Virus record (IMG/VR): IMGVR_UViG_3300012933_000331 | Span: 38,070 to 102,069 of that record | DNA from: a virus | Taxonomy: Duplodnaviria; Heunggongvirae; Uroviricota; Caudoviricetes | Length of the DNA stretch: 64,000 nt | Reading direction: 5' to 3' (one strand) | In this document: positions 1 through 64,000 of the stretch, one piece after another | Position numbering within the stretch: the first letter of the stretch is position 1 | How the letters are laid out: every line of letters begins with the position of its first letter | The notes under the pieces: generated by a model | The model's input: only the letters and a program-made list of their open reading frames with translations | The model's database searches: none | Told to the model about the DNA's origin: nothing | Made by a program: the position numbers and the translations under genes

Positions 1-240
1 TGAACACTATAACGTCACCAACTTCTGGTGTATTCTGAATAGTCCAGTTTTCTTTTTCGCGAGCCAGTACTTCACTTACTTGTTGATGATCTTTGGCAGT
101 ACTATATTGCTCAGATAAACTAGGTAATTGAATATCGAATTGATCGGCGTAAACTAGTCGCACTAATCCCCAGCAGTCTAGTCCGGAAGCATCACGGCCA
201 CCGTCTTTATACGGTATGTCGATATATTTATTGTACCACA
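1..240 (-). CDS. Possible partial ORF running off the window start; ATG on minus strand at 240..238. Tail-module protein, unknown function.
   Basis: Same strand and tight packing with the downstream tail genes. Not in the ORF track because it has no stop inside the window. Confidence 0.2.
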
Positions 241-798
241 TTAGAATAATCCTGGAAAATAGAGTGGGCTGAACGAGTGCTTTGGGAAAGGCTCGCGATC
301 ATAGTTAACTGCTGTTAAGTCTGCAGTTACCGTATTAGCATTATAAGAAATATTTGTTATCATCAAGCCACTAAAGCTAGCTTCTACATTATTTGGGTCG
401 CTTGCAAGTACTAGTTCTAGCTTAACAGGAGCAGGCCCTGTTAAACTATTACGAACAAAAGGTATTAAGTACTGTGTTACATCATGCATTGTTAATGAGC
501 AACGCGGAGACTGAGATTCATCTTCATTTGGGAGAGTTATCTCAATAGGTAAGAATGTAAACTCAGTACCAGATGTTAGTCTAACACCATAAAATATTTG
601 ATCATCTGTGGTAGTGCTCAAACGTAATGCTTTAGTTGGATCTTCTGGATCTGGCATAAAGTTATCACATATGCGAAACAATACTTCTGAATGATTGCTA
701 GGATTATAAATAGTTACTAGTATTATTAAGTCGTCTTCTGCTTCTGGCGAAAATACTGCACGTAGTGCAGCAGCTGACATAGTACTTAGTCTACTCAT
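241..798 (-). CDS. Hypothetical tail protein, distal to the tape measure.
   Basis: 185-aa ORF whose stop/start overlaps the next gene. It lies downstream of the tape measure gene in the tail module. Confidence 0.45.
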   Translation of the reverse strand: MSRLSTMSAAALRAVFSPEAEDDLIILVTIYNPSNHSEVLFRICDNFMPDPEDPTKALRLSTTTDDQIFYGVRLTSGTEFTFLPIEITLPNEDESQSPRCSLTMHDVTQYLIPFVRNSLTGPAPVKLELVLASDPNNVEASFSGLMITNISYNANTVTADLTAVNYDREPFPKHSFSPLYFPGLF

Positions 799-1157
799 GG
801 CAATACTTCTAGTTGTAGGCTAAGTGTCCAGTATCCTGGAGCTAAATAGCTTAATGAATACATATCTTCGCCTTTTGAAACTATACGAGCTTCAACGGTT
901 TGTTGAGTGCGAGGGTGCGGGAACCCAAAACGTGCAACACCATGTATTGTGGACTGCACAAAGTCCTCAAAAAGAGAGACTTGTGCAGTGGTTAATATAA
1001 AAGATAGGTTTAAGTTTGAAACGCCTAAACCTTTGTATCTTTGTTTTGCTATTCCAGCATCTGTTTGCGTTCTCACAATACGGGGCCCACCGCTTTCAGT
1101 GAACCCCTTTTGTGGTACTTGTGGAAGACCTGCTGGCCATACGTAGGCATAGGCCAT
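795..1157 (-). CDS. Hypothetical tail protein, distal-tail or Dit-like by position.
   Basis: 120-aa ORF immediately 3' of the tape measure gene with a 4-nt overlap. Confidence 0.45.
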   Translation of the reverse strand: MAYAYVWPAGLPQVPQKGFTESGGPRIVRTQTDAGIAKQRYKGLGVSNLNLSFILTTAQVSLFEDFVQSTIHGVARFGFPHPRTQQTVEARIVSKGEDMYSLSYLAPGYWTLSLQLEVLP

Positions 1158-1160
1158 TTT

Positions 1161-4100
1161 TTATCTCCTAATAAGTTTTGGAGCTATTCCGTAAGTATTA
1201 CGCATAGCACCTTGAGTACTTGAGCCTGGACGAGCCATTTCAGTGCTTGCTGCTTCGCCAATTATGATCTCAACACGGCGGTTACCTTTATCGTCTTTGG
1301 TCTCTCGAGTTTCTGCCTGTGCAGTAGAATAGTTGTTAACAACTACTTCTGTGTTTCCGCCACCACTACCAGCTCGAACACCAAGGTTGCCATTGCTGTC
1401 ACGCTTTAGGGGCATAATAGCTTCTGGGCCGGCCTCACCCATTAGTCCTGTGCCTTTGGCAAACTTAAACATTGTTGGCGAATTTACGATTTGGTTGGTA
1501 AATGCACCACCTTTGGCAAATGCTTGGATACCGTAGTCAAAAGCGCCGCCTTTAGCAAACAAAGGGCTACCACTAGTGCCGGCGTTACTATTAGTGTTTG
1601 ACATACCACTATATCCACCACCTCCACCAAATACTGAAGCAACGGCACTAACTATTCCAGGCCTTACAGCATCATACATTTGCATCATTTGAAGTTTTAG
1701 CTCATATCTGGCTAAATCTGCTAAAAGACTATTAAATAGGTCTTTGCCAGATAGTTTACCTGTTTGTGCCCACTGAACAATAGCATCAGCCATACCACTA
1801 AATGCGTTTTCAAATATATCTGCATAAGCTTTTTGTCGTACGCTTAGCTCACCAAGTATACTTATCTGATCTTTTTGTGCAGCACCTTGTTCTTTGATTT
1901 TTTGAGTAGAATCAGTATAAAACTTTAATGCTGTAGCTCTATCGGTTTCTATCTGGGCACTGCGCTCAGGGGTTACATTTCCAGCAGCTATTTCGCGATT
2001 TAACCCATTAAGTTTAGTTGTGTAGTCTACAAGAGCTTGATTTAGCTGTTGTGCAGTATCAAGTTCGACAGCCTTTAAACTATTGATTTTTGTTTGATCT
2101 TCATACTGCTGTTGAGTAATAGTTCTTTGTGCTAGTTTTGTATCTAGTGAGTTCTGCTCTATTTCTACTGCCTGTTTTCTGGCATCAAAATCTAGATTAG
2201 CTGCTGCCGCATTATCTGATAGCACTTGACTTATTCTATCATAGTCTCTAGCAGTAGTTGCGACTAACAACGCTGACTTGGCTTCGGTTGCTGTAGTTGC
2301 TTCTTGTATGCTGAATCGAGCTTCGGCATTTTTGAGTTGTTGCTCATACATCGGTAAATCGATTTGAGCAGCTTTTAGCGCGTCTTGGCCAGCTTGGGCT
2401 GCATTACCACTAATACCATTAACTCCAGGCTTAGTTACTACGTCAATAACACCTCTTGTAGAAACTAGTGCTTGGCGCTCTGCTATTGTAGCCTGGCGCT
2501 GTCTTTCAGCCTGAGTTACTAAGTTAAACTGTTTATTTATAGTATCTGTTTGTTCTAGAGTTAACCCTTCTTGAGCTAACTGACTGTTTCTCTGGGCTTC
2601 TTTTTCTTTTATATAATCAGCGTCGTTTTTATTGTCTTGTTCAAATAAAGCTAGCTTTCTATCAAGTGCTGCTTTTTGTTCGTTGCTTATTTTATTTATA
2701 TCCAGTACCGCTAGTTGGGACTGCATGCCGGTACGTATCTGCTGCTGATCGAAGAAAGTGCCGCGTAATTCTTGCGGAACATCTTTTTGCGCTATTGTAC
2801 CTCTATAAATCTGCTCTTCGGCTTGAGCTAGTCCCAGCTGTTTAGATATTTCTGCTTTTTTATCTTCTGGCAAAGCGGAATTTTCTAATCTTTGTTCTAA
2901 AGATCTAACTTTATCGCTAGCGCTTGTTATTTTTAGCTGATTTGTAAGGGTATAGATTGCCTGAATTTCTTGCTTACGAATATCAATTGACTTGTTTTCC
3001 AAAGTCATCTGTGCTTGAATAGTTGCTTGTGATTTTGGAAGTGCTGACAATAGGCCCTTTTGTTGATCTATGCCTGCCTGTGCTGAAGCTGTTTTTACTT
3101 TTGCTAAAGCTATTTTAAAAGCATACTCCATAGAGTCAGCAGCAGCTTTCTTTAGAGTATTACCAAGTTCTGCTAAACTCTTTTTATCTGCCTCTAACTT
3201 CACAGAAATTGCATCTCGTTGTAGCGAATCGTAGGCCTGGGTATCTATATCATCCCAATAGCTTGCACCGCTCAAAGACTTAAGTTGCACTTCTGCGTCT
3301 TGAACTGACTTTGATAGTGTCTTGTAATCATCAGCAGCTGCTAAAATTTTAGCGGCCTCTTCTGGAGGGAAGGCGCTTAGCTTGCTTGTGTCTGCTAGTA
3401 TATCATTAAAAGTGGCTACTGCAACTTTTGGGTTTTCAAACGCCTTGGTCATAATATCAGACTGTTTTGCAATTGCGCTCGCATAGTTTGATACTACATC
3501 ATTTGGTTTTAGGGTATTTTCTAAGGCTGTAAATGCTGTGCTTACATTCTTGAAACCATCGCGTATTTGTGCAACGGATGCAGCTACGGCTTGGTTTTTT
3601 ACTCTTAGTTCTTCAGCATCTTTTGTTAGTTGTTTGAACTTTTTAGGGTCTATGTTTTCTAGTGCATCATCTATTGCAAAAAAGTTTAAGTCTTCGATTG
3701 AAAGTAGCTTTTTTAGCTTAGTTTCAAAGTCGCTTTTTAAGCCCGGATCATCTATGGTCTCCAACAGTTTGGTTATATTAGATGCCAAGCCTTTGGCTAC
3801 GTCATCTTGCTGTGATAAACCTACCAAGCTTTTCAAGCTTTCCCATACCATGTCCACAGCACCAGAAGCTTTGTCAAACTCCATGAATTTACCAACTAGC
3901 TTATCCATAGAATCCACCAAGCCAACAGTTGCATTTGCCCTGGCCATTAAGGATTCTGAAGTGAGTACGTTATTAAATTTCTCAAACGTACCTGTGGCTG
4001 TTTTAACTGCTTCATCCGACTGCTCAATGGCTGAGCCTAAAGCTTCTGCCTCTTTACGGTTTGTTGACATAGCTGAATACATTGTAGATAGTACACCCAC

Positions 4101-5768
4101 TACTATACCAACTGTACCGAAAAATCCGGTCAATACACTTGCAGCTCTAGAAACAACGGTGGTGGCTATTGCAGCGGCACCGCCTAATCTTGTCAGTCCG
4201 GCAGATACCCCTGTTAGCTTTTCTTCTTTGATGCCTTTGTTTAACTTTTCCCAAGACTGCGACATTGAACCAACAGAAGCATTTTCTGCTGCTTCAGATA
4301 TTAATGCTGATCTAGACTTAGAGATTCTAGATTTATTTAGCTCGTCTCTGGCGAATCCAGCTGCTGACATTTTGCTAGCACTAGAAATGTTTTTATTTGT
4401 TTGGTTACTGATTTTATCCAGTAATTTTTCGTGTTCTTTCTCAGACTTTATCCAACTATCTAAGGCTATTCTAGCTTCTTTATATGCTGCAGCTAGTTGC
4501 TTGTTGCCTGCTGCTGCTGCCTCTGCTTGTTTTGCTTGTAAATAGCCGCGATCTTCTTTACTAAGTGTTGTGCCTTGTAAGATACTCTGTGCACGCTCAT
4601 CAAAAACACCAGTCATGCCTTTGGACTTTTTTAGTCTTCGTTCAGCTTTTTCAAACGAAGCTAATTTGGCATCGGCTTCAGCTTCTGACATATTAATAAT
4701 GTACTGAAACTGATCTTTTTCAATCTTTTTGATAGCGTCGCTTTTTTGCTGCCACTTTTTTTCAGATTCATCTGCTGATGACGCTAATGCTGACTTATAC
4801 TGTCCTATTGCAGGTATTGCTTGTTTTAGTAACAAACTACCTAACCCTGCTACAACTACGCCAAGTGCTGTGGGACTAGAACTTAGCAAGCTTATTAGCG
4901 GGCCCAAGGCTGTGTTAATAAAACCCAGCATCTTATTTGATAAGTTGGTTAGAGAAGCGGCTAGTTGGTCATAAGGATTTGCATCTATTTTAATACCACC
5001 AAACTTAGCGGTACCTTCTGCAAGTACAGCATTAGCAAATGCTTGGCGCTTTTCAAAATCTGTTAGGCTAGCGGCGGATTTACCTATTCTTTTTGCGTAG
5101 TCGTCTGTGGCTGCCCCAACTTTTGTAAAAATACCTAATTCGTCCAAAAGTTCTGGTTCCAGTTTGGTAATACCTCGAGTAAGACGGCTAACAGCGTCGG
5201 CCATGTCAATACCAAGAGCTTTACTAGCGTTATTTGCTACTTTGCCTAGCTGCTCAAACTGCGATTGACTTAATCCACTAGATACTGCTTTAACAGTTGC
5301 GGAAACTGCGTCCTTTAAACTAATCGCCCCATCAGAGGCTTCTACAAATCGTTTAGCCATACTGCCCAAAGCTATACCGCTGGACACGCCAAGTTGATTC
5401 ATACCTTGAATCATGTTAGTTACGTTTGCAGCATTGCTTAGTGCACTAAACGCAGCGCTAACAGCAAATATGTTAGCTGCCCAAGTAGCGTATAGTCGAA
5501 CTAAGCCACCAAGACCTTGTGCTTGGTTTGCAAAGTCACGACCGCTTGCACCGGTAGCTCCCATGCTTCCACGTGCCTGTCCATAAGATACACTTTCGCT
5601 GGCAGCACTGTAGCTGGATTTTACAGCACCGGCACCAGTACGAGTCCCAGTAGCCAGTTGCTGAGACTTTGTTAATTCTTTGTTTAAATTTTGTACTTCG
5701 CCAGTGCGTTTTTTAATACTACCACTACCGTCTTGTACACTTAAATCTATTTTTACTTGATTGGCCAT
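1161..5768 (-). CDS. Tail tape measure protein.
   Basis: 1535-aa protein rich in Ala, Gln, Lys and Leu with long predicted coiled coils and a Gly-rich C-terminus carrying tandem FAKGGAF repeats. It follows two small chaperone-like ORFs, as is typical for tape measure genes. Confidence 0.8.
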   Translation of the reverse strand: MANQVKIDLSVQDGSGSIKKRTGEVQNLNKELTKSQQLATGTRTGAGAVKSSYSAASESVSYGQARGSMGATGASGRDFANQAQGLGGLVRLYATWAANIFAVSAAFSALSNAANVTNMIQGMNQLGVSSGIALGSMAKRFVEASDGAISLKDAVSATVKAVSSGLSQSQFEQLGKVANNASKALGIDMADAVSRLTRGITKLEPELLDELGIFTKVGAATDDYAKRIGKSAASLTDFEKRQAFANAVLAEGTAKFGGIKIDANPYDQLAASLTNLSNKMLGFINTALGPLISLLSSSPTALGVVVAGLGSLLLKQAIPAIGQYKSALASSADESEKKWQQKSDAIKKIEKDQFQYIINMSEAEADAKLASFEKAERRLKKSKGMTGVFDERAQSILQGTTLSKEDRGYLQAKQAEAAAAGNKQLAAAYKEARIALDSWIKSEKEHEKLLDKISNQTNKNISSASKMSAAGFARDELNKSRISKSRSALISEAAENASVGSMSQSWEKLNKGIKEEKLTGVSAGLTRLGGAAAIATTVVSRAASVLTGFFGTVGIVVGVLSTMYSAMSTNRKEAEALGSAIEQSDEAVKTATGTFEKFNNVLTSESLMARANATVGLVDSMDKLVGKFMEFDKASGAVDMVWESLKSLVGLSQQDDVAKGLASNITKLLETIDDPGLKSDFETKLKKLLSIEDLNFFAIDDALENIDPKKFKQLTKDAEELRVKNQAVAASVAQIRDGFKNVSTAFTALENTLKPNDVVSNYASAIAKQSDIMTKAFENPKVAVATFNDILADTSKLSAFPPEEAAKILAAADDYKTLSKSVQDAEVQLKSLSGASYWDDIDTQAYDSLQRDAISVKLEADKKSLAELGNTLKKAAADSMEYAFKIALAKVKTASAQAGIDQQKGLLSALPKSQATIQAQMTLENKSIDIRKQEIQAIYTLTNQLKITSASDKVRSLEQRLENSALPEDKKAEISKQLGLAQAEEQIYRGTIAQKDVPQELRGTFFDQQQIRTGMQSQLAVLDINKISNEQKAALDRKLALFEQDNKNDADYIKEKEAQRNSQLAQEGLTLEQTDTINKQFNLVTQAERQRQATIAERQALVSTRGVIDVVTKPGVNGISGNAAQAGQDALKAAQIDLPMYEQQLKNAEARFSIQEATTATEAKSALLVATTARDYDRISQVLSDNAAAANLDFDARKQAVEIEQNSLDTKLAQRTITQQQYEDQTKINSLKAVELDTAQQLNQALVDYTTKLNGLNREIAAGNVTPERSAQIETDRATALKFYTDSTQKIKEQGAAQKDQISILGELSVRQKAYADIFENAFSGMADAIVQWAQTGKLSGKDLFNSLLADLARYELKLQMMQMYDAVRPGIVSAVASVFGGGGGYSGMSNTNSNAGTSGSPLFAKGGAFDYGIQAFAKGGAFTNQIVNSPTMFKFAKGTGLMGEAGPEAIMPLKRDSNGNLGVRAGSGGGNTEVVVNNYSTAQAETRETKDDKGNRRVEIIIGEAASTEMARPGSSTQGAMRNTYGIAPKLIRR

Positions 5769-5878
5769 CTATACTCCTTGCTGGATTGGTGGCGAAAAAT
5801 TTTTCGAGTATGTTATACTAGCAATCATTATAACACCGAACCACTCAAATGTCAAACCAAAAAATTTTTAACATAAAA

Positions 5879-5907
5879 AAGCCCGCTAATTTTACTTAGC
5901 GGGCTCT
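5879..5907 (-). terminator. Hairpin (agcccgctaa...ttagcgggct) followed by a T-run on the minus strand.
   Basis: Inverted repeat at the 3' end of the chaperone gene; the reverse complement gives a stem followed by tttttta. Confidence 0.4.
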
Positions 5908-6206
5908 TGTGCTTTTAACTTATTTATTTCATTTGACCGAACATCGTCAATCAAACGTACTAACATAGTAATAAATTTTTTCTCTTGCGGCTCGATTTCT
6001 GCTGCTTCTAGCAGGTCTGCTATACCAATCAAACTTTTGCCTAAATAGTTGCCATTCATCGTGTCCCACTCATCGCGTAACATACGATAAACGCCAAATG
6101 CTTGCTGTACTTCTAGTGGGAAGTCATCAAATTCAACGGGTATATCTGCTTCAACTACCGGTGTGTTCAGCATTTCACACATCTCAAAGTATGTGTCTTT
6201 GGTCAT
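5892..6206 (-). CDS. Tail assembly chaperone, gpT-like by position.
   Basis: 104-aa acidic protein directly upstream of the tape measure gene. Confidence 0.45.
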   Translation of the reverse strand: MTKDTYFEMCEMLNTPVVEADIPVEFDDFPLEVQQAFGVYRMLRDEWDTMNGNYLGKSLIGIADLLEAAEIEPQEKKFITMLVRLIDDVRSNEINKLKAQEPAK

Positions 6207-6247
6207 GTGAACATTACCGTTTTGTATGTAGTTGACTAGTAGTGCAT

Positions 6248-6667
6248 TTACTTCTGTGAGCTGCTCTTGGTGAAGTTTCCCAAGTCCCCAACTTGTTCGC
6301 TGATAAACGCATCAAAGTTTGAAGAGTTTTTCATCAAGTAGAGCGCATTTTCAGCACTGTACTCTAGTTCAGCTTCCATGTCTTGTCCAGTTAAATCTAC
6401 TGGCGCTAGTTGCTCAAGATAAGTCAGTTTTAAACCACTCCAGCCTTTGACGGCATTTTCAACGTAAAGTTGCAAGAATAAATCTTCATTGAATTCTTCT
6501 GCTGGTTGACGGTTTTTAAATGTGGTTTTTGTAGACTTCTTGCGAATGTTTAAAAGCGTTTCACGGCTCAAAAAGGCAATATGCACTACAAAACCTGGCA
6601 TACCAGGGTATTCGACCTCAACGGCTTTTGAGGGTACTAAAAGTGATTTTAGGGATAAAGATGACAT
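6248..6667 (-). CDS. Tail assembly chaperone, gpG-like by position.
   Basis: 139-aa ORF between the major tail gene and the tape measure gene. It is in a different frame from 5892..6206, so the usual G-T arrangement and a frameshift are possible but were not verified. Confidence 0.45.
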   Translation of the reverse strand: MSSLSLKSLLVPSKAVEVEYPGMPGFVVHIAFLSRETLLNIRKKSTKTTFKNRQPAEEFNEDLFLQLYVENAVKGWSGLKLTYLEQLAPVDLTGQDMEAELEYSAENALYLMKNSSNFDAFISEQVGDLGNFTKSSSQK

Positions 6668-6688
6668 TTTATATTTATATTAGTGGAA

Positions 6689-6717
6689 AAAAGCGGTACC
6701 GGGGATCAGTCCGGTAC
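6689..6717 (-). terminator. Intrinsic terminator downstream of the major tail gene.
   Basis: cggtaccgg...ccggtacc hairpin followed by ttttttcc on the minus strand. Confidence 0.5.
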
Positions 6718-6735
6718 CTTGAAAAACTAGCCTAC

Positions 6736-7842
6736 TTAAGCGGCGTAGTATTTAACAGTTAGTTCGTTAGCCTGAGCAATGTCATATCCATCGCTTGCAA
6801 GACCACCAACAGAACCCTGTGCTGTGAAGTTAATGGTTGTGGACACAACCTGCTGAACGTCAACAGTTGGGATTGTCAACATTGTTGTTGGCATTGCTAG
6901 TGCTACTTTGATTGCATTTGAGCTACCACCAATAGCAATTTGTAGGTCAAACTTAGGTTCAACGTTGGTTACGTCGGATAACATAGCTGCTAACAGTTGG
7001 CCTGTGTCTGTGGAAGCACCAGTTTTTAGGTAAGCATTTAAACTACCGCTGATAGCACGTGTGCCTGTGAAGTATGTAGCCGGTTGGTTAACGGTACCCA
7101 GGTTAGCTGGAACCAAGTAAGTAATATTGTTGTTGATTGTAATGCTACCACCAGTTAATGCTACTTGATAAGTAACTCCACCTTTTGCAACAGTAGCTGT
7201 GCTCAGCTTGTTGGCAATATAAGGTGCTGTGGTATTTTTCTGTGTATAGCTACCAGTTAATCCACCACCAAAAGTACCTGCAGCTGCAGTACCGTTTGAG
7301 CTCAATCTGCGTAGGGTTTTACCTTGGCCGGACCAAGCGATTGTTGCAATAGCGTCAATGCCAAAGTCAATGGTTGCTTGAGTTAAAACGCAATCATCAA
7401 TAACATAGGTAACATTGTCCAAGATAATAATCAAACCAAACTTTTGTAGTTGGTGTGCATTGGATGCGTCAAAATCAACTGTAGAGAAGCTTGCACCTGC
7501 TGCCCAGCCGTCACCTGTTACGCTACTTAGTGCACCCCATAGTCCAGACTCTTCAGCCTCAACGTTGGTTGTGCCCATGCGAGGACGCATATAAGTACTC
7601 ATTGAAAAGTCAACTGGATCCAAGCTAGTGTTGAAGCTACGCTGACCACGAACAGGAGCGGAACCTGCTTCGTTAATAGTTACTGTTTCTTGACCAGTAT
7701 TTTGTGAGAATGTAAATCCATCAAGAACCTGAATCTCGAAAGTTTTCGCGCTTTCCAGAGCACCAATATCTACTACGCCTGTTGTTGCGGCAACATCAGT
7801 AGTAAAAAATACTCTACTATTACGGACTAAATTTAATGCCAT
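6736..7842 (-). CDS. Major tail protein (tube).
   Basis: 368 aa, rich in Ser, Thr and Gly and predicted to be beta-rich. It sits between the head-tail joining genes and the chaperones and has its own terminator, consistent with high expression. Confidence 0.5.
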   Translation of the reverse strand: MALNLVRNSRVFFTTDVAATTGVVDIGALESAKTFEIQVLDGFTFSQNTGQETVTINEAGSAPVRGQRSFNTSLDPVDFSMSTYMRPRMGTTNVEAEESGLWGALSSVTGDGWAAGASFSTVDFDASNAHQLQKFGLIIILDNVTYVIDDCVLTQATIDFGIDAIATIAWSGQGKTLRRLSSNGTAAAGTFGGGLTGSYTQKNTTAPYIANKLSTATVAKGGVTYQVALTGGSITINNNITYLVPANLGTVNQPATYFTGTRAISGSLNAYLKTGASTDTGQLLAAMLSDVTNVEPKFDLQIAIGGSSNAIKVALAMPTTMLTIPTVDVQQVVSTTINFTAQGSVGGLASDGYDIAQANELTVKYYAA

Positions 7843-7918
7843 AATCTTTCCTTTTTATATTTTTGCAATCGTGATATCCTACGAGATTTTTATCTGTGTT
7901 GTATCGACTTTTGCGTGG

Positions 7919-8359
7919 TTATATAAGTGCATAACGCACCTGTACGTTTATCTCACCAACACCAAAAGGATTTAGTAGTCCTTCGTCTGTGGTTATTGAC
8001 TGAACCAGAATCTCAGTTGTCTGATGCCCCTGCTCGTCATAAGTTAATACTCTGTTAGCATCTATGCAAGTTTCTAAGTCTGCTAACAGCGCTTCTAACT
8101 GTTCTTGTGCGTTATCTTCTCCACGAACATAAGCTTTTATGGAGATATTTAAAAATCCCCAAGTAAAATCACCAGGAAGATACTCACGCATCTCACTGCC
8201 AGCAGTTGCATAAACACAAGGAAAGTCTTCTACTTCGTCCCAAAATTTTAATTTTGCATAAGAGTTACCAGATAGATTGGTAGCATAAACACCAGTACCG
8301 TCTATGTCTTTGAACTTCTCACACAATGCTTTTACAATCGAGTTTCTTTTACTGCTCAT
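7919..8359 (-). CDS. Tail completion or head-tail joining protein.
   Basis: 146 aa; position in the module. Confidence 0.35.
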   Translation of the reverse strand: MSSKRNSIVKALCEKFKDIDGTGVYATNLSGNSYAKLKFWDEVEDFPCVYATAGSEMREYLPGDFTWGFLNISIKAYVRGEDNAQEQLEALLADLETCIDANRVLTYDEQGHQTTEILVQSITTDEGLLNPFGVGEINVQVRYALI

Positions 8360-9771
8360 AGTGCAACGGCTCTCATTCTGTTAGCAACCTGTTGTTGCGC
8401 GATCTCACGAATTGACTTTGCAATCAACAACTTAGGGTCACGTGAGGCGGGATTGGCTTGCTTGCCGCCCTGTGAGAAAGTTGCGTAAGGGTTTTTCATA
8501 TAACTGTAAAAAGCAGTAATCATGCCCTCTCGCGACTCGCTTAAGCGCTCTACTTTTGCTGAACTAGCTAATCTGCCTGTACGGTAGTTCAGTACATCGC
8601 GACGACCTCCATCACCCATGTTGGCGCTAATCACGTCCTGCAGCTGGCTGTTTATCAGGTTTTGTAAATTTACTACGCTTGGAGCGCTTTGTGCAAGTAA
8701 AGAAGCTGGGTTTAGTTTTAAACTACCAATACTAGAAGCTGGCTTTGGTTTTATATTTAGCGGCTTTTTACCAGTAGTACCTCGCTGTTCCGGGTGCTTT
8801 TTTGGAGGCTTCTTTCTATTTTTATCTGCTGTAAATAAACTAAGTAAAGAATCTCGTATATCCTGGTTAATTGTATTTGACCCAGGAAAATTAGCTGCGT
8901 CACTACATATTAATGCTAGCTCGTACAGTAGCTTATCATATATACGCTTTTCTATTTTTGAAAAGTCGTTATTCTTTTTCTGAGTATGTAGTGTAACTAC
9001 TAAATAACCAGTACCTAAAGCCTTCTGTGCGGCTGTAATCGCCTCTTGAGCAGTATTTTTAAAGTTATAACTAACATCTGCTTGAATAGCGTATAAATCT
9101 TTTAACGCATTATTTGCAATACTAGCTATTTTACCATCACCTATACCCATACTAGTGGCAAACTCAAGTACTCCTTGAATTTTAGATTCTAGTGGGCTTT
9201 GTAGGTTTTCGGTACCTTCTGTAGCTATGTGCCCAATATCAACTTTACTTCGAGTAACCGTTGACTCAGTATAAATGGTTCTTCCGGCCGCAGTTTTCTC
9301 GGCTTTAACCAATGTCTGCGTATAGGCACCAAATCTAGTAGCTTTTAAACTAGGATTATTGGAGATATATTTTGTAACAAAATTTCTTATAGCATCGAAA
9401 TTTTTACCTACTAAAAATATATTATTTCTATCTCCACTATCCACTAAGATAGCTCCAACACTTTTTGCGGAAGTAAATAGCTTCGTAAACTTTTCACTAT
9501 CTATTGCTGCTACTGTCTTTGCTTTAGTAGCACCACGCACTACTTCAATTAACTTATCATAGATAATATTATATGCGGCGAGTTCTTTTGCAGATAGTTT
9601 TGAGCCTCTATATACGTTTACCTTTAGTGCCTCATAGCTTAAATCTAAGATAGTTACTCGATCATCTAAAGACTTTCTATAATCTGTCTCTATAATATCT
9701 AATAGTTTTGGTAGTTTTGAAGATATACGTTCTTTTAAATACTGTAGTCGTTTATCATCAATTTCTGCCAT
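8356..9771 (-). CDS. Structural protein of unknown function with a basic Lys/Pro-rich segment.
   Basis: 471-aa ORF with overlapping start and stop codons, lying within the head-tail gene block. Confidence 0.4.
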   Translation of the reverse strand: MAEIDDKRLQYLKERISSKLPKLLDIIETDYRKSLDDRVTILDLSYEALKVNVYRGSKLSAKELAAYNIIYDKLIEVVRGATKAKTVAAIDSEKFTKLFTSAKSVGAILVDSGDRNNIFLVGKNFDAIRNFVTKYISNNPSLKATRFGAYTQTLVKAEKTAAGRTIYTESTVTRSKVDIGHIATEGTENLQSPLESKIQGVLEFATSMGIGDGKIASIANNALKDLYAIQADVSYNFKNTAQEAITAAQKALGTGYLVVTLHTQKKNNDFSKIEKRIYDKLLYELALICSDAANFPGSNTINQDIRDSLLSLFTADKNRKKPPKKHPEQRGTTGKKPLNIKPKPASSIGSLKLNPASLLAQSAPSVVNLQNLINSQLQDVISANMGDGGRRDVLNYRTGRLASSAKVERLSESREGMITAFYSYMKNPYATFSQGGKQANPASRDPKLLIAKSIREIAQQQVANRMRAVAL

Positions 9772-10346
9772 TATGTATAATCCGCCACGTATTGATCAAG
9801 TACTCGCTTGATGTGTGCTGGAAAATTAGTGTTCATGATATACTCTAGTTGAACACTGCCACCGCCGCCAGGTGTACGATTATTGTGTACCGCACCATCG
9901 TTTTTGCGATAGTAAGTAATTAAGTCCAATACAGCTAGTTTTAAATCTTCTGGTACTGCTTCGTAGCCAGCATAATAAGTTACCTGATATCCATTAATCA
10001 ATTTTGCAAAACCGCCAACGGCTAGTGAGGCTATCGTGTTGTCTTCAGTATCTAGTACCCAATCGGTATATTCTGTTAAATCGGTATAAGTCTTGCCATA
10101 GTCTGTGCTGGTGGCTACACCTAATACTTGTACTACAGGGCATTCTGCTAAAATAATCTTATCAAATCCGCCATTGCTTTTTTGTGTTAGGCTTTCGTCC
10201 GTGTAGTCAACGAATGTGCGACGGCAGTATGTTTTTACCAATTCCGAAACTTTAGGGATCAGCAAGTCAATTTCTGCATCTTGATTGGTGCTAGAGATAC
10301 CTGCATAGGTTTTATACTCTGTTTTTGTTACGAGATTTTTACCCAT
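9771..10346 (-). CDS. Head-tail connector or adaptor protein.
   Basis: 191 aa, immediately downstream of the capsid gene. Confidence 0.4.
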   Translation of the reverse strand: MGKNLVTKTEYKTYAGISSTNQDAEIDLLIPKVSELVKTYCRRTFVDYTDESLTQKSNGGFDKIILAECPVVQVLGVATSTDYGKTYTDLTEYTDWVLDTEDNTIASLAVGGFAKLINGYQVTYYAGYEAVPEDLKLAVLDLITYYRKNDGAVHNNRTPGGGGSVQLEYIMNTNFPAHIKRVLDQYVADYT

Positions 10347-10390
10347 AGTATCCTTTCATGTCTTTTATAAACGCACATAATGCGCTTATA

Positions 10391-10419
10391 AAAGACAAGG
10401 AACCGAAGTTCCTTGTCTT
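10391..10419 (-). terminator. Intrinsic terminator after the capsid gene.
   Basis: aagacaaggaac...gttccttgtctt hairpin followed by ttttataag on the minus strand. Confidence 0.5.
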
Positions 10420-10426
10420 ACTTAGA

Positions 10427-12343
10427 TTAAGCTACGTAACGTAGAGCGGAAACTGCACCGCCTAGGTTTGTTGTAACTTGAGTCATGCCGGTACGTAGGC
10501 TAGCTACCATAACACGGCGTTGTGTTTCTACCAAGTCTTGTGTGTCAACACGCAGACCACGCTGGTTACCAACCAGGAAGTTACCTGGGTTGAAACAGAT
10601 AGCGCCCACAGCGTCAGCTGCTTTGTCTGCAAATTCAGCGCTTACGATAACTGGAGTGTTACCAACTGCACCGATTTGACCTGTTAACAGAGTGGCTTGT
10701 TGACCAACTTTGTCGACTGTTAGGAAGTTTGTATCTTCTAGCAGGTCGTAGTAACCTTCTGTGGAAACGATATAAACCAATTCTGAAGGATCCAGACCCC
10801 AGGCACCTAGGTCACGACGCATAGCTTGCAGTTTTGCAACTGTCATTTTAGCGGCATCAGAGATGTCTAGAGTAACTGCGCTTACTGCGTCGTAAGTTGC
10901 CAGACCTTTAACTGGATCGCTACCGGAACCAGCACCACGTAACATAGCACGGTCAACAGCGCGAGCAACACGGCGAACCATAGCGTCACGGATAACAGGC
11001 ATAATTGCCAGTAAGCTGTCTTCTTCTTCTTCGTATGCAACGTATTCGTTTGTAGCAACTTTATACGCGTTCAAAGTGATTTCTTTTAGCGCGTGTGTTG
11101 CTTCTGTACCAGCAGAAGCTGTTGAACCGAACGCTGTGTTAGCCATCCATGTAGCAACACCAGCTTCTGGGTTCACAGGAATAGTCATTACGTTGGTCTG
11201 CATAGTGATACCACGCAGGTTAGGGGCAACCACTAAACGACGGCGAACTTCGTTTTCCATGTTTGTGGATACTTCTAATTCCCAAGTTGCGCTTGGAACG
11301 TGAGCACCGTACTTTTGAACCATTTGCTGGCCAAACTTAGTACCTTCTAGAGCCTTACCAGCCATTTTAGCTAGGATAACGGCCTTTTCTTTGTCAGCAT
11401 AAGACATTTCACCGGCTTTGCCGTCTGTGAATTGCATACGTGACTTTTGGATAGCTTCTAGTTCAGCAGCTTTCTCTTTTAGGCTGGCTTCTAGACCTGC
11501 AACAACAGATTTAGTTTCATCAGCTTGAGCAGCAAAACGCTTCTCAACTTCAGCCAATAGTGCTTCAGCACCAGTTGTGGTTGGTGTTGCTAGAGCAACA
11601 GCAGCCTTGATTTTTGCGTCTAAGTCAGCAGCTTCTTTGTCAGCAAGTGCTTTTTCAGCAGCTGCTTTTTCTTGTGCAGCTAGCAGGGACTTAGTGGCTT
11701 GCTCAGCGGCAGCGGCCAACATTTTTTGTAGTTCTTCTGGAGTCATTTCCAATTCCTTTGTGATATCGCTTTTTGCATCGCCGGAGGCTTCTAGCCCTTT
11801 AGCTGAGTCGCTTGGGGTAGCAAATTGCATTTTGAAACTCTTAAATTCTTCGGCCGTTGAAAACGCCTTAGAAAGACTAAATAGTGTATTTTGATTAGCT
11901 GGCACAGACACAACTGATATTTCGTGTAGTTCCAGTTCTTTTACAACAAACAGCTCTAAGGCTGAATTATATTCCGCATCTACGATACGGAAACCAATGC
12001 TAAAGGCGGTTAGCACGCCGTCTTTTACAAGATTAAAAACATCCTCAGCTGCTGCAGAAATTCTTGCTTTTACATACAAGCCTTTCTCATCAACGCGGTG
12101 ATCAGTCATTCGTCCAACCGGTTCTGAGTGGTCGTGGTACGCAAGAATTACTGGATTTTTCAAATAATTCTTAATACCCGCTTCCCACACACTGGCTGGA
12201 ACAATGTCACCGTGTCTGTCAACGTCGTTGGTTGAAGCGTAACCTTCGATGGTCACACTATCAATCTTGCCGTCAGCAGTTGGTAGAGGTTCACTCTTTG
12301 TAAAAGAACTGCTAAAAAACAGTACTTTATTTTTATCTACCAT
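10427..12343 (-). CDS. Fused prohead protease, scaffold (delta) domain and HK97-fold major capsid protein.
   Basis: The N-terminal ~170 aa resemble HK97-family (U35) prohead proteases (…HGDIVPASVWEAG…ILAYHDHSEPVG…). The middle is an Ala/Glu/Lys-rich coiled coil. The C-terminal ~300 aa have a capsid-like composition. Confidence 0.65.
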   Translation of the reverse strand: MVDKNKVLFFSSSFTKSEPLPTADGKIDSVTIEGYASTNDVDRHGDIVPASVWEAGIKNYLKNPVILAYHDHSEPVGRMTDHRVDEKGLYVKARISAAAEDVFNLVKDGVLTAFSIGFRIVDAEYNSALELFVVKELELHEISVVSVPANQNTLFSLSKAFSTAEEFKSFKMQFATPSDSAKGLEASGDAKSDITKELEMTPEELQKMLAAAAEQATKSLLAAQEKAAAEKALADKEAADLDAKIKAAVALATPTTTGAEALLAEVEKRFAAQADETKSVVAGLEASLKEKAAELEAIQKSRMQFTDGKAGEMSYADKEKAVILAKMAGKALEGTKFGQQMVQKYGAHVPSATWELEVSTNMENEVRRRLVVAPNLRGITMQTNVMTIPVNPEAGVATWMANTAFGSTASAGTEATHALKEITLNAYKVATNEYVAYEEEEDSLLAIMPVIRDAMVRRVARAVDRAMLRGAGSGSDPVKGLATYDAVSAVTLDISDAAKMTVAKLQAMRRDLGAWGLDPSELVYIVSTEGYYDLLEDTNFLTVDKVGQQATLLTGQIGAVGNTPVIVSAEFADKAADAVGAICFNPGNFLVGNQRGLRVDTQDLVETQRRVMVASLRTGMTQVTTNLGGAVSALRYVA

Positions 12344-12357
12344 AATACCCCTTTGTG

Positions 12358-13542
12358 TTATTCCTTAGCGGAGGCGGGTCGTCCTCCAGTACTAGGATTT
12401 GCGGCTGAACCTGCAATATTTGCAGGGATTCGTAAATCATCATTGCCAGTTTTAGACTCGTAACGAAGTTCTACGCGAGCTTCGTTGGGAGTAATAATAC
12501 CGGCATTTACCAGCGTTGAATGATACGCGGCAATGTCTTTTAGTTCGGGCTGTAGGGCACTAACGGAGCTGGTAATAGCTTCTACGTCGTAACCAAAGTA
12601 ACGCTCAACTGCACTGATAAACTTACGATTAATTGGTAATACTGTTTCTAAGTAGAATAAGCGTAAGTTAGGGGAGATGTTAGCGTTGTTACCGCCTTGC
12701 AACAGAATCGGTGGGACACCAACTGCTTGCATGATTTTTTCTGCATGAGTTTTAATCGACTGATCAAAATCCATGTCTTTGAAGTTTGTTTCGGCTAGCT
12801 GATGTGGCTTTAGGCCCGAATCCAAGATAACTGGACGCTTGCCGCCGTTTTTTACATTGTACTTTTGTAACCAGTAAGCAATTGTTTTTTCCTTGGCAAC
12901 TTGCGACAGTGTGTTGTCAGTTGTTAGTACTAGGCCAAACACAGCACCGTTGTCAAAGAAGCTTTCTTGAAACTGCTGCATTGAGTACAGTAATTTAACG
13001 CTGCGATCTGCACTTTGCAATCTGCTTGATCCACGATAGATTGAATCGCTGGCCAGGTCACGAAAGTAAAAAACTTCGGACTCTTTGAAGTCTACTGCAC
13101 CATTGTAGCGAAAGCCTTTGATAAAGGTCTTTTCGTCTGTTAAGATTTCTACCTTGTCGGCTGGCAAGTGATACATAAACACACCATCAAAGTGTACAAA
13201 TGCATTGCCTTCTAGTACAAAGTCTGTGAATAATGCTGTGCGAAAATCTTGTGCACTCTGATAAGGATTAGGACGGAAGTTAAGTAGTGTATTAAGCGTC
13301 TTTTGACGAATACCAGTTACTACGCCGTCATGTACTTTGTCTTTGATATCGTAGTCTAGCGAGCTAGCTGCCGATACCAGCATGCTTACACTTCGGTTAA
13401 CTGCTTCTAGTTTCTGAAAGCTTTGAAAGTATGTGACCTTAACGTCACTGCCAATTTGCGTTCCAGCGTCTTGCGCTATTCGTGTTTGTGCTGGGTTCAG
13501 CTTTTCGCGAATCCAGTCTTGTGATTTTGTTATCCAACTCAT
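12358..13542 (-). CDS. Portal protein.
   Basis: 394 aa, located between the terminase/HNH genes and the protease-capsid gene; portal-sized. Confidence 0.65.
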   Translation of the reverse strand: MSWITKSQDWIREKLNPAQTRIAQDAGTQIGSDVKVTYFQSFQKLEAVNRSVSMLVSAASSLDYDIKDKVHDGVVTGIRQKTLNTLLNFRPNPYQSAQDFRTALFTDFVLEGNAFVHFDGVFMYHLPADKVEILTDEKTFIKGFRYNGAVDFKESEVFYFRDLASDSIYRGSSRLQSADRSVKLLYSMQQFQESFFDNGAVFGLVLTTDNTLSQVAKEKTIAYWLQKYNVKNGGKRPVILDSGLKPHQLAETNFKDMDFDQSIKTHAEKIMQAVGVPPILLQGGNNANISPNLRLFYLETVLPINRKFISAVERYFGYDVEAITSSVSALQPELKDIAAYHSTLVNAGIITPNEARVELRYESKTGNDDLRIPANIAGSAANPSTGGRPASAKE

Positions 13543-13551
13543 GTTTTACCC

Positions 13552-13983
13552 TTATATGAACCTAGAGAAAAATGAGTTGTGTGTAGAAGTTGGTACGCTT
13601 TTATCACCATGTACGTGCTTTTGGCGCTGTAATTCAATCCATCGCTGCTGCTTAGGTTCTGAACCTACAGAAGGGGCTTTTCCATAAATGGAGTGTAACG
13701 CTACATGATGTGGATTACAAAGGGTGTAAACCTTGTCATATAACTCTACTTTGTGCTCTTCAATAAATTCATCACGAACAGCTAAAATGCCTTCGTCAGT
13801 TGATATGTCGTAACCTTTTCTATCAGCCCACGTTTCTAAAAGTATTGTGATTGAATGTAAATGATGTAGCTCTAAGTCTTTATCAGTATCGCAGATAAAG
13901 CACTGAGATTTTTTATCGTATGCTGCCTTCGCTCGGTCGCGAACCCACTTAACTGGGATACGTTTATTTGTGTTCTTGGCCAT
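13552..13983 (-). CDS. HNH endonuclease, packaging-associated.
   Basis: CxxC…HHLH…N…CNPHH motifs, and the usual position next to terminase and portal. Confidence 0.7.
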   Translation of the reverse strand: MAKNTNKRIPVKWVRDRAKAAYDKKSQCFICDTDKDLELHHLHSITILLETWADRKGYDISTDEGILAVRDEFIEEHKVELYDKVYTLCNPHHVALHSIYGKAPSVGSEPKQQRWIELQRQKHVHGDKSVPTSTHNSFFSRFI

Positions 13984-14124
13984 GTTTTAATTGGACCTCT
14001 TGAGATTACTAGTATTATACATGGTTAGATCAAAAATGTCAATACCATATTTTTTGTTGCAGGTCGTATATTTTAACTTGCCTTCAGAATCCAAAACGAG
14101 TATAATTGAATTTTTAGGAGAAAT

Positions 14125-14706
14125 ATGGCTAGCGGAATCTATAGGCTTACCTTCTCAAGTGGGAAGTTTTATATCGGCAAATCACTTGACCTTGAAACCC
14201 GCTGGAAACAGCATTTTAATAAGTTTGCAACTGGCAAAGCTGCCAGACCAATGCAGGTAGAGTACGACCGATGTGGACTACCCCAAACAGAGGCAATTTT
14301 TCTTTGTCACCAAGATCATATCGATATCATGGAAGAGTGGTTGATCGACCAATTTAAATGTGGTGATATGCTTAACACCACATATCCAAAATTAGAACGC
14401 ACAGATGAAATTGCCGACCTTATCAATTCAAATCGCGAACTGCTTGAGTTGTGTACCTGGGACCACTTAAAGATTATTAGCAGTGCACAATCAAAAATCA
14501 ACCAAGCAGACGAAGCCAGAGAACTAGCAGAAGAAGCACTGTCTGAGTACAAAGATAGTGGTTATATTATTGACCAAGACTACAAGGATTTGCTGGCACT
14601 CACCAATGAGTTCAAGAACAGGTACTTTGACCATAAAACTGAACTACAGCGACTGCAAAAGCTTGGCTGGTGGGACAGGTTATTTAGTTACAAAGTATAC
14701 GTGTAA
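14125..14706 (+). CDS. GIY-YIG homing endonuclease.
   Basis: N-terminal GIYRLTF…GKFYIGKS…ETRWKQH motifs. It is a lone plus-strand gene inserted between the minus-strand HNH and terminase genes and overlaps the terminase 3' end. Confidence 0.8.
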   Translation: MASGIYRLTFSSGKFYIGKSLDLETRWKQHFNKFATGKAARPMQVEYDRCGLPQTEAIFLCHQDHIDIMEEWLIDQFKCGDMLNTTYPKLERTDEIADLINSNRELLELCTWDHLKIISSAQSKINQADEARELAEEALSEYKDSGYIIDQDYKDLLALTNEFKNRYFDHKTELQRLQKLGWWDRLFSYKVYV

Positions 14707-15974
14707 AGTGCGTAACGAATAGCATCAGCCATGTGAGAGTAGTCGTCGTGCTTTGGGCGTTCTTTTTGCAAACCTTCTTTGGTGTCCCAGCGATACTGGT
14801 CAAACACTGCCAAGCAATGTGTACAGTGTGGTGCGACTTTGAGTCGACCTTGTGAGATTAAAGTCTGCACATACGCAATGCCTGGTAGTACATCTTTTTT
14901 GGCTTTTGTTGAGGCCAGGTCGTAGATGTAGGCAAGGTCACTGGCAAACTGTGCTGCAGCCGAATCAATAAATATTGTTTCTACGCCCCACTTGGCCGAC
15001 AGTTCTCGGAACGATTCGGCGTGTTGTGCTGTGGTAGCTTCATTTTTCAAGTACTCGTCTACTATCCAGAATGTATCTGCGATCTGGTCGTAAACAATTA
15101 CCACAAACGCTGTAAAATCACGATAACCAGGGTCACAGCCAGCAATGGCTTCGCCCAACAACCCTGGGGGACTTTCGCAAACATCGGTAACATCCAAACT
15201 ATAAATTTGACCCTCAAACACTGTGAACGAGGCCAAGTATTCTTGTTCAAATTCCGCACGCGACATAGCACGACGAGCTTCGGCAACATCCGACTCAGCC
15301 ATGCGAGTGTTTTCTGTGTAGTCCGCCTGCAAGCTAACCCATTCCGGAAAGTTAGGGTCAAATCCACGATTCCAAAATTGACTAAACCAGTTGTTGCGAC
15401 CACGAGGTGTTGAGATAAAAATCGCCTTGGCATTGGGCTTGTCTAGAGTAGGACGTAGTGCAACGTTAAACGCAGCCTCACCATCTTCACCTAGTGCGGC
15501 CTCATCAAAAATAATCAAATCATAGCTACGGCCAACACACGAATCCACAGTAGACAACGATCCCATACGAATGGTTGAACCATTTGACAATTCAATGATC
15601 TTGTCTTTTAAGTTATCACGCACAATCTCTAAGTCAAAGTGTTTGATCAACTTGCGTTGCAGCTCAAACGAAATTCCCGACAAGTTATAGTTTGGCGACA
15701 TGATTAAGACATTGCAGCCTGGTACTAAGGAGACCAGCTGTCCAACCACATTGGCAATATAAGTTTTGCCTAAACGACGTGCTAGTGCAGCACAAACAAA
15801 ACGATACTTGGGGTCGTTGACGGCATTGATCAGGGCCATTTGTGGACGATTGATGGTGTCCCAGATGCCCAATAGTTTAAGATAGTTGGTGATTGGCAGT
15901 TTGATAAAGCGACGATCAGCAGGAAATTCTACAATGTGATCTGACTCAACGTCGGCTCGAGAAATAGTTAACAT
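14688..15974 (-). CDS. terL: Terminase large subunit.
   Basis: 428 aa with an ATPase Walker-B-like segment (LIIFDEAA) followed by a nuclease-like C-terminus, adjacent to the portal gene. Confidence 0.85.
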   Translation of the reverse strand: MLTISRADVESDHIVEFPADRRFIKLPITNYLKLLGIWDTINRPQMALINAVNDPKYRFVCAALARRLGKTYIANVVGQLVSLVPGCNVLIMSPNYNLSGISFELQRKLIKHFDLEIVRDNLKDKIIELSNGSTIRMGSLSTVDSCVGRSYDLIIFDEAALGEDGEAAFNVALRPTLDKPNAKAIFISTPRGRNNWFSQFWNRGFDPNFPEWVSLQADYTENTRMAESDVAEARRAMSRAEFEQEYLASFTVFEGQIYSLDVTDVCESPPGLLGEAIAGCDPGYRDFTAFVVIVYDQIADTFWIVDEYLKNEATTAQHAESFRELSAKWGVETIFIDSAAAQFASDLAYIYDLASTKAKKDVLPGIAYVQTLISQGRLKVAPHCTHCLAVFDQYRWDTKEGLQKERPKHDDYSHMADAIRYALYTYTL

Positions 15975-16450
15975 TAAACACCATCTCCTGAAATCAAACG
16001 TGAAATTAAACTAGAATACTTTGATCCATCAAGTCCTTCATTGATTTGCACGTTTACTTGCTTTTGCGGGCCTCCAGGTGCAGCACGCAATTTTTCCAGT
16101 TGAATCTCGCGGTCTAGCAAGTCCATTGACATTTTATGTGAAAGCGCTAAGAGCTCGGATATGTCTTTGGTGGAGCCCGTGCCAGCTTCGTGCAGTTCCT
16201 GGAACTTTTGCTTGAGCAGTGCGTCCATGGCAGCACGCATTTGAAACTTGTTGTTAAAGCCTGTATCCATGAACACATGGTCAATATAACTCTTGACTTC
16301 ACGGCGCTTTAATATTTCGGTGACCAAGTCCGGTGATAAGTCCAGTTCATTGGCGACCTTTTTGGCATCTTGTAGTTGCAGGTAACAGTTTGCCACTTCC
16401 AGGGCTTCTGGGGCAATTTGTATGGTTTCAGCAGGTAAATTTTGCGTCAT
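15974..16450 (-). CDS. Terminase small subunit (putative).
   Basis: 158 aa, immediately upstream of terL with an overlapping stop/start; predicted helical and DNA-binding-like. Confidence 0.5.
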   Translation of the reverse strand: MTQNLPAETIQIAPEALEVANCYLQLQDAKKVANELDLSPDLVTEILKRREVKSYIDHVFMDTGFNNKFQMRAAMDALLKQKFQELHEAGTGSTKDISELLALSHKMSMDLLDREIQLEKLRAAPGGPQKQVNVQINEGLDGSKYSSLISRLISGDGV

Positions 16451-16700
16451 AATAATCCTCTTTGGGGCGATTATAACATGGGGGCGGGTCGGGTGGCAAG
16501 TGTGGAATTTTGGTGGAGGTTGGGGTCAGTTGGGACGTTTGGGCGGGTGTGGCGACTTAGGGTCGATTGGGACGCTTGTTGTTGGTTATGGCACCCAAAT
16601 GTGTTGTGGGATTTTTTTGAGTAGGCCGCGTGTGGGTGGGTCCCATAGCGTATGTGAAAACAAAGGTCTACAAACCGCCCCTGGTCTGTGAACGAAAGGT
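16451..16700. repeat. G/T-rich repeat region (TTGGGACG(T/C)TTG direct repeats and GGTTGGGG tracts) upstream of the small terminase gene. Candidate cos/pac site.
   Basis: Strong strand compositional skew and short direct repeats. It sits in the divergent intergenic region where terminase recognition sites usually lie. Confidence 0.35.
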
Positions 16701-16747
16701 TACATAGGGTAAATACCTAGAAAATAATTGTGTAAATGCTTGCACGA

Positions 16748-16777
16748 CTCCAATTCTTTGATATAATACATACATGA
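16748..16777 (+). promoter_or_regulatory. sigma70-like promoter: CTTGCA, 17-nt spacer, TATAAT.
   Basis: Read directly from the sequence. Confidence 0.5.
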
Positions 16778-16962
16778 CAACGAAAGACACTATGACTCTC
16801 TCACCTCGCACTGTTGACCTGGCTTTGGAATTCATGTATAGCAATTTGGACTGCTACAAAAGCAATGCACGCAAAGGTTATTACAATGAGGAACAAATGG
16901 TTTATGTTTCGCAAATGATAGAAGATTTGGAAACAGCTATTGAAGAATTGAAACCACTGTGA
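16774..16962 (+). CDS. Hypothetical early protein (62 aa).
   Basis: ORF directly downstream of the promoter. Confidence 0.4.
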   Translation: MTTKDTMTLSPRTVDLALEFMYSNLDCYKSNARKGYYNEEQMVYVSQMIEDLETAIEELKPL

Positions 16963-16994
16963 TATACTAGACTCATCGCAACAAGGAAACAAAC

Positions 16995-17090
16995 ATGACT
17001 AAGATTAAAGAATTTTTGGATTTGGCATTGTGCATGGCTTGCATTGCCCTGCCTTTTGTGTTATACTTTGCTTTTGTAATGAAGCCTTGA
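16995..17090 (+). CDS. Small hydrophobic peptide (31 aa).
   Basis: RBS aaggaaac precedes the ATG; the peptide is predicted transmembrane. Confidence 0.3.
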   Translation: MTKIKEFLDLALCMACIALPFVLYFAFVMKP

Positions 17091-17129
17091 TTTTCTCTTT
17101 CCCTTCCCTTAACTTTTTAGGATTTTAAA

Positions 17130-17453
17130 ATGACTGCAAAAACTGTAAACTATACCCCAGAACAAACTGCAAAAATGGTAGCCGATTATGCGGCTGGCGT
17201 TACTGTAGAACAAATGGCCTCAGAATTGGGCAAAACTGTTCGTTCTATTGTTGCCAAGCTCTCACGCGAAAAGGTTTACAAGGCTAAGACTTATGTATCC
17301 AAGACTGGTGAGGCTGTAATCAAAAAGGATACAGTTGCCGACTACATTGGCGAGGCTTTGGGCTTGACCGAAGCTGATACAGAATCGCTAACAAAAGCTA
17401 ACAAAAACGCTTTGAAGGCTATTGCTGATTTCATCAAGGCTGAAAAGACTTGA
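17130..17453 (+). CDS. Member of the multicopy HTH-domain family (107 aa).
   Basis: Contains …GKTVRSIVAKLSREKVYKAKTYVSK…. Paralogs are at 21645, 23198, 25068(-), 53196 and 58024. Confidence 0.6.
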   Translation: MTAKTVNYTPEQTAKMVADYAAGVTVEQMASELGKTVRSIVAKLSREKVYKAKTYVSKTGEAVIKKDTVADYIGEALGLTEADTESLTKANKNALKAIADFIKAEKT

Positions 17454-17454
17454 A

Positions 17455-17645
17455 TACAAAGGGCTTAACGCCCTTTGCTCACAGAAATGAATACTTTTGT
17501 TTCTGTGGGCGCCGATTATACCACAGTATAATCGCCCGTGTCAAGGGTTTGGTGATTGATTTTTTCAATAGGGGCGATTGATAAATACAATGACCAAACA
17601 CTTGCCAACACTCTAACCCGTGATATAATTCACTCATGAACAAAC
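17455..17645. repeat. Promoter/hairpin cassette copy 1 (core GCGCC…CGTGTCAAG at 17508..17544).
   Basis: Same architecture as the cassettes at 18114, 19141, 20636, 21384 and 22519. The minus strand reads TTGACA-18-TATAAT; the plus strand has an extended -10 (CCGTGNTATAAT). Confidence 0.6.
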
Positions 17646-17783
17646 AAGATAGAATTTATGCGGTATGGGCTATGAATGGCGCATACTATGATGCCATTAT
17701 GAATTCGTGCCCTGCATGGGTTTTGAATTCAGATTTGGATTTTGATTTTGACGATTGGTTTTATTCTCAGATTGGATTGTAAT

Positions 17784-18113
17784 ATGTTTAACCTTTATGA
17801 ATATATTAAGTTTCTCAAATTAAAAAGGCCCGTTAATTTGCGGATTATAACCCGCAAGAATAAATGGGCAGATGCCGAATATGAGGCAGAATATTCAGAT
17901 AATGGCCGATTGCTTGAACATTGCATTACGGTATATTATAAGAATAATACCCGTGATTTGGATGTATTAATTGCTCATGAATTAATCCATGCTTGGCAAG
18001 AAGAAAATAAAGCGTGTGAAACACATGGGCCAGCGTTTATTAAATATGCACGCAAAATGGAAAAACATTTTGGCTTAAAAGAAATTTATATTCCAGATGT
18101 TGACTTAGAATGA
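17784..18113 (+). CDS. SprT-like zinc metalloprotease.
   Basis: HELIHAW…GHGPAF motif. Confidence 0.55.
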   Translation: MFNLYEYIKFLKLKRPVNLRIITRKNKWADAEYEAEYSDNGRLLEHCITVYYKNNTRDLDVLIAHELIHAWQEENKACETHGPAFIKYARKMEKHFGLKEIYIPDVDLE

Positions 18114-18323
18114 ATACCTTTGGTTGCAAACAAAAATGAATACTTTTGTTTGCAATCGGGGGCGCCAATTATATCACATATAATTGGGCCGTGTCAAGGG
18201 TTTTGCGATTGATTTTTTCAATGGGCACGATTGATAAATACAATCGAAATATTTGTGTGAGTTGGGGACAGTTGGGGAAAAGCCGTGTATAATTGACACA
18301 TCAACACAGAACAGAGGTTCAAA
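18114..18323. repeat. Promoter/hairpin cassette copy 2.
   Basis: ttgcaaacaaaaatgaatacttttgtttgcaa hairpin followed by gcgccaattatatcacatataattgggccgtgtcaag. Confidence 0.6.
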
Positions 18324-18800
18324 ATGGCAAAGATTACTAAAGTTAGCATTTACGACATGGATGGTACTATTGTTTGCAGTTTGCACAGATACCGCACAAT
18401 TGTTGACGATAATGGTGAACGCATTGATTTGAATTATTGGAGAGAAAACGAATATCGCGCAATGGATGATTCTCTTTTGCCATTGGCCTCACAATATCGC
18501 AAAGATTTAAAAGATGAAAATACTTTTGTGATTATTGCAACTGCCCGTGTTTTGCGTGAAGCTGATAATACATTTATTCGTGATATTCTCGGTGAACCTG
18601 ATTATATTATTTCTCGCATGGATGGTGATTCTACATCAGGCGGTAAATTGAAAATCGCTGGTTTGGCTAAATTCTTTAATCTCAAGAATTTCAAAGATGC
18701 TGAATTTACATTTTATGAAGATAATACCACTTATTTGAAAGCGGTTTGTGATCGTTTCAATATCCGTGGTGTTTATGTTCCTTCAAAACAAGGTCACTAA
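18324..18800 (+). CDS. HAD-superfamily hydrolase or phosphatase.
   Basis: N-terminal SIYDMDGTIV, matching HAD motif I (DxDGT). Confidence 0.55.
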   Translation: MAKITKVSIYDMDGTIVCSLHRYRTIVDDNGERIDLNYWRENEYRAMDDSLLPLASQYRKDLKDENTFVIIATARVLREADNTFIRDILGEPDYIISRMDGDSTSGGKLKIAGLAKFFNLKNFKDAEFTFYEDNTTYLKAVCDRFNIRGVYVPSKQGH

Positions 18801-18849
18801 AATATAATCCCTTCGGGGATTATATCCTCAAATTAATCTGGAGAATAAA

Positions 18850-19140
18850 ATGGTTGAATTAATTGTTTATATGGCTGGCGTGATTATTATGATGATTGCA
18901 TTTGCAATTAGAACAGAAAATGCCGATATTGCACCCGCACTCATTATTTCTGCATTTTGGCCAATATCAATTGTGGTAATGATCGTTATTAAATGTCTAT
19001 GGATTATTAATTGGGATATGGATATTGTAGGAACAGATAAATGGTTTCATTATAGAAAACCAACTAATCCAGAAGTTAGGGGTTTTGCCATTAACTTATT
19101 CAAACTAGAATTTCAATTTTGGCAGAAACGTAAAAATTAA
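18850..19140 (+). CDS. Small membrane protein (96 aa).
   Basis: Two predicted hydrophobic helices. Confidence 0.4.
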   Translation: MVELIVYMAGVIIMMIAFAIRTENADIAPALIISAFWPISIVVMIVIKCLWIINWDMDIVGTDKWFHYRKPTNPEVRGFAINLFKLEFQFWQKRKN

Positions 19141-19382
19141 CACTTTTGTTTGCAAACCAAAAATGAATACTTTGGTTTGCAAGTTTGCGCCAATATTATA
19201 CTATATAATATTTGGCCGTGTCAATAGGGTAAACCCCTAATTTGCGCAAATACAACAAAAAATATTTTTAAAAAATTTTTGCGTGTGGCGTGACTTTTGG
19301 GCAAAACCCGTGTATAATACATTCATTGGAGCAAAACGCTACAATCTGCGAATTCCGGCAGTATCCGGTAATTGGAAACTAA
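19141..19382. repeat. Promoter/hairpin cassette copy 3.
   Basis: Same core motif as the other copies, at 19187..19224. Confidence 0.55.
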
Positions 19383-20081
19383 ATGGCTAAAAAACAATTC
19401 TTTGCGATTCTCGACACTGAAACCACAATTGAAAATACCGTGGCCGATTTTGCCATTATTATCGTTGACCGTCAAGGCAAAATCCATAATCAATGCGCTG
19501 TTTTGATTAATGGCCATTATAATAATTTTGAATTGTTTCACGACAAAAAAGCCAACGATATTTGGGGCTATGCCGGTTTGGAAAAACGCAAAGCCAATTA
19601 TGTCAAAATGCTGGATAATGGTACACGTATGCTGGCCTCAGTTAATGCGGTTAATAAATGGATTAATCAAGCCATTGGCAAATATGACCCTATTTTGACG
19701 GCCTATAATCTGGCTTTTGATTTGGATAAATGCCAAAATACTGATATTGATTTGTCGGGTTTCTCGAATAAGTTTTGTTTGTGGCAAGCGGCTATTGGTA
19801 ATATCTGCAATTCTCGCAAATATAAACAATTTGTTTTGGATAATCATTTGTTCAATAAACCTACAGTTAATCACAATATGACATTTTCCACAACTGCTGA
19901 ATCAGTTTGCGGGTTTATTGATGGTGAATTTAAAATCGAGCCTCATACTGCCTTAGAAGATGCCCGAGATTTTGAATTGCCGATTTTGCAAGCCATTGTA
20001 AATAAGCGTGACTGGCGCGAGAAAATGACCCCATATAATTGGAAACAGTTTCAGGTTAAAAATCACTTTAAAGCGGCTTGA
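19383..20081 (+). CDS. DEDDh 3'-5' exonuclease (DnaQ/RNase T-like).
   Basis: AILDTETT (Exo I) and HTALEDA (Exo III) motifs. Confidence 0.6.
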   Translation: MAKKQFFAILDTETTIENTVADFAIIIVDRQGKIHNQCAVLINGHYNNFELFHDKKANDIWGYAGLEKRKANYVKMLDNGTRMLASVNAVNKWINQAIGKYDPILTAYNLAFDLDKCQNTDIDLSGFSNKFCLWQAAIGNICNSRKYKQFVLDNHLFNKPTVNHNMTFSTTAESVCGFIDGEFKIEPHTALEDARDFELPILQAIVNKRDWREKMTPYNWKQFQVKNHFKAA

Positions 20082-20208
20082 TATAGGGGGCGATTATGAA
20101 AACACTTTGGATAATCGCCCTCTGTTTGCATTTATTGGAGGATAAACGGCTTGATTCTGAAATAGATAAAAAGCCTTTTAATATTCAAACTCAAACGGAG
20201 ATTATATA

Positions 20209-20358
20209 ATGGATAATACAAACAAATTATGTGAGAATTGCGAAATTGGCCATTATGAGGAAACTAGCGTAATGGATGATATTAATGGGGTATTACATTG
20301 CAATGAATGTAATAATCAAATTGACAGATATTCGCCAGATAATGGGGAGAATGAATAA
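20209..20358 (+). CDS. Small zinc-ribbon protein (49 aa).
   Basis: CENC…CNEC motif pairs. Its stop overlaps the next gene's ATG. Confidence 0.4.
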   Translation: MDNTNKLCENCEIGHYEETSVMDDINGVLHCNECNNQIDRYSPDNGENE

Positions 20359-20606
20359 TGGAATATATCGGCTGGATTGGTGGAATATTATTGGCATTTT
20401 GCGGATTACCTCAGGCCGTAGAGTCTTATCGAACCAAAAACTCTGACGGATTAACTTGGGGATTTTTGATTATGTGGGGCGTGGGCGAATTATTTACAAT
20501 TGTTTATATTATCCCAAAATGGCATTGGCCGTTGATATTCAATTACACTGCCAACATTATATTTATTTCAATAATCGCGTATTATAAAATAAAACCCAAA
20601 AGATAA
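20358..20606 (+). CDS. Small membrane protein (82 aa).
   Basis: Predicted hydrophobic helices. Confidence 0.4.
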   Translation: MEYIGWIGGILLAFCGLPQAVESYRTKNSDGLTWGFLIMWGVGELFTIVYIIPKWHWPLIFNYTANIIFISIIAYYKIKPKR

Positions 20607-20607
20607 T

Positions 20608-20633
20608 AAAGCCCCATTAGGGGCTTTTTTGCG
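20608..20633 (+). terminator. Intrinsic terminator.
   Basis: aaagcccc atta ggggcttttttg. Confidence 0.7.
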
Positions 20634-20635
20634 TC

Positions 20636-20788
20636 TGTAAACAAAAGTACTCACGGCCAAAAATGAATACTTTTGTTTCCGGGCGCGCCAATTATACTAT
20701 TATAATTGTGGGCGTGTCAAGCTTTTTTTAATAACTTATTTTTTGTGTGTGTTTAAAAAACAACACAATTTCATGGTACAATGTCAGC
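20636..20788. repeat. Promoter/hairpin cassette copy 4.
   Basis: Core motif at 20685..20721. Confidence 0.55.
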
Positions 20789-21172
20789 ATGGACAAAAAA
20801 GCACTTTTAAAGCACTTGAGACTCGAAACTGTAATGATTTGGGACTCACTTTGCGAAATGTACACACCTTTGGTTCACTACAATGAACCAAAAATAGAAC
20901 TTAATCCTTACTTTTGGCGCTGTGCTGGTGCGTGCTTTCAAAAAGAAAACCGCATACAAATGGCTTACAAATTTTTTAAATCTAACCCAAAATACTTCAA
21001 TTACATGATGGATGTAATACTTCCGCATGAAATAATCCACCAAGCCGATTATAATCTTTTCGGAGAATCTGAAAAAATTTGTGGTCACGGTGAAAATTGG
21101 CAAAAAATGATGTTACAATATGGGCTAGACGCTAATCCACACCACACAATGGAGATTTCAAAAAATGCTTAA
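20789..21172 (+). CDS. SprT-like zinc metalloprotease, paralog 2.
   Basis: HEIIHQ…GHGENW motif. Confidence 0.55.
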   Translation: MDKKALLKHLRLETVMIWDSLCEMYTPLVHYNEPKIELNPYFWRCAGACFQKENRIQMAYKFFKSNPKYFNYMMDVILPHEIIHQADYNLFGESEKICGHGENWQKMMLQYGLDANPHHTMEISKNA

Positions 21173-21380
21173 TATCTTGTCTTGGTTCGGTACTTTTGTT
21201 TCAATTTTGGGTTCGTTTGCAGTTGCAAGCGCAATGTTTAAAATTGGTTATGTTTTGTTTACTTTTGGTTCACTGTCTTGGCTGATTGTGGCATGGGTCA
21301 AGCGTGACAAAGCCCTAGGGGTTTTGAACGGTACATTTTTTGCCGCAAACCTTTTGGGTATTTACAACAACTTTTTTTAA
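21165..21380 (+). CDS. Small membrane protein (71 aa).
   Basis: Predicted hydrophobic helices. Confidence 0.4.
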   Translation: MLNILSWFGTFVSILGSFAVASAMFKIGYVLFTFGSLSWLIVAWVKRDKALGVLNGTFFAANLLGIYNNFF

Positions 21381-21383
21381 TAC

Positions 21384-21644
21384 TCTGGTTCACAAAAAGA
21401 ATTGAATACTCAGGTATTCAATTTTGCGCCAAAATTATATCACATAATTTTGCCCCGTGTCAAGCTTTTTTTGATAACTTATTTTTTGTGTGTGTTTAAA
21501 AAACAACACAAAGCCGTGGTATAATTGTGGCATAGCAGGAAATTAGGAAAACAAGCAAAGACCCCACAAAAAATAAGTCTTTACAAGTTGCCAAAACCTG
21601 CTATAATAGAGGCTTCAACACACAACACACAAAGGAAATTTAAA
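21384..21644. repeat. Promoter/hairpin cassette copy 5.
   Basis: Core motif at 21426..21464. Confidence 0.55.
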
Positions 21645-21971
21645 ATGACTGCAAAAACTGTAAACTACACTGCCGAGCAAACTGCCCAAATCGTGGCCGA
21701 TTATCAGGCTGGTGTGACCACCGAAGCAATCGCTGAAAAATTGGGCAAAACTGTCCGGTCGATTGTGGCAAAATTGAGCCGCGAAGGGGTTTATAAAGCT
21801 AAAACCTACGTTTCAAAAACTGGCGCTCCAGTAGTCAAAAAGGATGCACACGCTGACGCTATCGGCGCGATTCTCAAAATGACTGAATCGGAAATCGAAT
21901 CTCTGACCAAAGCCAATAAAACGGCATTGGAAAAGATTTTCCAAGCGTTGGCAAATTCTAAGCCAATTTGA
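21645..21971 (+). CDS. HTH-domain family paralog (108 aa).
   Basis: MTAKTVNYTAEQ…GKTVRSIVAKLSREGVY. Start trimmed to the ATG at 21645. Confidence 0.6.
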   Translation: MTAKTVNYTAEQTAQIVADYQAGVTTEAIAEKLGKTVRSIVAKLSREGVYKAKTYVSKTGAPVVKKDAHADAIGAILKMTESEIESLTKANKTALEKIFQALANSKPI

Positions 21972-22041
21972 TATATAATAGGGTGAAAGCCCTATTATAT
22001 GGGAAACCCCATATAATAGGATTTTTTCAAAAGGAAATGAA

Positions 22042-22239
22042 ATGGCAAATAAAACTGCATATTATTTGGGCGCGATTTTCGGAACGTATTTTCTGGTTTA
22101 TCCGGTTTTGTATTTTGCTTATAACTGGTTTATTACTGAAATTGGGTATGCACAATATCAAATCCCCGGATTTTGGGTTGGCATGGTTGGGTATTTACTT
22201 TTTAACTTTGCTAAAAATACTATTTTCAAAAGGAAATAA
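22042..22239 (+). CDS. Small membrane protein (65 aa).
   Basis: RBS aaaggaaat; hydrophobic. Confidence 0.4.
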   Translation: MANKTAYYLGAIFGTYFLVYPVLYFAYNWFITEIGYAQYQIPGFWVGMVGYLLFNFAKNTIFKRK

Positions 22240-22240
22240 A

Positions 22241-22486
22241 ATGCTTTATAATTTGCCATCATTTGCTGATAAACCCGTGATTTTGACATTTGCTCAAATT
22301 GGAATTAATCCCCAAGAATATAATGGCTGGACGTTTGAACAAATCAGGCCAGATTATATTAATCGTGCGGTTGATTATCTCTGCGATTTTACTGGAGATT
22401 ATGATTATGAGATTTTCCAGCATTATGAATGGGAAATTGATTATCTTAATCAATTGATTAAAATCCCCAGATCCGCATTAATTTAA
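22241..22486 (+). CDS. Hypothetical protein (81 aa).
   Basis: RBS aaaggaaat precedes the ATG. This resolves the long overlapping ORF 21968..22486. Confidence 0.4.
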   Translation: MLYNLPSFADKPVILTFAQIGINPQEYNGWTFEQIRPDYINRAVDYLCDFTGDYDYEIFQHYEWEIDYLNQLIKIPRSALI

Positions 22487-22489
22487 TAA

Positions 22490-22518
22490 CCAACCCCGAT
22501 TAATCGGGGTTTTATTTT
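22490..22518 (+). terminator. Intrinsic terminator.
   Basis: accccgattaatcggggt hairpin followed by tttatttt. Confidence 0.7.
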
Positions 22519-22640
22519 GCCCCAAAATGTGTACTTTTGTTTGCTAAACTGAATTAGAAACAAAAGTATTACTTTTGGCTGCGCCAAAATTATACCATAA
22601 TTTTGCGGCCCGTGTCAAGGGTTTTTGCAAATATATTTTT
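22519..22640. repeat. Promoter/hairpin cassette copy 6.
   Basis: Core motif at 22581..22619. Confidence 0.55.
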
Positions 22641-22930
22641 TGTGTTGTTTTCTTGCACCTGGCACGATTCTTGCGCCTGCGGCCAAATGCGAATCATTAT
22701 CATTTGCGTTCGCAATTGCGTGTATGCTTATATAAGAATACACTTATATAAGTCAACGCTTATATGTGTACTTTAGTACGCATGCAAGCATGCTGCGCCA
22801 GTGGAAAAACTTGGCAAGTGCAAAATCTTGGGCTACCTGCGCCAGTGCAAAAACAAGTGTAAAAATTCGCATGTCAGCTTGCGCCAAATTATACCAGTGG
22901 TAAACCTTATGCGTCAAGTGTATTTTCGGC
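22640..22930. repeat. ORF-free region of direct repeats and palindromes: two copies of CTTATATAAG plus CTTATATGTG, the palindrome GCATGCAAGCATGC, and GCGCCAGTG(G/C)AAAAAC direct repeats. Also holds a degenerate cassette copy at 22881..22920. Candidate origin or regulatory region.
   Basis: Read directly from the sequence. No plausible ORF on the plus strand. Confidence 0.4.
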
Positions 22931-23016
22931 CGAGCCTGCATGACCCGGAAAAATTTTGTGTTGAATGATTTTGTTAAGTTTTGTATAATTATTATATCAA
23001 CAGGAGGGAACGGCTC

Positions 23017-23151
23017 ATGACAGACAACGAATTTTTTGCACAAATTCAGGACGACTGGTTCCACGAATTTGTGGGAGCACAACGTCATGAAATTTTCGTG
23101 TGTACCAATCCACAAGTCGAAAATTTTGAATTTGACGACATTCCCTTTTAA
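23017..23151 (+). CDS. Small acidic protein (44 aa).
   Basis: Promoter ttgtataat and RBS caggaggg precede the ATG. Confidence 0.35.
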   Translation: MTDNEFFAQIQDDWFHEFVGAQRHEIFVCTNPQVENFEFDDIPF

Positions 23152-23197
23152 CAGTATAATATATACTTAAACAGCGCAGAAACCAACTAAAGGACAT

Positions 23198-23509
23198 ATG
23201 ATGACTAAAGCAACTCAAACCAACTACACCACAGAACAAACCCTGGAATTGGTCGCAGCCTACCAAGCCGGTACTGCTGTGGAAACTATCGCAGCTACCA
23301 TGGGCAAAACTGTGCGCTCGGTGGTTGCCAAATTGTCACGCGAAGGCGTGTACGTGGCCAAGACTCGTGCAACCGGCCAAGCCCGTGTGAAAAAGTCTGA
23401 GCTGGTAGACCGTTTGGCTGTGGCCTGCGGCGTGGCTCCAGAAGTGTTTGAATCGCTGGAAAAAGCCAACCACGATGTCTTGGAAGCACTTGTGGCACGC
23501 ATGGCCTGA
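23198..23509 (+). CDS. HTH-domain family paralog (103 aa).
   Basis: …GKTVRSVVAKLSREGVYVAKT…. A promoter TGTATAATATATACTTAAACAG lies upstream. Confidence 0.6.
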   Translation: MMTKATQTNYTTEQTLELVAAYQAGTAVETIAATMGKTVRSVVAKLSREGVYVAKTRATGQARVKKSELVDRLAVACGVAPEVFESLEKANHDVLEALVARMA

Positions 23510-23721
23510 TAGCCTTGCTTGAGGGTCAAGAAATATTGGCTTGATCTTCACAACAAATTCAAGTATAATATATACTTAGACAGTCGGGAAGGGCTTAATG
23601 AATACCACTTCAGTAATGAATTTGGTGCCCGTTCAGCGACAGCGGCCCACCCACCTAACCAGCAATTGAATTGCAATCATCTGTGTGGCCAGCCTGTTCG
23701 CAACGAGTGTCTAATTTTTTA

Positions 23722-23751
23722 CTTGAATATACAGTACAATTACTGTATAAT
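23722..23751 (+). promoter_or_regulatory. sigma70-like promoter (CTTGAA, 18-nt spacer, TATAAT) driving the long non-coding transcript.
   Basis: Read directly from the sequence. Confidence 0.45.
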
Positions 23752-23759
23752 AGATATAT

Positions 23760-24870
23760 AGATTGGGTGACAGCGGTTTAACAATACCATTTGATTTGTT
23801 AAATACGTCTTAATTGTGGGAAATACCGAGCCACAGCCCTTAGTGCCTATAATAAATTGTTTAGACAGTGCTAGCCTGGTGTGCTAGGAGTGTCGTGTAG
23901 ATAATCCGATTAGTAGGATTCGGCCGAATCGTCGAACATCGTAATGCTACAACCACGGCCTAGGCTTTGCTAAGCAATTTATTATGGGCGTTATGAGGTC
24001 TGCATTTATTGCAGTATAACAACTTGATGGTGACCGAATTCTCTAGTCACCGCCCACCAACCCTCTGATGAGCCAGTGCAAGTCTGGCGAAACTCTAAGG
24101 CTCGGGGCAATTTGCAGTGTAGCTCCCACTACGCTCGTTGCCACACCTTAGGGTCAGGAACCCAATGAAAACTGGAAGGGCGAACCTTCGCGGACTTAGT
24201 AGCAAGCACAGAATACGTGCGGGTGAAATCTCTGCTTAGCAAGTCCCTGAAACTTAGTAATTGGTATTGTGCGAAACCCCAGATCTGAATCCTTGATGGT
24301 ATTCTGGCAAGGAGTAGTCCTAGTGAGCAGTTACTATATAAACTGTCGCCTTATCTGGTACCGGCGTAAAATGGTCTTGGCTCTAGAGTGGCCTACTTAC
24401 AGGCCCGAGCTTGATCCTCGTTACTGTGATCCGACCCTAAGCTGTTAGAAGTCGTTAACCCTCAACCAGCCGACCCCAAGTCGTTAAAAGCTGTGACTGC
24501 AGGCGGGCTTAATACCCGAAGCATAACCACCGACCCTAAACTGCTGAGGGGTCACTAAAAATTGTCAGCAGGTGCCGAGCGTTGGAAGCGTGGGCCGTGC
24601 AGGTCGTCACGTAAAACATCCAGGGCTGTGGAGCCGAACCCGTACCACGAGTGATGGTCGAACCCCATCAAAAGTCTCACCTACCAAAACTACAACTGCC
24701 ATAACCTAACAGCAGTCAAAGGTGTTCTGGTTTAGGGTCAGGTAGTAAGTTTATACTCCGGGTGGTGCCCGGCTATAAATCCTGAAGCGAGCAACTAAAA
24801 AAGACATGGCAGTGACGATTGCCTCTTTCAAAAGCCCTACAACGGTCGCTCCGTGTAGGGCTTTTGTTTT
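23760..24870 (+). ncRNA. About 1.1-kb ORF-free transcript unit: promoter, then ~1.07 kb with no ORF of 60 aa or more in any frame, then a strong terminator. Candidate large structured ncRNA.
   Basis: The six-frame track shows no ORF between 23762 and 25067 on either strand. The region contains three (C)CGACCC(T/C)AA repeats at 24431, 24468 and 24531 and inverted GACCCTAA copies, and ends in the 24831..24870 terminator. Confidence 0.45.
24831..24870 (+). terminator. Strong intrinsic terminator.
   Basis: aaagccctacaacggtcgctccgtgtagggcttt followed by tgttttg. Confidence 0.7.
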
Positions 24871-24884
24871 GCCACAACACTTGT

Positions 24885-24957
24885 GCGCCAAAATTCAAGT
24901 GCAAAACTTTCGAGGTCCTGCGCCATTATACAAGTGCTGAACCTTGTGCGTCAAGTG
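24885..24957. repeat. Degenerate cassette copy: gcgccaaaattcaagtgcaaaac…gcgccattatacaagtg…gtgcgtcaagtg.
   Basis: Shares the GCGCCAA…TATA…GTGCGTCAAGTG motif with the copy at 22881..22920. Together they flank the non-coding region. Confidence 0.4.
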
Positions 24958-25067
24958 TGTTTTCTTAATCATACTGACCCTAAGGCAGTGCAAATTGTGG
25001 ACGCAAAAAAGCCTCTAATCGTCACTGATTAGAGGCTTTTTGTTTAATTAACGCAAATTATGTCAGA

Positions 25068-25379
25068 TTACGGCGATTTAGGGTCAGATAACCGCGATTC
25101 AATCAATTTAAGTACTACTTTGTTGACTTTTTCTAGGGATTCCAGCAATTCCAGGTCGCAATCCAATAATGTGGCAATCCGCTCGATGTGTTCGGATTTT
25201 TTCACTGGAATTTCACCGCGCTTGTTGACATAAGACTTTTTTTGGTAGACTCCAAGGCTTGATAGCTTGGCAATTATTGAGCGCTCGGGCAGGTCGAGCT
25301 GCTGTGCGAGCTGGTGAACCGGCACCCCCGCTTGGTAGTCGGCTACTAGACGGTCACAAATTTCTTTGGTGTATTTCAT
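25068..25379 (-). CDS. HTH-domain family paralog (103 aa), the only minus-strand member.
   Basis: …LPERSIIAKLSSLGVYQKKSYVNKRGE… aligns with the paralog at 17130. Confidence 0.55.
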   Translation of the reverse strand: MKYTKEICDRLVADYQAGVPVHQLAQQLDLPERSIIAKLSSLGVYQKKSYVNKRGEIPVKKSEHIERIATLLDCDLELLESLEKVNKVVLKLIESRLSDPKSP

Positions 25380-25391
25380 GTTTGTGACTCC

Positions 25392-26390
25392 TTATAACCA
25401 CGGAAAGTCTGGGTTTTCACCATTAGACTTAAACTGAGGCTTAGAAACGGATTCCTGCTTGAAAATATCTGTGGAAATAAGTGGAGCAGGAATTGAATCC
25501 CACGCTTGAGGGTCCAAAATCATATACTTGGTACGATTGCTTGGATGTGCACACCAGATTTGAGCAATCATTGTTTGTGCAAGTTCTGGCACTTTGTGCA
25601 ATTTAGTGCCAGTAGTATCATATAGTTTAAAAGTACTCAAGGGGTTGCGCTGTGTACCCGCCTTAGTGCCAGTTTTATAAGTCAAACCCTGCTCTCGGGC
25701 CTGCAAAATTTCTTCGCGAGCCATGTCTGGAACTTCACACAACATGGCTTTACACAAACTATCGTTGACCACGTACTTGATAGTATCGCGATCCCACTCC
25801 GAATACTTGATATTCTGATTTAATTTAAAGGCAAAAGGAATAAGGGGAACTAAGCTGCAGTATGTGCGGCCCTCGCCTTTGTATTGGCTGCTAATCCAGC
25901 TGCTGCGAGAGTCAAGCAGCAAGAACTGATACAGCCCTAAATCCCACTCGCTGCTGAAGTCAAAGATTTGAGCCGCCATTTTGCGACCATTGATTTTACC
26001 CTCAGGCGTCATAACTTCAGCAAGCCTGATAGGTTTATGGGTCAGCCAGCTGACGATCTGTGGCATAACCCAAGTCTGCATGATAGTTTCCAGTTTGTAT
26101 CTGGGAATAAAATCTGTGATAATAGCCGAGCTACCTGCTTTATTGCGTACTCGTGCAGACTCTGGATGTTTTTTGTAGGGGTACTGATCTGAAAAATTAC
26201 CCTCAAATGGGGCTTCATGAGTGTCAGACCAATTTCGTTCAAGTTGGGCAATAAATTCGTCGTATCGTTCACTATTCTCAGCTTCTAGTGTTTGTTCTGC
26301 CATATCTGCGGCATCCATAAACATTTTATAAGCTATGTCAAAAGGAATCGAACGTAGTTCTCGGGTGGTTGTTCGTGTTAAAAAACTCAT
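25392..26390 (-). CDS. Hypothetical protein (332 aa).
   Basis: Long ORF with a tightly spaced neighbour. Confidence 0.5.
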   Translation of the reverse strand: MSFLTRTTTRELRSIPFDIAYKMFMDAADMAEQTLEAENSERYDEFIAQLERNWSDTHEAPFEGNFSDQYPYKKHPESARVRNKAGSSAIITDFIPRYKLETIMQTWVMPQIVSWLTHKPIRLAEVMTPEGKINGRKMAAQIFDFSSEWDLGLYQFLLLDSRSSWISSQYKGEGRTYCSLVPLIPFAFKLNQNIKYSEWDRDTIKYVVNDSLCKAMLCEVPDMAREEILQAREQGLTYKTGTKAGTQRNPLSTFKLYDTTGTKLHKVPELAQTMIAQIWCAHPSNRTKYMILDPQAWDSIPAPLISTDIFKQESVSKPQFKSNGENPDFPWL

Positions 26391-26776
26391 TTGGTAAATA
26401 CCTTGACCCTAAAGTAAAACACGCACACTAGCTAGGGCTCAAGGCTAGAGTGGGCGATATCCCAAAGTTGGGACAATTATCGTGATTGGTTTATAGTTGA
26501 GATTAGTTCAAAATACAAAGCTTAAAAACAAGCAGACTTATACTATTTGAACATTTAAACAAATTGTTTGTGATTGCACACTTTTCATTAGACCCTAAAT
26601 CGTCGTAACCTGCAGGGGGCCAGCAGGTAACTTCTCATAGGAAGAAAAGTGTTATCACACAATTTGCTATCTTTGATGATTTACTTTATATATTATAACA
26701 CAAAAAAATTAAAATACAAGATGTATTTTTAGTTGTGCATCTTGTACTAGTAGTAAAATCTCTGATTTAGACGGCA

Positions 26777-27037
26777 TTAGCCCTTTAGCAACTGCATAGC
26801 CTTGTTTGCAATGTTGTTGCGACTTGGGGTCAGATCAAGCCAGCCCATTTGCTCAAGAACTCCGAGAATTGCAAGAAAATCTTCTAGTTCACCGACAAGT
26901 TCTTGTTTGTTAGTGGTTGTGCGATCTGGGTGGCGGTTCTGTTCACCAAAACGGTTGATTTTTGAAACCGCTTGAATTACCTCAGCTGCTTCTTCTTGCA
27001 GCTTGCAGATCAAGTATTGAGTTTTGTTTGTGTTCAT
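26777..27037 (-). CDS. MazG-like nucleoside triphosphate pyrophosphohydrolase.
   Basis: LQEEAAEV…ELVGELEDFL (EExxE…ELGDxL-type) motifs. Start trimmed to the second Met. Confidence 0.5.
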   Translation of the reverse strand: MNTNKTQYLICKLQEEAAEVIQAVSKINRFGEQNRHPDRTTTNKQELVGELEDFLAILGVLEQMGWLDLTPSRNNIANKAMQLLKG

Positions 27038-27039
27038 GT

Positions 27040-27267
27040 TTATTCGTATGCGTGGATTAGAAAATATCCGCCACCTGCGTGGACTTGGTGTGAGCAAGTG
27101 TACTGGTAACCGTCTGGAATTTCTTCACCAGTTAGTGCCAAATACACTTCGTGTTCAAAAGGATTTGTGTTGGTGGTTTCTAGTACTTCAAACCAACCCA
27201 TAATTTTGCCATCCTGATCGTTTAAGTAACGCAACTTCCAGTCTTGGTTGGTGAGCTTGATGGTGTT
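27040..27267 (-). CDS. Hypothetical protein; start trimmed to avoid a 134-nt overlap.
   Basis: ORF 27040..27423 in the track. Confidence 0.3.
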   Translation of the reverse strand, partial: NTIKLTNQDWKLRYLNDQDGKIMGWFEVLETTNTNPFEHEVYLALTGEEIPDGYQYTCSHQVHAGGGYFLIHAYE

Positions 27268-27289
27268 CATGCCTGGGTAAAGCTGTAGT

Positions 27290-27517
27290 TTAAGCATTCT
27301 CACTTTTTTGCTCCCATAATTTACCTTTGATACCACAGTTTGTGAACCACCCACGCTGCTTTCGCTCTTCATTACAGCTACTGCCATAGGCTTCCGCAGT
27401 ATTAGCAAGTGCCCAGCTATCATTGGCGTTTACAATGGGATGTACGCATCTGAGTGCTCCGTAGTCTTTTTCACGTGATCGCGAGTGTTGGCAATCTTTG
27501 CAGAATTTAACTTTCAT
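27290..27517 (-). CDS. Small Cys-rich protein (CKDC…C…C).
   Basis: ORF 27290..27616 with start trimmed. Confidence 0.3.
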   Translation of the reverse strand: MKVKFCKDCQHSRSREKDYGALRCVHPIVNANDSWALANTAEAYGSSCNEERKQRGWFTNCGIKGKLWEQKSENA

Positions 27518-27824
27518 CAACAATCTCCAGGAATTTGTACAGTGTGATAGTTGTGGGGTCGTATTCCTTACCGTCAATAATAAAGCCCATGTTTTGTGTG
27601 CCATGTTCGGTTTCATACATCCACCACATCAGCCAGTCAAATAGCTCTGGGCCAAGTAGTTCGGCTACCAGTTCAGTGTAAGGACCCTCAACCGCATCAG
27701 CTAAGCCAAAGATTTGATTGTCGCTGTTAATGCAAGCTAGTGCCTTACCCACAGCATCTTCACGAGCACGTTGGGTCAGCATGGCCTGACAATAGTTGTA
27801 AGCAATTTGGTGAGTTTGTTTCAT
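27507..27824 (-). CDS. Hypothetical protein (105 aa).
   Basis: Track ORF. Confidence 0.35.
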   Translation of the reverse strand: MKQTHQIAYNYCQAMLTQRAREDAVGKALACINSDNQIFGLADAVEGPYTELVAELLGPELFDWLMWWMYETEHGTQNMGFIIDGKEYDPTTITLYKFLEIVDES

Positions 27825-28162
27825 TGGTTGTGCTTTCTGTAGTCTTCGGCGGCTTGTTTGTAGCTAAAGCTGTGGGTGACTGGAACATTGCCAAAAAGGT
27901 AGTAGTCTGTGACAGCTTCAGTTTTGCGAACTGTGGTTGCGGTGGGTTTACCAGTGCTAGAGAAGACCCAAACTTGGTCACCGGGTTCTACAAAGTACCC
28001 GTCACAGGTCACGCCCACAGCTCTGGAGTCGAGTAGTGCTTGTGCGAACTGTTCTAGCTCAGCACGCTGCACAGGGCCAATCGCTGCCCATGCACGAAGT
28101 CGGGGTGTTTGATCTAGTAATTCTAGAATGTTCATGATTTTACCTGTAATTTGCACCGGCAA
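27821..28162 (-). CDS. Hypothetical protein (113 aa).
   Basis: Track ORF; overlapping stop/start. Confidence 0.4.
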   Translation of the reverse strand: MPVQITGKIMNILELLDQTPRLRAWAAIGPVQRAELEQFAQALLDSRAVGVTCDGYFVEPGDQVWVFSSTGKPTATTVRKTEAVTDYYLFGNVPVTHSFSYKQAAEDYRKHNQ

Positions 28163-28356
28163 AGCCTAATGCTAGAAATGTGGTTATGCAAGCTGCAACA
28201 AGCCTGCTGATAAACTCCCAGTTGCCTGGGTTCCAGTCCCATAGCACAAAGCTGCTTAGTATGTACCCTAGGATCATTGCTGCTGCAAAAACGATTATTG
28301 ATTGTTTCATTTGAGTAGTTCCAGTGCACGACGCTCAACGTCACGTAGGTGAGCAT
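28132..28356 (-). CDS. Small membrane protein.
   Basis: Track ORF. Confidence 0.3.
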   Translation of the reverse strand: MLTYVTLSVVHWNYSNETINNRFCSSNDPRVHTKQLCAMGLEPRQLGVYQQACCSLHNHISSIRLCRCKLQVKS

Positions 28357-28400
28357 CCAGCTTTTTCAGCAGTTGTTCACGGTCTTTGCCCACCAGCTTA

Positions 28401-28610
28401 TTAGCCGCACTCAGCATCAAAGCGGCGTCGGAGTTCTTGGCAAGTAGGTGCTGTTTGTATTTTACATAGTTCTGCATAGTAATCCTTTAAGTCTTCTGTT
28501 GTGGCATCTCGCCAGTAAAAGTCCGGGTCGCCATATCGGTTACGGTATTTGATTAATCGTTGTAGTATAAGCAGGCCGCCCCAGTTGGTGCGAAATCGGT
28601 AGTGGTTCAT
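28401..28610 (-). CDS. Hypothetical protein (69 aa).
   Basis: Track ORF. Confidence 0.35.
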   Translation of the reverse strand: MNHYRFRTNWGGLLILQRLIKYRNRYGDPDFYWRDATTEDLKDYYAELCKIQTAPTCQELRRRFDAECG

Positions 28611-28759
28611 CGCGACTCCAAGTAATCATGCAGTTGGTGCAAGAAAACGCTTGCACACCAGATTAGTCCTTGCCATGCTGGGATTAGTTGGCCCAAGTAC
28701 CATTGGTAAGCAAATACCGCACAGCACAGTGCTGTTAAAATTGGAAAAAAGATCTTCAT
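28607..28759 (-). CDS. Small membrane protein; start trimmed to the internal Met.
   Basis: Track ORF 28607..28834. Confidence 0.3.
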   Translation of the reverse strand: MKIFFPILTALCCAVFAYQWYLGQLIPAWQGLIWCASVFLHQLHDYLESR

Positions 28760-28760
28760 A

Positions 28761-29051
28761 TTAACTCCAAGTTCGGTGAGCTTCAGCAACCCACTCGGTT
28801 CCATCATATTCACAAATTGTCCACTCCACATCATCTGGAATGGTCACGATCTTTACTCTGGAATACGCACTATTAGCACGTTCGCCTAAGACCTTGACTA
28901 CACTTACCAACTGATCAGAGTCTCGTGAGATTTCACAATCATACTCACATGGCTCAATATTTGCATCGCGGCAAAATGCCTGATATAGTTCCATGGCTTC
29001 TTCTGAGAGGCCAAAACCACTGTGTCTGGTATTAATTACAATTTGTGTCAT
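28761..29051 (-). CDS. Hypothetical protein (96 aa).
   Basis: Track ORF. Confidence 0.4.
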   Translation of the reverse strand: MTQIVINTRHSGFGLSEEAMELYQAFCRDANIEPCEYDCEISRDSDQLVSVVKVLGERANSAYSRVKIVTIPDDVEWTICEYDGTEWVAEAHRTWS

Positions 29052-29329
29052 ACAGCCTCCAGGGTTTTGTTGTTCAAGCCCAGTGTGTCTGGGTCACTAA
29101 ACGGAAATAGCCACTGCTCGCGGCATCCAGTAAAACGGCGACCTTCGCTGTCAAACATCACAGGCTCAATCCAGTAAAGTATAGAACCATCCTGGTGAGT
29201 ATCTTTAAAACCAGTGACTGTAACAACACGGCCATTGAATTCGCTGCCCAAACGCTCATGTGGCACGCCACGAATCATGCAAAGTGTATTTGGTTTAATC
29301 ATTTTAAATCTCCACGTAATGGTTGCCAA
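29048..29329 (-). CDS. Hypothetical protein (93 aa).
   Basis: Track ORF. Confidence 0.4.
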   Translation of the reverse strand: MATITWRFKMIKPNTLCMIRGVPHERLGSEFNGRVVTVTGFKDTHQDGSILYWIEPVMFDSEGRRFTGCREQWLFPFSDPDTLGLNNKTLEAV

Positions 29330-29510
29330 GGCCTAGGTCAAAACAATCGTACAAGTCCAAATTGTCGTCTGGCAGTACTTCGGTTAAGAAGGGGTTGATT
29401 TCATCGTACAACATACCGGCTCCAGGGTCGCGAAACAGCACTTGCAAGTTACCTGTGCCAGCGTCACGTCGAATGTTATCGAGTCTAAAAATAAGTTGAT
29501 CTAGTGTCAT
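29304..29510 (-). CDS. Hypothetical protein; start trimmed to MTLDQLIF…
   Basis: Track ORF 29304..29789 overlaps 29611..29820. Confidence 0.3.
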   Translation of the reverse strand: MTLDQLIFRLDNIRRDAGTGNLQVLFRDPGAGMLYDEINPFLTEVLPDDNLDLYDCFDLGLGNHYVEI

Positions 29511-29610
29511 GGTTTCTCTCTGTTCAATAAGAATATTATACCCCAAACGACAAAAAGCCACAAGTGCATTTCTGCAAATGTGGCTATAATTTGTTGCTGA
29601 AAAACAACAC

Positions 29611-29820
29611 TTATGGTTTAGATCTTGGAAACGGCCACTGCTCATTGTCTTCTGGCATATCTCCACAGCAAGTACAGCAACGACCTTGGTTACAGTCACC
29701 AGTACAGTCTGACTCAACTGGGTGGTTTTGAGAGTAGTAGTCCGCAACCTTCCAGGCCCACCAAACAATGCCAGCAACCGCCAGCACAATAATAAACAAA
29801 TTAATCATATTTAATCCCAC
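29611..29820 (-). CDS. Small membrane protein with a Cys-rich tail (CTGDCNQGRCCTCCGD).
   Basis: Track ORF. Confidence 0.4.
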   Translation of the reverse strand: MGLNMINLFIIVLAVAGIVWWAWKVADYYSQNHPVESDCTGDCNQGRCCTCCGDMPEDNEQWPFPRSKP

Positions 29821-30440
29821 AAAGTTTCGTAGTATTTGCCAAACATTTGAAAAGCGTGCTGCTTGCGAGCATTGTGTGCCTCTAGCCCAGGATAGTCAAC
29901 TTTAATACGGCCAATAGACTGCATCAGGTCTTCGCCCGGAACTTTTTCACCATGGTCATAAAACTTGTCGGTTTCGTCATCAGACTTGTGCTGTGTAAAA
30001 GCCCAGATTAGTTCATCCAAGAACCACTCGTAACGCTTGTGCAAGTTGGCATCTGTATCCCAGGTATTCTCACAACCATCACGAGCACCTGGAGCAGTTG
30101 AACGCAAGTGTTCTGGCACATCACAATCATGAATATAACCACTGCCTTGCTTGTGCTTTTTCAATTCAATTAACAGCGGTGCAATGATTAAGCTAAGAGT
30201 GTGATCTACATTCCAGTGGTCGTAACGATCAATTTTGACGTACTCTTGGCGACGCTTGTGTTTGTGTACCCAGTTACACGCTTTGGTCAGCCAGCTATCG
30301 GTTCCGTCACGGTTTTCACTAAGCCAAGTGCCAAGTTTGTGCACACGATCGTCGGAATACTTGTCTGCCCAAAACATTAGCTTTTCAGCAATCTGATAAG
30401 GGCCAATCCAATTGGTATAAGGGCCTAGTTTTACTTTCAT
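29811..30440 (-). CDS. Hypothetical protein (209 aa).
   Basis: Track ORF. Confidence 0.5.
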   Translation of the reverse strand: MKVKLGPYTNWIGPYQIAEKLMFWADKYSDDRVHKLGTWLSENRDGTDSWLTKACNWVHKHKRRQEYVKIDRYDHWNVDHTLSLIIAPLLIELKKHKQGSGYIHDCDVPEHLRSTAPGARDGCENTWDTDANLHKRYEWFLDELIWAFTQHKSDDETDKFYDHGEKVPGEDLMQSIGRIKVDYPGLEAHNARKQHAFQMFGKYYETLWD

Positions 30441-30754
30441 GGAAATAACCTTAATTGTTCGTGGATATAAGAGTGCAGGTTTTGTCTAGCACGATCGTAA
30501 ACTTCACTTGGCTCAATCAGCTCAGGGTCTAGACCCTCAACCGCACAAGCCCAGTCAAGTAAGAGATTATCAATCTCCAAAAACATAGCTTGGGCACCTT
30601 GGCGAAACGCTTGTTTCATCCAGTAGTCACGATTGCTGGAATTTTGTGGATTGCCGTACATATAAACTTGTGCACGATTTGATCCCATTTCGGGATATTG
30701 TTCGTCAAAAAACCACTGATTAAATTGTCTGTCTAAGTTAAATTTTTGTTTCAT
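30437..30754 (-). CDS. Hypothetical protein (105 aa).
   Basis: Track ORF. Confidence 0.45.
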   Translation of the reverse strand: MKQKFNLDRQFNQWFFDEQYPEMGSNRAQVYMYGNPQNSSNRDYWMKQAFRQGAQAMFLEIDNLLLDWACAVEGLDPELIEPSEVYDRARQNLHSYIHEQLRLFP

Positions 30755-30960
30755 TAGTAGGCTCCACTAGAGTTGTCGATTGCTTCGCGTAACTCGTTCA
30801 TGTAAGAGTCCACTTGTTTTAGTACATCCACATCATTACCATGCTTGCGAGCACTACGCAATGCGTTGTAAAAGTCATCAATTAGGTTAAGGTACTGAGG
30901 CCCATTAAGATACACACGAGCCTCGTCAATGGTTTCACATTTGATATTAAGTTCTAGCAT
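30754..30960 (-). CDS. Hypothetical protein (68 aa).
   Basis: Track ORF. Confidence 0.4.
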   Translation of the reverse strand: MLELNIKCETIDEARVYLNGPQYLNLIDDFYNALRSARKHGNDVDVLKQVDSYMNELREAIDNSSGAY

Positions 30961-31159
30961 ATTTATTTAGTTGTTTGAGTGTTGAAAGATCAGTAACTGG
31001 TTGATAATTGCTTTTGGCCATTGGCACAATACAGTGTTTGAACTCGCGGGCTACACGCTCGCCACACGGCAAGCACGTATGTTTACCCAATGCCCAGCGC
31101 TTGGGGTTTACGTCATCTGAACATTTTACGCAAAAATACATAGTTGATCTCCTATCCAA
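30947..31159 (-). CDS. Zinc-ribbon protein (70 aa).
   Basis: CVKC…CLPCGE motif. Confidence 0.45.
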   Translation of the reverse strand: MDRRSTMYFCVKCSDDVNPKRWALGKHTCLPCGERVAREFKHCIVPMAKSNYQPVTDLSTLKQLNKYART

Positions 31160-31198
31160 TAAATTATTATATAATGTCTTGGATACGAGATCAAGAGT

Positions 31199-31555
31199 TT
31201 ATTTTCGCATTGCTTTGACAAGTTGGTCTGTTAAACCACGAATAACTGCTTTATAGCTTTGAATACTGGCATTTTGGCCCGGCAACCATGCTGGTCGTAA
31301 TGCAAGTGCGAGTTCGTCATCATTGGTAATCAGCACAGGTTTAACTGTGCCATCCTTCCAGCGAAGTCGCTCACAGTAAATAGTAACTATTGGCGGCGGT
31401 TCAAAATCAATTGGACCCTCAGGTGCGGTAACCTTAAGTGGTTGTTGTACTGCCACACGCACAGCACCTTGGCGTTCCATTTGTTCTAGTAACCATAGCG
31501 GTAAATCCAATACCGTTATTGGTTCAAAGTCTTGGGTGTAGAGTACTACGTTCAT
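31199..31555 (-). CDS. Hypothetical protein (118 aa).
   Basis: Track ORF. Confidence 0.45.
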   Translation of the reverse strand: MNVVLYTQDFEPITVLDLPLWLLEQMERQGAVRVAVQQPLKVTAPEGPIDFEPPPIVTIYCERLRWKDGTVKPVLITNDDELALALRPAWLPGQNASIQSYKAVIRGLTDQLVKAMRK

Positions 31556-31556
31556 A

Positions 31557-32483
31557 TTACCACTTGGCCTCGTTGGCGATTAGTTTACGGTGCTGAATCC
31601 AGCCGCGAAGATTGCCTGACCACAAGTCCGAGTTAGTACTCACATGAGTAATGCCTTCTTCCCAAGTTTCTGGCTCAAAGCGGCACATTGTAGCCATATC
31701 CATGGGAGTAGCTTGATGCTCAACAGGACTTGCGTGTGCAGGTTCTGACTCGATTAGTTGTTGATAGATTTTCTTGGCTTTTTCAAAACTGTCGTCATTC
31801 TTGCGATATGACACCTGAGCACAGCAGCTGGCCGATACAACGCGCGCTTCTTCTGCTGTAAGATCATCACCCTTGTTATCACTATAAAGCAGCTCATTAT
31901 TAATAATACTGCGATAGGTGTTAACATAAGGCACGTGCCACTCACCAGGATTTAACAATTGTGGTGTGCTTACATCGTATGCCTCACGCATTTTGCGTGC
32001 TAACACAGCAATCTCAGGCTGTGCGTCTTGGTGGTCGCGCAACCAAAAGAAGTTTGCCCATTCAGTGCCTGAAATAACAGTTTTCATGGTCATCCAAGGT
32101 TCTGTGATACGGTTGGCAATTTGTTTGTGTAGGCCAGCACGATCACTCATTGCCCATGCCCAGTGCAGTGCGTCTTGCATAGCACGCGTCCACATAAACT
32201 TAACGTCGGCCAAGTCGTTGGTAACCAGTTCTTCTTTAGCCTGCATACCTGGCTGATTTTTGCCCCAAAACACAGGGCCTGCAGGTGCTGCTTTGATCTG
32301 CTCGTGCATGGCTTTTACAGGAATAGCACGTGAACTTGCCGAGTTCTTTGAAAGCATACGGTGAGTATTGAGTTCTGCTAAGATAAAACGTGGATACTCA
32401 ATTTCCATTGTGGTCATACGTACACCTTCAGGTGAAGTGCTGTCCGCAACGATCCTGGCAGTAATGTTGTCTTTAAAGTTCAT
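31557..32483 (-). CDS. thyX: Flavin-dependent thymidylate synthase ThyX.
   Basis: ThyX signature …AELNTHRMLSKNSASSRAIP… (RHRxxSxxxxSxR-like). Confidence 0.7.
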   Translation of the reverse strand: MNFKDNITARIVADSTSPEGVRMTTMEIEYPRFILAELNTHRMLSKNSASSRAIPVKAMHEQIKAAPAGPVFWGKNQPGMQAKEELVTNDLADVKFMWTRAMQDALHWAWAMSDRAGLHKQIANRITEPWMTMKTVISGTEWANFFWLRDHQDAQPEIAVLARKMREAYDVSTPQLLNPGEWHVPYVNTYRSIINNELLYSDNKGDDLTAEEARVVSASCCAQVSYRKNDDSFEKAKKIYQQLIESEPAHASPVEHQATPMDMATMCRFEPETWEEGITHVSTNSDLWSGNLRGWIQHRKLIANEAKW

Positions 32484-32658
32484 TTGTTGTAATAGTTAGT
32501 GGTAAATAAGAGTTTGGTGTGTTTGAGAATAGGGCAAAGTACTCGCGGTGTTCGTCTACATAGTGTTCAACGAAAAGGCGAGCATTGCCCGCCAGTTTGT
32601 ATTCACAGCCTACTAGTAGTGCAGTTTCACGAATTTCGTTATAACCTTTATTAGCCAA
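32473..32658 (-). CDS. Hypothetical protein (61 aa).
   Basis: Track ORF. Confidence 0.3.
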   Translation of the reverse strand: MANKGYNEIRETALLVGCEYKLAGNARLFVEHYVDEHREYFALFSNTPNSYLPLTITTNEL

Positions 32659-32833
32659 AGCAGTGTCCTAGCAAATAGTTATATACAATATCTGGTGAAT
32701 CACAAAAAGTGTCAAAGGGTGTTTTATTATCAAACGCCTTATTGGAACTGTGCCACCATTTATCTGATAAGTTACTTCCTACTAAAGCACATACCATACG
32801 ATCACATTTGTAAAATACACTGGCGTCAATCAT
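32651..32833 (-). CDS. Hypothetical protein (60 aa).
   Basis: Track ORF. Confidence 0.3.
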   Translation of the reverse strand: MIDASVFYKCDRMVCALVGSNLSDKWWHSSNKAFDNKTPFDTFCDSPDIVYNYLLGHCFG

Positions 32834-33585
32834 ACTTCAATCACCTTAAAGGGATCAAAACCAATACCATCGTTCATAGCAGTGTAGTAACCGTGAGGAT
32901 TAGCAACAACACGAGTATCACCAAGCACGATATCAGTAGCGTCATGGGTGTGGCCAAAAAGCCAAGTAGTATCAGACATATTACTGATATACTCACCAAG
33001 ATTGTTAGCAAAGTAGTCATTGATTAGGGTTGCTGCACGGAAGCGTGGTGCAATGCACTCACGAGCTGGTAAAAAGTGTGTGACAACCACAACTTTGTTG
33101 TTGCCACGCTGTTCGTACTGATCTTTGATATAGTCAAAGTGCTCGTAGTAAGTTTTAGCGCAACGGTTAACATCAAAGTCACGAATCATGCGAAAATCGT
33201 TGATACCGCGCTTGGCTGCACTTTGACTAAAGGGATTCTCATCAAAGTTAGTCCACAGTGTGCCGCCAACAAATTGGACACCATCAATGGTCACACTTCC
33301 TGGATTTAAAAAGTGCACGTTGTCAAACTCCAAGCACTTGTTTTCCATTTTGGCATTGAACTCGTCAAAGCCGGTGCCGTAGTACTCATGGTTGCCAGGC
33401 ACATACACAATTTGTGGAAAGCCTTGGTCACGAAAGAATTTGATAACGTCCATGGTGTTGGTGCTTCCGCTAGCAATGTCGCCAGCAAGCACAAGCACGT
33501 CTTCACCACGATACTCGGCAAAGCTCTGAGTTTTGTATGGCAGACGAAATTCTGTGTGTAGGTCTGATAGTAGTCTGATCTTCAT
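32830..33585 (-). CDS. Calcineurin-like metallophosphoesterase.
   Basis: DLHTEF…GDIASGS…GNHEYY…GHTH metal-binding motifs. Confidence 0.6.
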   Translation of the reverse strand: MKIRLLSDLHTEFRLPYKTQSFAEYRGEDVLVLAGDIASGSTNTMDVIKFFRDQGFPQIVYVPGNHEYYGTGFDEFNAKMENKCLEFDNVHFLNPGSVTIDGVQFVGGTLWTNFDENPFSQSAAKRGINDFRMIRDFDVNRCAKTYYEHFDYIKDQYEQRGNNKVVVVTHFLPARECIAPRFRAATLINDYFANNLGEYISNMSDTTWLFGHTHDATDIVLGDTRVVANPHGYYTAMNDGIGFDPFKVIEV

Positions 33586-33630
33586 AATTTTTTCCTTAAG
33601 CCTTTATTATAACAGATTGAGTTAAGGAAT

Positions 33631-34116
33631 TCAACTGTAAAAAATATGGTTTCCAATTACGGCTACCACTCGCTTTTTGCGATTCCAGCGTGGGTTTACT
33701 TGTTTTGTGTGGAAGTAAAGGGCTTTAAAGTCCGGCAACAATACTGCTCCAGTTAATACTGCGGCTGCAATATCAACTGCTGATTCCCAGGCTTTAACGT
33801 CCGTTACTCGTCTGCGAGATTCCAGCGTCCAAGAAAATTGACTGTGTGCATAAACAACACCACAAACAGTTTTGTTGAAAGTACCAGCAGCAACACGGTT
33901 TAATGTAACCTGTGCAACTGCAATCTGACCCTCAAACGGCTCACCTCTGGCTTCGTGGTATATGTTCTTGGCCAGGCAAAATATCTCTGCTTTGGGCGCC
34001 TGCGTAATTGGCGTCCGTTTGACAGGTGATATTCCAAGGCGGTTTAGGTGTAGGTTGCTGAGTCCCAGGCTGGTAAACAGTGCTAGGGCTGCTATTCCGA
34101 TTTTTAATGTCTTCAT
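33631..34116 (-). CDS. Secreted cell-wall hydrolase, SleB/CwlJ (Hydrolase_2) family.
   Basis: N-terminal signal peptide plus …NIYHEARGEPFEGQIAVAQVTLNRV… motif. Confidence 0.6.
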   Translation of the reverse strand: MKTLKIGIAALALFTSLGLSNLHLNRLGISPVKRTPITQAPKAEIFCLAKNIYHEARGEPFEGQIAVAQVTLNRVAAGTFNKTVCGVVYAHSQFSWTLESRRRVTDVKAWESAVDIAAAVLTGAVLLPDFKALYFHTKQVNPRWNRKKRVVAVIGNHIFYS

Positions 34117-34184
34117 TTAAGATCTCCATTATTGTATCGAAACTCTGTTGTTCTAGGGCAGTGCCTTTGCCTGTGTCAAGCTTT

Positions 34185-34481
34185 TCAGCTAGATGTTGTA
34201 GTAGAACTAGAATTTCGAAGCGTTTCATATTGTTGGCTAAGTTCATTTAATTGACGTTGTAAGTTATTGCCAACTTCATTAGCTTGTTGAACCGCATGCG
34301 ATAGTTGCAGGATAACATCAGCGGCTTTTAGCATCAAACTATTAGGGGGTCGGTTGACTTGGTATGGGTCGTTGTCCCCATCCTGCACAGTATAACTATC
34401 TCCGTGCCGTAAACGTTGTATAAGCAGATTAATGTCCATAATTTCTTTTAAATTTATAGTCGAAGTTACATTATAACTCAA
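34185..34481 (-). CDS. Hypothetical protein (98 aa).
   Basis: Track ORF. Confidence 0.4.
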   Translation of the reverse strand: MSYNVTSTINLKEIMDINLLIQRLRHGDSYTVQDGDNDPYQVNRPPNSLMLKAADVILQLSHAVQQANEVGNNLQRQLNELSQQYETLRNSSSTTTSS

Positions 34482-34727
34482 ACGGCTTTGTATGGCAAGT
34501 CAAAATTTATATGATCTGCGCCAAAGCACGAAAAATTTTAGCGTTGACGATGTGTTACTTGAGTGATATAATAAATCATCGAATATTATAGGTGTTTTTA
34601 TGACATTTAGCGAATACATTGCGCGTCACGCTTATTACTCTTATTTGGAGTATTGCAGACAAAACTATTTAAAACCTGAAGTAGACATTGATGTTAATAA
34701 ACCAAAGCTATGTGCATTGGTAAAATC

Positions 34728-34762
34728 TCCTGTTGACAAAACCGGTTAAATTGTTTATAATG
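34728..34762 (+). promoter_or_regulatory. sigma70 promoter: TTGACA, 17-nt spacer, TTATAAT.
   Basis: Read directly from the sequence. Confidence 0.5.
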
Positions 34763-34822
34763 AATGTTCGCCGACCTTATAAACCAGGGCCAAGTCAAAT
34801 TGCCCGATACAAAGCTAACACA

Positions 34823-35269
34823 ATGCCTAAACACGAAGAATTAACACAAACACTAGAACACATTACTGTATTTGGTTCAGCAACCCCGATTCCAGATAAT
34901 GTACAAATTACGCCAGAAACTCTAGCAGCAATCCAAAAACAATTTGGTACAGCACTGAAATTTGATGGCGACAAACTCCCACTTAACTTGCTTAGTACTG
35001 AAGCAATGAATCAAACAGCGGCAGTGCTAAAGTTTGGTGCACAAAAGTACGCAGAACACAACTGGCGCAAGGGCTTTGCCTGGAGCCGACCCTTAGCCGC
35101 AGCAATGCGACACATTACAGCTTTCAATGATGGTGAAAATACTGACCCTGAGTCGGGGCTATCGCACCTGGCTCACGCAGCCTGCTGTATTATGTTCCTT
35201 TTAGAATTTGAGAAAACCCACCCCGAACTAGATGACCGATACAAACCAAATGTACAAACGCCTAACTAA
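34823..35269 (+). CDS. dATP/dGTP pyrophosphohydrolase-like protein.
   Basis: …KYAEHNWRKGFAWSRPLAAAMRHITAFNDGENTDPESGLSHLAHAACCIMFLLEF… matches the phage dNTP-PPase N-domain pattern. Start trimmed downstream of the promoter. Confidence 0.45.
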   Translation: MPKHEELTQTLEHITVFGSATPIPDNVQITPETLAAIQKQFGTALKFDGDKLPLNLLSTEAMNQTAAVLKFGAQKYAEHNWRKGFAWSRPLAAAMRHITAFNDGENTDPESGLSHLAHAACCIMFLLEFEKTHPELDDRYKPNVQTPN

Positions 35270-35465
35270 AAGGCTCAGCGGCACACGCAAAACTTTAACA
35301 GAGGCCTGCCAAGATGCAGGCATTGATATTGAAGACATAGACGATTACCTACTAGAGGAGTACTGTAAAGAGTGCTCGCACTGTGGTATTTGGGGTAGTG
35401 ACCACAGAACTGATAGTGATGAGTTTCCTGTGTGCCGAATCTGCTTCGGCTTAGTAGGCCGATAA
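35232..35465 (+). CDS. Zinc-finger protein (77 aa).
   Basis: CKECSHC…CRIC motifs. Confidence 0.4.
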   Translation: MTDTNQMYKRLTKRLSGTRKTLTEACQDAGIDIEDIDDYLLEEYCKECSHCGIWGSDHRTDSDEFPVCRICFGLVGR

Positions 35466-35503
35466 ATTTATATTTGATTTTGTGAATTAGTTTTGTTATA
35501 ATT

Positions 35504-36532
35504 GTGGCTATGACATATTTTAATCAAACTATCAATCGCGTTGGCTTTGCCTGCAAAATTCAATCTGATCATGATACAGCTAATAGTGACCTGAATACCA
35601 AGTCTACAACTATCAGCTATCTTGCTCGTCAGACTCCGGACGCTGCTCGTGCCAAGCTGTGGGGTTTGCTTGACCACAATCTTAATGCGTTCTATCGTCA
35701 ATTGAAGTGGGTTGCGCAACAACCGGCTAATCAGCGTATGTTTCGCATTACAAGTGACTTGTTGCCAGCATATACTCATGACGACTATATGCCATTCTAC
35801 TTCCAAAGCGACGTTGTTGCCAAGATTTCAGCACATCTCAGTATGTGCGGCGAGTTTGCTCGCGAGCATGACATTCGTCTCAGCTTCCACCCAGGTCAGT
35901 TTTGCGTGCTTGCCAGCGAAAATCCTGGCGTTGTTGAAAACTCAATTACCGAGTTCGAGTATCACGCTGACTTGATTCGTTATATGGGTTACGGTCGCAA
36001 ATTTCAAGACTTCAAGTGCAATGTGCACGTTGGCGGTAAGCTAGGCCCAGCAGGTATCAAAGCTGCTATGCGTAGACTCAGCCCCGAAGCACGCAACACC
36101 CTAACAATCGAAAATGCCGAGTTTACCTGGGGTCTTGATGCTAGCTTAGAGTTGGTAGATACCTGTGCACTTGTTCTTGACATTCATCATCACTGGATTA
36201 ATAGTGGCGAATACATTGAACCCAACGATCCACGATTTATGCGTGTGGTTGATAGCTGGCGAGGCGTTCGTCCCGTGGTACACTATAGTGTCAGCCGTGA
36301 AGACGTACTTGTTGCGCACGACCCAACAATGCGACCAAATCTCCAAGAACTGAAGTTCATGGGCTTTACAGCTGCTAAATTGCGTGCTCATAGTGACTAC
36401 TACTGGAATTCAGCAGTAAATACTTGGGCCTTGACATTTAGTCCATATGCTGATATAATGTGTGAATCAAAACAAAAAAACTTAGCAAGCACTAAACTTG
36501 TAAAGCGATGCCTTATTCAAACAGCTACTTAA
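35504..36532 (+). CDS. uvsE: UV-damage endonuclease (UvdE/Uve1 family).
   Basis: FHPGQF…VHVGG…TIENAE…LDIHHH motifs match UvdE catalytic segments. Confidence 0.6.
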   Translation: MAMTYFNQTINRVGFACKIQSDHDTANSDLNTKSTTISYLARQTPDAARAKLWGLLDHNLNAFYRQLKWVAQQPANQRMFRITSDLLPAYTHDDYMPFYFQSDVVAKISAHLSMCGEFAREHDIRLSFHPGQFCVLASENPGVVENSITEFEYHADLIRYMGYGRKFQDFKCNVHVGGKLGPAGIKAAMRRLSPEARNTLTIENAEFTWGLDASLELVDTCALVLDIHHHWINSGEYIEPNDPRFMRVVDSWRGVRPVVHYSVSREDVLVAHDPTMRPNLQELKFMGFTAAKLRAHSDYYWNSAVNTWALTFSPYADIMCESKQKNLASTKLVKRCLIQTAT

Positions 36533-36543
36533 ATTCAAACAAA

Positions 36544-36984
36544 ATGACTAATAACACACCATTTGCAGCTGGCACTAAAAATGACAGTATCTTTAAAACT
36601 AGCGCACCTTATGCCAACCAATATCAAGGCCAAGCTCCTCGCTGGTTATTTGTTTGCAGTGCTGGACTACTTCGCAGTCCTACTGGTGCTGCTTTGGCCG
36701 TTCAGCGTGGTATTAATGCTCGCAGTTGCGGATCAAACTTTAACTATGCGCTAGTACCTTGCTCAGCCAACTTGATTAACTGGGCTGAAAAGATTGTGTT
36801 TGTTAATCGTGAAAATCTGTGGCAATTGGAAGATAACTTCCTGGGCCACCGTGAGTTGCTGGAACAAATTGAACAAAAACAAATTGTCCTGGATATTCCA
36901 GACAATTACGAGTACATGGAGCGTGGTTTGGTTGAACACTTTCAAACCGAACTGTTTGATGTGTACGGGCCAGTAACAAAATAA
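36544..36984 (+). CDS. Low-molecular-weight phosphotyrosine phosphatase-like protein.
   Basis: P-loop VCSAGLLRS (C-X5-R-S) near the N-terminus. Confidence 0.45.
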   Translation: MTNNTPFAAGTKNDSIFKTSAPYANQYQGQAPRWLFVCSAGLLRSPTGAALAVQRGINARSCGSNFNYALVPCSANLINWAEKIVFVNRENLWQLEDNFLGHRELLEQIEQKQIVLDIPDNYEYMERGLVEHFQTELFDVYGPVTK

Positions 36985-36990
36985 TAACAG

Positions 36991-37066
36991 CCGTCTGTGG
37001 TCTAACGGATAAGACAAGGGTCTTCTACACCCTGAGATGTGGGTTCGATTCCTGCCAGACGGGCCA
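36991..37066 (+). tRNA. tRNA-Arg (anticodon TCT).
   Basis: Hand fold. Acceptor ccgtctg/cagacgg; D stem gtct/agac; anticodon loop cttctac; T loop ttcgatt; CCA encoded. Confidence 0.7.
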
Positions 37067-37128
37067 AATTTCAAACTTGAACATTTGTTTAAATCAGATT
37101 ATAATATAGTCTGATTTGGAGAAATAAT

Positions 37129-37296
37129 ATGAACAAAACAGTCGTTGTAGTAACTTCAACTGAACTTGGTTGGGACTGCATTGTAGGAGTATACCAAGGA
37201 GTTGCTTTAGAAGACTTGGAAGCCTCATACAAGGGCGATTGCTACGTTTTTACAGAACGCGATATAGAAACTACTGCACCTGATTTGGACGACTAA
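37129..37296 (+). CDS. Hypothetical protein (55 aa).
   Basis: Promoter TGATATAAT is upstream; the ATG follows a purine-rich stretch. Confidence 0.35.
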   Translation: MNKTVVVVTSTELGWDCIVGVYQGVALEDLEASYKGDCYVFTERDIETTAPDLDD

Positions 37297-37297
37297 T

Positions 37298-37528
37298 ATG
37301 AACAACATAGCAAACGAACTTCTGGGCAAAGCACTAGACAAACAGGTGCCATATACCTGGCATAGCCTAAACCGCGTTCAGCTAGATGATGTTATGAAAG
37401 AGTTTGCTGAGTTGCTTATCAAGGAATGTACAGAACGGGTTTGGTATACTCGTGAAGATAGTGTCAATGGCAACATTTCTGAAGTTATCAAACAGCGGAT
37501 AAAACAACATTTCGGAGTTCAACAATGA
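37298..37528 (+). CDS. Hypothetical protein (76 aa).
   Basis: Track ORF. Confidence 0.4.
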   Translation: MNNIANELLGKALDKQVPYTWHSLNRVQLDDVMKEFAELLIKECTERVWYTREDSVNGNISEVIKQRIKQHFGVQQ

Positions 37529-37613
37529 GTACATTTGAAATCAAACTGCTAATTTTGGGCACTACTATGCTTGGTGCTGGAATGATGTGGCCTGGTAGTA
37601 TCCTGGGAAGGGT

Positions 37614-37949
37614 ATGCCAATGAGTACATACACACCAGATACATGGGTTGTTTTAGAATTTATGACACCCAGTATGACTACACCACTACGCAAAGTTTTT
37701 GCGGGTTGGTACGGCGGATTTGCTGGAGCTAATAGCTGGCAACTTAATTCCGGCATTACTAATACACGATTAGTAGATGGTTGGTGGGAGTTTGATGGTT
37801 ACTCAGGCAGTGTATATCGCTGTCATCCTGACAGTTATCACATGAGTTCACTAATGCAAGACGTACTATCAAAATGGCTAAAACAAGCTGACGAGCGTGG
37901 TGATACTCAGATCAGAATTTTGACATTTGACGAAGCCGCTATTTGTTGA
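37614..37949 (+). CDS. Hypothetical protein (111 aa).
   Basis: Track ORF. Confidence 0.4.
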   Translation: MPMSTYTPDTWVVLEFMTPSMTTPLRKVFAGWYGGFAGANSWQLNSGITNTRLVDGWWEFDGYSGSVYRCHPDSYHMSSLMQDVLSKWLKQADERGDTQIRILTFDEAAIC

Positions 37950-37976
37950 TATAATATAGGCTGATTTGGAGATATT

Positions 37977-38177
37977 ATGGCAGGCTATTCACGCGACTTT
38001 TTAATTGATGCCTTCATGAGCCGTTACATCAAATGTACCTTGATTTCAATCGAGAGTCTTGTACGGCTAGAACAAATGGCAAATGATCTTTATGATCGAG
38101 TAGGTCGCGATAGCTTTCGTACTTATGCTAGCTTAGATGCTACAGCACTTCGAGTCTATAAAAACAGTCTTGAATGA
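37977..38177 (+). CDS. Hypothetical protein (66 aa).
   Basis: Track ORF; promoter TGATATAAT upstream. Confidence 0.35.
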   Translation: MAGYSRDFLIDAFMSRYIKCTLISIESLVRLEQMANDLYDRVGRDSFRTYASLDATALRVYKNSLE

Positions 38178-38490
38178 TCGTGTTCTTTACTGTATAATTA
38201 GTTCTTTAAATAATATAATGGCCCGTTTGCATCACTGACTTGCTCCCTAATGAGTTATATGCTTCGTAAAATGCGATTACCAAGGTAGTTGGTGGTAATT
38301 GTGGTTGTCTAACTTGAGGACTGTCGTCCAAGAGTCATAAGACTATATGAGCCACTTAGGGGTGGCCCTCATATATTAGCGTAATTGACGGTTCGGTTAA
38401 CTGGGCGGAAATCCAGTTGCCGTTTCGGTAGGTTTGACGGCCTGCGAAAAGCCATGCGTCAACATGGTAATATTGATTATGCTAATATAT

Positions 38491-38672
38491 GGGTCGGTAG
38501 CTTAACGTGGTTAAAGCGCAAATCCGGACTGTTCCTCCCTTCAGACAACGATCACCCTGCCAACCCTGCGCAACAGGTGTTCACGGTGACTAGCTCTGGG
38601 CTGATTTGCAATATACGCTTGTGGGAAACAGAAATTTTAGAGAAGTTGGTTCGAGGCCAACCTGACCCACCA
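38491..38672 (+). ncRNA. tRNA-like RNA of 182 nt. It has a perfect 7-bp acceptor stem, a D-arm, a T-arm and a CCA end, but the anticodon region is replaced or interrupted by a ~110-nt insertion. Either an intron-containing tRNA or a YrlA-type tRNA-mimic.
   Basis: Acceptor gggtcgg/ctgaccc; D stem gctt/aagc; T arm gttgg-ttcgagg-ccaac then a-cca. A candidate anticodon stem caaat/atttg (519-523 with 604-608) encloses an 80-nt insert, followed by a 36-nt 'variable' segment. The locus 38190..38800 has a promoter and no credible ORF. Confidence 0.45.
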
Positions 38673-38837
38673 TATTTAAACAGCCTGGCGTGGCCAGCGG
38701 TAACGAGACTGTGGCTCCGGTGAATGTCCACCTTGTTATGTCGCAGTAACAGACTGTTTAAATATGGGTTTAAAAATTTACACTTGTGGTAGTTGTGCTT
38801 TTCGAGTATAATTACTACTCTTTGAAAGAAACACAAC

Positions 38838-38978
38838 ATGAGAGTATTTACCAAAGTAAACGGCAATTTGTTGGTGTGGGAAGTTCAAGATATGACTCCT
38901 GAACAAGCAATCAGTGCTGTTCGTGATGAACTTGGTGTAGGTCACAAATCAGTTATCTTGGCCCTTGTAAAATATTGA
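38838..38978 (+). CDS. Small protein (46 aa).
   Basis: Promoter GAGTATAAT and RBS gaaagaaac are upstream. Confidence 0.35.
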   Translation: MRVFTKVNGNLLVWEVQDMTPEQAISAVRDELGVGHKSVILALVKY

Positions 38979-39256
38979 CTTGATTGTGCAGCTTAAACAC
39001 TGTATAATAGATACTTATTCAGCGATAGTTCCGACACTAACATAGGACTTCGCAGATAGATCAGAACAATGTGGGCGGGAGTATGCCAATTAGTGAAACA
39101 CTGTTAATTCAGTGGGTGTATGGTGAAACAGATGCACTGGTCGAGACCCTCAGATTACCAGCTCTGAGCTAACAAAAAGGTTACAGATTTCTGATCTTGC
39201 TGCCACCGACAGATCTTCATATCGGGGAGATTTCGCACTATTCTAAAAAGTGTTAT

Positions 39257-39330
39257 CTCGGTGTAGTGAAATGGCATCACCCGTGCTTTGGGAGCATGAA
39301 GCGCAAGTTCGATTCTTGCCATCGAGACCA
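39257..39330 (+). tRNA. tRNA-Pro (TGG).
   Basis: Acceptor ctcggtg/catcgag; anticodon loop tttggga; T loop ttcgatt; CCA. Confidence 0.7.
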
Positions 39331-39701
39331 TATTGTTGTGGCCTTTGCTAGATTCCGGTTCAGTCTCGGAGCTTTACAAGAAGAAGTGGCCTTGCTTTCT
39401 AGATAAGCATTGTCTATACCTTGAGCTTAATATATATCAAGAAGTAATTGATCTATGTAAAATTAAGCCGATGCCTTAGCGGGTGTGGTAGTAAACAAAG
39501 GCTACAACAATATGGTAATTAAGTCTATCTCAATAGTTCAAAGTCTATATGCAGACCACATGAAGAAAACATCTTATATAACATATAAAGATGCTAAAGG
39601 TCATGAAATAGTCAGACAAGTTGTTGAGCAGTCTGTTACCTACAGTAAGTTCCCTGTGGCTGGAAACGGCAAGGGCTTATATGTAGATTTAGTAGTATAA
39701 T

Positions 39702-39785
39702 GCGTTGGTGGTGGAATGGTATACACGCTGGTCTTAGAAGCCAGTGCCGAAAGGATTGAGAGTTCGAGTCTCTCTCGACGCACCA
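39702..39785 (+). tRNA. tRNA-Leu (TAG), type II.
   Basis: Anticodon loop cttagaa; long variable arm; T arm gagag-ttcgagt-ctctc; CCA. Confidence 0.65.
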
Positions 39786-39791
39786 CAATTT

Positions 39792-39866
39792 GGGCTGTTA
39801 GTGATAATGGTAGCACAGGGCCTTTGCAAGGCTTAGGCGGGAGTTCGATTCTCCCACGGTCCACCA
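39792..39866 (+). tRNA. tRNA-Ala (TGC).
   Basis: Acceptor gggctgt/acggtcc with a G3:U70 pair; anticodon loop tttgcaa; T arm gggag-ttcgatt-ctccc; CCA. Confidence 0.65.
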
Positions 39867-40128
39867 AAGGAATAATATGAAATCACCAGTATACGGAGCC
39901 AGAGCTGGCAATGTTAAGTGCCGTGGCAAAAAGACAAAACTAATGTCTTGCCTTTGCTGTATGATGATTGATTTTAGATGGGACTATAAGTTCCGCAAAG
40001 CCAAAGAAGAATTTTATGAAAACACGAAAACCTAGGAACCACGTTGCACTTGCGCTGATGAAGCGTGGCGGCAGTGGTTCACATCAAAAAAGCCACAAGC
40101 AGCTTCGTGGCAAATGGAAGCGCAACCT

Positions 40129-40203
40129 GGACGTATAACTTAACGGCTAAAGTAGTGGGCTTTTAACCTACAAATCAGAGTTCGATTCTCTGTGCGTCTA
40201 CCA
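40129..40203 (+). tRNA. tRNA-Lys (TTT).
   Basis: Anticodon stem gtggg/cctac with loop cttttaa; T arm cagag-ttcgatt-ctctg; CCA. Confidence 0.7.
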
Positions 40204-40318
40204 TATTTGAGCATATTAGCAGATGGCGTTCAACCACTTGTTTAATCCTTGCAAGGCAACACGTTTACGGGAGCAAAGTACAAGTTCCAAAAGTGGATGC
40301 TAGTGTGCTCAAATATGG
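40201..40318 (+). repeat. Conserved inverted-repeat element, copy A. CCATATTTGAGCATAT, ~85-nt loop, then TAGTGTGCTCAAATATGG.
   Basis: Homologous to the elements at 46631..46740 and 47075..47137. The G/C to T/A change between copies is compensatory. Confidence 0.5.
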
Positions 40319-40325
40319 TATTTAC

Positions 40326-40417
40326 GGCTCTATAGTTTAATGGTAAAACGGCGGATTTATATCCCGTAAGCAACAGATAATTGGTTCATCTGGGTTCGAG
40401 TCCCGGTGGAGCTACCA
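40326..40417 (+). tRNA. Type-II tRNA (92 nt) with an ambiguous anticodon. It reads TAT by standard numbering, but the anticodon stem has a mismatch.
   Basis: Acceptor ggctcta/tggagct; T arm ctggg-ttcgagt-cccgg; CCA; ~22-nt variable arm. The loop tttatat does not match any canonical type-II isoacceptor. Confidence 0.45.
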
Positions 40418-40422
40418 AATAC

Positions 40423-40510
40423 GGAACACTGGCCGACCGGTTAAGGCATCAGATTGCTAATCTGACATTCAGTAATGGGTGAGTAGGTTCGATTCCTACG
40501 TGTTCCGCCA
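40423..40510 (+). tRNA. tRNA-Ser (GCT), type II.
   Basis: Acceptor ggaacac/gtgttcc; anticodon stem tcaga/tctga with loop ttgctaa; CCA. Confidence 0.7.
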
Positions 40511-40517
40511 AATTCAT

Positions 40518-40591
40518 GGTGTTTCTAGTGTAGTGGCAGCACTGCTGTCTGTGAAACAGTAAGCCAGGGTTCGATTCCCGGATTCACCCCA
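40518..40591 (+). tRNA. tRNA-His (GTG), probable. The acceptor stem has two U·U mismatches as I parsed it.
   Basis: Anticodon stem gctgt/acagt with loop ctgtgaa; T loop ttcgatt; discriminator C; a possible G-1. Confidence 0.45.
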
Positions 40592-40601
40592 AAAGGTTTT
40601 T

Positions 40602-40820
40602 ATGTCAGAAATTCAAGTATTACTAGATAAAGAAGCCAACCTAGCCAATCGTCGTAGCTTAGTGCACAAACAAATTGTGGTACTACGTGGGGAAACTCCT
40701 CCAGCGTGCTGGGGTAACGATGATTGCTCAACCAATATTATGTCACAATGCCCTTGGCGCATTGACTGTGACGGTCATGAAGCCGAACAGTGGCAGTCAA
40801 TTAATAGCTGGCAATTCTAA
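40602..40820 (+). CDS. Cys-rich hypothetical protein (72 aa).
   Basis: Track ORF lying between tRNAs. Confidence 0.35.
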   Translation: MSEIQVLLDKEANLANRRSLVHKQIVVLRGETPPACWGNDDCSTNIMSQCPWRIDCDGHEAEQWQSINSWQF

Positions 40821-40895
40821 GCCGATGTAGCTCAGTTGGTAGAGCAGCGGATTGAAAATCCGTGTGTCACTGGTTCGACCCCAGTCTTCGGCACC
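40821..40895 (+). tRNA. tRNA-Phe (GAA).
   Basis: D arm gctcagttggtagagc; anticodon loop ttgaaaa; T loop ttcgacc; CCA. Confidence 0.7.
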
Positions 40896-41076
40896 AAGTA
40901 TTTATAAGTTTGACCCTAAGCTGGAGTAGTTCTCTAGTCCTTTACCAACGGCCTAACTAGCCTAGTAGTTCTATAGGCCAACGCCTCGGCTCATACTCGA
41001 CCGTAGTTGGGGTTAAACTTATAAATATAGACTTGATTGTACAGCCTATTTGTTGTATAATTATCTTTTACGCAAT

Positions 41077-41151
41077 ACTGCTATCGTCTATCGGTTAGGA
41101 CACCGGGTTTTCAACCCGATAAGAGGGGTTCGACTCCCCTTAGCAGTACCA
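41077..41151 (+). tRNA. tRNA-Glu (TTC).
   Basis: Acceptor actgcta/tagcagt; anticodon loop ttttcaa; T arm agggg-ttcgact-cccct; CCA. Confidence 0.6.
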
Positions 41152-41156
41152 CACAC

Positions 41157-41231
41157 ACTGGGGTAGCTCAGCGGCAGAGCACTCGCTTGATAAGCGATAG
41201 GTCGAGGTCTCGGAATCCTCCCTCAGTACCA
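41157..41231 (+). tRNA. tRNA-Ile (GAT).
   Basis: Acceptor actgggg/cctcagt; D arm gctcagcggcagagc; anticodon loop ttgataa; CCA. Confidence 0.6.
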
Positions 41232-41333
41232 GATAACTTCTCCCGAAGTTACAGTCCAGGACACGCGGACTCAAAAACGATGTGGAAGTGGGTGGAAGCC
41301 CCACACTTTTACACACAACACACAGGAGATACT

Positions 41334-41564
41334 ATGAGTAAATCACCTTTTGAAATTCGTCTTGAAATCCTCAAGATGACCGCAGAGCTTATGCAAGCTG
41401 AGTATGAATCCAACATGGAGTTCATTACCGAAATGCAAGAAAACCTGGCTGACAAGGGAATGAACACCCAGGCTATGATTGAAAAATTCATGCCCAAGCC
41501 TTTTGACTTCCAAGAAATGCTGGAAAAGTCCAAGAAGTTTTACGAGTTTGTAAATGCTAAGTGA
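41334..41564 (+). CDS. Hypothetical protein (76 aa).
   Basis: RBS caggagat precedes the ATG. Confidence 0.45.
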   Translation: MSKSPFEIRLEILKMTAELMQAEYESNMEFITEMQENLADKGMNTQAMIEKFMPKPFDFQEMLEKSKKFYEFVNAK

Positions 41565-41568
41565 TTTA

Positions 41569-41709
41569 ATGAAGAAACTTCAGGATGTGTTTAGACCATA
41601 CACATTTGAAGATTTCGTCAAAGATCAAAACCCACAAACTTGGTCAGAATTAAAAGAACTAGAGCGTACTTGGTATCGTGCCAAGGACGACTTTAAGAAA
41701 ATGTATTAA
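41569..41709 (+). CDS. Small protein (46 aa).
   Basis: Tight spacing with the preceding gene. Confidence 0.35.
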   Translation: MKKLQDVFRPYTFEDFVKDQNPQTWSELKELERTWYRAKDDFKKMY

Positions 41710-41779
41710 CGCGGGGAGTCAGGGTAGAGGCAAGCCTCATAAGCTCCGCCTGGAAGGTTCGAGTCCTTCCCCCGCAACC
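41709..41779 (+). tRNA. Degenerate tRNA-like element. Good T arm, acceptor and CCA with a CTCATAA (Met-like) anticodon loop, but a truncated D region. Possible tRNA-Met pseudogene or an unusual tRNA.
   Basis: T arm gaagg-ttcgagt-ccttc; 3' ccccgca-a-cca; only 71 nt; anticodon stem has 3 bp. Confidence 0.3.
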
Positions 41780-42200
41780 AATACGGCCTTCCAGCACTCT
41801 AGCGAGCTGCTTAGTGAACTGGTAAAATCGGCACTTGGCCTGCCACCATATTTTGACAATAGATACGATTGCTTATCTGAGGAAACTCGCCGGTGTATCC
41901 CGTCTATGTGTGGATATAAGCACCACGCTACATTGTCATTGCAGGCTTGTAAACAAATCAGTGCTAATACCACTGTCCTGCGTCCGTTGAAGCGAAAACA
42001 AGATGGGCTGCTCTCACGGGGTTTGATGTTTCCTGACACAAAAATAACACACACTTAAAGCTACTGTTTGCTTATGGCTACAGACTATGCCCCCTTAGTG
42101 GATCTTAAACAGCGTCAATGTCTTCAGTGTCAACGAAATGTCACGCCGGAGAATGTAACCGGCACTAATACCAGTGCAGCTGCGATGATTAAGATCGCAC

Positions 42201-42275
42201 GGACACGTAGCACAGCGGTAGTGCAGCAGGTTCATATTCTGTTGGTCGCTGGTTCAAATCCAGCCGTGTCCACCA
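42201..42275 (+). tRNA. tRNA-Met (CAT).
   Basis: Acceptor ggacacg/cgtgtcc; anticodon loop ttcatat; T loop ttcaaat; CCA. Confidence 0.7.
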
Positions 42276-42369
42276 CAAAAAATTCAGACTTGTTGTTGAA
42301 ATCAAAAGTCTGTATAATTAATGTTTTAGCGGCGAGAACAATAGTTCGCTGAACAGATTCTGAAAAATG

Positions 42370-42401
42370 AACTTGTTCTCGCAGTTATTATTTGATATAA
42401 T
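42370..42401 (+). promoter_or_regulatory. sigma70 promoter (TTGTTC, 17-nt spacer, TGATATAAT) for the Y-RNA-like element.
   Basis: Read directly from the sequence. Confidence 0.45.
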
Positions 42402-42407
42402 AGATAC

Positions 42408-42725
42408 TTAAATTAAAGAACTTAGTGTAGTGATTAGATTTCAGGTACTTCATACTATGAAACTACCGTTAAATTCGCAACATTCAGCAGGTCTTCGTTG
42501 CTCCTGCCTAAGTTTAAGGTAAGCGTTCTTTGATAGGTAAACGCTTCCAGCCCTGAACTAGAGTGTTCTCTCTGAGTTCTTTAATTTAGGTATAGTGAAA
42601 GAAACAGTTACTTCACTTCTAATGACGATGTCGGTGGTTCGAGTCCACCTAAGCTGGTCTCTAGCTTATAGCTCAGTTGGTAGAGCGCGCAAATCTCTGT
42701 TTCGCCTAGTTCTTACTTATTTACA
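42408..42725 (+). ncRNA. Candidate Y-RNA-like (YrlA-type) ncRNA immediately upstream of rsr. It has a long terminal helix and a tRNA-like module.
   Basis: An 18-bp helix forms between 42409-42426 (taaattaaagaacttagtg) and 42573-42590 (ctgagttctttaattta). A T-arm/acceptor-3' module ggtgg-ttcgagt-ccacc-taagctg lies at 42627..42656. It is followed by a tRNA 5'-half-like segment (tagctta-ta-gctcagttggtagagc…) at 42668..42700. No credible ORF; rsr starts at 42735. Confidence 0.4.
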
Positions 42726-42734
42726 AGGAATCAA

Positions 42735-44045
42735 ATGTCTTCGATCAATCGTGTTGTGCGTCAGCCTGCTACAAATTCAGTGGGTACGCAAGTATCCCAA
42801 ATTAATGCAGAACGTCAGCTAAAGCGTGTAACCATGGCAGCAATGTTGTGGGAAAACCAGTTCTATATGGACGGTAAAACTCATGCCGAATTGGTCAAAG
42901 ACCTTGTAGCCAAAGTCGCTCCTGAAAAGGTTTCGGCTCTGGCTGAGGAAGCCCGTACAAAGTTTAAACTTCGTCACATTCCTCTGTTGCTTGTACGCGA
43001 ACTTGCTCGAAACGGAAAAATGCAAGCACAAGCCCTAACCAATGTTATTCAACGTCCAGACGAAATGTCTGAATTTTTGAGTATCTATTGGAAGGAAGGC
43101 AAAACTGCTGTATCGAACCAAGTTAAAAAAGGCCTTGCAGCTTGCTTTAACAAGTTTTCGGAATACCAGCTTGCCAAATGGAATAAGAATTCATCCGCAA
43201 TCAAATTGCGCGATGTAATGTTTATCTCCCACCCTAAACCGCAAAATGCCGAGCAAACAGCGCTGTTCCAGCGCATTGCGGCTGATACACTTGAAACTCC
43301 CGACACATGGGAAACTCAATTATCTAGCGGCGCAGATAAGTGTGGTACGTTTACTCGTCTTATGACTGAGAAGAAGCTAGGTGCTCTAGCTTTCTTGCGT
43401 AATCTGCGTAATATGCGCGACAGTGGTGTAGCGGATTCCCTTATCCGCAGTTATGCACAAACTGTTGACGTTAGCAAAGTCCTGCCTTTCCGCTATATTG
43501 CGGCGGCACGTATTGTTCCACAATACGAGGATATGCTAGAACAAATGATGTTTCGCAGCCTAGCGACACATCAAAAAATTCCTGGAAAGACTGTTCTGTT
43601 GATCGACGTAAGTGGCTCAATGTTCGGTACCAGAATTTCCTCAAAATCAGATCTAGATCGCTTCGATGCGGCAGCAGCACTCGCTATGCTGTGCCGTGAA
43701 GTTTGTGAGGAAGTCGAGATTTATAGCTTTAGTAATAATGCTGTGCGCGTTGCACCTCGTCGTGGATTTGCTCTCCGCGAAGCTATTTCAAGCTCTCAAA
43801 GTCACGGTGGAACTGCTCTTGGCAATTCCATGAAGACTGTAAACAGCGCGAGTTCATATGACCGTTGCATTGTGTTTACTGATGAGCAAAGCTATGATCG
43901 CCCAGGTGCTCCTCGTGGTAAAGGTTACGTTATCAACGTAGCTGCCTACGAAAACGGAGTCAACCACCAAGCATGGACTGAGATCAATGGTTTCTCAGAA
44001 GCTGTAATTGATTACATCCAGGCATTGGAGCAGGAAGCTGCTTAA
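42735..44045 (+). CDS. rsr: Ro60 ortholog Rsr (TROVE plus vWA domains).
   Basis: C-terminal vWA domain with MIDAS motif VLLIDVSGSM…GGTALGN…CIVFTDEQSY, closely matching the Ro60 pattern (DVSxSM…GGTD…IVFTDNE). The N-terminus is TROVE-like. Confidence 0.7.
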   Translation: MSSINRVVRQPATNSVGTQVSQINAERQLKRVTMAAMLWENQFYMDGKTHAELVKDLVAKVAPEKVSALAEEARTKFKLRHIPLLLVRELARNGKMQAQALTNVIQRPDEMSEFLSIYWKEGKTAVSNQVKKGLAACFNKFSEYQLAKWNKNSSAIKLRDVMFISHPKPQNAEQTALFQRIAADTLETPDTWETQLSSGADKCGTFTRLMTEKKLGALAFLRNLRNMRDSGVADSLIRSYAQTVDVSKVLPFRYIAAARIVPQYEDMLEQMMFRSLATHQKIPGKTVLLIDVSGSMFGTRISSKSDLDRFDAAAALAMLCREVCEEVEIYSFSNNAVRVAPRRGFALREAISSSQSHGGTALGNSMKTVNSASSYDRCIVFTDEQSYDRPGAPRGKGYVINVAAYENGVNHQAWTEINGFSEAVIDYIQALEQEAA

Positions 44046-44428
44046 CCTACTTACCCACGACCCAAGCCTGTAGCCAGTCAGGTGTTATAAAGGTGGGGCT
44101 CTAAGCTAAGGGCTTAGAATAGCATATGGTGCACTAGTACAGTTACTTCTATTTGGTTTGAAAACACACTGTACTTAATTATTCCTATGTTATTCTAAGC
44201 CCTTTGCGCTTTTATCGGCTACTTCTAGACTCTTAATCTAACCAAAACACCGATAATACTTATTCAAGGGCTATTTTATTATTGCTTTGGCGATAGTTAC
44301 AGTTTCATCAAAAGTTCGATTCTTTTATTACGAGCCTATTCGTTATTCGCCAAGTGGTATGGCACCGGAAGCATATTCCGGGAAAACTCTGTAGCGATTT
44401 ATTCCAAGCACCTTACAAGGAAATTACA

Positions 44429-44677
44429 ATGAGTGATGGTGGCAAAGGCTCAAAGCCTAGACCCTTAAGCGTAGCAAACGAAGAATACGCAGCACGCTGG
44501 GACGCAATCTTTGGTCGCGATAGGCTAGAAGATTCGGAAACAGACAAAACAACTCGTAATAATAGCGAAACACAAGAAGCCTTGGCACAAGGCAAGTCGG
44601 TTCCACTTTCAAGTCTGCCTGAACTACAAGAAATTGTATGCAAAGGCTTAGCTGATGGTACACTCTTCTTAAGTTAA
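44429..44677 (+). CDS. Hypothetical acidic protein (82 aa).
   Basis: RBS aaggaaat precedes the ATG; start trimmed. Confidence 0.4.
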   Translation: MSDGGKGSKPRPLSVANEEYAARWDAIFGRDRLEDSETDKTTRNNSETQEALAQGKSVPLSSLPELQEIVCKGLADGTLFLS

Positions 44678-44681
44678 ATAT

Positions 44682-44755
44682 ATGTCCCTGGTGTAATGGC
44701 AGCACGTTGGTCTCCAAAACCATTGGTCAGAGTTCGAGTCTCTGGGGGCGTGCCA
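44682..44755 (+). tRNA. tRNA-Trp (CCA).
   Basis: Anticodon loop ctccaaa; T arm cagag-ttcgagt-ctctg; CCA. Confidence 0.65.
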
Positions 44756-44806
44756 AAATTTAGACTTGTTGTTGATTTCAAAACTTGATATAATTATTCT
44801 TTAAAC

Positions 44807-44892
44807 GGAGAAGATGTTCTAATGGTAGGACAGCGGATTGTAAATCCGTGGCCTCTAGAGGCAAGTGGGTTCGATCCCCTCATTCTCCACCA
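44807..44892 (+). tRNA. tRNA-Tyr (GTA), type II.
   Basis: Acceptor ggagaag/attctcc; anticodon stem gcgga/tccgt with loop ttgtaaa; 15-nt variable arm; CCA. Confidence 0.7.
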
Positions 44893-44899
44893 GATTTAT

Positions 44900-44983
44900 G
44901 CGACTGTGGTGGAATGGTATACACAGCAGACTTAAAATCTGCCGCTTAATTGATTAAGGGTTCAAGTCCCTTCAGTCGTACCA
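44900..44983 (+). tRNA. tRNA-Leu (TAA), type II.
   Basis: Acceptor gcgactg/cagtcgt; anticodon stem gcaga/tctgc with loop cttaaaa; CCA. Confidence 0.7.
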
Positions 44984-45432
44984 GTTTAGTCTAGTAAGGA
45001 AAGTAAACGGAGAATGGGAAGCGATAGAGAGCTGAATCGAATCGCGGATACCTCACCGGCTAGACATTTCATATGGTCTTAAAGTGTTCATGGACGCACA
45101 CAGCACTGTCACTGCTGTAGATGGGGATCGTTACCCCATAAGACCGCCAAATTTATCAGTACCTATCATAGATAAGTAAGTTACGTCAAGCTGTATATGC
45201 TTATAAGCGTCTAATAAGATTTACTATACTGATTATAGAACCTGCCTTAGGTCCGTGCCGTTACGGTTAGAGCGTCCGTAACTCATCCGTTGGATACGAT
45301 AAGTCCAAGCTGGAACCGTAACCAGCACTATTATTTTAGCGTATTACCATCCATTATAAACAAGCAGGAGAGATACCTGTTGTCCAGCGATCACATCAAC
45401 GGGGTAAGGGGTAGTGTGCTAAACTAATATAT

Positions 45433-45507
45433 TCCACAGTAGCACAGCGGTAGTGCAAACGACTGTTAATCGTTTGGTCATTGGTTCGATCCCAGTCTGT
45501 GGAGCCA
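45433..45507 (+). tRNA. tRNA-Asn (GTT).
   Basis: Acceptor tccacag/ctgtgga; anticodon stem aacga/tcgtt with loop ctgttaa; CCA. Confidence 0.7.
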
Positions 45508-45636
45508 AATATAGTCTTAGTGAATAAATCAGTTACTTCTTTTAATGCTTATAAAAACGATGCCCGTTCGATTCGTGGCAAGGCCGCTGGTGCATGGGCC
45601 AATATCTGATTTTACTGTTCTAGACTTTTCTTTTGT

Positions 45637-45710
45637 TGGGGGTTAGTGAAATGGTATCACACGGGATTTTGATTCCCTTGTCACAGGTTCGATTCCTGTA
45701 CCCTCTGCCA
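45637..45710 (+). tRNA. tRNA-Gln (TTG).
   Basis: Anticodon loop ttttgat; T arm acagg-ttcgatt-cctgt; CCA. One mismatch at acceptor positions 1-72. Confidence 0.55.
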
Positions 45711-45718
45711 CACTTAAT

Positions 45719-45795
45719 GCGTTCGTAGCATAACTGGATAATGCCCTAGCCTACGAAGTTAGAAATTGGGAGTTCGAATCTCTCCGGACGCTCCA
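45719..45795 (+). tRNA. tRNA-Arg (ACG).
   Basis: Acceptor gcgttcg/cggacgc; anticodon loop ctacgaa; T arm gggag-ttcgaat-ctctc; CCA. Confidence 0.7.
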
Positions 45796-45803
45796 CATAT
45801 ATC

Positions 45804-46274
45804 ATGCACAAATTTAACTTACAAGAAGTCAAAGACTTCATTAATGCTCAGTCAGCTGAAACCAAGGTTTACCTTGGCGCTGATAGCGAACGTGTTAAAG
45901 TTAATGGTGTATGGCACGCTGACTATACTCTAGCAGTTGTTGTTCACATTGACGGTAATCACGGTTGCAAAATCTTTGGTTCAGTAACTCGTGAACGCGA
46001 CTTTGACCAAAAGGTGTCGAAACCAGCACTTCGCTTAATGCAAGAAGTATATAAGGTTTCAGACCTATTTCATGAACTTTCAGATGTACTACAAGATCGT
46101 CACGTTGAAGTTCACCTAGATATTAACCCCAACCTAATGTACGGTTCTAGCTGTGTTGTTCAACAAGCTATTGGCTATATCAAAGGTACTTGTAATGTTG
46201 ATGCTCAAGTAAAGCCCAACGCTTTTGCAGCAAGCTATGCTGCTGACCGATTAAAATTTGTATTGGCTAACTAA
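45804..46274 (+). CDS. Hypothetical protein (156 aa).
   Basis: Track ORF. Confidence 0.5.
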   Translation: MHKFNLQEVKDFINAQSAETKVYLGADSERVKVNGVWHADYTLAVVVHIDGNHGCKIFGSVTRERDFDQKVSKPALRLMQEVYKVSDLFHELSDVLQDRHVEVHLDINPNLMYGSSCVVQQAIGYIKGTCNVDAQVKPNAFAASYAADRLKFVLAN

Positions 46275-46479
46275 AATGTCCGACCGCTTCGACCTAGAAC
46301 AAAATATCATGCAATGCTGGAATGTTTGTGATGACATTCAGCTGATGCTTGATATGTATGATAAGCTGGACGAAGATGCCAAGCAAAACTATTTGATCGG
46401 ACTCAAACAAATGTATCAAATGAAGTTTGAGCGATTATGGGACAACTTTGAAGGTTGTATTCGTCGTAAACAAATTTAA
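46258..46479 (+). CDS. Hypothetical protein (73 aa).
   Basis: Track ORF overlapping the previous stop. Confidence 0.4.
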   Translation: MYWLTKMSDRFDLEQNIMQCWNVCDDIQLMLDMYDKLDEDAKQNYLIGLKQMYQMKFERLWDNFEGCIRRKQI

Positions 46480-46480
46480 T

Positions 46481-46555
46481 GTAGGTGTGGCGGAACGGCT
46501 ACGCGTCGGATTGCAAATCCGTTCTATGCAGGTTCGAGTCCTGTCACCTACTCCA
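46481..46555 (+). tRNA. tRNA-Cys (GCA).
   Basis: Acceptor gtaggtg/cacctac; anticodon loop ttgcaaa; T loop ttcgagt; CCA. Confidence 0.65.
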
Positions 46556-46557
46556 AT

Positions 46558-46633
46558 GCCGGTTTAGCTCAGTTGGTAGAGCAACTCCCTTGTAACGAGA
46601 AGGTCGCGTGTTCGATTCATGCAACCGGCACCA
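46558..46633 (+). tRNA. tRNA-Thr (TGT).
   Basis: Acceptor gccggtt/aaccggc; D arm gctcagttggtagagc; anticodon loop cttgtaa; T loop ttcgatt; CCA. Confidence 0.6.
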
Positions 46634-46740
46634 TATTTTAGCATATTACTTGCCACTTAATGCATATATGTGGAGTAACGCGCGCACACCTTCCACGGGT
46701 AATCAGGAGCACCTGACATGGGTAGTATGCTAAAATATGG
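46631..46740 (+). repeat. Conserved inverted-repeat element, copy B. CCATATTTTAGCATAT, ~75-nt loop, then TAGTATGCTAAAATATGG. Its right arm is the 5' end of the tmRNA acceptor piece.
   Basis: Covaries with copy A (40201..40318). Identical 12- and 14-mers recur at 47077..47088 and 47122..47135. Confidence 0.5.
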
Positions 46741-47090
46741 TTGTATGAAGCAGACAGAAACAGGTTCTGGACGCGGGTTCGAGTCCCGCCAGCTCCACCA
46801 TAAGCGTATTTAAGGGGGTTCGAGTCCTCTCTATAAAACTGGTAGTTGTAAGTAATACGCTTTTGATGGGGCTGCATTTGGTTTCGACAGGGCAAAGAGT
46901 AAACAAGTAGACAACTCGGCAATGTAGAAGCCGTAGGGTTAGGGATTCCTGGCCGCAGAAGCAAAACAAAAATAAACGCAAACGATACACAGTTCGCATT
47001 GGTAGCCTAACAGCCGCCTAGGGTTTTGTCAGGTTTTCCTCGTAACAGAATAAACCTGACCCTAAACCAACATAAATTTTAGCATATTGA
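46721..47090 (+). ncRNA. ssrA: Circularly permuted (two-piece) tmRNA gene. The acceptor piece (…T arm, CCAGCUCCACCA) is at ~46721..46800, an intervening segment at 46801..46867, and the coding piece (GGGGCUG…tag ORF…) at 46868..~47090.
   Basis: The 3' hallmark ctggacgcgggttcgagtcccgccagctccacca ends at 46800, upstream of the 5' hallmark ggggctgcatttggtttcgacaggg beginning at 46868. Acceptor pairing ggggctg/cagctcc keeps G3:U70. The resume codon and tag GCA AAC GAT ACA CAG TTC GCA TTG GTA GCC TAA (46978..47010) encode (A)ANDTQFALVA, preceded by …gcaaaacaaaaataaac as in E. coli tmRNA. No T arm or acceptor follows the tag. A putative P2 pairing joins 46722-46735 with 47077-47088. Confidence 0.7.
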
Positions 47091-47149
47091 ACCACATATG
47101 GCAATCAGAGCCGGACTGTCGTAGTATGCTAAAATTTATGAAGGAAACC

Positions 47150-47737
47150 ATGAAATACACAAACATTCTCGACCCTAAATTGTTTCAGTCGGACAAATAC
47201 TCAAACAATTTCACCAAGCCAGTCGCACACATTCATGAGTTTTATCTTAGCGGGCCAATTTGTGACGCTGAAGAATACATTGAGTGGTTTGACGTTATTC
47301 GTAACGCATCAGCAACTGACACAATTCGCATTTACATCAATAGCCCTGGTGGTGACCTATTTACTACACTACAGTTCTTGCGAGTAATGTCGGACACAGA
47401 TGCTACTGTTGTTTGTAGTGTAGAAGGCGCTTGTATGAGTGCAGCTACCATGATCTTCCTACACGGTCATAGTCAAGAAGTTACTCCACATAGCTTGTTT
47501 ATGTTTCACAACTATAGTGCCGGAACATTTGGCAAAGGCGGCGAAATGTACGATCAGCTGCAGTTTGAACGTACTTGGTCAGAAAACTTTATGACTGAAG
47601 TGTATCAAGGCTTTTTGACACCTGAAGAAATCTCCTCAATGATGCACAACAAAGACATTTGGATGGGTTCTGAAGAAGTTGTCCGTCGTCTAACAGCCAT
47701 GCAAGCACAGCGTGAAGCTGAAGCAGCACAAGAATAA
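47150..47737 (+). CDS. clpP: ClpP-like serine protease (S14 family).
   Basis: …IYINSPGGDLFTTLQFL…VEGACMSAATMIFLHGH… matches ClpP signatures (INSPGG, GxAxSxAxxI). RBS aaggaaa precedes the ATG at 47150. The gene lies immediately downstream of the tmRNA. Confidence 0.65.
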   Translation: MKYTNILDPKLFQSDKYSNNFTKPVAHIHEFYLSGPICDAEEYIEWFDVIRNASATDTIRIYINSPGGDLFTTLQFLRVMSDTDATVVCSVEGACMSAATMIFLHGHSQEVTPHSLFMFHNYSAGTFGKGGEMYDQLQFERTWSENFMTEVYQGFLTPEEISSMMHNKDIWMGSEEVVRRLTAMQAQREAEAAQE

Positions 47738-47778
47738 AACATGGCTAAACCCTCTGCGCAAGTACGGTTTAGTTCTCT

Positions 47779-47870
47779 GGAAAGTAATGCAGCGGGGTTG
47801 GTCCTGCGACTGGCCTTGAAAACCAGGTTCTCAGAAATGGGATGGGGTTCGACTCCTCTGCTTTCCGCCA
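47779..47870 (+). tRNA. tRNA-Ser (TGA), type II.
   Basis: Acceptor ggaaagt/gctttcc; D stem gcag/ctgc; anticodon loop cttgaaa; long variable arm; CCA. Confidence 0.6.
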
Positions 47871-47876
47871 TAAGAC

Positions 47877-47945
47877 AGCACACTGGGTGTGGCACATCCA
47901 TTAAATCAAGCTGGTTTGAGTCCGGCAGCCACAGTGTGCTTTCTT
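47877..47945 (+). ncRNA. Long irregular hairpin (9 bp, bulge, 4 bp) capped by a T-arm-like stem-loop gctgg-tttgagt-ccggc, followed by ttcttat. Either a tRNA-like minihelix or the operon terminator.
   Basis: agcacactg (877-885) pairs with cagtgtgct (932-940), and tggc (890-893) with gcca (928-931). A T-run follows. Confidence 0.3.
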
Positions 47946-48269
47946 ATGGCTATTTCATTTAAAAACATCAAAGACCCTAAACTGGGGATAACTGATACAA
48001 TCACATTTGGTAAACTAAAAGGTTGCCGTGTATGCGATGTAGCCCAAGATCATTACGAATACTTGATTTGGGCTGAAAAGTCCGGTTACGTTAAGTTTCA
48101 AACCGAGGCTATTGAGCTGATTCAAGAGCAGGCTAGTTTTGCCCGTTGGCAGATACATGAAGCCGAAGAAGTTGCCCCATACATGGATGGCAACAAATAC
48201 GAATACTTGGCAGAAATTGCCAGTCGTCAAGACTATGACACAAGTTTTGAAGATGATGTTCCATTTTAA
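47946..48269 (+). CDS. Hypothetical protein (107 aa).
   Basis: Track ORF 47889..48269 trimmed to the first ATG after the hairpin. Confidence 0.45.
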   Translation: MAISFKNIKDPKLGITDTITFGKLKGCRVCDVAQDHYEYLIWAEKSGYVKFQTEAIELIQEQASFARWQIHEAEEVAPYMDGNKYEYLAEIASRQDYDTSFEDDVPF

Positions 48270-48270
48270 T

Positions 48271-48346
48271 GCGTGCTTAGCTCAGCTGGTAGAGCAGTTC
48301 GTTGCCAACGAACAGGTCGCAGGTTCGAACCCTGTAGCCCGCACCA
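48271..48346 (+). tRNA. tRNA-Gly (GCC).
   Basis: D arm gctcagctggtagagc; anticodon stem gttcg/cgaac with loop ttgccaa; T loop ttcgaac; CCA. Confidence 0.7.
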
Positions 48347-48370
48347 CAATTACCCTTGCGCCAAACTGGC

Positions 48371-48586
48371 CAAAATACAATGTACAAAGTCTACTGGACA
48401 AATGAAACTGGTAATGCCTGTAGTGCGGAAATACCTCAATTACAGAACACCTTAATTTACGTAGACTTATTACGCAAACAAGGTATGTTATTTGTAACAA
48501 TGGTTTCAGATTATGCTGACATGGTAGGCAAACCAGGCGCACAAGGCGCTGGTGCAGAATATACACCACAAATGTTAAACCCATGA
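48371..48586 (+). CDS. Hypothetical protein (71 aa).
   Basis: Track ORF trimmed to the ATG. Confidence 0.4.
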   Translation, partial: QNTMYKVYWTNETGNACSAEIPQLQNTLIYVDLLRKQGMLFVTMVSDYADMVGKPGAQGAGAEYTPQMLNP

Positions 48587-48756
48587 GTGTGGAATCTCCT
48601 TGTGTAAAACTATGCAAGATAGAGGCAGGAGTTTGTATGGGATGTAAACGAACTTCGGCAGAATTAACAGACTGGTACAAGCTATCAGACGAACAAAAAC
48701 TAGAAATACTAGAAAAAATCAAACAGCGCGGGGTTGGTATAGTGGCTGTGCTCTAG
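48583..48756 (+). CDS. DUF1289-like small Cys protein (57 aa).
   Basis: SPCVKLCKIEAGVCMGCKRTSAEL…LSDEQKLEIL matches the DUF1289/YdhL-like pattern. Its 3' end overlaps tRNA-Gly(TCC) by ~29 nt. Confidence 0.45.
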   Translation: MSVESPCVKLCKIEAGVCMGCKRTSAELTDWYKLSDEQKLEILEKIKQRGVGIVAVL

Positions 48757-48801
48757 CCTTCCAAGCTAGTGAGACGAGTTCGATCCTCGTACCCCGCTCC
48801 A
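48728..48801 (+). tRNA. tRNA-Gly (TCC).
   Basis: Acceptor gcggggt/accccgc; anticodon stem ctagc/gctag with loop cttccaa; T arm acgag-ttcgatc-ctcgt; CCA. Confidence 0.7.
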
Positions 48802-48805
48802 ATTT

Positions 48806-48880
48806 GCATCCTTAGCTCAGTGGTAGAGCGTCGGATTTACATTCCGAGGGTCGGCAGTTCGAAACTGTCAGGATGTACCA
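48806..48880 (+). tRNA. tRNA-Val (TAC).
   Basis: Acceptor gcatcct/aggatgt; D arm gctcagtggtagagc; anticodon loop tttacat; T loop ttcgaaa; CCA. Confidence 0.7.
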
Positions 48881-48981
48881 ATTAAAACCGCTAAGGAACC
48901 GCTCGATGTACTGGAGCCTCCAGGGGATGCGGCAATTAGGGTTACCCTTGACCCTAAACTATATAAACTTGAACACAATTT

Positions 48982-49173
48982 ATGCAACCACACCAACAAC
49001 GAGTAGTAGACGAACACAGTGCTTTAACCGATAAAGCCAAAGCACTATACAACTTTTTTGTAAATAAAACCTTTGAAACACTAGATAGTGACGAGCAAGA
49101 GCTACTTAAAATGCAATACTATTCAATGATGGTATATGCAGGTATCTTGCAAAAACGAATTGCAAAATTTTAA
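48982..49173 (+). CDS. Hypothetical protein (63 aa).
   Basis: Track ORF. Confidence 0.4.
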   Translation: MQPHQQRVVDEHSALTDKAKALYNFFVNKTFETLDSDEQELLKMQYYSMMVYAGILQKRIAKF

Positions 49174-49232
49174 ACTTGAACAAATCCCCTAAAGCCAGTA
49201 TAATATATACTTCTTTAGGGGATTTCTGCATT

Positions 49233-49583
49233 ATGAATCCAGATAAACTATTAACAATGGCAGAATTTGTGGCAGACTTAACAAAATACCACAACATCGA
49301 CATTAACTCAATACACGAATTACATCAAATCATGAACACAACAAAAATTATAAATCAAGCCACAATGCACGATACAGTGCGTAACAAACAGTTTATTGTT
49401 GGTAGCTTTCAGCCAGCAACTGGACTTAGCTTTGCTGCTATTCCAACTGTGCAATATTCAGCAACACAGGCTCGTAGTGAGTGCAAACGCTTGGCTAAAA
49501 TGTACCCAGGCAAGACATTTGTTTATGTGCAGCTGCAGGGTGCTGAAATGACTGTGCCACAGCCAACAACTGTTAGTATCTAA
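49233..49583 (+). CDS. Hypothetical protein (116 aa).
   Basis: Promoter AGTATAATATATACTTC is upstream; start trimmed. Confidence 0.45.
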   Translation: MNPDKLLTMAEFVADLTKYHNIDINSIHELHQIMNTTKIINQATMHDTVRNKQFIVGSFQPATGLSFAAIPTVQYSATQARSECKRLAKMYPGKTFVYVQLQGAEMTVPQPTTVSI

Positions 49584-49591
49584 GGAATCTT

Positions 49592-49888
49592 ATGCGTAAA
49601 ATTGTTATTGGCATGGACGCTGGCCAAGCTGGCACTGATTCGTGGAGTTTTTGGTTAGTTCCAAAATCCATGACCGATACACAGTTATCAGAACTAGCCT
49701 GGGAATGTGCTAAAGACCATGCAGAAATGTATGGTATCTATCCGCGTGATGAATACGTGGATACCGAAGACTTCGATGAAGATGACGAGCATTATTCAGA
49801 GGGGATTGAGGGTTGGTATGAAGACTACGACTCTGAAAAACACGATGGCCACCGCGTTGGCAGCGACACTAGCTGGAGCTCATACTAA
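49592..49888 (+). CDS. Acidic hypothetical protein (98 aa).
   Basis: Track ORF. Confidence 0.45.
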   Translation: MRKIVIGMDAGQAGTDSWSFWLVPKSMTDTQLSELAWECAKDHAEMYGIYPRDEYVDTEDFDEDDEHYSEGIEGWYEDYDSEKHDGHRVGSDTSWSSY

Positions 49889-50412
49889 TGGCTAATATAT
49901 TTTTTGCAAGCGACCATCACCTTGACCACGCTAACATCTTAACATTCAAACGCGACGATGGTACTGCCTTACGCGAGTTTGAGTCAGTTAGTCACATGAA
50001 TGAACATATTGTTAATTGTCACAACTCAGTGGTACGTCCCGGTGATAAAGTGTACTTCTTAGGTGACGTAACCATGAGTTCCAAGACCAGTGCACTAGAT
50101 ATTCTGTATCGCATGAATGGTGAGAAAATTTTAATCAAAGGCAACCACGACTTGTGCAAATTATCTGCGTACGCAGCACATTTCAAAGACGTTCGTGGTA
50201 GTCATCAGTTTGAGGGTCTAATCATGACCCATATACCCATTCACTCAGAGAGCTTAGCTCGCTGGGGATTAAATGTGCATGGGCACCTACACCACAATGT
50301 GGTAAAGATGCCACTATCACAAATTCCAGACCGTCGTTATTTTAACGTTTCGATGGAACGTATTAACTATACCCCTATTTCTCTAGAAGAGGTTAAAAAA
50401 CAATGTCGGTAA
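49888..50412 (+). CDS. Metallophosphoesterase (calcineurin-like).
   Basis: ASDHHLDHAN…GDV…GNHD…H motifs. Confidence 0.6.
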   Translation: MANIFFASDHHLDHANILTFKRDDGTALREFESVSHMNEHIVNCHNSVVRPGDKVYFLGDVTMSSKTSALDILYRMNGEKILIKGNHDLCKLSAYAAHFKDVRGSHQFEGLIMTHIPIHSESLARWGLNVHGHLHHNVVKMPLSQIPDRRYFNVSMERINYTPISLEEVKKQCR

Positions 50413-50855
50413 CATTACAAAACCTGGAGAGTGCCTTAGCCGGTGAATCCATGGCCTATACAAAGTATATGTATTTTGCCAAAATTGCTCGTGAAGAAGG
50501 TTATTCAGAAGTAGCTGACCACTTTGAGCATACTGCAAGCCAAGAACTAAAACACGCTTGGGGTCACTTAGAACTATTAATTGGCAAGCCTAGTACAAAA
50601 GTTTGTTTGGAAAAAGCCATTGAAGGCGAAACATACGAATACACAGAGATGTATCCATTGTTTGAAGCTAAGGCAATTCGTGAAGGTAATTACGAAGTTG
50701 CACAAGAAGCTCGTAACCAAACACAGGAATCTCGTGAGCACGCAGAAGCCTTTATCAAGGTTCTACAAAAAGCAGAAAAGCGCTTTGCAGCACTTAAGCG
50801 TGTGGAGCAGCGTCATGCAGAAGCATATCAACAAGTTTGGGAAACAGTAAAATGA
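50403..50855 (+). CDS. Rubrerythrin/ferritin-like diiron protein.
   Basis: ESALAGESMAYTKYMYFAKIAREEGY…HTASQELKHAW…EGETYEYTEMYP carries ExxH diiron ligand patterns. Confidence 0.6.
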   Translation: MSVTLQNLESALAGESMAYTKYMYFAKIAREEGYSEVADHFEHTASQELKHAWGHLELLIGKPSTKVCLEKAIEGETYEYTEMYPLFEAKAIREGNYEVAQEARNQTQESREHAEAFIKVLQKAEKRFAALKRVEQRHAEAYQQVWETVK

Positions 50856-50986
50856 CATATATTTGTGTAGTATGTGACCACGTTCACGATGAAGCCACTG
50901 AAGGCGCTTGGGATACCCTTCCGGACGATTTTGAGTGCCCTGAGTGTGGTGTAGGCAAAGAAGATTACGTTATTTTCGAGGACTAA
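50852..50986 (+). CDS. Rubredoxin (44 aa).
   Basis: CVVCDHV…CPECGVGKEDY is the classic rubredoxin CxxCG…CPxCG motif. An ATGA overlap joins it to rubrerythrin. Confidence 0.7.
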   Translation: MTYICVVCDHVHDEATEGAWDTLPDDFECPECGVGKEDYVIFED

Positions 50987-51406
50987 ATGCTAGAGTGCCT
51001 GATCTTAGGAGATTCGATTGCTGTTGGTGTTAGTGCCAAGCGTCCAGAATGTGCTTCGTACTCAAAAGGCGGAATTAACACTTGGCAGTGGAATAACAAA
51101 TACCTAACTAAGAATTTATCTGCAAAAACAGTAATTATTAGTTTGGGTAGTAATGATCACAAGTATGTTAAAACTCGTCGTGAGTTGGAAAATATGCGCG
51201 AACTAGTTCAAGCTGACAGAGTTTACTGGATTCTTCCACACGGTAACTTAAAAGGCAGTGAAGTACCTATTGAACGTATTCAGCAATATGTAAACGAAGT
51301 TGCTGAAATGTACCAAGATGTAGTACTGCCAATTAAATACCCAACTAAGGATAATATCCATCCCAGTGATCGGGGATACAAAGACTTAGTAGAAAAAACG
51401 CGCTGA
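50987..51406 (+). CDS. SGNH/GDSL-like hydrolase.
   Basis: N-terminal ILGDSIAVG (GDS motif). Confidence 0.5.
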   Translation: MLECLILGDSIAVGVSAKRPECASYSKGGINTWQWNNKYLTKNLSAKTVIISLGSNDHKYVKTRRELENMRELVQADRVYWILPHGNLKGSEVPIERIQQYVNEVAEMYQDVVLPIKYPTKDNIHPSDRGYKDLVEKTR

Positions 51407-51476
51407 TAGCTCAGTTGGTTAGAGCAGCCGACTCATAATCGGTTGGTCGCGGGTTCAAGTCCTGCTCGGCGCACCA
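51400..51476 (+). tRNA. tRNA-Met (CAT), second CAT tRNA.
   Basis: Acceptor gcgctga/tcggcgc; anticodon loop ctcataa; T arm gcggg-ttcaagt-cctgc; CCA. Overlaps the preceding stop codon. Confidence 0.7.
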
Positions 51477-51482
51477 CTTTTA

Positions 51483-51513
51483 CAAGCCCCTCGTCATGGA
51501 GGGGCTTTTTTGT
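51483..51513 (+). terminator. Intrinsic terminator ending the tRNA array.
   Basis: aagcccctc gtcatgga ggggctt followed by ttttgtttg. Confidence 0.7.
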
Positions 51514-51594
51514 TTGTGGAAATATTCACTTGAAATCTTTATTACTTTTTGATATAATTATTCTTTAACAACACAACCCAACCTTTAAAAACAA

Positions 51595-51960
51595 ATGAAA
51601 ATTAATTTTGCCCAAGTTACAGCTGCTGACGTCGATATGTTTGGTGAAGAAGGCCTTTTTGGCCCAGATGTTCGTGGTAACTTCTACTATAATCAACTAG
51701 AGTACGGCACTAATTTTGGTGGTACTGATGAAGTAGCTATTACGGACGGCTGCGAACGATATATGCCTATTGCCGTTGAGAGTATTCCAGAACTTATTGT
51801 GGCTCTTGAAGAAGTCTTGCGCATCGCAGGCGAAATCAAATTTGCCAAAGAAATCACAACCTATGTAGAAAGCGACGCAGAAGCCGATGTGGATAATTAC
51901 CAAGTCAAACACCGCCCAGAATCCGTTCAAGAAGCTGTTAAACGAGCTGCTTACTACTGA
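51595..51960 (+). CDS. Acidic hypothetical protein (121 aa).
   Basis: Promoter TGATATAAT upstream. Confidence 0.5.
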   Translation: MKINFAQVTAADVDMFGEEGLFGPDVRGNFYYNQLEYGTNFGGTDEVAITDGCERYMPIAVESIPELIVALEEVLRIAGEIKFAKEITTYVESDAEADVDNYQVKHRPESVQEAVKRAAYY

Positions 51961-52143
51961 GTACCAAGACGTGACACTACAACTACTAAAGCAAGTTAGC
52001 AACATAGTAAACGAGCCTTCGGTAGTTGTACAAACGTATGGCGAGGCCTTTCAAGTACTAGAGTTCTTAGCAACGGCCAGAGCCGTAGAGCTAATTGAAA
52101 CAGCTACCAACTCAAAACAATATAGAATCAGAAAGTTAACATA

Positions 52144-52530
52144 ATGGCAACAAAATCCAAAGCACCAGCAACACCTGCAGCAGTTCCACAAGGTGTTGCG
52201 CGTACTCAAGCGAATCGCAAGCGTCGTTTGACCAAACTGTTTAAACAACAGCCAAATAACAAGCAAATCGAAAATGCATTGCTAGAAGTTGGTTCAAAGC
52301 GTAAAGCTCCTGTTACAGCACAGTGGTCACATACAGCAATTCGCTTGGCCAAGTTGTTTAAAGAATTTACAGGACGTGCTCCCAAAGAGCTGTTTAGTTC
52401 TAACCCTAAGGTGCAGCAATCTGCGCTTCAAACTCCAAGTACCAAAACCTTTGATAACTTGCCCCAAGGCAAAGTTGACTTCAGCATCGGTGCTCGGGCA
52501 TTTATGCGCGAAGGCAAAACATGGAATTGA
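52144..52530 (+). CDS. Basic protein (128 aa), possibly nucleic-acid binding.
   Basis: Lys/Arg-rich N-terminus. Confidence 0.45.
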   Translation: MATKSKAPATPAAVPQGVARTQANRKRRLTKLFKQQPNNKQIENALLEVGSKRKAPVTAQWSHTAIRLAKLFKEFTGRAPKELFSSNPKVQQSALQTPSTKTFDNLPQGKVDFSIGARAFMREGKTWN

Positions 52531-52796
52531 TTGGCTACTACATTCTTTTTGCCTGTAGCTTATCACTTACTGCTTGCTATTTTTGGTTTTGGCCTATCTT
52601 ATGTGAAGCGAGAGATGCTGGTATACAGAACTCTTTTACCGAGTATCCCAAACTCAGCTTGGTAATTTACTTTCTTATCACAACAGTGGTTGCTCCACTA
52701 ATGCTGTTTCCTATGCTTAACTCAGCTATGGCACTGAGATTTGAAATTGGTCTGAGAACAGAAATGCTGAAAACAGATCAAGAAATTTCCAGTTGA
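52521..52796 (+). CDS. Membrane protein (91 aa).
   Basis: Hydrophobic helices. Confidence 0.4.
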   Translation: MELIGYYILFACSLSLTACYFWFWPILCEARDAGIQNSFTEYPKLSLVIYFLITTVVAPLMLFPMLNSAMALRFEIGLRTEMLKTDQEISS

Positions 52797-52852
52797 ACGC
52801 ATTAGCTGATCGCTGTATAATATATACTTAGACAGACAACAAAGGCTTACAA

Positions 52853-53125
52853 ATGAAAATCAAAGAATTCACATACACAAAACCCAACGGCGATTTTTCA
52901 CATCGTACGCTTGTTGAGTTGGTTACTCCCACTGAGCACATCGAAGGTATCGACGTATCTGAGCTGGACATGGACGCATACGCTGAGTTTGTTCAAAAAC
53001 TCAAAGCCTTGGAAGATACCATGTACAATCAACGTATGGCGCTGTATGCAGACTTTGATCTCACTAACAACTATCGACGATTCGTTCCAGGCCGCATGAC
53101 CAATGTAACTACCGAATTCGTTTAA
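52853..53125 (+). CDS. Hypothetical protein (90 aa).
   Basis: Promoter TGTATAATATATACTTAGACAG upstream. Confidence 0.45.
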   Translation: MKIKEFTYTKPNGDFSHRTLVELVTPTEHIEGIDVSELDMDAYAEFVQKLKALEDTMYNQRMALYADFDLTNNYRRFVPGRMTNVTTEFV

Positions 53126-53195
53126 AAATACAAACTTGAATCCTACAGCTTTACACTGTATAATACTATTTTAAATCACAGAAAGAACATATATC

Positions 53196-53561
53196 ATGGC
53201 AGCAACTTGGACAGACGAACTCAAGCAAGAAGTTATCGCAAAATACGAAGCCGCAGGCCCAACACCTGAGAACTCCACAGAAATCATCAAAGACATTGCC
53301 GAAGAAATCGAAATGTCTCCGAACGGCGTTCGCATGGTACTGGTGCAAGCTGGCGTTTATGTCAAAAAAGACCCTAGCGCAGCATCTACATCTAAAACCA
53401 AAACAGCCGCCGCTGGTGACAAGCCAGCTCGCGTAAGCAAAGAGTCAGCTATTGCTGATCTCAAAGCAGCTATTGAAGATGCAGGCAAGCCTGTTGACGA
53501 AGACATTTTGTCTAAACTGACTGGCAAAGCCGCAGTTTACTTCCTGTCAGTGCTCAAGTAA
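53196..53561 (+). CDS. HTH-domain family member (121 aa) with an Ala/Lys-rich tail.
   Basis: WTDELKQEVIAKYEAAGPTPENSTEIIKDIAEEIEMSPNGVRMVLVQAGVYVKKD aligns with the family domain. Confidence 0.5.
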   Translation: MAATWTDELKQEVIAKYEAAGPTPENSTEIIKDIAEEIEMSPNGVRMVLVQAGVYVKKDPSAASTSKTKTAAAGDKPARVSKESAIADLKAAIEDAGKPVDEDILSKLTGKAAVYFLSVLK

Positions 53562-53603
53562 TACAAGGCGGCTCTATGCCGCCTTATCTATTTAAGGAAT
53601 CGT

Positions 53604-54230
53604 ATGGCAACACGCAAGAAATCAGCAAGTGAAGAAGAATTGATGACAGACGCTAACATTAGCCGAGTCATCCGCCTACTTGAGCCTCAGGAAGAAGGTG
53701 TCAAGCCTATTACCAAGAAGGACGCTTGTCAGATTCTTGGTATGTCATACAACACAACTCGTCTTGGTGCAATTATTGAGGAGTTCAAGCAAAAGCAGGC
53801 GCGTACCGCGCAACGCAAAGCTGAACTGCGAGGTAAGCCCGCTACCAAAGACGACATTGTTTTTATTATCTCAGAATACCTTGGTGGCGAAACTGTGGAC
53901 GCTATCTCCAAGATGACATATCGCAGTCCCACATTTATCAAACGTATTCTAGAAGAAAACTCAGTGCCAATTCGTGTGCCTGGGTCAAGCTACTTTAACC
54001 CTGAGATGGTTCCAGATGGTGCCCAGCGTGATCGTTTTAAAGTTGGCGAAGTAGTGTACTCTACCAAGTACGACTCTACTGCGCTGATTGAGTCTGAAAA
54101 GCTCACTGAAAAGTATGGATATATCTACCGCATCTTCTTGTTGAGCGACAAGTGGTTGCAGTCAGCTTGGCAAGAACATTATGAGCTTGCCAGCCTACAA
54201 CATCTTCGTGATCTAGGAGTACGGATTTGA
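53604..54230 (+). CDS. Hypothetical protein (208 aa).
   Basis: Track ORF. Confidence 0.5.
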   Translation: MATRKKSASEEELMTDANISRVIRLLEPQEEGVKPITKKDACQILGMSYNTTRLGAIIEEFKQKQARTAQRKAELRGKPATKDDIVFIISEYLGGETVDAISKMTYRSPTFIKRILEENSVPIRVPGSSYFNPEMVPDGAQRDRFKVGEVVYSTKYDSTALIESEKLTEKYGYIYRIFLLSDKWLQSAWQEHYELASLQHLRDLGVRI

Positions 54231-54391
54231 TTAAAATAATCCTTGTTTTTGCGCTAGTTGCACTACTAGTGGCTTTTGTTTACCATTCAGTTAGCAAGTT
54301 TAGTCTCAATGAGTACAAACTTGCTTTTAAAGTTGGGGCAGCAGCCACAGCTTCCATTTTAATTCTTTTTGCTATCACACAACTGTTCTAA

Positions 54392-55204
54392 ATGAAAAAT
54401 ATCTTTAAAATTTCCGCTGTTATCGCCGCTGTTGCACTGACCAGTGCTTGCACTCGTATTGAAACTGGCGAGGTTGGTGTTCGCGTTGACGCATACAAAC
54501 AAGTACAGCCAGGTGAATTGTTGCCAGGTAGCATGAACCAGACTATTATTGGTGATGTGCTGACTTTTCCAACCAAAGATGTCAACGTCACGCTGGAAAA
54601 TATGAGTCCAGTTGCCAAGGATAACTCTACAATGAAGGACTTGGACGCTGTGGTTGTTTACAACATCAATCCACAAGCTGTTGCTGAATTGTATTCCACT
54701 AAGAACAAAAGCTTTCATGCTGAGTTCAGGGGCGATACTTACGTGATGTACAACTACATTGTACAAAATTCTCGTAATGCAATTTACAAAGCAGCACGAA
54801 AGTACGAAGCCCTGGACATGGCAGACAACCGCACTGAAATGGAAAACTACATCAAGGAAGAAATCACTCGTAACCTTGCTGAAGAAAAACTGGATGGCTC
54901 GATTACTATCAATCAGGTTATGATTCGTAATGTGCAACCAAGTGATACAGTTGTTGCTAGTGCTAATGATTTGGTTCGGTCTAAGAATGAACTCAAGCAA
55001 AAAGAAGTTGAGGTCAAAACCGCCGAAGCAGAAGCCCGACGTATTGCTGCTCTAGCACAAAACGCAGGTGCTATCCAGTACATGGATGCTCAGGCTCGTA
55101 TGAAACAAGCTGAGGCAGCTTTTGAAACTGCCAAGGCTATTGCAACATTCAAAGGTAACACTTTGGTGATTGGTGCAGGCACCAACGTCAACGTTGGCAA
55201 GTAA
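54392..55204 (+). CDS. SPFH/band-7 (prohibitin-like) lipoprotein.
   Basis: Lipoprotein signal …ALTSAC, an SPFH-like core, and a C-terminal Ala/Glu/Lys coiled coil. Confidence 0.5.
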   Translation: MKNIFKISAVIAAVALTSACTRIETGEVGVRVDAYKQVQPGELLPGSMNQTIIGDVLTFPTKDVNVTLENMSPVAKDNSTMKDLDAVVVYNINPQAVAELYSTKNKSFHAEFRGDTYVMYNYIVQNSRNAIYKAARKYEALDMADNRTEMENYIKEEITRNLAEEKLDGSITINQVMIRNVQPSDTVVASANDLVRSKNELKQKEVEVKTAEAEARRIAALAQNAGAIQYMDAQARMKQAEAAFETAKAIATFKGNTLVIGAGTNVNVGK

Positions 55205-55212
55205 GGAATACC

Positions 55213-55596
55213 ATGGACTTAGCACTACTAGTATACGCTATCAGTACCATTAGTAGTATTAAAATACTACTAGGGTTGTTGATTGCACTTTCGGCAATTG
55301 CGTCCCTCGGCTTACTTATCTACTTATCCGATCAATACGGTGACAGCAAAAAACCTTGGATATGGAAGCGTATTAAAATATGGTTTGGTATTGGATTATT
55401 CTGCTCGTTTATATCAGTGCTTTTACCTAGCCAGAAAACAGCATATACAATGGTAGGTGCTTATGCCGCCCAGCGAGTTGCCGAGAATGAAAAAGTTCAG
55501 CAACTGTCAAGCAAAGTTCTAACTATTATTGAACAACGTCTTGATGGGTATATTCAAGAAGGCATCGACAATTCCAAAGAGAAAGATGTAAAATGA
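55213..55596 (+). CDS. Membrane protein (127 aa).
   Basis: Two predicted TM helices. Confidence 0.45.
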   Translation: MDLALLVYAISTISSIKILLGLLIALSAIASLGLLIYLSDQYGDSKKPWIWKRIKIWFGIGLFCSFISVLLPSQKTAYTMVGAYAAQRVAENEKVQQLSSKVLTIIEQRLDGYIQEGIDNSKEKDVK

Positions 55597-55853
55597 GACA
55601 CTGGCTATTTGCTGAACCTGTTGGTACAACAAATGAGCCTGTGTGGATGGTATACTCTGAGGATGCTATTATTGCCGAGTATTGGGATACTTGGCATCGT
55701 CAGGGTATTGCTTACAACAAAGCACATGGGCTTGACGTTAACAAAAACATAAGCGCGCACAACTGTATACAGGATTGGGTTGTAGTGCATTGGGCAGTAG
55801 AAGCAACGCCCGAAAACCTGCTTAAAATTATATCTGCGCCAAAACCCCAATAA
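55593..55853 (+). CDS. Hypothetical protein (86 aa).
   Basis: Track ORF; overlapping stop/start. Confidence 0.4.
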   Translation: MRHWLFAEPVGTTNEPVWMVYSEDAIIAEYWDTWHRQGIAYNKAHGLDVNKNISAHNCIQDWVVVHWAVEATPENLLKIISAPKPQ

Positions 55854-55859
55854 TTATAC

Positions 55860-56204
55860 ATGATAAAGATTACGTGGCCAGATCTATACTTTGGGCCTAT
55901 CAACCTATGGAATGTACCAAAACTTATGGACGAGAATATACTCTACTCAAAAACAATCGAAGAAAACATGGACAAGGGTTTTCAGGTTCGACTAGCCGTA
56001 AATGATTTTCGTGATACAACCTATATTCAGCTTCGTAAGTTCTTTTTGAGCTACGAAGGTGACTGGGTTCCTAGTCGTGAAGGTGTTAGTATTCCGGCCA
56101 GCACTGAAAATATTTATGCAATCCTAGACGGACTATTTGAGATTTGCTCTAAAGCTGAAGGTGAAGAGATTATTCGTCACTACAGTGAGCGGCTAAAATC
56201 CTAA
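55860..56204 (+). CDS. Hypothetical protein (114 aa).
   Basis: Track ORF. Confidence 0.45.
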   Translation: MIKITWPDLYFGPINLWNVPKLMDENILYSKTIEENMDKGFQVRLAVNDFRDTTYIQLRKFFLSYEGDWVPSREGVSIPASTENIYAILDGLFEICSKAEGEEIIRHYSERLKS

Positions 56205-56241
56205 CTTGTTTCTGTGACCCTAAACTGTTATAATAATATCT

Positions 56242-57192
56242 ATGAACAAAATTACACAATATTTAGATTCGGCTTCAGCCGCTTATTATGCAGGCTCACC
56301 ATTCATCACAGATGCACAGTTTGACGCGCTTGCTGATAGTGTGGGTTATGGTGCTGTGGGCACTAAACAAAATAGCAAAACCGAGCGTCATTTGTACCAA
56401 ATGTACTCACTACAGAAATACTACGAAGATGAAGGTACCAAACCTCTCCAAGGCATTCGATCTATTGCTACTAGTGTTAAGTTGGATGGGGCAGCTCTTA
56501 GCCTACTTTATGTTGATGGTAATCTTGTTCGAGTTCTTACCCGTGGGGATGGTGTAGAAGGTCAGATTGTTACTGACAAGTTCTTGGGCAACCCTATTGT
56601 TCCACAAACAGTGCCTTTTCAAGGCGTTTACCAGATCACTGGCGAGATTGTGGCTCCACTCAACATCGACAATGCTCGTAACTATGCCGCAGGTGCTCTT
56701 AACCTAAAAGATGTAGCCGAGTTTCAGTCACGGGCATTGAGCTTCTTTGCTTATGGTGTTCAGCCTAGCCTGCACGATACCTTCAACGCAGACATGAACG
56801 CACTGCGTTTGGCTGGCTTTAGTGTAATCAACGAACCAGACTTGGATAAAATCTTTCCTTGCGATGGTATCGTGTTCCGTGTTAATGACAATGCCCAATT
56901 TTATGAAATGGGCTATACAGCCAAGCATCCCCGTGGTGCTTATGCTAAAAAAGAACGAGCAGCCCATGTGGAAACCAAACTACTTTCAGTTGAATGGCAA
57001 GTTGGCAAGTCGGGCAAAGTCAGCCCAGTTGCTATTCTGGAGCCTGTTTATATTGGCGATGCCCTGGTCAGTCGTGCTACTCTTAATAATCCTGGTTTTA
57101 TTGAAATGCTGGATTTACGAATCGGCGACACGGTAGCCGTTATCAGGGCTGGAGAAATCATACCTTGCATTTTACATAAAGTTGATGCTTGA
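56242..57192 (+). CDS. ligA: NAD-dependent DNA ligase, N-terminal fragment (adenylation/NTase and OB-like region).
   Basis: KLDG adenylation motif (…VKLDGAALSLLYVDG…) plus downstream LigA nucleotidyltransferase motifs. Confidence 0.6.
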   Translation: MNKITQYLDSASAAYYAGSPFITDAQFDALADSVGYGAVGTKQNSKTERHLYQMYSLQKYYEDEGTKPLQGIRSIATSVKLDGAALSLLYVDGNLVRVLTRGDGVEGQIVTDKFLGNPIVPQTVPFQGVYQITGEIVAPLNIDNARNYAAGALNLKDVAEFQSRALSFFAYGVQPSLHDTFNADMNALRLAGFSVINEPDLDKIFPCDGIVFRVNDNAQFYEMGYTAKHPRGAYAKKERAAHVETKLLSVEWQVGKSGKVSPVAILEPVYIGDALVSRATLNNPGFIEMLDLRIGDTVAVIRAGEIIPCILHKVDA

Positions 57193-57263
57193 GGAATAAA
57201 AATTTACACTTGTCAAAGCACCCCCAATCAGCTATAATATAGTCTACAAATTGATAAAACAAC

Positions 57264-58031
57264 ATGAAGATCGAAATCCCAACAACCTGCCCCTGCTGTA
57301 GCTACAAACTCGAATTGGTCAACGATCAATTATTTTGTCGCAACACGGCTTGCGGTGCTCAGCTTACCAAAAAAGTTGAACACTTCTGCAAGACCCTAGG
57401 CATCAAAGGTATGGGGCCAAAGTCAGTTGAAAAACTTGACTTGCAAGATTTGACTGAACTGTTTTATCTTGATTTGGAAACAGTCTCGGAAGCCCTAGGT
57501 AGTGAAAAAACTGCCGCAAAACTACTTGATGAAATCGAACGAGCCAAATCGGCTGATCTAGCCACAGTGCTAGCAAGTTTCTCGATTACTCTGGTTGGTC
57601 AAACGGCTTCTAAGAAAATTTGTGATGTAGTTGACAATATCGACGAAATCACATACGAAACGTGCAAAGCCGCTGGTTTAGGTGACAAAGTTACCGAAAA
57701 CCTGATTACTTGGCTAGAAACAGATTTCCCTGATTTGCGAGAGTTTTTGCCGTTCTCTTTCAAATCTACTCGAAATTCCACATCAAACAGTAACAACAAT
57801 TCTAAAACTGTTTGTATCACTGGAAAGTTATCTTCTTACAAAAACAAAGCAGAAGCATACCAAGCTCTGGAAGCTGCTAGATACAAAGCAGTAGAGTCTG
57901 TAACGAAAACCACAGACTATTTGGTTGATGAAGAAGATAAAGCTAGTACAAAACGCAAAAAAGCCGAATCCCTCGGCATCCCAATTATAACAAACCTAAA
58001 TACTTTCTTGAAAGAAAACAAAAATGACTGA
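57264..58031 (+). CDS. ligA: NAD-dependent DNA ligase, C-terminal fragment (Zn finger, HhH, BRCT).
   Basis: CPCCSYKLE…CRNTAC Zn finger; GIKGMGPKSVEKL HhH; VCITGKL… BRCT. It is a separate ORF with its own promoter-like sequence (ACTTGTC…GCTATAAT) in the 71-nt gap. Confidence 0.6.
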   Translation: MKIEIPTTCPCCSYKLELVNDQLFCRNTACGAQLTKKVEHFCKTLGIKGMGPKSVEKLDLQDLTELFYLDLETVSEALGSEKTAAKLLDEIERAKSADLATVLASFSITLVGQTASKKICDVVDNIDEITYETCKAAGLGDKVTENLITWLETDFPDLREFLPFSFKSTRNSTSNSNNNSKTVCITGKLSSYKNKAEAYQALEAARYKAVESVTKTTDYLVDEEDKASTKRKKAESLGIPIITNLNTFLKENKND

Positions 58032-58773
58032 AAAAGCTACTAAAAACTGGTCCGATGAAGCTGTTGACCAACTGATGAACATCGTTGGATCACAAAGCCC
58101 TGTTAGCGTTGAGTCTGTTGAGCGTGCCGCTGAACAACTTGGTAAAACTACTCGTAGTATCGCTTCTAAGCTGCGTCAACTAGACCGTGAAGTTGCTAGT
58201 CTTGCCAAGGAAAAAACTTCCGCATTTACTGCTGACGAAGGCGCTGATCTCGCTGATTTCGTGCAAGCAAATGCCGGTAACTTGACTTACAAAGAAATCG
58301 CTGAAAACTTTGCTGGTGGCAAGTTCTCGGCGAAACAAATCCAAGGTAAATTGCTTGCTTTGGAACTGACTGGTTCAGTGAAGCCAGCAGAAAAAGTGGA
58401 AGTTGCTCGCACTTACACTGAAGCCGAAGAAGCCACTTTTGTGAAGATGGCTGAATCTGGTAGCTTTATCGAAGATATTGCCAGCAAGTTGAACAAGACT
58501 GTTGCCTCCGTTCGTGGTAAAGCCCTGAGCTTGACACGTAAGGGTCAGATTGCCAAGATTCCAGCACAAAAAGAATCACACGCTAAGGAATCTGTTGATC
58601 CAGTGACTGCCTTGGGTGCTGCTATCAGCACAATGACTGTTGCAGAAATTGCAGCTGCTGTTGACAAAACTGAGCGTGGTCTGCGTACTTTGCTGACTCG
58701 CCGTGGTATCAAAGTTGCTGACTATGACGGTGCAGCTAAAAAAGCCAAGGCCGAAGCCAAAGCAGCCGCTTAA
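58024..58773 (+). CDS. Protein with four tandem copies of the family HTH domain (249 aa).
   Basis: Repeats …GKTTRSIASKLRQL…, …GKFSAKQIQGKLLAL…, …NKTVASVRGKALSLTRKG… and …TERGLRTLLTRRGIKV…. Confidence 0.55.
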   Translation: MTEKATKNWSDEAVDQLMNIVGSQSPVSVESVERAAEQLGKTTRSIASKLRQLDREVASLAKEKTSAFTADEGADLADFVQANAGNLTYKEIAENFAGGKFSAKQIQGKLLALELTGSVKPAEKVEVARTYTEAEEATFVKMAESGSFIEDIASKLNKTVASVRGKALSLTRKGQIAKIPAQKESHAKESVDPVTALGAAISTMTVAEIAAAVDKTERGLRTLLTRRGIKVADYDGAAKKAKAEAKAAA

Positions 58774-58790
58774 TTTGGTTTAACCAATTA

Positions 58791-58825
58791 GCCCGGGAGT
58801 CCCATAAAGCTCCCGGGCTTTTTCT
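58791..58825 (+). terminator. Intrinsic terminator.
   Basis: gcccgggag tcccataaa gctcccgggc followed by tttttctg. Confidence 0.7.
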
Positions 58826-58843
58826 GTTTAAGGAGTTCATAGT

Positions 58844-59143
58844 ATGAAAGTAACTATTACATACCATGATAACGAGTCTTTCACGATGGAAGAAGTCGTA
58901 AAACAGGCTGTGCATAATTATGGCAAGGCAGCACAGGTAGAGATTACACCAGAATCTACTATGGCCTATGACCACATCTATTTTGGACTACAGCAGCTTA
59001 TTACGCATGAGCAGCTTAGTTTGTTATATGACAGTGGAGCATCTTATCAACAAGATATTAAAAAGCTACGGGACGAAGTTATGTATAAAGTAACCGAAAT
59101 CGTAGATCAAGTTCTAATAGACAACGAATCGAAAGTAGGGTAA
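58844..59143 (+). CDS. Hypothetical protein (99 aa).
   Basis: RBS aaggag precedes the ATG. Confidence 0.5.
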   Translation: MKVTITYHDNESFTMEEVVKQAVHNYGKAAQVEITPESTMAYDHIYFGLQQLITHEQLSLLYDSGASYQQDIKKLRDEVMYKVTEIVDQVLIDNESKVG

Positions 59144-59144
59144 C

Positions 59145-60536
59145 TTGGATACTAGTGCAGTAGTCTTAAACAAATTATTAACTGAGCGTAACCTAGATAT
59201 CTGGGCAAAGCTGAAGTTGGTATTCTTAGACCCTGCGTACTCTTCCTTGTATAGCGTCGTTAATAAGTACTACGAGAAGTACAGCGCTATACCGTCATTT
59301 GACGATCTTGAGCTAACCTTAAGGGAGGGTCCGGCGTCTAAAACTCTGGCGACTCTCCGGTTAACCGAGGTACCAGACGTTTCTGCTGAAGTAGCATTGG
59401 ATGCGTTAATCGACCAATACACTCAGAATGAAACGGTAAAATTACTAGATAAATTCGTAGATAAACTCCCACTCTACGATACAAACGAAATAAAAGAAAG
59501 TCTAGCGACAATTGCGCTGACTATTGAGGAAAAGACCCACACAAGTGAAAAAGTCTTTACCATGGCTGATATGATGATGTTTCAGCATCCAGAAGACTTG
59601 GAGAAAGAACGTGTATATCTTGGACTTAACAATAGCTTTGACAGTGTTCTTGGCGGTGTTGCTCGCCAGGAACTTATTCTCATTGGAGGTAAGCGGGGCT
59701 CTGGTAAATCTATTGCTAGTAGCAACTTGTTTATTAATCAGTACGAATCTGGCAATTCAAGCATTTATTTCAGCATTGAGATGACTGCTAAAGAAACGAT
59801 GGAGCGTAATCTGAGTATCTTAGCTAATGTTAATTTACAGAACCTAAAGCAACACAAACTAACTGATGATGAACTATTACGAGTTGTAAAAGCTCGTGCA
59901 GAAATGTTTGTTGGTGGCGAAGACTTAGTTTCAGAGTTCATGCGTCATCGTGATCGATTTAAGTTTGAAGAAATGCTGGTACGTAGTTGCAGTCTAAAAC
60001 CCGATAATCAAATGATTATTGTTGACGACCGTGACTTGACCCTAAGCAGTATCGACTTGCACATTGGCAAAGCCAAAGCAAAGTTCGGCGATAAACTCAA
60101 ACTAGTAGTGGTGGATTACTTGAACCAAATTGTCCTAGAAGGTAACGATCAGTATGATTGGAAACCACAAATTGAAGTATCCAAGAAACTCAAAAACCTT
60201 GCACGTAAGTATGAAATCGTCATGGTCAGCCCGTATCAGATTGATAAGGACGGGGAAGCCCGCTTTGCGAAAGGTATCTTGGACGCAGCGGATATTGCCC
60301 TTACTATGGAAGCGCATGACAAAGAAACTAATGCGATCAGTTTTGAGACGACAAAAATTCGTGGGGGCAAGGAAATGGCATTTACGTGCCCAATTGACTG
60401 GGATAGTCTACGCATCAGCCCACAGAGCGTGGATCGCCCACAAGCTAAAGAGACGATAAAGAAAGCTGGTAAGAAATCACAGGACGATGCTCCGCCAGTA
60501 TCGGATGCTGGTGCAGACTTACCTTGGAACGCATAA
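59145..60536 (+). CDS. DnaB-like replicative helicase (RecA-fold ATPase).
   Basis: Walker A LIGGKRGSGKS and Walker B …LVVVDYLNQ…. The track start is TTG, so the true start is uncertain. Confidence 0.6.
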   Translation: MDTSAVVLNKLLTERNLDIWAKLKLVFLDPAYSSLYSVVNKYYEKYSAIPSFDDLELTLREGPASKTLATLRLTEVPDVSAEVALDALIDQYTQNETVKLLDKFVDKLPLYDTNEIKESLATIALTIEEKTHTSEKVFTMADMMMFQHPEDLEKERVYLGLNNSFDSVLGGVARQELILIGGKRGSGKSIASSNLFINQYESGNSSIYFSIEMTAKETMERNLSILANVNLQNLKQHKLTDDELLRVVKARAEMFVGGEDLVSEFMRHRDRFKFEEMLVRSCSLKPDNQMIIVDDRDLTLSSIDLHIGKAKAKFGDKLKLVVVDYLNQIVLEGNDQYDWKPQIEVSKKLKNLARKYEIVMVSPYQIDKDGEARFAKGILDAADIALTMEAHDKETNAISFETTKIRGGKEMAFTCPIDWDSLRISPQSVDRPQAKETIKKAGKKSQDDAPPVSDAGADLPWNA

Positions 60537-60736
60537 TGTACAACACAAACGAATTACTAGAAGTCCTAGAAGATGCTGAAATGGCGTATATTAGTGCTGA
60601 TTTCTGGTTTAGCCGAGATAATCCCGAATTTCCTGTAAATATTCACGATCATCCCGAACATCCAGTATGGAAAGAGCTAAACGCTTTCCAAAACGGATGG
60701 TTAGCTTGCAAGAACTTCTACAAAATAAACACATAA
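60524..60736 (+). CDS. Hypothetical protein (70 aa).
   Basis: Track ORF. Confidence 0.4.
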   Translation: MERIMYNTNELLEVLEDAEMAYISADFWFSRDNPEFPVNIHDHPEHPVWKELNAFQNGWLACKNFYKINT

Positions 60737-60737
60737 T

Positions 60738-60941
60738 ATGTCAGACCCAGAATACGACGTAGTACTAGACACACTACGAAAACAGTATGATAAGCTAATG
60801 GAAATAACTATGCGTAATATGCGCAGTGAATTTCTAAATATGGGAATTATGGACGATATTCGACTAAATCAGTGTGAGCAGCTACAGCACGCAATGCTTG
60901 TCTGGCAATCACATAAGCATTTACCAAAAGCAGGAGATTAA
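60738..60941 (+). CDS. Hypothetical protein (67 aa).
   Basis: Track ORF. Confidence 0.4.
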   Translation: MSDPEYDVVLDTLRKQYDKLMEITMRNMRSEFLNMGIMDDIRLNQCEQLQHAMLVWQSHKHLPKAGD

Positions 60942-60942
60942 T

Positions 60943-61797
60943 ATGTCAGACCCAGTACTAGAACTCATACAGAAAAACGACCTGAAGTTTAGTGTTTCGG
61001 GTCGTGACTACTTAATCAAATGCTTAAATCCAGACCACCAAGACTCAAACCCTAGTTTTCGTGTAGACAAAGTAACGGGCGTAGCCCATTGCTTTGCCTG
61101 CGGGTTTAAAACAAATCTATTCAAGTACTATGGTGTATTCACCAACCTAGTACCAATGAAGATTTTGGCATTAAAAGAAAAGCTGGATGCACTTAAAAAG
61201 TTTGGTCAAGAACTAGACTTGCCACAAGGCTACACACCTTGGACAAAACAGTTTCGTGGCGTTAGTCCTGCAACTCTTAAGCATTTTGGGGCTTTTTATA
61301 CAAATCAAGTAGAAAAGCTACAAGACCGTATTATCTTTCCAATCAAAGATATTACCAATAAAACGCAAGTGTTTGTTGGCCGACACACAATGTCCAACGG
61401 TAATCCCAGATATATCAACTATCCTCAAGGGGTAAAGATTCCGCTTTACCCAGCGCATTTACCTAGTGGTTACTCATCAATGGTAATTGTTGAGGGCTTG
61501 TTTGATATGTTGAACTTATACGACAACGGTTGTGAGAATGTTGTGTGTGCTTTTGGTACTAACACGCTTCAAAACGACACAAAACAAAAGCTGCTGCCAT
61601 TCAGAGCACAAGGCATCACACACGTTTACCTTTTATTTGATGGTGACGATGCGGGTCGTAGTGCCGCAAAAAACTTAAAGCCCCTGCTGGAGGCAGAGGG
61701 TTTTATCACAGAAATTGTTGACTTACCAGATGGAAGTGATCCCGGCGATTTAGATGCCGAGAACGTTCGATCAATCGCAGAGTATGTTAATAAATAA
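60943..61797 (+). CDS. DNA primase (zinc-binding domain plus TOPRIM).
   Basis: …CLNPDHQDSNPSF…HCFACGF… zinc ribbon and TOPRIM …VIVEGLFD…LFDGDDAGRSAA…. RBS caggagat precedes the ATG at 60943. Confidence 0.65.
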   Translation: MSDPVLELIQKNDLKFSVSGRDYLIKCLNPDHQDSNPSFRVDKVTGVAHCFACGFKTNLFKYYGVFTNLVPMKILALKEKLDALKKFGQELDLPQGYTPWTKQFRGVSPATLKHFGAFYTNQVEKLQDRIIFPIKDITNKTQVFVGRHTMSNGNPRYINYPQGVKIPLYPAHLPSGYSSMVIVEGLFDMLNLYDNGCENVVCAFGTNTLQNDTKQKLLPFRAQGITHVYLLFDGDDAGRSAAKNLKPLLEAEGFITEIVDLPDGSDPGDLDAENVRSIAEYVNK

Positions 61798-61850
61798 ACT
61801 TGAAATCTTAGCTTAGATACGCTATAATAAAGTATCACAAGGAATTATAA

Positions 61851-64000
61851 ATGAAAATTGCAGTTATTGATAAAGCACCGAACCGCACTCGGTATAGTGA
61901 CTACTTTGAGTTTGAGTTTGACCATTTTCACATGAGTTCAGTGCCAATTACTAAGTTGCTGAAAAAAGACGTTGACCTAGAAGTTGACCTGACTGAATAC
62001 GACTTTGTTATCTTGGTTGGTTCAGAAGCTGCCAAAGAGTACGCAAAAATTACGTCGGTTACAAACATGGCTGGACAGCTTGTTAATGACAAGTTCATTG
62101 CTATCTCTAATCCAGCTATGCTGAGCTTTAAGCCAGAAGGTAAGCCCGACTTTCAGCGTGCTGTAGACCGTATTCACAAATATATCAAAGGCCAGCTAAA
62201 ACCCAATATTCAGGGTGATTTTAAAGGCATTGATGATACTGCTGAAGCCAAGCGTTTCTTGCGTGAAGTGCTAGAAAACGCCCAAGGCTATGTTGCATGG
62301 GACACGGAAACAACCTGCCTTTACCCACGCGATGGTTATGTACTAGGCGTTTCCATGAGTTATAAAACTCAGCATGGTCGATATATCTTAACTGATTGTC
62401 TAGACGACGTGTGCCTAGACTTGATGCGTAAGATTGCCCGCGAGTTTTACACAGTATTTCACAACATGAAGTTCGACTTTAAGATGATTAAGTATCACCT
62501 TGATATCGACTTTCCTCGTGATCGTGTACACGACACAATGGTTATGCACTACGTGCTAGACGAAACTGATAGTCATGGTTTGAAACCTCTGGCCCTAAAG
62601 TACACCAACTACGGTGATTACGATTCGGAACTAGATGACTACAAGAAAGCATACTGTGCCGCTAATGGTATGTTGCAAGATGATTTTACTTATGACCTTA
62701 TTCCGTTTGATACCATTAGTCGTTACGCTTCGATTGACACAGCCGTTACATACGACCTTTTCCACAAGTTCTGGCCCATTGTACAAGCTAACGACAAATT
62801 GCGTAAGGTTTATGAAGAAATCTTGATTCCAGGTACACTGTTCTTGATGGACATGGAAGAAGTTGGTATTCCCATGAGCACAGAGCGCATGGCTGCTGCT
62901 TCAAAGTACTTGGACTACGAGATTGAAGAAGCCAAAAAGGTCGTTTATAGTTTTGAAGCTGTCAAGCAATATGAAAAAGATTCTGGAAAAATATTCAACC
63001 CTAACTCAGTTATGCAGCTTCGTGTTGTGCTTTTCGATTACCTGGGGCTCAACCCTACTGGTAAGAAAACTGCTACCGGAGCCGTCTCAACTGACGCAGA
63101 AGTGCTCGGAGAGTTATCTGAAGAACACCCCTTGCCAGCGGCTATTCTAAAGGTTCGTCAGCTTGGAAAAATTCAGAATACCTATATTTCAAAGATTTTA
63201 CCGGAAATTGATCGCGACGGTCGTATTCGTACAAATTTTAACCTTATCTTTACTACTAGTGGTCGTCTTAGTAGTTCTGGGAAGTTCAATGCTCAGCAAA
63301 TACCTCGCGACGACCCTATTATCAAAGGTTGTATTCAGGCTCCAGCTGGCTATAAAATCGTATCGCAGGATTTGACCACAGCCGAAATGTATTATGCGGC
63401 TGTGTTATCGGGTGATAAGAACTTGCAAGAAGTTTTCAGCTCAGGCGGTGACTTTCACTCAACAATTGCTAAAATGGTATTCTCATTGCCTTGTGCGGTT
63501 GAAGATGTTAAAAAGTTGTTTGGAAGTATGCGTCAGAGTGCTAAAGCTATTTCATTCGGTATTTTGTACGGCTCTGGTGCTAACAAAGTGGCGGCCACTG
63601 TTACCAAAGGTCTGCCAGATGGTGAAAGCTATCCAGTTGAACAAGCCCGTGATGATATTAAACAATACTTTACAAAGTTCAGCAAGCTAAAGAAATGGCT
63701 TGATGATCGCAAAAACTTTATTCAAACTAATGGTTACACATACTCATTCTTTGGCCGGAAACGCCGACTACCTAATGTCTTTAGCGCAGATAAAGGCATT
63801 GCAGCTCACGAAGTCCGTAGTGGAATTAACGCCGAAGTACAGAGTCTCGCCAGTGATGTTAACTTACTTGGCGCTATGCGAACAGCAAATGAAGTGGCAG
63901 CAAAAGGGCTAGATGCTAAAATCTTTATGTTGGTTCATGACTCGATTGTTGCGCTAGTAAAAGACGAAGATGTGGTGGAATACTGCGAGATCCTAAAGCG
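61851..64000 (+). CDS. Family-A DNA polymerase (3'-5' exonuclease plus polymerase), truncated at the window end.
   Basis: Open frame from ATG 61851 to the window edge. Exo I …VAWDTETTCLYP…; motif B RQSAKAISFGILYG; motif C …VHDSIV…. Absent from the ORF track because it has no stop in the window. Confidence 0.65.
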   Translation, partial: MKIAVIDKAPNRTRYSDYFEFEFDHFHMSSVPITKLLKKDVDLEVDLTEYDFVILVGSEAAKEYAKITSVTNMAGQLVNDKFIAISNPAMLSFKPEGKPDFQRAVDRIHKYIKGQLKPNIQGDFKGIDDTAEAKRFLREVLENAQGYVAWDTETTCLYPRDGYVLGVSMSYKTQHGRYILTDCLDDVCLDLMRKIAREFYTVFHNMKFDFKMIKYHLDIDFPRDRVHDTMVMHYVLDETDSHGLKPLALKYTNYGDYDSELDDYKKAYCAANGMLQDDFTYDLIPFDTISRYASIDTAVTYDLFHKFWPIVQANDKLRKVYEEILIPGTLFLMDMEEVGIPMSTERMAAASKYLDYEIEEAKKVVYSFEAVKQYEKDSGKIFNPNSVMQLRVVLFDYLGLNPTGKKTATGAVSTDAEVLGELSEEHPLPAAILKVRQLGKIQNTYISKILPEIDRDGRIRTNFNLIFTTSGRLSSSGKFNAQQIPRDDPIIKGCIQAPAGYKIVSQDLTTAEMYYAAVLSGDKNLQEVFSSGGDFHSTIAKMVFSLPCAVEDVKKLFGSMRQSAKAISFGILYGSGANKVAATVTKGLPDGESYPVEQARDDIKQYFTKFSKLKKWLDDRKNFIQTNGYTYSFFGRKRRLPNVFSADKGIAAHEVRSGINAEVQSLASDVNLLGAMRTANEVAAKGLDAKIFMLVHDSIVALVKDEDVVEYCEILK

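What the first reader, a model, noticed from the sequence alone, without database searches (positions are those of the whole stretch)
38190..38800. tRNA-like gene with a ~110-nt insertion inside a 600-nt non-coding locus
Positions 38491..38672 have a perfect tRNA acceptor stem (gggtcgg/ctgaccc), a D arm, a canonical T arm (gttgg-ttcgagg-ccaac) and an encoded ACCA end. Where the anticodon stem should be, a 5-bp helix (caaat/atttg) encloses an 80-nt insert and is followed by 36 extra nucleotides. The surrounding 600 nt have a promoter (38193) but no credible ORF; the 112-aa track ORF across it translates to low-complexity, Trp/Arg-rich sequence. The insertion is too small for a group I intron. 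Candidates are an intron-containing or disrupted tRNA, a second Y-RNA/YrlA-like tRNA mimic 4 kb from rsr, or another tRNA-derived ncRNA.
Basis: seen in the sequence. Interest (0 to 1): 0.65.

Follow-up and report, generated by a model that had tools for sequence, protein, structure and literature searches.

The report
Self-pairing tRNA-shaped phage RNA
A phage tRNA gene cluster encodes a conserved RNA with the body of a tRNA but no anticodon; a branched arm sits there instead, carrying two short self-complementary motifs that suggest the RNA pairs with copies of itself, a combination not described before.

Summary
The tRNA-like features at 38491-38672 are real. The 7-bp acceptor stem, D arm, T arm and encoded ACCA recur in 29 distinct uncultured-phage sequences, with compensatory changes in every stem. 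ARAGORN and Rfam find nothing there.

The conserved structure has four parts:
- a weak AAA/UUU stem remnant;
- a 6-nt bulge;
- a strongly covarying 9-10 bp helix;
- a junction carrying a variable arm and a 3-bp hairpin with a 15-nt loop.

It is not an intron, because no anticodon arm can be rebuilt and no intron-less allele exists. It is not the phage's YrlA, which lies at 42601-42706 beside rsr; the element also occurs in relatives that lack rsr at that site. It is not coding.

The bulge is always a palindrome, but a different one in different lineages: UCCGGA, GCCGGC, GCUAGC, GUCGAC, UCGCGA. The hairpin loop keeps UUCGAA or UUGCAA. Adjacent bases cannot pair within one chain, so this points to symmetric pairing between copies, as in OLE and GOLLD RNAs.

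Best reading: a processed, non-decoding tRNA mimic that forms dimers or oligomers. Its function is unknown.

The parts
38170..38198 (+). Sigma-70-like promoter (TTGAAT, 17 nt, TATAAT) upstream of the non-coding locus
   Evidence: The stretch 38150-38222 is 84-89% identical in L001, L002, L006, L007 and L013, and 80% identical in L011.
38205..38375 (+). Structured leader: U1 at about 38205-38345 and the U2 hairpin at 38344-38375. Not part of the conserved RNA.
   Evidence: Fold of 38200-38492 gives z = -3.66. U1 is found only in L018/L019 (the same two contigs also held as L062/L076). U2 is found in a few loci.
38370..38491 (+). Flanking module U3: a closing stem of about 20 bp (CATATATTAGCGTAATTGA / TTGATTATGCTAATATATGG) around three small hairpins. 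Its 3' strand ends on G1-G2 of the tRNA-like RNA.
   Evidence: 8 pairs with changes on both sides in 6 sequences. It lies upstream of the element in L008, L011 and L096 but downstream of it in L004.
38491..38672 (+). The tRNA-like RNA: a 182-nt predicted mature product running from G1 to the encoded CCA
   Evidence: There is one copy per contig, in 29 distinct sequences.
38491..38497 (+). Acceptor stem, 5' strand (pairs with 38662-38668)
   Evidence: 7 pairs, 100% paired, 3 pairs with changes on both sides. Variants are GGGTCGG, GGATCGG, GGGACGG and GGGCCGG; L155 has GGGAGAG/CTCTCCC.
38500..38517 (+). D arm (GCTT, loop AACGTGGTTA, AAGC)
   Evidence: 4 pairs, 2 with changes on both sides (GATT/AATC and GCCT/AGGC).
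38520..38522 (+). AAA, a possible 3-bp remnant of the anticodon stem pairing with TTT in 38635-38638
   Evidence: Only weakly supported; some relatives (L100, L103, L093) cannot form it.
38523..38528 (+). Palindrome 1: TCCGGA, a 6-nt bulge between the stem remnant and helix Pa. Proposed site of symmetric pairing with a second copy.
   Evidence: It is palindromic in 29 of 29 sequences with five different sequences. All three symmetric position pairs change on both sides.
38529..38539 (+). Helix Pa, 5' strand (CTGTT..TCCC), pairing with 38623-38631 (GGGAAACAG)
   Evidence: The helix is 9-10 bp with many compensatory variants, such as CTACAACCC/GGGTTGTAG, ATACAACAC/GTGTTGTAT, ATACTTCCC/GGGAAGTAT and CTAGTATCC/GGATTGCTAG.
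38542..38598 (+). Arm Pb: a long arm that varies between three subtypes, capped by a CGCAA loop at 38569-38573
   Evidence: The (C)GCAA loop is conserved in most members while the arm sequence is not.
38599..38619 (+). Hairpin H: 3-bp stem GGC/GCT around the 15-nt loop TGATTTGCAATATAC
   Evidence: The middle pair is C-G in 15 sequences and G-C in 12.
38606..38611 (+). Palindrome 2: TTGCAA in the loop of hairpin H (TTCGAA in most relatives). Proposed second site of self-pairing.
   Evidence: It is palindromic in 29 of 29 (TTCGAA in 25, TTGCAA in 4). The central CG to GC swap has only itself as a complementary partner.
38623..38631 (+). Helix Pa, 3' strand
38632..38644 (+). A/U-rich linker plus the equivalent of the variable loop (AAATTTTAGAGAA)
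38645..38661 (+). T arm (GTTGG, TTCGAGG, CCAAC)
   Evidence: 5 pairs, 2 with changes on both sides. Relatives have GCAGG/CCTGC or GTGGG/CCCAC.
38662..38672 (+). Acceptor stem 3' strand, discriminator A and encoded CCA
   Evidence: CCA is encoded in all but L098, L100, L105 and L155.
38670..38767 (+). Flanking module D1: a 14-bp closing stem (CCATATTTAAACAG / CTGTTTAAATATGG) that starts on the CCA of the tRNA-like RNA, with a branched interior
   Evidence: 6 pairs with changes on both sides. It is present in only some relatives.

Best explanation
This is the gene of a stable non-coding RNA of about 180 nt with the body of a tRNA but no anticodon arm. That body comprises a 7-bp acceptor stem, D arm, T arm with a UUCGA loop, discriminator A and an encoded CCA.

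In place of the anticodon arm it has:
- a weak A-U stem remnant;
- a 6-nt bulge;
- a 9-10 bp helix (Pa);
- a three-way junction carrying a variable arm capped by a CGCAA loop, and a small hairpin with a 15-nt loop.

Proposed mechanism, with the status of each step:
1. It is transcribed from the promoter at 38170-38198 together with the flanking hairpin modules. This is inferred.
2. It is cut out like its tRNA neighbours, by RNase P at G1 and by 3' trimming to the CCA. This is inferred from the fact that every tRNA determinant outside the anticodon arm is retained.
3. It cannot decode. This is shown: there is no anticodon stem-loop.
4. The bulge and the hairpin loop are each self-complementary and stay so while their sequences change. 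They therefore pair with the same motifs on a second copy, giving a symmetric dimer or a larger assembly that displays several tRNA-shaped modules. The covariation is shown; the assembly is inferred.
5. The likely role is a multivalent tRNA mimic that engages a tRNA-binding factor during infection. Examples are a decoy for a host tRNA-cleaving defence nuclease, or for a tRNA-processing, modifying or charging enzyme. This step is speculative.
For: Family:
- 29 distinct members come from IMG/VR and metagenome contigs, one copy per contig, always inside a phage tRNA island.

Structure:
- On the 27-sequence alignment, 99.4% of cells are paired and 12 pairs change on both sides. 0 of 500 shuffles reach this, and it collapses when the partners are slid by one column.
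- Helix Pa covaries extensively.

Palindromes:
- Only two of 90 ungapped 6-nt windows are palindromic in all sequences, and both vary.
- Palindrome 1 is TCCGGA (15 sequences), GCCGGC (10), GCTAGC (1), GTCGAC (2) or TCGCGA (1, in the divergent L155).
- Each of its three symmetric position pairs shows a compensatory double change.
- The outer pair (T-A or G-C) and the central CG/GC of palindrome 2 have only each other as complementary covarying columns.
- Self-duplexes are predicted at -7.5 to -11.7 kcal/mol for palindrome 1 and -4 to -7 kcal/mol for palindrome 2.
- The same signature, palindromes switching between GGCC, GAUC and AGCU and between GC and CG, was used and confirmed by cryo-EM as evidence for symmetric intermolecular kissing in OLE and GOLLD (PMC12286853).
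- The window is depleted in TTCGAA (4 observed, 19.9 expected). Even so, its loop changed by the double swap to TTGCAA, which keeps self-complementarity, and not by a single substitution.

Not coding.
Against: - There are no expression, processing or oligomerisation data. The phage group is uncultured.
- The C-to-U and G-to-A changes at the inner positions of palindrome 1 could also be tolerated opposite an invariant G or U through wobble pairing.
- Palindrome 2 rests on one double substitution shared by four related sequences.
- The number of independent events is small: about 4 for palindrome 1 and 1 for palindrome 2.
- Predicted accessibility of the motifs in single-sequence folds is only slightly above average (0.55 and 0.62 against 0.44). 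In the window itself palindrome 2 can pair with the 5' strand.
- The short AAA/UUU helix is poorly supported.
- Nothing computed here bears on the biological role.
Confidence: 0.55

Rival explanations
1. It is a monomeric tRNA-like ncRNA. The two palindromic motifs are not RNA-RNA contacts but recognition sites for a protein (for example a dimeric one) or parts of an intramolecular tertiary fold. The RNA acts alone as a tRNA mimic or scaffold.
For: All the tRNA-body and helix Pa evidence applies equally. The transitions at the inner positions of palindrome 1 are compatible with wobble pairing to invariant G or U elsewhere. UUCGAAU in the hairpin loop is also the T-loop consensus, so it could form a T-loop-like tertiary motif (read from the sequence).
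Against: A sequence-specific protein site would not be expected to take five different sequences that are all palindromes. The transversion pairs (T-A to G-C at the outer positions, C-G to G-C in L155 and in palindrome 2) have no other complementary partner column. Adjacent nucleotides cannot pair within one chain (argument of PMC12286853).
Confidence: 0.25
2. It is a second Y RNA. It would be a ligand of the phage Ro60/Rsr protein, tethering Ro60 to a tRNA-binding effector as YrlA does.
For: A Ro60/TROVE gene lies 4 kb away at 42735-44045. Bacterial and phage Y RNAs contain tRNA-like domains, and each species studied has at least two Y RNAs (PMC4201824). Many element-bearing contigs also encode Ro60.
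Against: The Rfam YrlA model does not match it at E<=10, but it does match 42601-42706 directly upstream of rsr. There is no GNCGAAN0-1G motif, and the window's loop is TTGCAA. The ends form an acceptor stem with CCA, not a Ro-binding stem. The element is present in contigs of 36-100 kb with no detectable Ro60 (those of L008, L010, L013, L014, L015, L020 and L088 and their near-duplicates). In several of these tRNA-Met and tRNA-Trp are adjacent where rsr sits in the window.
Confidence: 0.1
3. It is an intron-containing tRNA gene. The insert of about 110 nt is removed to yield a decoding tRNA.
For: The tRNA body is intact and lies in a tRNA array. Bacterial and phage tRNA genes can carry introns in the anticodon loop (general knowledge).
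Against: The insert is too small for a group I core, and no intron family matches. Precise removal of Pa-Pb-H leaves a 3-bp A-U stem with an 8-9 nt loop. The would-be anticodon in that loop differs between relatives (CGG, UAG, CGA, GCG) while the acceptor stem is conserved. There is no intron-less allele in 29 members. The insert's helices and loops are themselves conserved by compensatory change. Relatives carry a separate tRNA-Thr(UGU), so no tRNA specificity is obviously missing.
Confidence: 0.03
4. It is a processing signal only. A tRNA-shaped structure (like a plant mitochondrial t-element) would be kept to recruit RNase P and RNase Z and punctuate the transcript, or it is a decaying tRNA pseudogene.
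For: It lies between hairpin modules that are themselves flanked by CCA...UGG stems, like those after tRNA-Pro, tRNA-Lys, the tRNA at 46558-46633 and the tmRNA. t-elements are a known precedent (PMC1920247, seen in the listing).
Against: A processing signal needs only the acceptor stem and T arm. Here the D arm, helix Pa, hairpin H and both palindromes are conserved with compensatory changes across 29 sequences. A pseudogene would not show this.
Confidence: 0.05

Closest known systems
YrlA / bacterial and phage Y RNAs (Rfam RF02553; PMC4201824)
   Same: A non-coding RNA with T-arm, D-arm and acceptor-like elements. It is found in phages that encode Ro60, and some are substrates of RNase P and the CCA-adding enzyme.
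   Different: YrlA is circularly permuted relative to tRNA: its ends form the Ro60-binding stem and its acceptor-like stem is closed by a loop. It carries GNCGAAN0-1G and lies next to rsr. This RNA has the native tRNA order with an encoded CCA, lacks the motif, does not match the model, and occurs in contigs with no rsr detected. The window has its own YrlA-like RNA at 42601-42706.
tmRNA (the window's own two-piece tmRNA lies at 46699-47065)
   Same: A tRNA-like acceptor and T-arm module with a large structured insertion where the anticodon arm would be. It is encoded in the same tRNA island. There is weak profile similarity between the element's 3' part and the tmRNA acceptor piece (E = 5.5e-5).
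   Different: tmRNA has no D stem, and it has a G3-U70 alanine identity pair, pseudoknots and a tag reading frame. This RNA has a full D arm and G-C or A-U at 3:70, and it matches no tmRNA model.
GOLLD, ROOL and OLE RNAs, the 'ornate' RNAs that form RNA-only homo-oligomers (PMC12286853; PMC12990946)
   Same: GOLLD and ROOL are encoded in phages and prophages near tRNA islands and have no known function. Loops pair symmetrically with the same loop of another chain, as revealed by palindromes that change yet stay palindromic. Some GOLLD RNAs have a tRNA embedded in them.
   Different: Those RNAs are about 600-800 nt or more and unrelated in sequence and fold, and nothing here matches their Rfam models. 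Here the topology is inverted: a small assembly module is embedded in a tRNA body. Oligomerisation here is inferred, not observed.
HIV-1 DIS kissing loop and phi29 pRNA (from general knowledge; not tested here)
   Same: Short loop sequences drive RNA-RNA association. The DIS is a 6-nt palindrome flanked by purines, as in AAA-UCCGGA-C here. The pRNA loop-loop pairing was first inferred from covariation among related phages.
   Different: Both have an unrelated fold and role (genome dimerisation, packaging motor). Neither has a tRNA body.
Phage T4 'species 1' stable RNA in the T4 tRNA cluster (from memory; no paper retrieved)
   Same: A stable non-tRNA RNA of about 140 nt and unknown function, encoded within a phage tRNA gene cluster and processed with the tRNAs.

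Membership tests
tRNA (Rfam RF00005 / ARAGORN) | 7-bp acceptor stem, discriminator base and 3' CCA | tested here: met
   38491-38497 / 38662-38668 plus ACCA. 100% paired in 27 sequences, with 3 covarying pairs.
tRNA (Rfam RF00005 / ARAGORN) | D arm and T arm with the conserved elbow nucleotides (GG in the D loop, UUCRA in the T loop) | tested here: met
tRNA (Rfam RF00005 / ARAGORN) | 5-bp anticodon stem with a 7-nt loop carrying an anticodon | tested here: not met
   There is no such hairpin. The position is taken by a 6-nt bulge followed by a 9-10 bp helix and a junction.
tRNA (Rfam RF00005 / ARAGORN) | Recognised by tRNA finders | tested here: not met
   ARAGORN finds 25 tRNAs in the window but none here, and none at the homologous site in any relative. 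The Rfam tRNA model gives no hit at E<=10.
Intron-containing bacterial or phage tRNA (group I intron in the anticodon loop) | The insert has a group I catalytic core | tested here: not met
   No Rfam match of any kind in 38100-38900 at E<=10. The insert is about 110 nt.
Intron-containing bacterial or phage tRNA (group I intron in the anticodon loop) | Joining the flanks restores a canonical anticodon stem-loop of constant identity | tested here: not met
   The flanks give at most 3 A-U pairs and an 8-9 nt loop made of the variable palindrome.
Intron-containing bacterial or phage tRNA (group I intron in the anticodon loop) | Intron-less alleles exist in relatives | tested here: not met
   All 29 members carry the insert.
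YrlA / Y RNA | Match to the YrlA covariance model | tested here: not met
   No hit at E<=10. The model matches 42601-42706 at 35.1 bits.
YrlA / Y RNA | GNCGAAN0-1G Rsr-binding motif near the 5' end (PMC4201824) | tested here: not met
   It is absent from the alignment. TTCGAA lacks the G at position -2, and the window has TTGCAA.
YrlA / Y RNA | 5' and 3' ends pair to form the Ro60-binding stem, with the tRNA-like module permuted | tested here: not met
   The ends form the acceptor stem with CCA, in native tRNA order.
YrlA / Y RNA | Encoded next to rsr (within about 2 kb) and co-occurring with it | tested here: not met
   It lies 4 kb from rsr. It is present in contigs of 36-100 kb with no Ro60 detected, several of which have tRNA-Met and tRNA-Trp adjacent. 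The contigs are incomplete genomes, so absence of rsr elsewhere is not proven.
YrlA / Y RNA | Binds Ro60/Rsr | not testable with these tools
   Needs a gel-shift or co-immunoprecipitation experiment.
tmRNA | G3-U70 alanine identity pair, no D stem, tag reading frame, and a match to tmRNA models | tested here: not met
   Position 3:70 is G-C or A-U, and the D stem is present. There is no tmRNA model hit. The window's real tmRNA is at 46699-47065. No tag reading frame was looked for in the insert.
Self-associating phage-borne structured RNAs (GOLLD / ROOL type) | Match to the GOLLD or ROOL models | tested here: not met
   No Rfam hit.
Self-associating phage-borne structured RNAs (GOLLD / ROOL type) | Encoded in phage tRNA islands | tested here: met
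Self-associating phage-borne structured RNAs (GOLLD / ROOL type) | Unpaired motifs that covary so as to stay palindromic (symmetric intermolecular pairing) | tested here: met
   The criterion is that of PMC12286853.
Self-associating phage-borne structured RNAs (GOLLD / ROOL type) | Forms homo-oligomers | not testable with these tools
   Needs native gels, mass photometry or cryo-EM.

The most novel reading that the evidence does not exclude
A tRNA-shaped RNA that assembles with itself. The anticodon loop has been replaced by a compact assembly module with two symmetric kissing sites, so that phage-infected cells would contain dimers, rings or chains displaying several tRNA bodies. It would be a small counterpart of the ROOL and GOLLD assemblies found in the same genomic niche. 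It would also be the first tRNA mimic whose function depends on multivalency, for instance as a decoy for oligomeric tRNA-targeting defence nucleases or for dimeric tRNA enzymes.
Probability: 0.4. Interest if true: 0.8.

Novelty: new variant of a known kind. Interest (0 to 1): 0.62.

Why it matters
Phage tRNA islands are known to harbour enigmatic structured RNAs (GOLLD, ROOL, Y RNAs, tmRNA) whose roles are largely unknown. This element adds a compact family of about 160-185 nt that joins two themes, tRNA mimicry and RNA self-association, in one small molecule.

Its small size makes the oligomerisation hypothesis directly testable. The motifs are 6 nt long, and a compensatory-mutant design follows directly from them. 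Structure determination should also be within reach.

If the assembly is real, it gives a minimal model for why phages place self-assembling RNAs beside their tRNAs. It would also point to a tRNA-binding target in the host or phage.

The family is also a practical warning for annotation. tRNA finders and Rfam are blind to it, and gene callers place a spurious 112-aa ORF over it.

Tried and rejected
- **RNA finders.** ARAGORN and Rfam (gathering thresholds, then E<=10) find nothing at the locus.
- **Cultured phages.** DNA search of 50,697 deposited phage genomes gave no match. The Ro60 gene is closest to Ralstonia phage RsoM2USA (55% aa), but that phage has no tRNA island around its Ro60 gene and no match to the element profile. 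The neighbouring ORF has only matches of 38% identity or less in cultured phages.
- **Exact 28-nt search** for the T arm plus acceptor in viral contigs found nothing.
- **Bacterial genomes.** The scan of 185,579 species genomes with the D-arm and spacing pattern returned one false positive, a pair of tandem tRNAs.
- **'Missing tRNA-Thr with an intron'.** Rejected. Relatives have tRNA-Thr(UGU) after tRNA-Cys as well as the element, and the window's 46558-46633 is probably that tRNA.
- **Closest tRNA type.** The body resembles none of the 25 tRNAs of the island.
Not conserved.
- **AAA/UUU stem remnant.** Only weak support.
- **Pairing of palindrome 1 with CUCCGGUG in module D1.** D1 is absent from many relatives and does not covary.
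- **Correlation between palindrome 1 and the stem of hairpin H.** Phylogenetic only, with exceptions.
- **Accessibility from partition functions.** Uninformative.
- **Covariance model.** None was built. MAFFT misaligns the 3' strand of Pa between subtypes, so an HMM profile (nhmmer) and a custom scan for interrupted tRNAs were used instead.
- **L163 and other hits of the relaxed pattern.** Not family members; they lack an acceptor 5' strand or a D arm.
Full report
**Setting.** The window is part of a large uncultured phage genome. A tRNA island at 36991-51476 holds 25 tRNAs called by ARAGORN and a two-piece tmRNA at 46699-47065. A Ro60/TROVE-vWA gene lies at 42735-44045. Its nearest cultured relative is in Ralstonia phage RsoM2USA, at 55% amino-acid identity. 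The finding lies between tRNA-Arg(UCU), which is followed by small ORFs, and tRNA-Pro(UGG).

**Observation.**
- acceptor stem 38491-38497 / 38662-38668 (7 pairs, one of them G-U);
- D arm 38500-38517;
- T arm 38645-38661;
- A73 and CCA at 38669-38672;
- a promoter-like site at 38170-38198.

ARAGORN and Rfam report nothing here, even at E<=10. The 112-aa ORF has no Pfam match. The fold energy of the window sequence alone is not unusual (z = +0.45), so the case rests on comparison with relatives.

**Relatives.** The neighbouring ORF 37614-37949 retrieved 59 viral contigs. BLAST, pattern scans of viral and metagenome contigs, a custom scan for interrupted tRNAs and an HMM profile then gave 29 distinct sequences with the same interrupted layout. 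There is one copy per contig, always in a tRNA island. The members are 158-186 nt long.
- The divergent member L155 sits in a differently arranged island, after tRNA-Met, and has no encoded CCA.
- The pattern found no member among 185,579 bacterial species genomes.
- No cultured phage carries it.

**Structure.** On the 27-sequence alignment A3, the stems I specified are 99.4% paired. Twelve pairs change on both sides, 0 of 500 shuffles reach this, and sliding the partners by one column drops pairing to 44-58%.
- Acceptor, D and T stems each covary. Examples are GGGTCGG/CTGACCC, GGATCGG/CCGATCC, GGGACGG, GGGCCGG and GGGAGAG/CTCTCCC; GCTT/AAGC, GATT/AATC and GCCT/AGGC; GTTGG/CCAAC, GCAGG/CCTGC and GTGGG/CCCAC.
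Its 3' strand is part of a hairpin loop that reads AATTCG in 24 of 27 sequences.
- The conserved insert starts with a weak AAA/UUU remnant and a 6-nt bulge.
- Helix Pa follows, 9-10 bp long, with many compensatory variants.
- Pa ends in a junction bearing arm Pb. Pb comes in three subtypes, usually capped by a CGCAA loop.
- The junction also bears hairpin H, a 3-bp stem whose middle pair is C-G in 15 sequences and G-C in 12, around a 15-nt loop.

**The palindromes.** Two 6-nt windows, out of 90 ungapped ones, are palindromic in every sequence, and both vary.
- The bulge is TCCGGA, GCCGGC, GCTAGC or GTCGAC, and TCGCGA in L155. All three symmetric position pairs show compensatory double changes.
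- The loop of hairpin H contains TTCGAA (ATTCGAAT or GTTCGAAT in most) or TTGCAA. TTGCAA occurs in the window, L002, L096 and L166.
- For the transversion pairs (outer T-A/G-C; central CG/GC), no other alignment column is complementary. For the transitions at the inner bulge positions, wobble pairing to an invariant G or U cannot be excluded.
- Neighbouring nucleotides cannot pair within one chain. A motif that changes but stays palindromic therefore indicates pairing with the same motif of another copy. This is exactly the argument used, and confirmed by cryo-EM, for OLE and GOLLD (PMC12286853).
- Palindromic pairing is a common homodimer interface in natural RNAs (PMC12990946).
- Predicted self-duplex energies are -7.5 to -11.7 kcal/mol for the bulge and -4 to -7 kcal/mol for the loop.
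- The window is depleted in TTCGAA (4 observed against 19.9 expected) and enriched in TTGCAA (44 observed). This fits restriction-site avoidance as the pressure to change. A single substitution would have removed the site, so the double swap that keeps self-complementarity argues for a constraint.

**What it is not.**
- *Not an intron.* The insert is too small and matches no intron family. Removing Pa-Pb-H leaves 3 A-U pairs and an 8-9 nt loop whose 'anticodon' would differ between relatives. There is no intron-less allele, and the insert itself is conserved by compensatory change.
- *Not the missing tRNA-Thr.* Relatives carry tRNA-Thr(UGU) as well.
- *Not YrlA.* That model matches 42601-42706 directly upstream of rsr and not this locus. 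[quoted passage not shown]
- *Not tied to rsr.* The element occurs in contigs with no detectable Ro60, in several of which tRNA-Met and tRNA-Trp are adjacent at the site where rsr sits in the window.
- *Not tmRNA.* It has a D stem, has no G3-U70 and matches no tmRNA model.
- *Not coding.* No frame stays open across relatives.

**The rest of the 600-nt locus.** The promoter is followed by a strongly structured leader (z = -3.66). Two modules flank the RNA: U3 at 38370-38491 and D1 at 38670-38767.
- Each module has a long closing stem of the form CCATAT...ATATGG.
- D1's stem begins on the CCA of the tRNA-like RNA. U3's stem ends on the first two G of that RNA.
- Both are conserved with some covariation, but they are present, absent or moved to another position in different relatives.
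- Similar hairpins follow tRNA-Pro, tRNA-Lys, the tRNA at 46558-46633 and the tmRNA.
- The element is thus embedded in the array in the same way as the genuine tRNAs, which supports tRNA-like processing.

**Mechanism proposed.**
- *Shown:* a conserved, non-coding, tRNA-shaped RNA without an anticodon, carrying two motifs kept self-complementary.
- *Inferred:* excision by RNase P and 3' trimming, then symmetric dimer or oligomer formation through the two motifs.
- *Speculative:* action as a multivalent tRNA mimic or decoy toward a tRNA-binding host or phage factor.

**Comparison and novelty.**
- It works like a tRNA mimic (YrlA, the tRNA-like domain of tmRNA). If the inference holds, it also works like the self-associating RNAs of phage tRNA islands (GOLLD, ROOL).
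- It fails the membership tests of each of these families.
- I rate it a new variant of a known kind.
- Limits: there are no expression or biochemical data, the number of independent covariation events is small, and all members come from one uncultured phage clade plus one outlier.

Noticed in passing
window 42601-42706 (+): YrlA-like Y RNA directly upstream of the Ro60/rsr gene (42735-44045). The Rfam RF02553 hit scores 35.1 bits (E = 3.4e-5), below the gathering score of 69, so annotation at default thresholds misses it.
   Followed up: partly
window 38370-38491, 38670-38767, 39327-39516, 40199-40320, 46630-46741, 47071-47140: A recurrent class of inter-tRNA modules. Their long closing stems start on the ACCA of the preceding tRNA (ACCATAT...) and end in ...ATATGGT, around branched interiors. 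U3 and D1 are conserved with covariation, but they are shuffled, present or absent among related phages. They could be RNase III-type processing hairpins, small RNAs or mobile hairpin elements.
   Followed up: partly
window 40326-40417 (+), and the same position in many related loci: tRNA-Ile with anticodon UAU that is 92 nt long because of a long variable arm. That arm is normally a hallmark of Leu, Ser and Tyr tRNAs in bacteria. It is conserved across the phage clade.
   Followed up: no
window 46558-46633 (+): ARAGORN calls this tRNA-Tyr(GTA) with the anticodon at position 35, but the loop reads CUUGUAA. Relatives have tRNA-Thr(UGU) at this position after tRNA-Cys, so it is probably tRNA-Thr(UGU) with a weak anticodon stem.
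   Followed up: partly
window 42276-44681, compared with L010, L015, L020, L013: The YrlA and rsr cassette lies between tRNA-Met and tRNA-Trp in the window and in many relatives. In other relatives these two tRNAs are adjacent, 3-8 nt apart. The Ro60 module is therefore an optional insertion in this tRNA island.
   Followed up: partly
whole window: TTCGAA (4 observed, 19.9 expected) and GTCGAC (2 observed, 10.5 expected) are depleted, while TTGCAA is enriched (44 observed, 19.9 expected). This suggests avoidance of host restriction sites. Three of the four TTCGAA sites lie inside called tRNA genes.
   Followed up: partly
window 46730-46800; L023 3442-3508; L083 7870-7954: The profile of the tRNA-like family gives weak hits (E about 5e-5) to the acceptor piece of the two-piece tmRNA. 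The match extends beyond the T arm (GTTGTATGAAGCAG... against GTTGTATAATTTTAGGAAGCAG...). This could reflect common descent or convergence.
   Followed up: no
L102 3326-3500 (+), metagenome contig Ga0164310_10005312: An unrelated sequence with a tRNA-like start (acceptor-like 5' strand and D arm) and a T arm separated by an insert of about 130 nt of different sequence. It is possibly another kind of interrupted tRNA or tRNA-like RNA.
   Followed up: no
window 38205-38345 (+): A leader segment of about 140 nt (U1) between the promoter and the hairpin modules. It folds stably and is 94% identical in only one related phage, represented by L018/L019 (and the duplicate loci L062/L076). It has no ORF and no Rfam match.
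   Followed up: no

What the first reader, a model, noticed from the sequence alone, without database searches (positions are those of the whole stretch)
40201..47137. Conserved long-loop inverted-repeat element with a compensatory base change, recurring next to tRNAs and tmRNA
Three copies were found: 40201-40318, 46631-46740 and 47075-47137. The arms are CCATATTT(G/T)AGCATAT and TAGT(G/A)TGCT(C/A)AAATATGG. Where the left arm has G the right arm has C; where it has T the right arm has A. Base pairing is thus preserved across copies. Two copies begin exactly at a tRNA CCA end (tRNA-Lys and tRNA-Thr). The pattern suggests a selected RNA structure, such as a processing signal, a transcript stabiliser or a mobile mini-element, rather than random repeats. 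Two copies also bracket the tmRNA pieces.
Basis: seen in the sequence. Interest (0 to 1): 0.55.

Follow-up and report, generated by a model that had tools for sequence, protein, structure and literature searches.

The report
Hairpin RNA cassettes after phage tRNAs
In the tRNA/tmRNA gene array of an uncultivated T5-like phage, a conserved ~20-bp RNA stem that starts at the CCA end of a tRNA encloses interchangeable small structured RNAs; it is a real, undescribed RNA element, most likely a cut-out signal that separates the stable RNAs of a long transcript.

Summary
Three hairpins (40199-40320, 46630-46741, 47071-47140) share arms CCAUAUUUNAGCAUAYU / AGURUGCUNAAAUAUGG. Two start on a tRNA CCA end, and two flank the permuted tmRNA. 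A fourth, degenerate copy lies at 45329-45430.

The same element occurs in about 30 related viral and metagenomic contigs. The variable arm position shows G:C, U:A and A:U. In the orientation of the neighbouring tRNA, non-Watson-Crick stem positions are 33 G·U against 1 A·C. The helix is therefore selected in the sense RNA, not in DNA.

The element belongs to a wider class. In this phage clade, 41 of 277 distinct tRNA 3' contexts carry an uninterrupted 16-24-bp helix anchored on the CCA; shuffled controls give none.

Arms and interiors assort independently. Where flanking tRNAs are 94-100% identical, the arms are kept and the interior is replaced by unrelated sequence.

No Rfam family matches. 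The element is not a Y RNA, a theta/HDV-like ribozyme, a MITE or an intrinsic terminator.

Best reading, by inference: it is a double-stranded processing and insulation stem, probably cut by host RNase III. Cutting would free the CCA-3'OH end and the tmRNA ends and release a capped small RNA, comparable to T5's stable RNAs of unknown function.

The parts
40199..40320 (+). Copy 1. 23-bp closing helix (40199-40221 / 40298-40320) whose first pairs include nt 72, the discriminator and the CCA of tRNA-Lys. 76-nt 'type A' interior with three small hairpins. Ends 5 nt before tRNA-Ile(UAU).
   Evidence: MFE -45.2, z -5.6; interior conserved in 8 orthologues with 2 compensatory pairs
46630..46741 (+). 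Copy 2. 23-bp closing helix (46630-46652 / 46719-46741) starting on the CCA of tRNA-Thr(UGU). 66-nt 'type C' interior. The 3' arm abuts and overlaps the first G's of the tmRNA acceptor piece.
   Evidence: type C interior also in L337 and L317, with compensatory changes
47071..47140 (+). Copy 3. 19-bp closing helix (47071-47089 / 47122-47140) starting 6 nt after the tmRNA coding piece. 32-nt 'type D' interior. Followed by a Shine-Dalgarno sequence (AAGGAAA) and the ATG at 47150 of a ClpP-like ORF. There is no CCA upstream, and correspondingly no CC/GG at the stem base.
   Evidence: the same interior lies upstream of the tmRNA in L336 and L325
45329..45430 (+). Degenerate fourth copy (TATTATTTTAGCGTATTACC / GGTAGTGTGCTAAACTAATA; one mismatch, three G.U). 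It ends 2 nt before tRNA-Asn.
   Evidence: weak on energy alone, z -1.7; positional counterparts with 18-23-bp stems in L033 and L078
40129..40203 (+). tRNA-Lys(UUU). Its 3' ACCA forms the base of copy 1.
46558..46633 (+). tRNA-Thr(UGU) with a weakened anticodon stem; ARAGORN calls it Tyr. Its CCA forms the base of copy 2.
46739..47065 (+). Permuted (two-piece, beta-proteobacterial type) tmRNA gene, flanked by copies 2 and 3.
   Evidence: (112 and 105 bits)
46790..46874 (+). tmRNA intervening segment. It is itself a hairpin that begins on the CCA of the acceptor piece (CCACCAUAAGCGUAUU / AAUACGCUUUUGAUGGGG). This is the same 'CCA + helix' design, inside a molecule whose precursor is known to be processed at these points.
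   Evidence: (I7)
39327..39516 (+). Same class, different arm sequence. 21-23-bp helix starting on the CCA of tRNA-Pro, with a 144-nt interior.
   Evidence: orthologues show GTGGCC/GGCTAC -> ATAGCT/AGCTAT -> GTAACT/AGTTAC
40898..41028 (+). Same class. 22-bp helix starting 2 nt after the CCA of tRNA-Phe, followed by a promoter.
47867..47950 (+). Same class. 21-bp helix starting on the GCCA of a tRNA-Ser-like gene (47779-47866). The 3' arm contains the ATG of the next ORF.
38670..38767 (+). Same class. 18-bp helix CCATATTTAAACAGCCTG / CAGACTGTTTAAATATGG starting on the CCA of a tRNA-like RNA (38491-38673).
   Evidence: compensatory changes in L194 and L033
38368..38493 (+). Same class. 21-23-bp helix CTCATATATTAGCGTAAT... 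/ ...ATTATGCTAATATATGGG. Its arms resemble the family of the finding.

Best explanation
The element is a cis-acting RNA module of the phage's polycistronic tRNA/tmRNA transcripts. A conserved helix of about 20 bp (17-24 bp) forms in the sense RNA. Its 5' strand begins with the discriminator and CCA of the upstream tRNA, and it encloses a variable, independently folded small RNA.

Shown:
- The helix is selected at the RNA level on the sense strand.
- It is anchored on CCA ends and on both ends of the tmRNA.
- Arms and interiors are separate, exchangeable modules.

Inferred: the helix is the substrate of a double-strand-specific endonuclease, most simply host RNase III. A staggered double cut at or near the stem base would have four effects.
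1. It leaves the tRNA with a CCA-3'OH end, or a few nucleotides for exonucleases to trim.
2. It creates the 5' end of the tmRNA acceptor piece and the 3' side of the coding piece. RNase P cannot make these ends.
3. It leaves a short leader on the next tRNA or mRNA.
4. It releases the interior, capped by the remaining stem, as a stable small RNA of roughly 60-120 nt. This would be the counterpart of the 'stable RNAs of unknown function' in the T5 tRNA region.

A specific prediction for copy 2: cuts after A46633 and after G46739 give a product with a 2-nt 3' overhang and a tmRNA that starts at G46740.
For: (1) RNA-level, sense-strand helix. In 31 distinct family members, oriented only by the nearest tRNA gene, stem positions are 512 Watson-Crick, 33 G.U and 2 A.C. 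One of the two A.C is in an unrelated chance match.

(2) Compensation. The N:N' pair is G:C, U:A or A:U. Positional orthologues with diverged arms stay paired. On 31 CCA-anchored helices, 18 of 22 pairs change on both sides, and 90.8% of cells are paired against at most 44.5% when slid (see the caveat under evidence against).

(3) A distinct class tied to CCA. 41 of 277 distinct tRNA 3' contexts have an uninterrupted helix of at least 16 bp that starts between -2 and +6 of the CCA. The length distribution is bimodal (4-13 and 16-24 bp, mode 19-23). The shuffled maximum is 12. The class is concentrated after tRNA-Thr (10/12), Lys (9/11) and Pro (7/13). Where no CCA precedes (copy 3 and its orthologues), the CC/GG base pairs are absent.

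(4) Position. The helices sit at junctions that RNase P cannot resolve: tRNA 3' ends followed by a long spacer, both flanks of the tmRNA in 5 genomes, and upstream of ORFs. The local hairpins are conserved (17-23 contiguous pairs). The long-range pairing that would enclose the tmRNA is not conserved (5-14 pairs).

(5) Length. Uninterrupted dsRNA of 19-23 bp is about two helical turns, the size of an RNase III substrate (established knowledge). RNase III leaves 3'-OH, which a CCA end needs.

(6) The permuted tmRNA's own intervening segment has the same CCA-plus-helix design.

(7) A cultured analogue exists. Stenotrophomonas Menderavirus phages have a 14-bp hairpin between tRNA-Leu and a homologous permuted tmRNA: GAAAGCAUCUUAGU / GCUAAGAUGCUUUC, sharing the AGCAU-N-UUAG core.

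(8) T5's RefSeq record annotates eight stable RNAs of unknown function among its tRNA genes. RNA III, RNA IV and RNA 2H fold with 5'/3' closing stems. The window's terminase is closest to those of T5-like phages.
Against: There are no RNA-end data, so cleavage, the enzyme and the accumulation of a product are all inferred.

No RNase III gene was seen in the window or in the held parts of relatives. Only about 10-15 kb per relative is held, and the host is unknown.

A processing role alone does not explain why interiors are conserved and structured. It also does not explain why the arm sequence, beyond its pairing, is so conserved between copies.

Stem length above the CCA varies from 13 to 19 bp, so there is no strict ruler.

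The Stenotrophomonas hairpin has only 14 bp. T5 itself has no CCA-anchored helices.

The covariation count was made on helices that had been selected for being helices, so its percentage paired is partly circular. The independent evidence is the orthologue comparisons and the G.U/A.C asymmetry.

Both strands fold equally well thermodynamically.
Confidence: 0.5

Rival explanations
1. The hairpins are independent small-RNA genes, like T5 RNA I/III/IV. The interior is the functional, trans-acting part. The long stem only protects the ends. Release is by RNase E after the CCA and RNase P at the next tRNA, with no cut in the stem.
For: Interiors are conserved and structured, with invariant loops. 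The same interior is found at non-orthologous sites with different stems (L189 Tyr->Leu against the second hairpin in L194; L189 Leu->Asp against L078 Asp->Asn). The T5 precedents are annotated as stable RNAs and have closing stems. The trailers are AU-rich (CCA-UAUUU), as in RNase E sites (PMC2190699 abstract).
Against: It does not explain why the stem must include the CCA, why the CC/GG pairs vanish when no CCA precedes, or why one arm sequence serves at least 6 unrelated interiors. The RNase E site would be buried in a 20-bp helix. At sites with identical flanks the interior is freely replaced, which argues against a site-specific trans function.
Confidence: 0.25
2. The arms act primarily at the DNA level. 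They would be short repeated 'handles' for homologous recombination that shuffles cassettes between tRNA spacers (PeSL-like), or the ends of a miniature mobile element that targets CCA ends.
For: Interiors are swapped while arms and flanks are kept. Window against L078: tRNA 72/72, arms 18/20 and 18/20, interior 32/72. Window against L033: arms 20/20 and 19/20, interior 28/82. There are filled and empty sites between the same tRNAs. PeSL cassettes set a precedent in T4-type phages (PMC2839356, PMC4122927).
Against: The 33:1 G.U:A.C asymmetry and the compensatory changes show that selection acts on RNA pairing. There is no target-site duplication at filled sites. No transposase or integrase is nearby. 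All copies are in the sense orientation. Recombination may be how the cassettes spread, but it does not explain why they are kept.
Confidence: 0.08
3. The hairpins are Y-RNA-like ligands of the phage Ro60 (42735-44045). The conserved stem would be the Ro60 binding site and the variable interior the effector-tethering part.
For: A Ro60/TROVE+vWA gene lies in the same array and is syntenic in relatives. Y RNAs are 80-130 nt with a long 5'/3' stem and a variable internal loop (PMC4201824).
Against: 0 of 29 members contain the GNCGAAN0-1G motif. The stems are perfect helices without the bulge or internal loop. There is no Rfam Y_RNA or YrlA hit on them. A separate, better YrlA candidate lies directly upstream of Ro60 (42601-42706, 35 bits). 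More distant hairpin-bearing contigs (L017, L091, L122, L138, L330) show no Ro60 in the held flanks.
Confidence: 0.05
4. The hairpins control transcription, as terminators, pause sites or put-like antitermination sites of the many short transcription units in the array.
For: Two hairpins of the wider class lie just before strong promoters (38670-38767 before 38780; 40898-41028 before 41033). No canonical + strand terminators were found in the array.
Against: There is no U-tract after the stems. The interiors of 30-150 nt are far from terminator geometry. Copies 1 and 2 sit in the middle of units, directly followed by a tRNA or the tmRNA.
Confidence: 0.04

Closest known systems
Stable RNAs of the bacteriophage T5 tRNA region (RNA I, III, IV, 2H, 1, 2, 3, X; RefSeq NC_005859 annotation 'stable RNA with unknown functions')
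   Same: Small (about 70-170 nt) non-tRNA RNAs embedded between tRNA genes of a T5-type phage. RNA III, IV and 2H fold with a closing stem made of their 5' and 3' ends and a branched interior. RNA III lies between a CCA-ending RNA and tRNA-His, just as copy 1 lies between tRNA-Lys and tRNA-Ile. The window's terminase is nearest to those of T5-like phages.
   Different: No sequence similarity. T5 closing stems are only 10-12 bp and are not anchored on the CCA. T5 has no shared arm sequence and no evidence of interchangeable interiors.
RNase III processing stems (flanks of 16S/23S rRNA; phage T7 early-region sites; the RNase III cut in the T4 tRNA cluster). From my own knowledge of the literature; not tested here.
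   Same: About two turns of dsRNA formed by sequences that flank a stable RNA or separate cistrons in a polycistronic transcript. The products carry 3'-OH.
   Different: Here the stem closes a short local hairpin rather than the functional RNA itself; the long-range stem around the tmRNA is not conserved. The stems are perfect, lacking the internal loops of T7 sites. Cleavage is untested.
Intervening segment of permuted (two-piece) tmRNA precursors
   Same: A hairpin that starts on the CCA 3' end, pairs the CCA with a downstream UGG, and must be excised (46790-46874; also in the Stenotrophomonas phage tmRNA).
   Different: That hairpin joins the two strands of one acceptor stem and ends at an RNase P site. 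The elements of the finding follow ordinary tRNAs or flank the tmRNA, and they share a different, conserved arm sequence.
Theta (minimal HDV-like) ribozymes next to phage tRNAs (PMC10879173)
   Same: A cis RNA element that directly abuts the 3' end of phage tRNA genes and is proposed to mature the 3' trailer.
   Different: Theta ribozymes have a conserved catalytic double-pseudoknot core, cleave at their own 5' end leaving a cyclic phosphate, and are associated with tRNAs that mostly lack an encoded CCA (4.5% have one). Here the only conserved part is a plain helix, the interiors are unrelated to one another, 267 of 277 tRNAs encode CCA, and no ribozyme family matches.
Bacterial/phage Y RNAs (YrlA/YrlB; PMC4201824, PMC12135203)
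   Same: 80-130 nt, a long terminal stem, a variable interior, and a location near a Ro60 gene.
   Different: No GNCGAA/CGAA motif, no bulged helix, no Rfam hit. A separate YrlA-like candidate exists at 42601-42706.
PeSL promoter/stem-loop cassettes of T4-type phages (PMC2839356, PMC4122927)
   Same: Short conserved repeated motifs that flank variable modules and are associated with modular replacement between close relatives.
   Different: PeSLs flank protein-coding ORFs and act as promoter plus terminator. Here the two repeats are the two strands of one RNA helix, and the cargo is a small non-coding RNA.

Membership tests
Any Rfam 15 family | Covariance-model match at or near the gathering score | tested here: not met
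   No hit on any copy at E<=1 in 16 kb, at E<=10 on copy 1 alone, or at E<=5 on 38180-39530.
Y RNA / YrlA-YrlB | GNCGAAN0-1G (CGAA) Ro60-binding motif near the 5' end or in the bulge | tested here: not met
   0 of 29 distinct members; motif definition from PMC4201824 and PMC12135203.
Y RNA / YrlA-YrlB | Long 5'/3' stem with a large internal loop; encoded within a few kb of Ro60 on the same strand | tested here: inconclusive
   The stem, the loop and the proximity to Ro60 are present in the window. However, the stems lack the bulge, and distant members lie on contig pieces with no Ro60 in reach.
Y RNA / YrlA-YrlB | Binding to Ro60 | not testable with these tools
   Needs EMSA or RIP.
Theta / HDV-like ribozyme | Conserved nested double-pseudoknot core with cleavage at its own 5' end | tested here: not met
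   No HDV-like Rfam hit. The first ~20 nt pair with the last ~20 nt, which is incompatible with the P1/P2 topology. Interiors are of at least 6 unrelated types.
Theta / HDV-like ribozyme | Position within +/-5 nt of a phage tRNA 3' end | tested here: met
   21 of 29 members start on the CCA. This is a shared context only.
MITE / small DNA transposon | Terminal inverted repeats | tested here: met
   Arms of 16-23 nt.
MITE / small DNA transposon | Target-site duplication at filled versus empty sites | tested here: not met
   Filled/empty comparisons for Tyr->Leu, Lys->Ile and Leu->Asp show none.
MITE / small DNA transposon | Strand-neutral decay of the inverted repeats; copies in either orientation | tested here: not met
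   33 G.U against 1 A.C in the tRNA-sense orientation among real members. All copies are sense to the neighbouring tRNA.
Intrinsic terminator | Short GC-rich stem, 3-8-nt loop, U-tract | tested here: not met
   No copy is called by the terminator scan. Stems are AU-rich, interiors are 32-76 nt, and there is no U-tract.
RNase III substrate | About 20 bp or more of largely uninterrupted dsRNA | tested here: met
   19-23 bp in the window copies; class mode 19-23 bp.
RNase III substrate | Staggered cleavage with a 2-nt 3' overhang, dependent on rnc | not testable with these tools
   Needs end-mapping or an in-vitro cleavage assay.
T5-type stable RNAs of the tRNA region | Non-tRNA RNA encoded between tRNA genes of a T5-like phage, with a closing stem | tested here: met
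T5-type stable RNAs of the tRNA region | Sequence or structure homology to T5 RNA I/III/IV | tested here: not met
   blastn with word size 7 finds only tRNA matches between the T5 region and the window.
T5-type stable RNAs of the tRNA region | Accumulation as a stable RNA in infected cells | not testable with these tools
   Needs Northern blotting or RNA-seq.

The most novel reading that the evidence does not exclude
The conserved ~20-bp stem is a portable scaffold: a common 'socket' anchored on tRNA CCA ends. A phage lineage would plug different small structured RNAs into it, exchanging them by recombination within the arms. All would be matured by one dsRNA cut that at the same time finishes the tRNA's CCA-3'OH end. 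This would be a bacterial-virus analogue of a pri-miRNA-like or rRNA-operon-like shared processing stem, serving a library of still-unknown small RNAs. The co-encoded Ro60/Y-RNA pair, or the conserved DUF458 RNase-H-like protein, might handle the highly structured products.
Probability: 0.2. Interest if true: 0.7.

Novelty: new variant of a known kind. Interest (0 to 1): 0.5.

Why it matters
How phages mature the 3' ends of the many tRNAs they express from dense arrays is poorly understood. The only phage-specific solution described so far is the theta ribozyme. The 'stable RNAs of unknown function' in the tRNA regions of T4 and T5 have stayed unexplained for decades.

This element offers a sequence-defined and comparatively well-sampled case: about 30 contigs, clear strand assignment, modular anatomy and a cultured Stenotrophomonas-phage analogue. 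It links tRNA 3'-end formation, tmRNA end formation and the release of small RNAs to one simple structure, and it gives base-precise cleavage predictions.

If the inferred function is correct, three things follow.
- A new RNA family could be added to the annotation of phage tRNA arrays.
- The long 'spacers' in such arrays would be explained.
- Tens of candidate phage small RNAs would be exposed.

If it is only a structural insulator, the element is still a useful marker of this phage clade.

Tried and rejected
(1) Known RNA families. Three Rfam searches found nothing on the hairpins.

(2) Close relatives among cultured phages. blastn of 7.1 kb against INPHARED finds only tRNA matches. Ralstonia phage RsoM2USA shares only the Ro60 gene and has no tRNAs nearby. 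T5 has no CCA-anchored helices.

(3) Bare 16-mer scan of IMG/VR. I replaced it with two-arm patterns.

(4) Genome-collection scan. Presence in bacterial genomes is therefore unresolved, not excluded.

(5) Covariance model of the stem (R1). Only copy 3 was recovered (E = 0.018), because the long variable interiors defeat the model. I abandoned it in favour of explicit helix scans.

(6) Long-range processing stem enclosing the tmRNA (3' arm of copy 2 with 5' arm of copy 3). It is possible in the window (14 contiguous pairs) but not conserved (5-6 in L078 and L146), whereas the local hairpins always are. Rejected.

(7) Small ORFs in the interiors. Copy 1 reads as a 26-codon ORF, and some stem changes fall on third codon positions. 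However, two of eight orthologues carry frame-shifting indels (alignment), ATG becomes TTG in three, and there is no Shine-Dalgarno sequence. Rejected.

(8) Phage-encoded RNase III. No ERLEFLGD-type signature was found in any frame of the window or the held relatives.

(9) Thermodynamic strand assignment. Both strands fold equally well, so this is uninformative. The strand comes from the G.U/A.C asymmetry and the gene orientation.

(10) Integron attC, REP/BIME, IS200/605 ends and CRISPR-like repeats. I considered these from memory and dropped them: there is no integrase or transposase, the stems are perfect without extrahelical bases, and there are no direct-repeat arrays.

Full report
**Context**

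The window comes from a phage. It carries a terminase, a prohead protease/capsid fusion, primase, DnaB-like helicase, NAD-ligase and ThyX. Between about 37 and 51.5 kb it has a dense + strand array of 26 ARAGORN-called RNA genes: 25 tRNAs and a permuted tmRNA.

Interspersed with these are small ORFs, a Ro60/TROVE-vWA protein, a DUF458 RNase-H-like protein and a ClpP-like protein. Many sigma-70-type promoters are also present.

The large terminase is about 48% identical to those of T5-like Vibrio phages. At the DNA level no cultured phage is close.

**Checking the observation**

The three copies are real.
- Copy 1, 40199-40320: arms TACCATATTTGAGCATATTAGCA / TGCTAGTGTGCTCAAATATGGTA.
- Copy 2, 46630-46741: arms ACCATATTTTAGCATATTAC / GTAGTATGCTAAAATATGGT.
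- Copy 3, 47071-47140: arms CATAAATTTTAGCATA / TATGCTAAAATTTATG.

The arm 12-mer is seven-fold over-represented, and 0 of 100 shuffles reach the observed count. Each copy folds into one long closing helix around a structured interior, with z-scores of -4.4 to -6.2.

Copy 1 begins with the last acceptor base, the discriminator and the CCA of tRNA-Lys. Copy 2 begins with the ACCA of a tRNA whose orthologues are tRNA-Thr(UGU). Copy 2 ends in the two G that open the Rfam tmRNA_permuted match (46739). Copy 3 begins 6 nt after the beta_tmRNA match ends (47065) and is followed by a Shine-Dalgarno sequence and the ClpP-like ORF at 47150.

A degenerate fourth copy at 45329-45430 ends at the 5' end of tRNA-Asn.

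**The copies belong to a larger population**

The same 10 kb holds at least six more hairpins with 18-25-bp stems and interiors of 42-148 nt.
- Several again begin on a CCA: after tRNA-Pro, after a tRNA-Ser-like gene, after a tRNA-like RNA, and inside the tmRNA after the acceptor piece.
- One begins 2 nt after the CCA of tRNA-Phe.

An exhaustive scan for uninterrupted helices of at least 16 bp finds 14 in the + sense. Ten are 19 bp or longer, and nine of those lie at 38.3-47.2 kb. Only 3 are found in the - sense; two are shorter versions of + sense hairpins, and the third (38670-38767) is uninterrupted only in the - sense because of its conserved A.C pair. Shuffles give 0-5.

**Relatives**

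Two-arm pattern scans recovered the element in 12 IMG/VR contigs and 22 metagenome contigs, after filtering out chance hits. Seven loci are syntenic with the window at 70-92% identity. This allows site-by-site comparison.

**Is it an RNA structure, and on which strand?**

I fixed the orientation of 31 distinct members only by the strand of the nearest tRNA gene. Stem positions are then 512 Watson-Crick, 33 G.U and 2 A.C, and one of the two A.C cases is an unrelated chance match. On the opposite strand, or in DNA, those 33 positions would be mismatches. The helix is therefore maintained in the sense transcript.

Orthologous hairpins whose arms have diverged remain fully paired.
- After tRNA-Pro: GTGGCC/GGCTAC, ATAGCT/AGCTAT, GTAACT/AGTTAC.
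- Downstream of the tmRNA: ATTTTAGCA/TGCTAAAAT, AGTTTAGCA/TGCTAAACT, AATTAAGCA/TGCTTAATT.

On 31 CCA-anchored helices aligned by register, 18 of 22 pairs change on both sides. These helices had been chosen as helices, so I give more weight to the orthologue comparisons and to the strand asymmetry.

**Anchoring on CCA**

Among 277 distinct tRNA 3' contexts in the clade, helix lengths anchored within a few nucleotides of the CCA are bimodal. 236 contexts have 4-13 bp, like the shuffles (maximum 12). 41 have 16-24 bp, mostly 19-23.

The helix usually starts 1-2 nt before the first C, so the CCA is paired. These helices follow mainly tRNA-Thr, Lys, Pro and Phe.

Where the upstream RNA does not end in CCA (copy 3 and its orthologues), the CC/GG pairs are missing. 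The 3' arm has therefore evolved to pair with the CCA and does not simply carry fixed element termini.

**Modularity**

Within the arm family there are at least six unrelated interiors.
- Type A (copy 1) follows tRNA-Lys in 9 contigs. It has conserved loops and two compensatory pairs.
- Type C (copy 2) recurs with U:A arms in L337 and with A:U arms in L317.
- Type D (copy 3, downstream of the tmRNA here) lies upstream of the tmRNA in L336.
- Type E occupies the tmRNA-upstream site in L078, L119 and L331.

The replacement is abrupt. The random baseline for interior identity is about 50%.
- Window against L078 at the tmRNA-upstream site: the tRNA is 72/72 identical and the arms are 18/20 and 18/20, but the interior is 32/72.
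- Window against L033 after tRNA-Lys: the arms are 20/20 and 19/20, the interior is 28/82, and the downstream tRNA is 93/97.

The reverse also occurs: homologous interiors sit at different junctions with different stems. Sites are filled in one phage and empty in others, without target-site duplication.

Local hairpins flank the tmRNA in five genomes. The alternative long-range stem enclosing the tmRNA is not conserved.

**What it is not**

- It matches no Rfam family.
- It is not a Y RNA. 0 of 29 members have the GNCGAA motif (motif from PMC4201824 and PMC12135203), and a separate YrlA-like candidate sits next to Ro60.
- It is not a theta/HDV-like ribozyme. Only a plain helix is conserved, and the topology is incompatible (PMC10879173).
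- It is not a MITE. There is strand-specific wobble, no duplication and no transposase.
- It is not a terminator.
- It is not coding. Orthologues carry frame-shifting indels (alignment).

**What it most likely does**

Shown: the element is a sense-strand RNA helix of about two turns. It sits on CCA ends and at both ends of the tmRNA, and it has exchangeable structured interiors.

Inferred: the helix is a double-strand-specific processing and insulating module. It sits at the junctions that RNase P cannot resolve. Its length matches RNase III substrates, and RNase III leaves the 3'-OH that a CCA end needs (established enzymology, not tested here).

The permuted tmRNA's own intervening segment uses the same CCA-plus-helix layout. 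In copy 2, cuts after A46633 and after G46739 would at once finish tRNA-Thr, start the tmRNA acceptor piece, and release the hairpin with a 2-nt 3' overhang. The released capped interior would be a stable small RNA.

T5 provides a precedent. Its RefSeq record lists eight 'stable RNAs with unknown functions' among the tRNA genes, several of which have closing stems. T4 has RNA C and RNA D, likewise of unknown role (PMC3014915).

A cultured analogue exists in Stenotrophomonas Menderavirus phages. A 14-bp hairpin with the same AGCAU-N-UUAG core lies between tRNA-Leu and a homologous permuted tmRNA.

I put this reading at about 0.5. The main rival, at about 0.25, is that the interiors are the functional small RNAs and the stem only protects them. 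The two readings are compatible in part. Recombination within the arms probably explains how cassettes spread, but not why pairing is maintained.

**Novelty and interest**

I found no description of this element in Rfam or in the searched literature.

It is a new variant of known kinds: phage tRNA-region stable RNAs and dsRNA processing stems. Three features distinguish it: CCA anchoring, a shared conserved stem and interchangeable cargo.

It is moderately interesting. It gives a concrete, testable handle on tRNA 3'-end and tmRNA-end formation in phage arrays, and on the old puzzle of their non-tRNA stable RNAs. Its function remains inferred.

Noticed in passing
window 42601-42706 (also 45518-45611 and 44105-44207): A YrlA-like Y RNA candidate lies directly upstream of the Ro60 ORF (Rfam RF02553, 35 bits, below the gathering score of 69). 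It has a T-arm and D-arm and a GACGAUG near-match to the Ro-binding motif. A paralogous stretch lies at 45518-45611. The shared motif CAGTTACTTC also sits inside the 25-bp-stem hairpin right after Ro60.
   Followed up: partly
window 38491-38673: A tRNA-like RNA with a 7-bp acceptor stem, D-arm, T-arm and CCA end, but about 125 nt in place of the anticodon arm. ARAGORN does not call it, even with intron search. It resembles the 'tRNA-like stable RNAs' RNA1 and RNA2 annotated in T5.
   Followed up: partly
window 41713-41783: An uncalled tRNA-like gene (GCGGGGA...TCCCCGCAACCA, CAT in the anticodon-like loop), conserved at 88-91% in L033 and L122.
   Followed up: no
window 47779-47866: A tRNA-Ser(UGA)-like gene with a long variable arm. 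ARAGORN misses it, and Rfam scores it as tRNA-Sec below threshold (34.6 bits). It is followed by a CCA-anchored 21-bp hairpin.
   Followed up: no
window 23839-23995: An isolated hairpin with a 24-26-bp stem and a 105-nt interior (MFE about -62 kcal/mol), far from the tRNA array in a stretch without long ORFs.
   Followed up: no
window 47930-47950 / ORF 47946-48269: The start codon of the next ORF lies inside the 3' arm (CTTATGGC) of the hairpin 47867-47950. Translation initiation would therefore need the stem to be opened or cut.
   Followed up: no
window 45804-46274: A DUF458 'RNaseH_like' protein (PF04308, phrog_11311) lies just upstream of the tRNA-Cys / tRNA-Thr / hairpin / tmRNA / hairpin / ClpP block. 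It is 78-95% identical across most of the clade (68% in a partial match in L331), which makes it better conserved than Ro60. It has no PDB or NCBIfam match. It is a candidate phage nuclease for this RNA island, but this is pure speculation.
   Followed up: partly
window 46699-47737: The phage carries a two-piece tmRNA of the beta-proteobacterial type (tag ANDTQFALVA), immediately followed by a ClpP-like protease gene. The same tmRNA type occurs in Stenotrophomonas Menderavirus phages (L340 2504-2755, 118 bits).
   Followed up: partly
window 46558-46633: This tRNA-Thr(UGU) has two mismatches in its anticodon stem, which leads ARAGORN to call it Tyr at a shifted position. It is 100% identical in L078 but only 66-80% identical to the orthologues in L093 and L189.
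   Followed up: partly
window 38170, 38780, 38980, 41033, 42290, 44757, 49176 (+ strand): A recurrent phage promoter motif, GACTTG...TGTATAAT(T), breaks the tRNA array into many short transcription units. No canonical + strand intrinsic terminators lie between them.
   Followed up: partly
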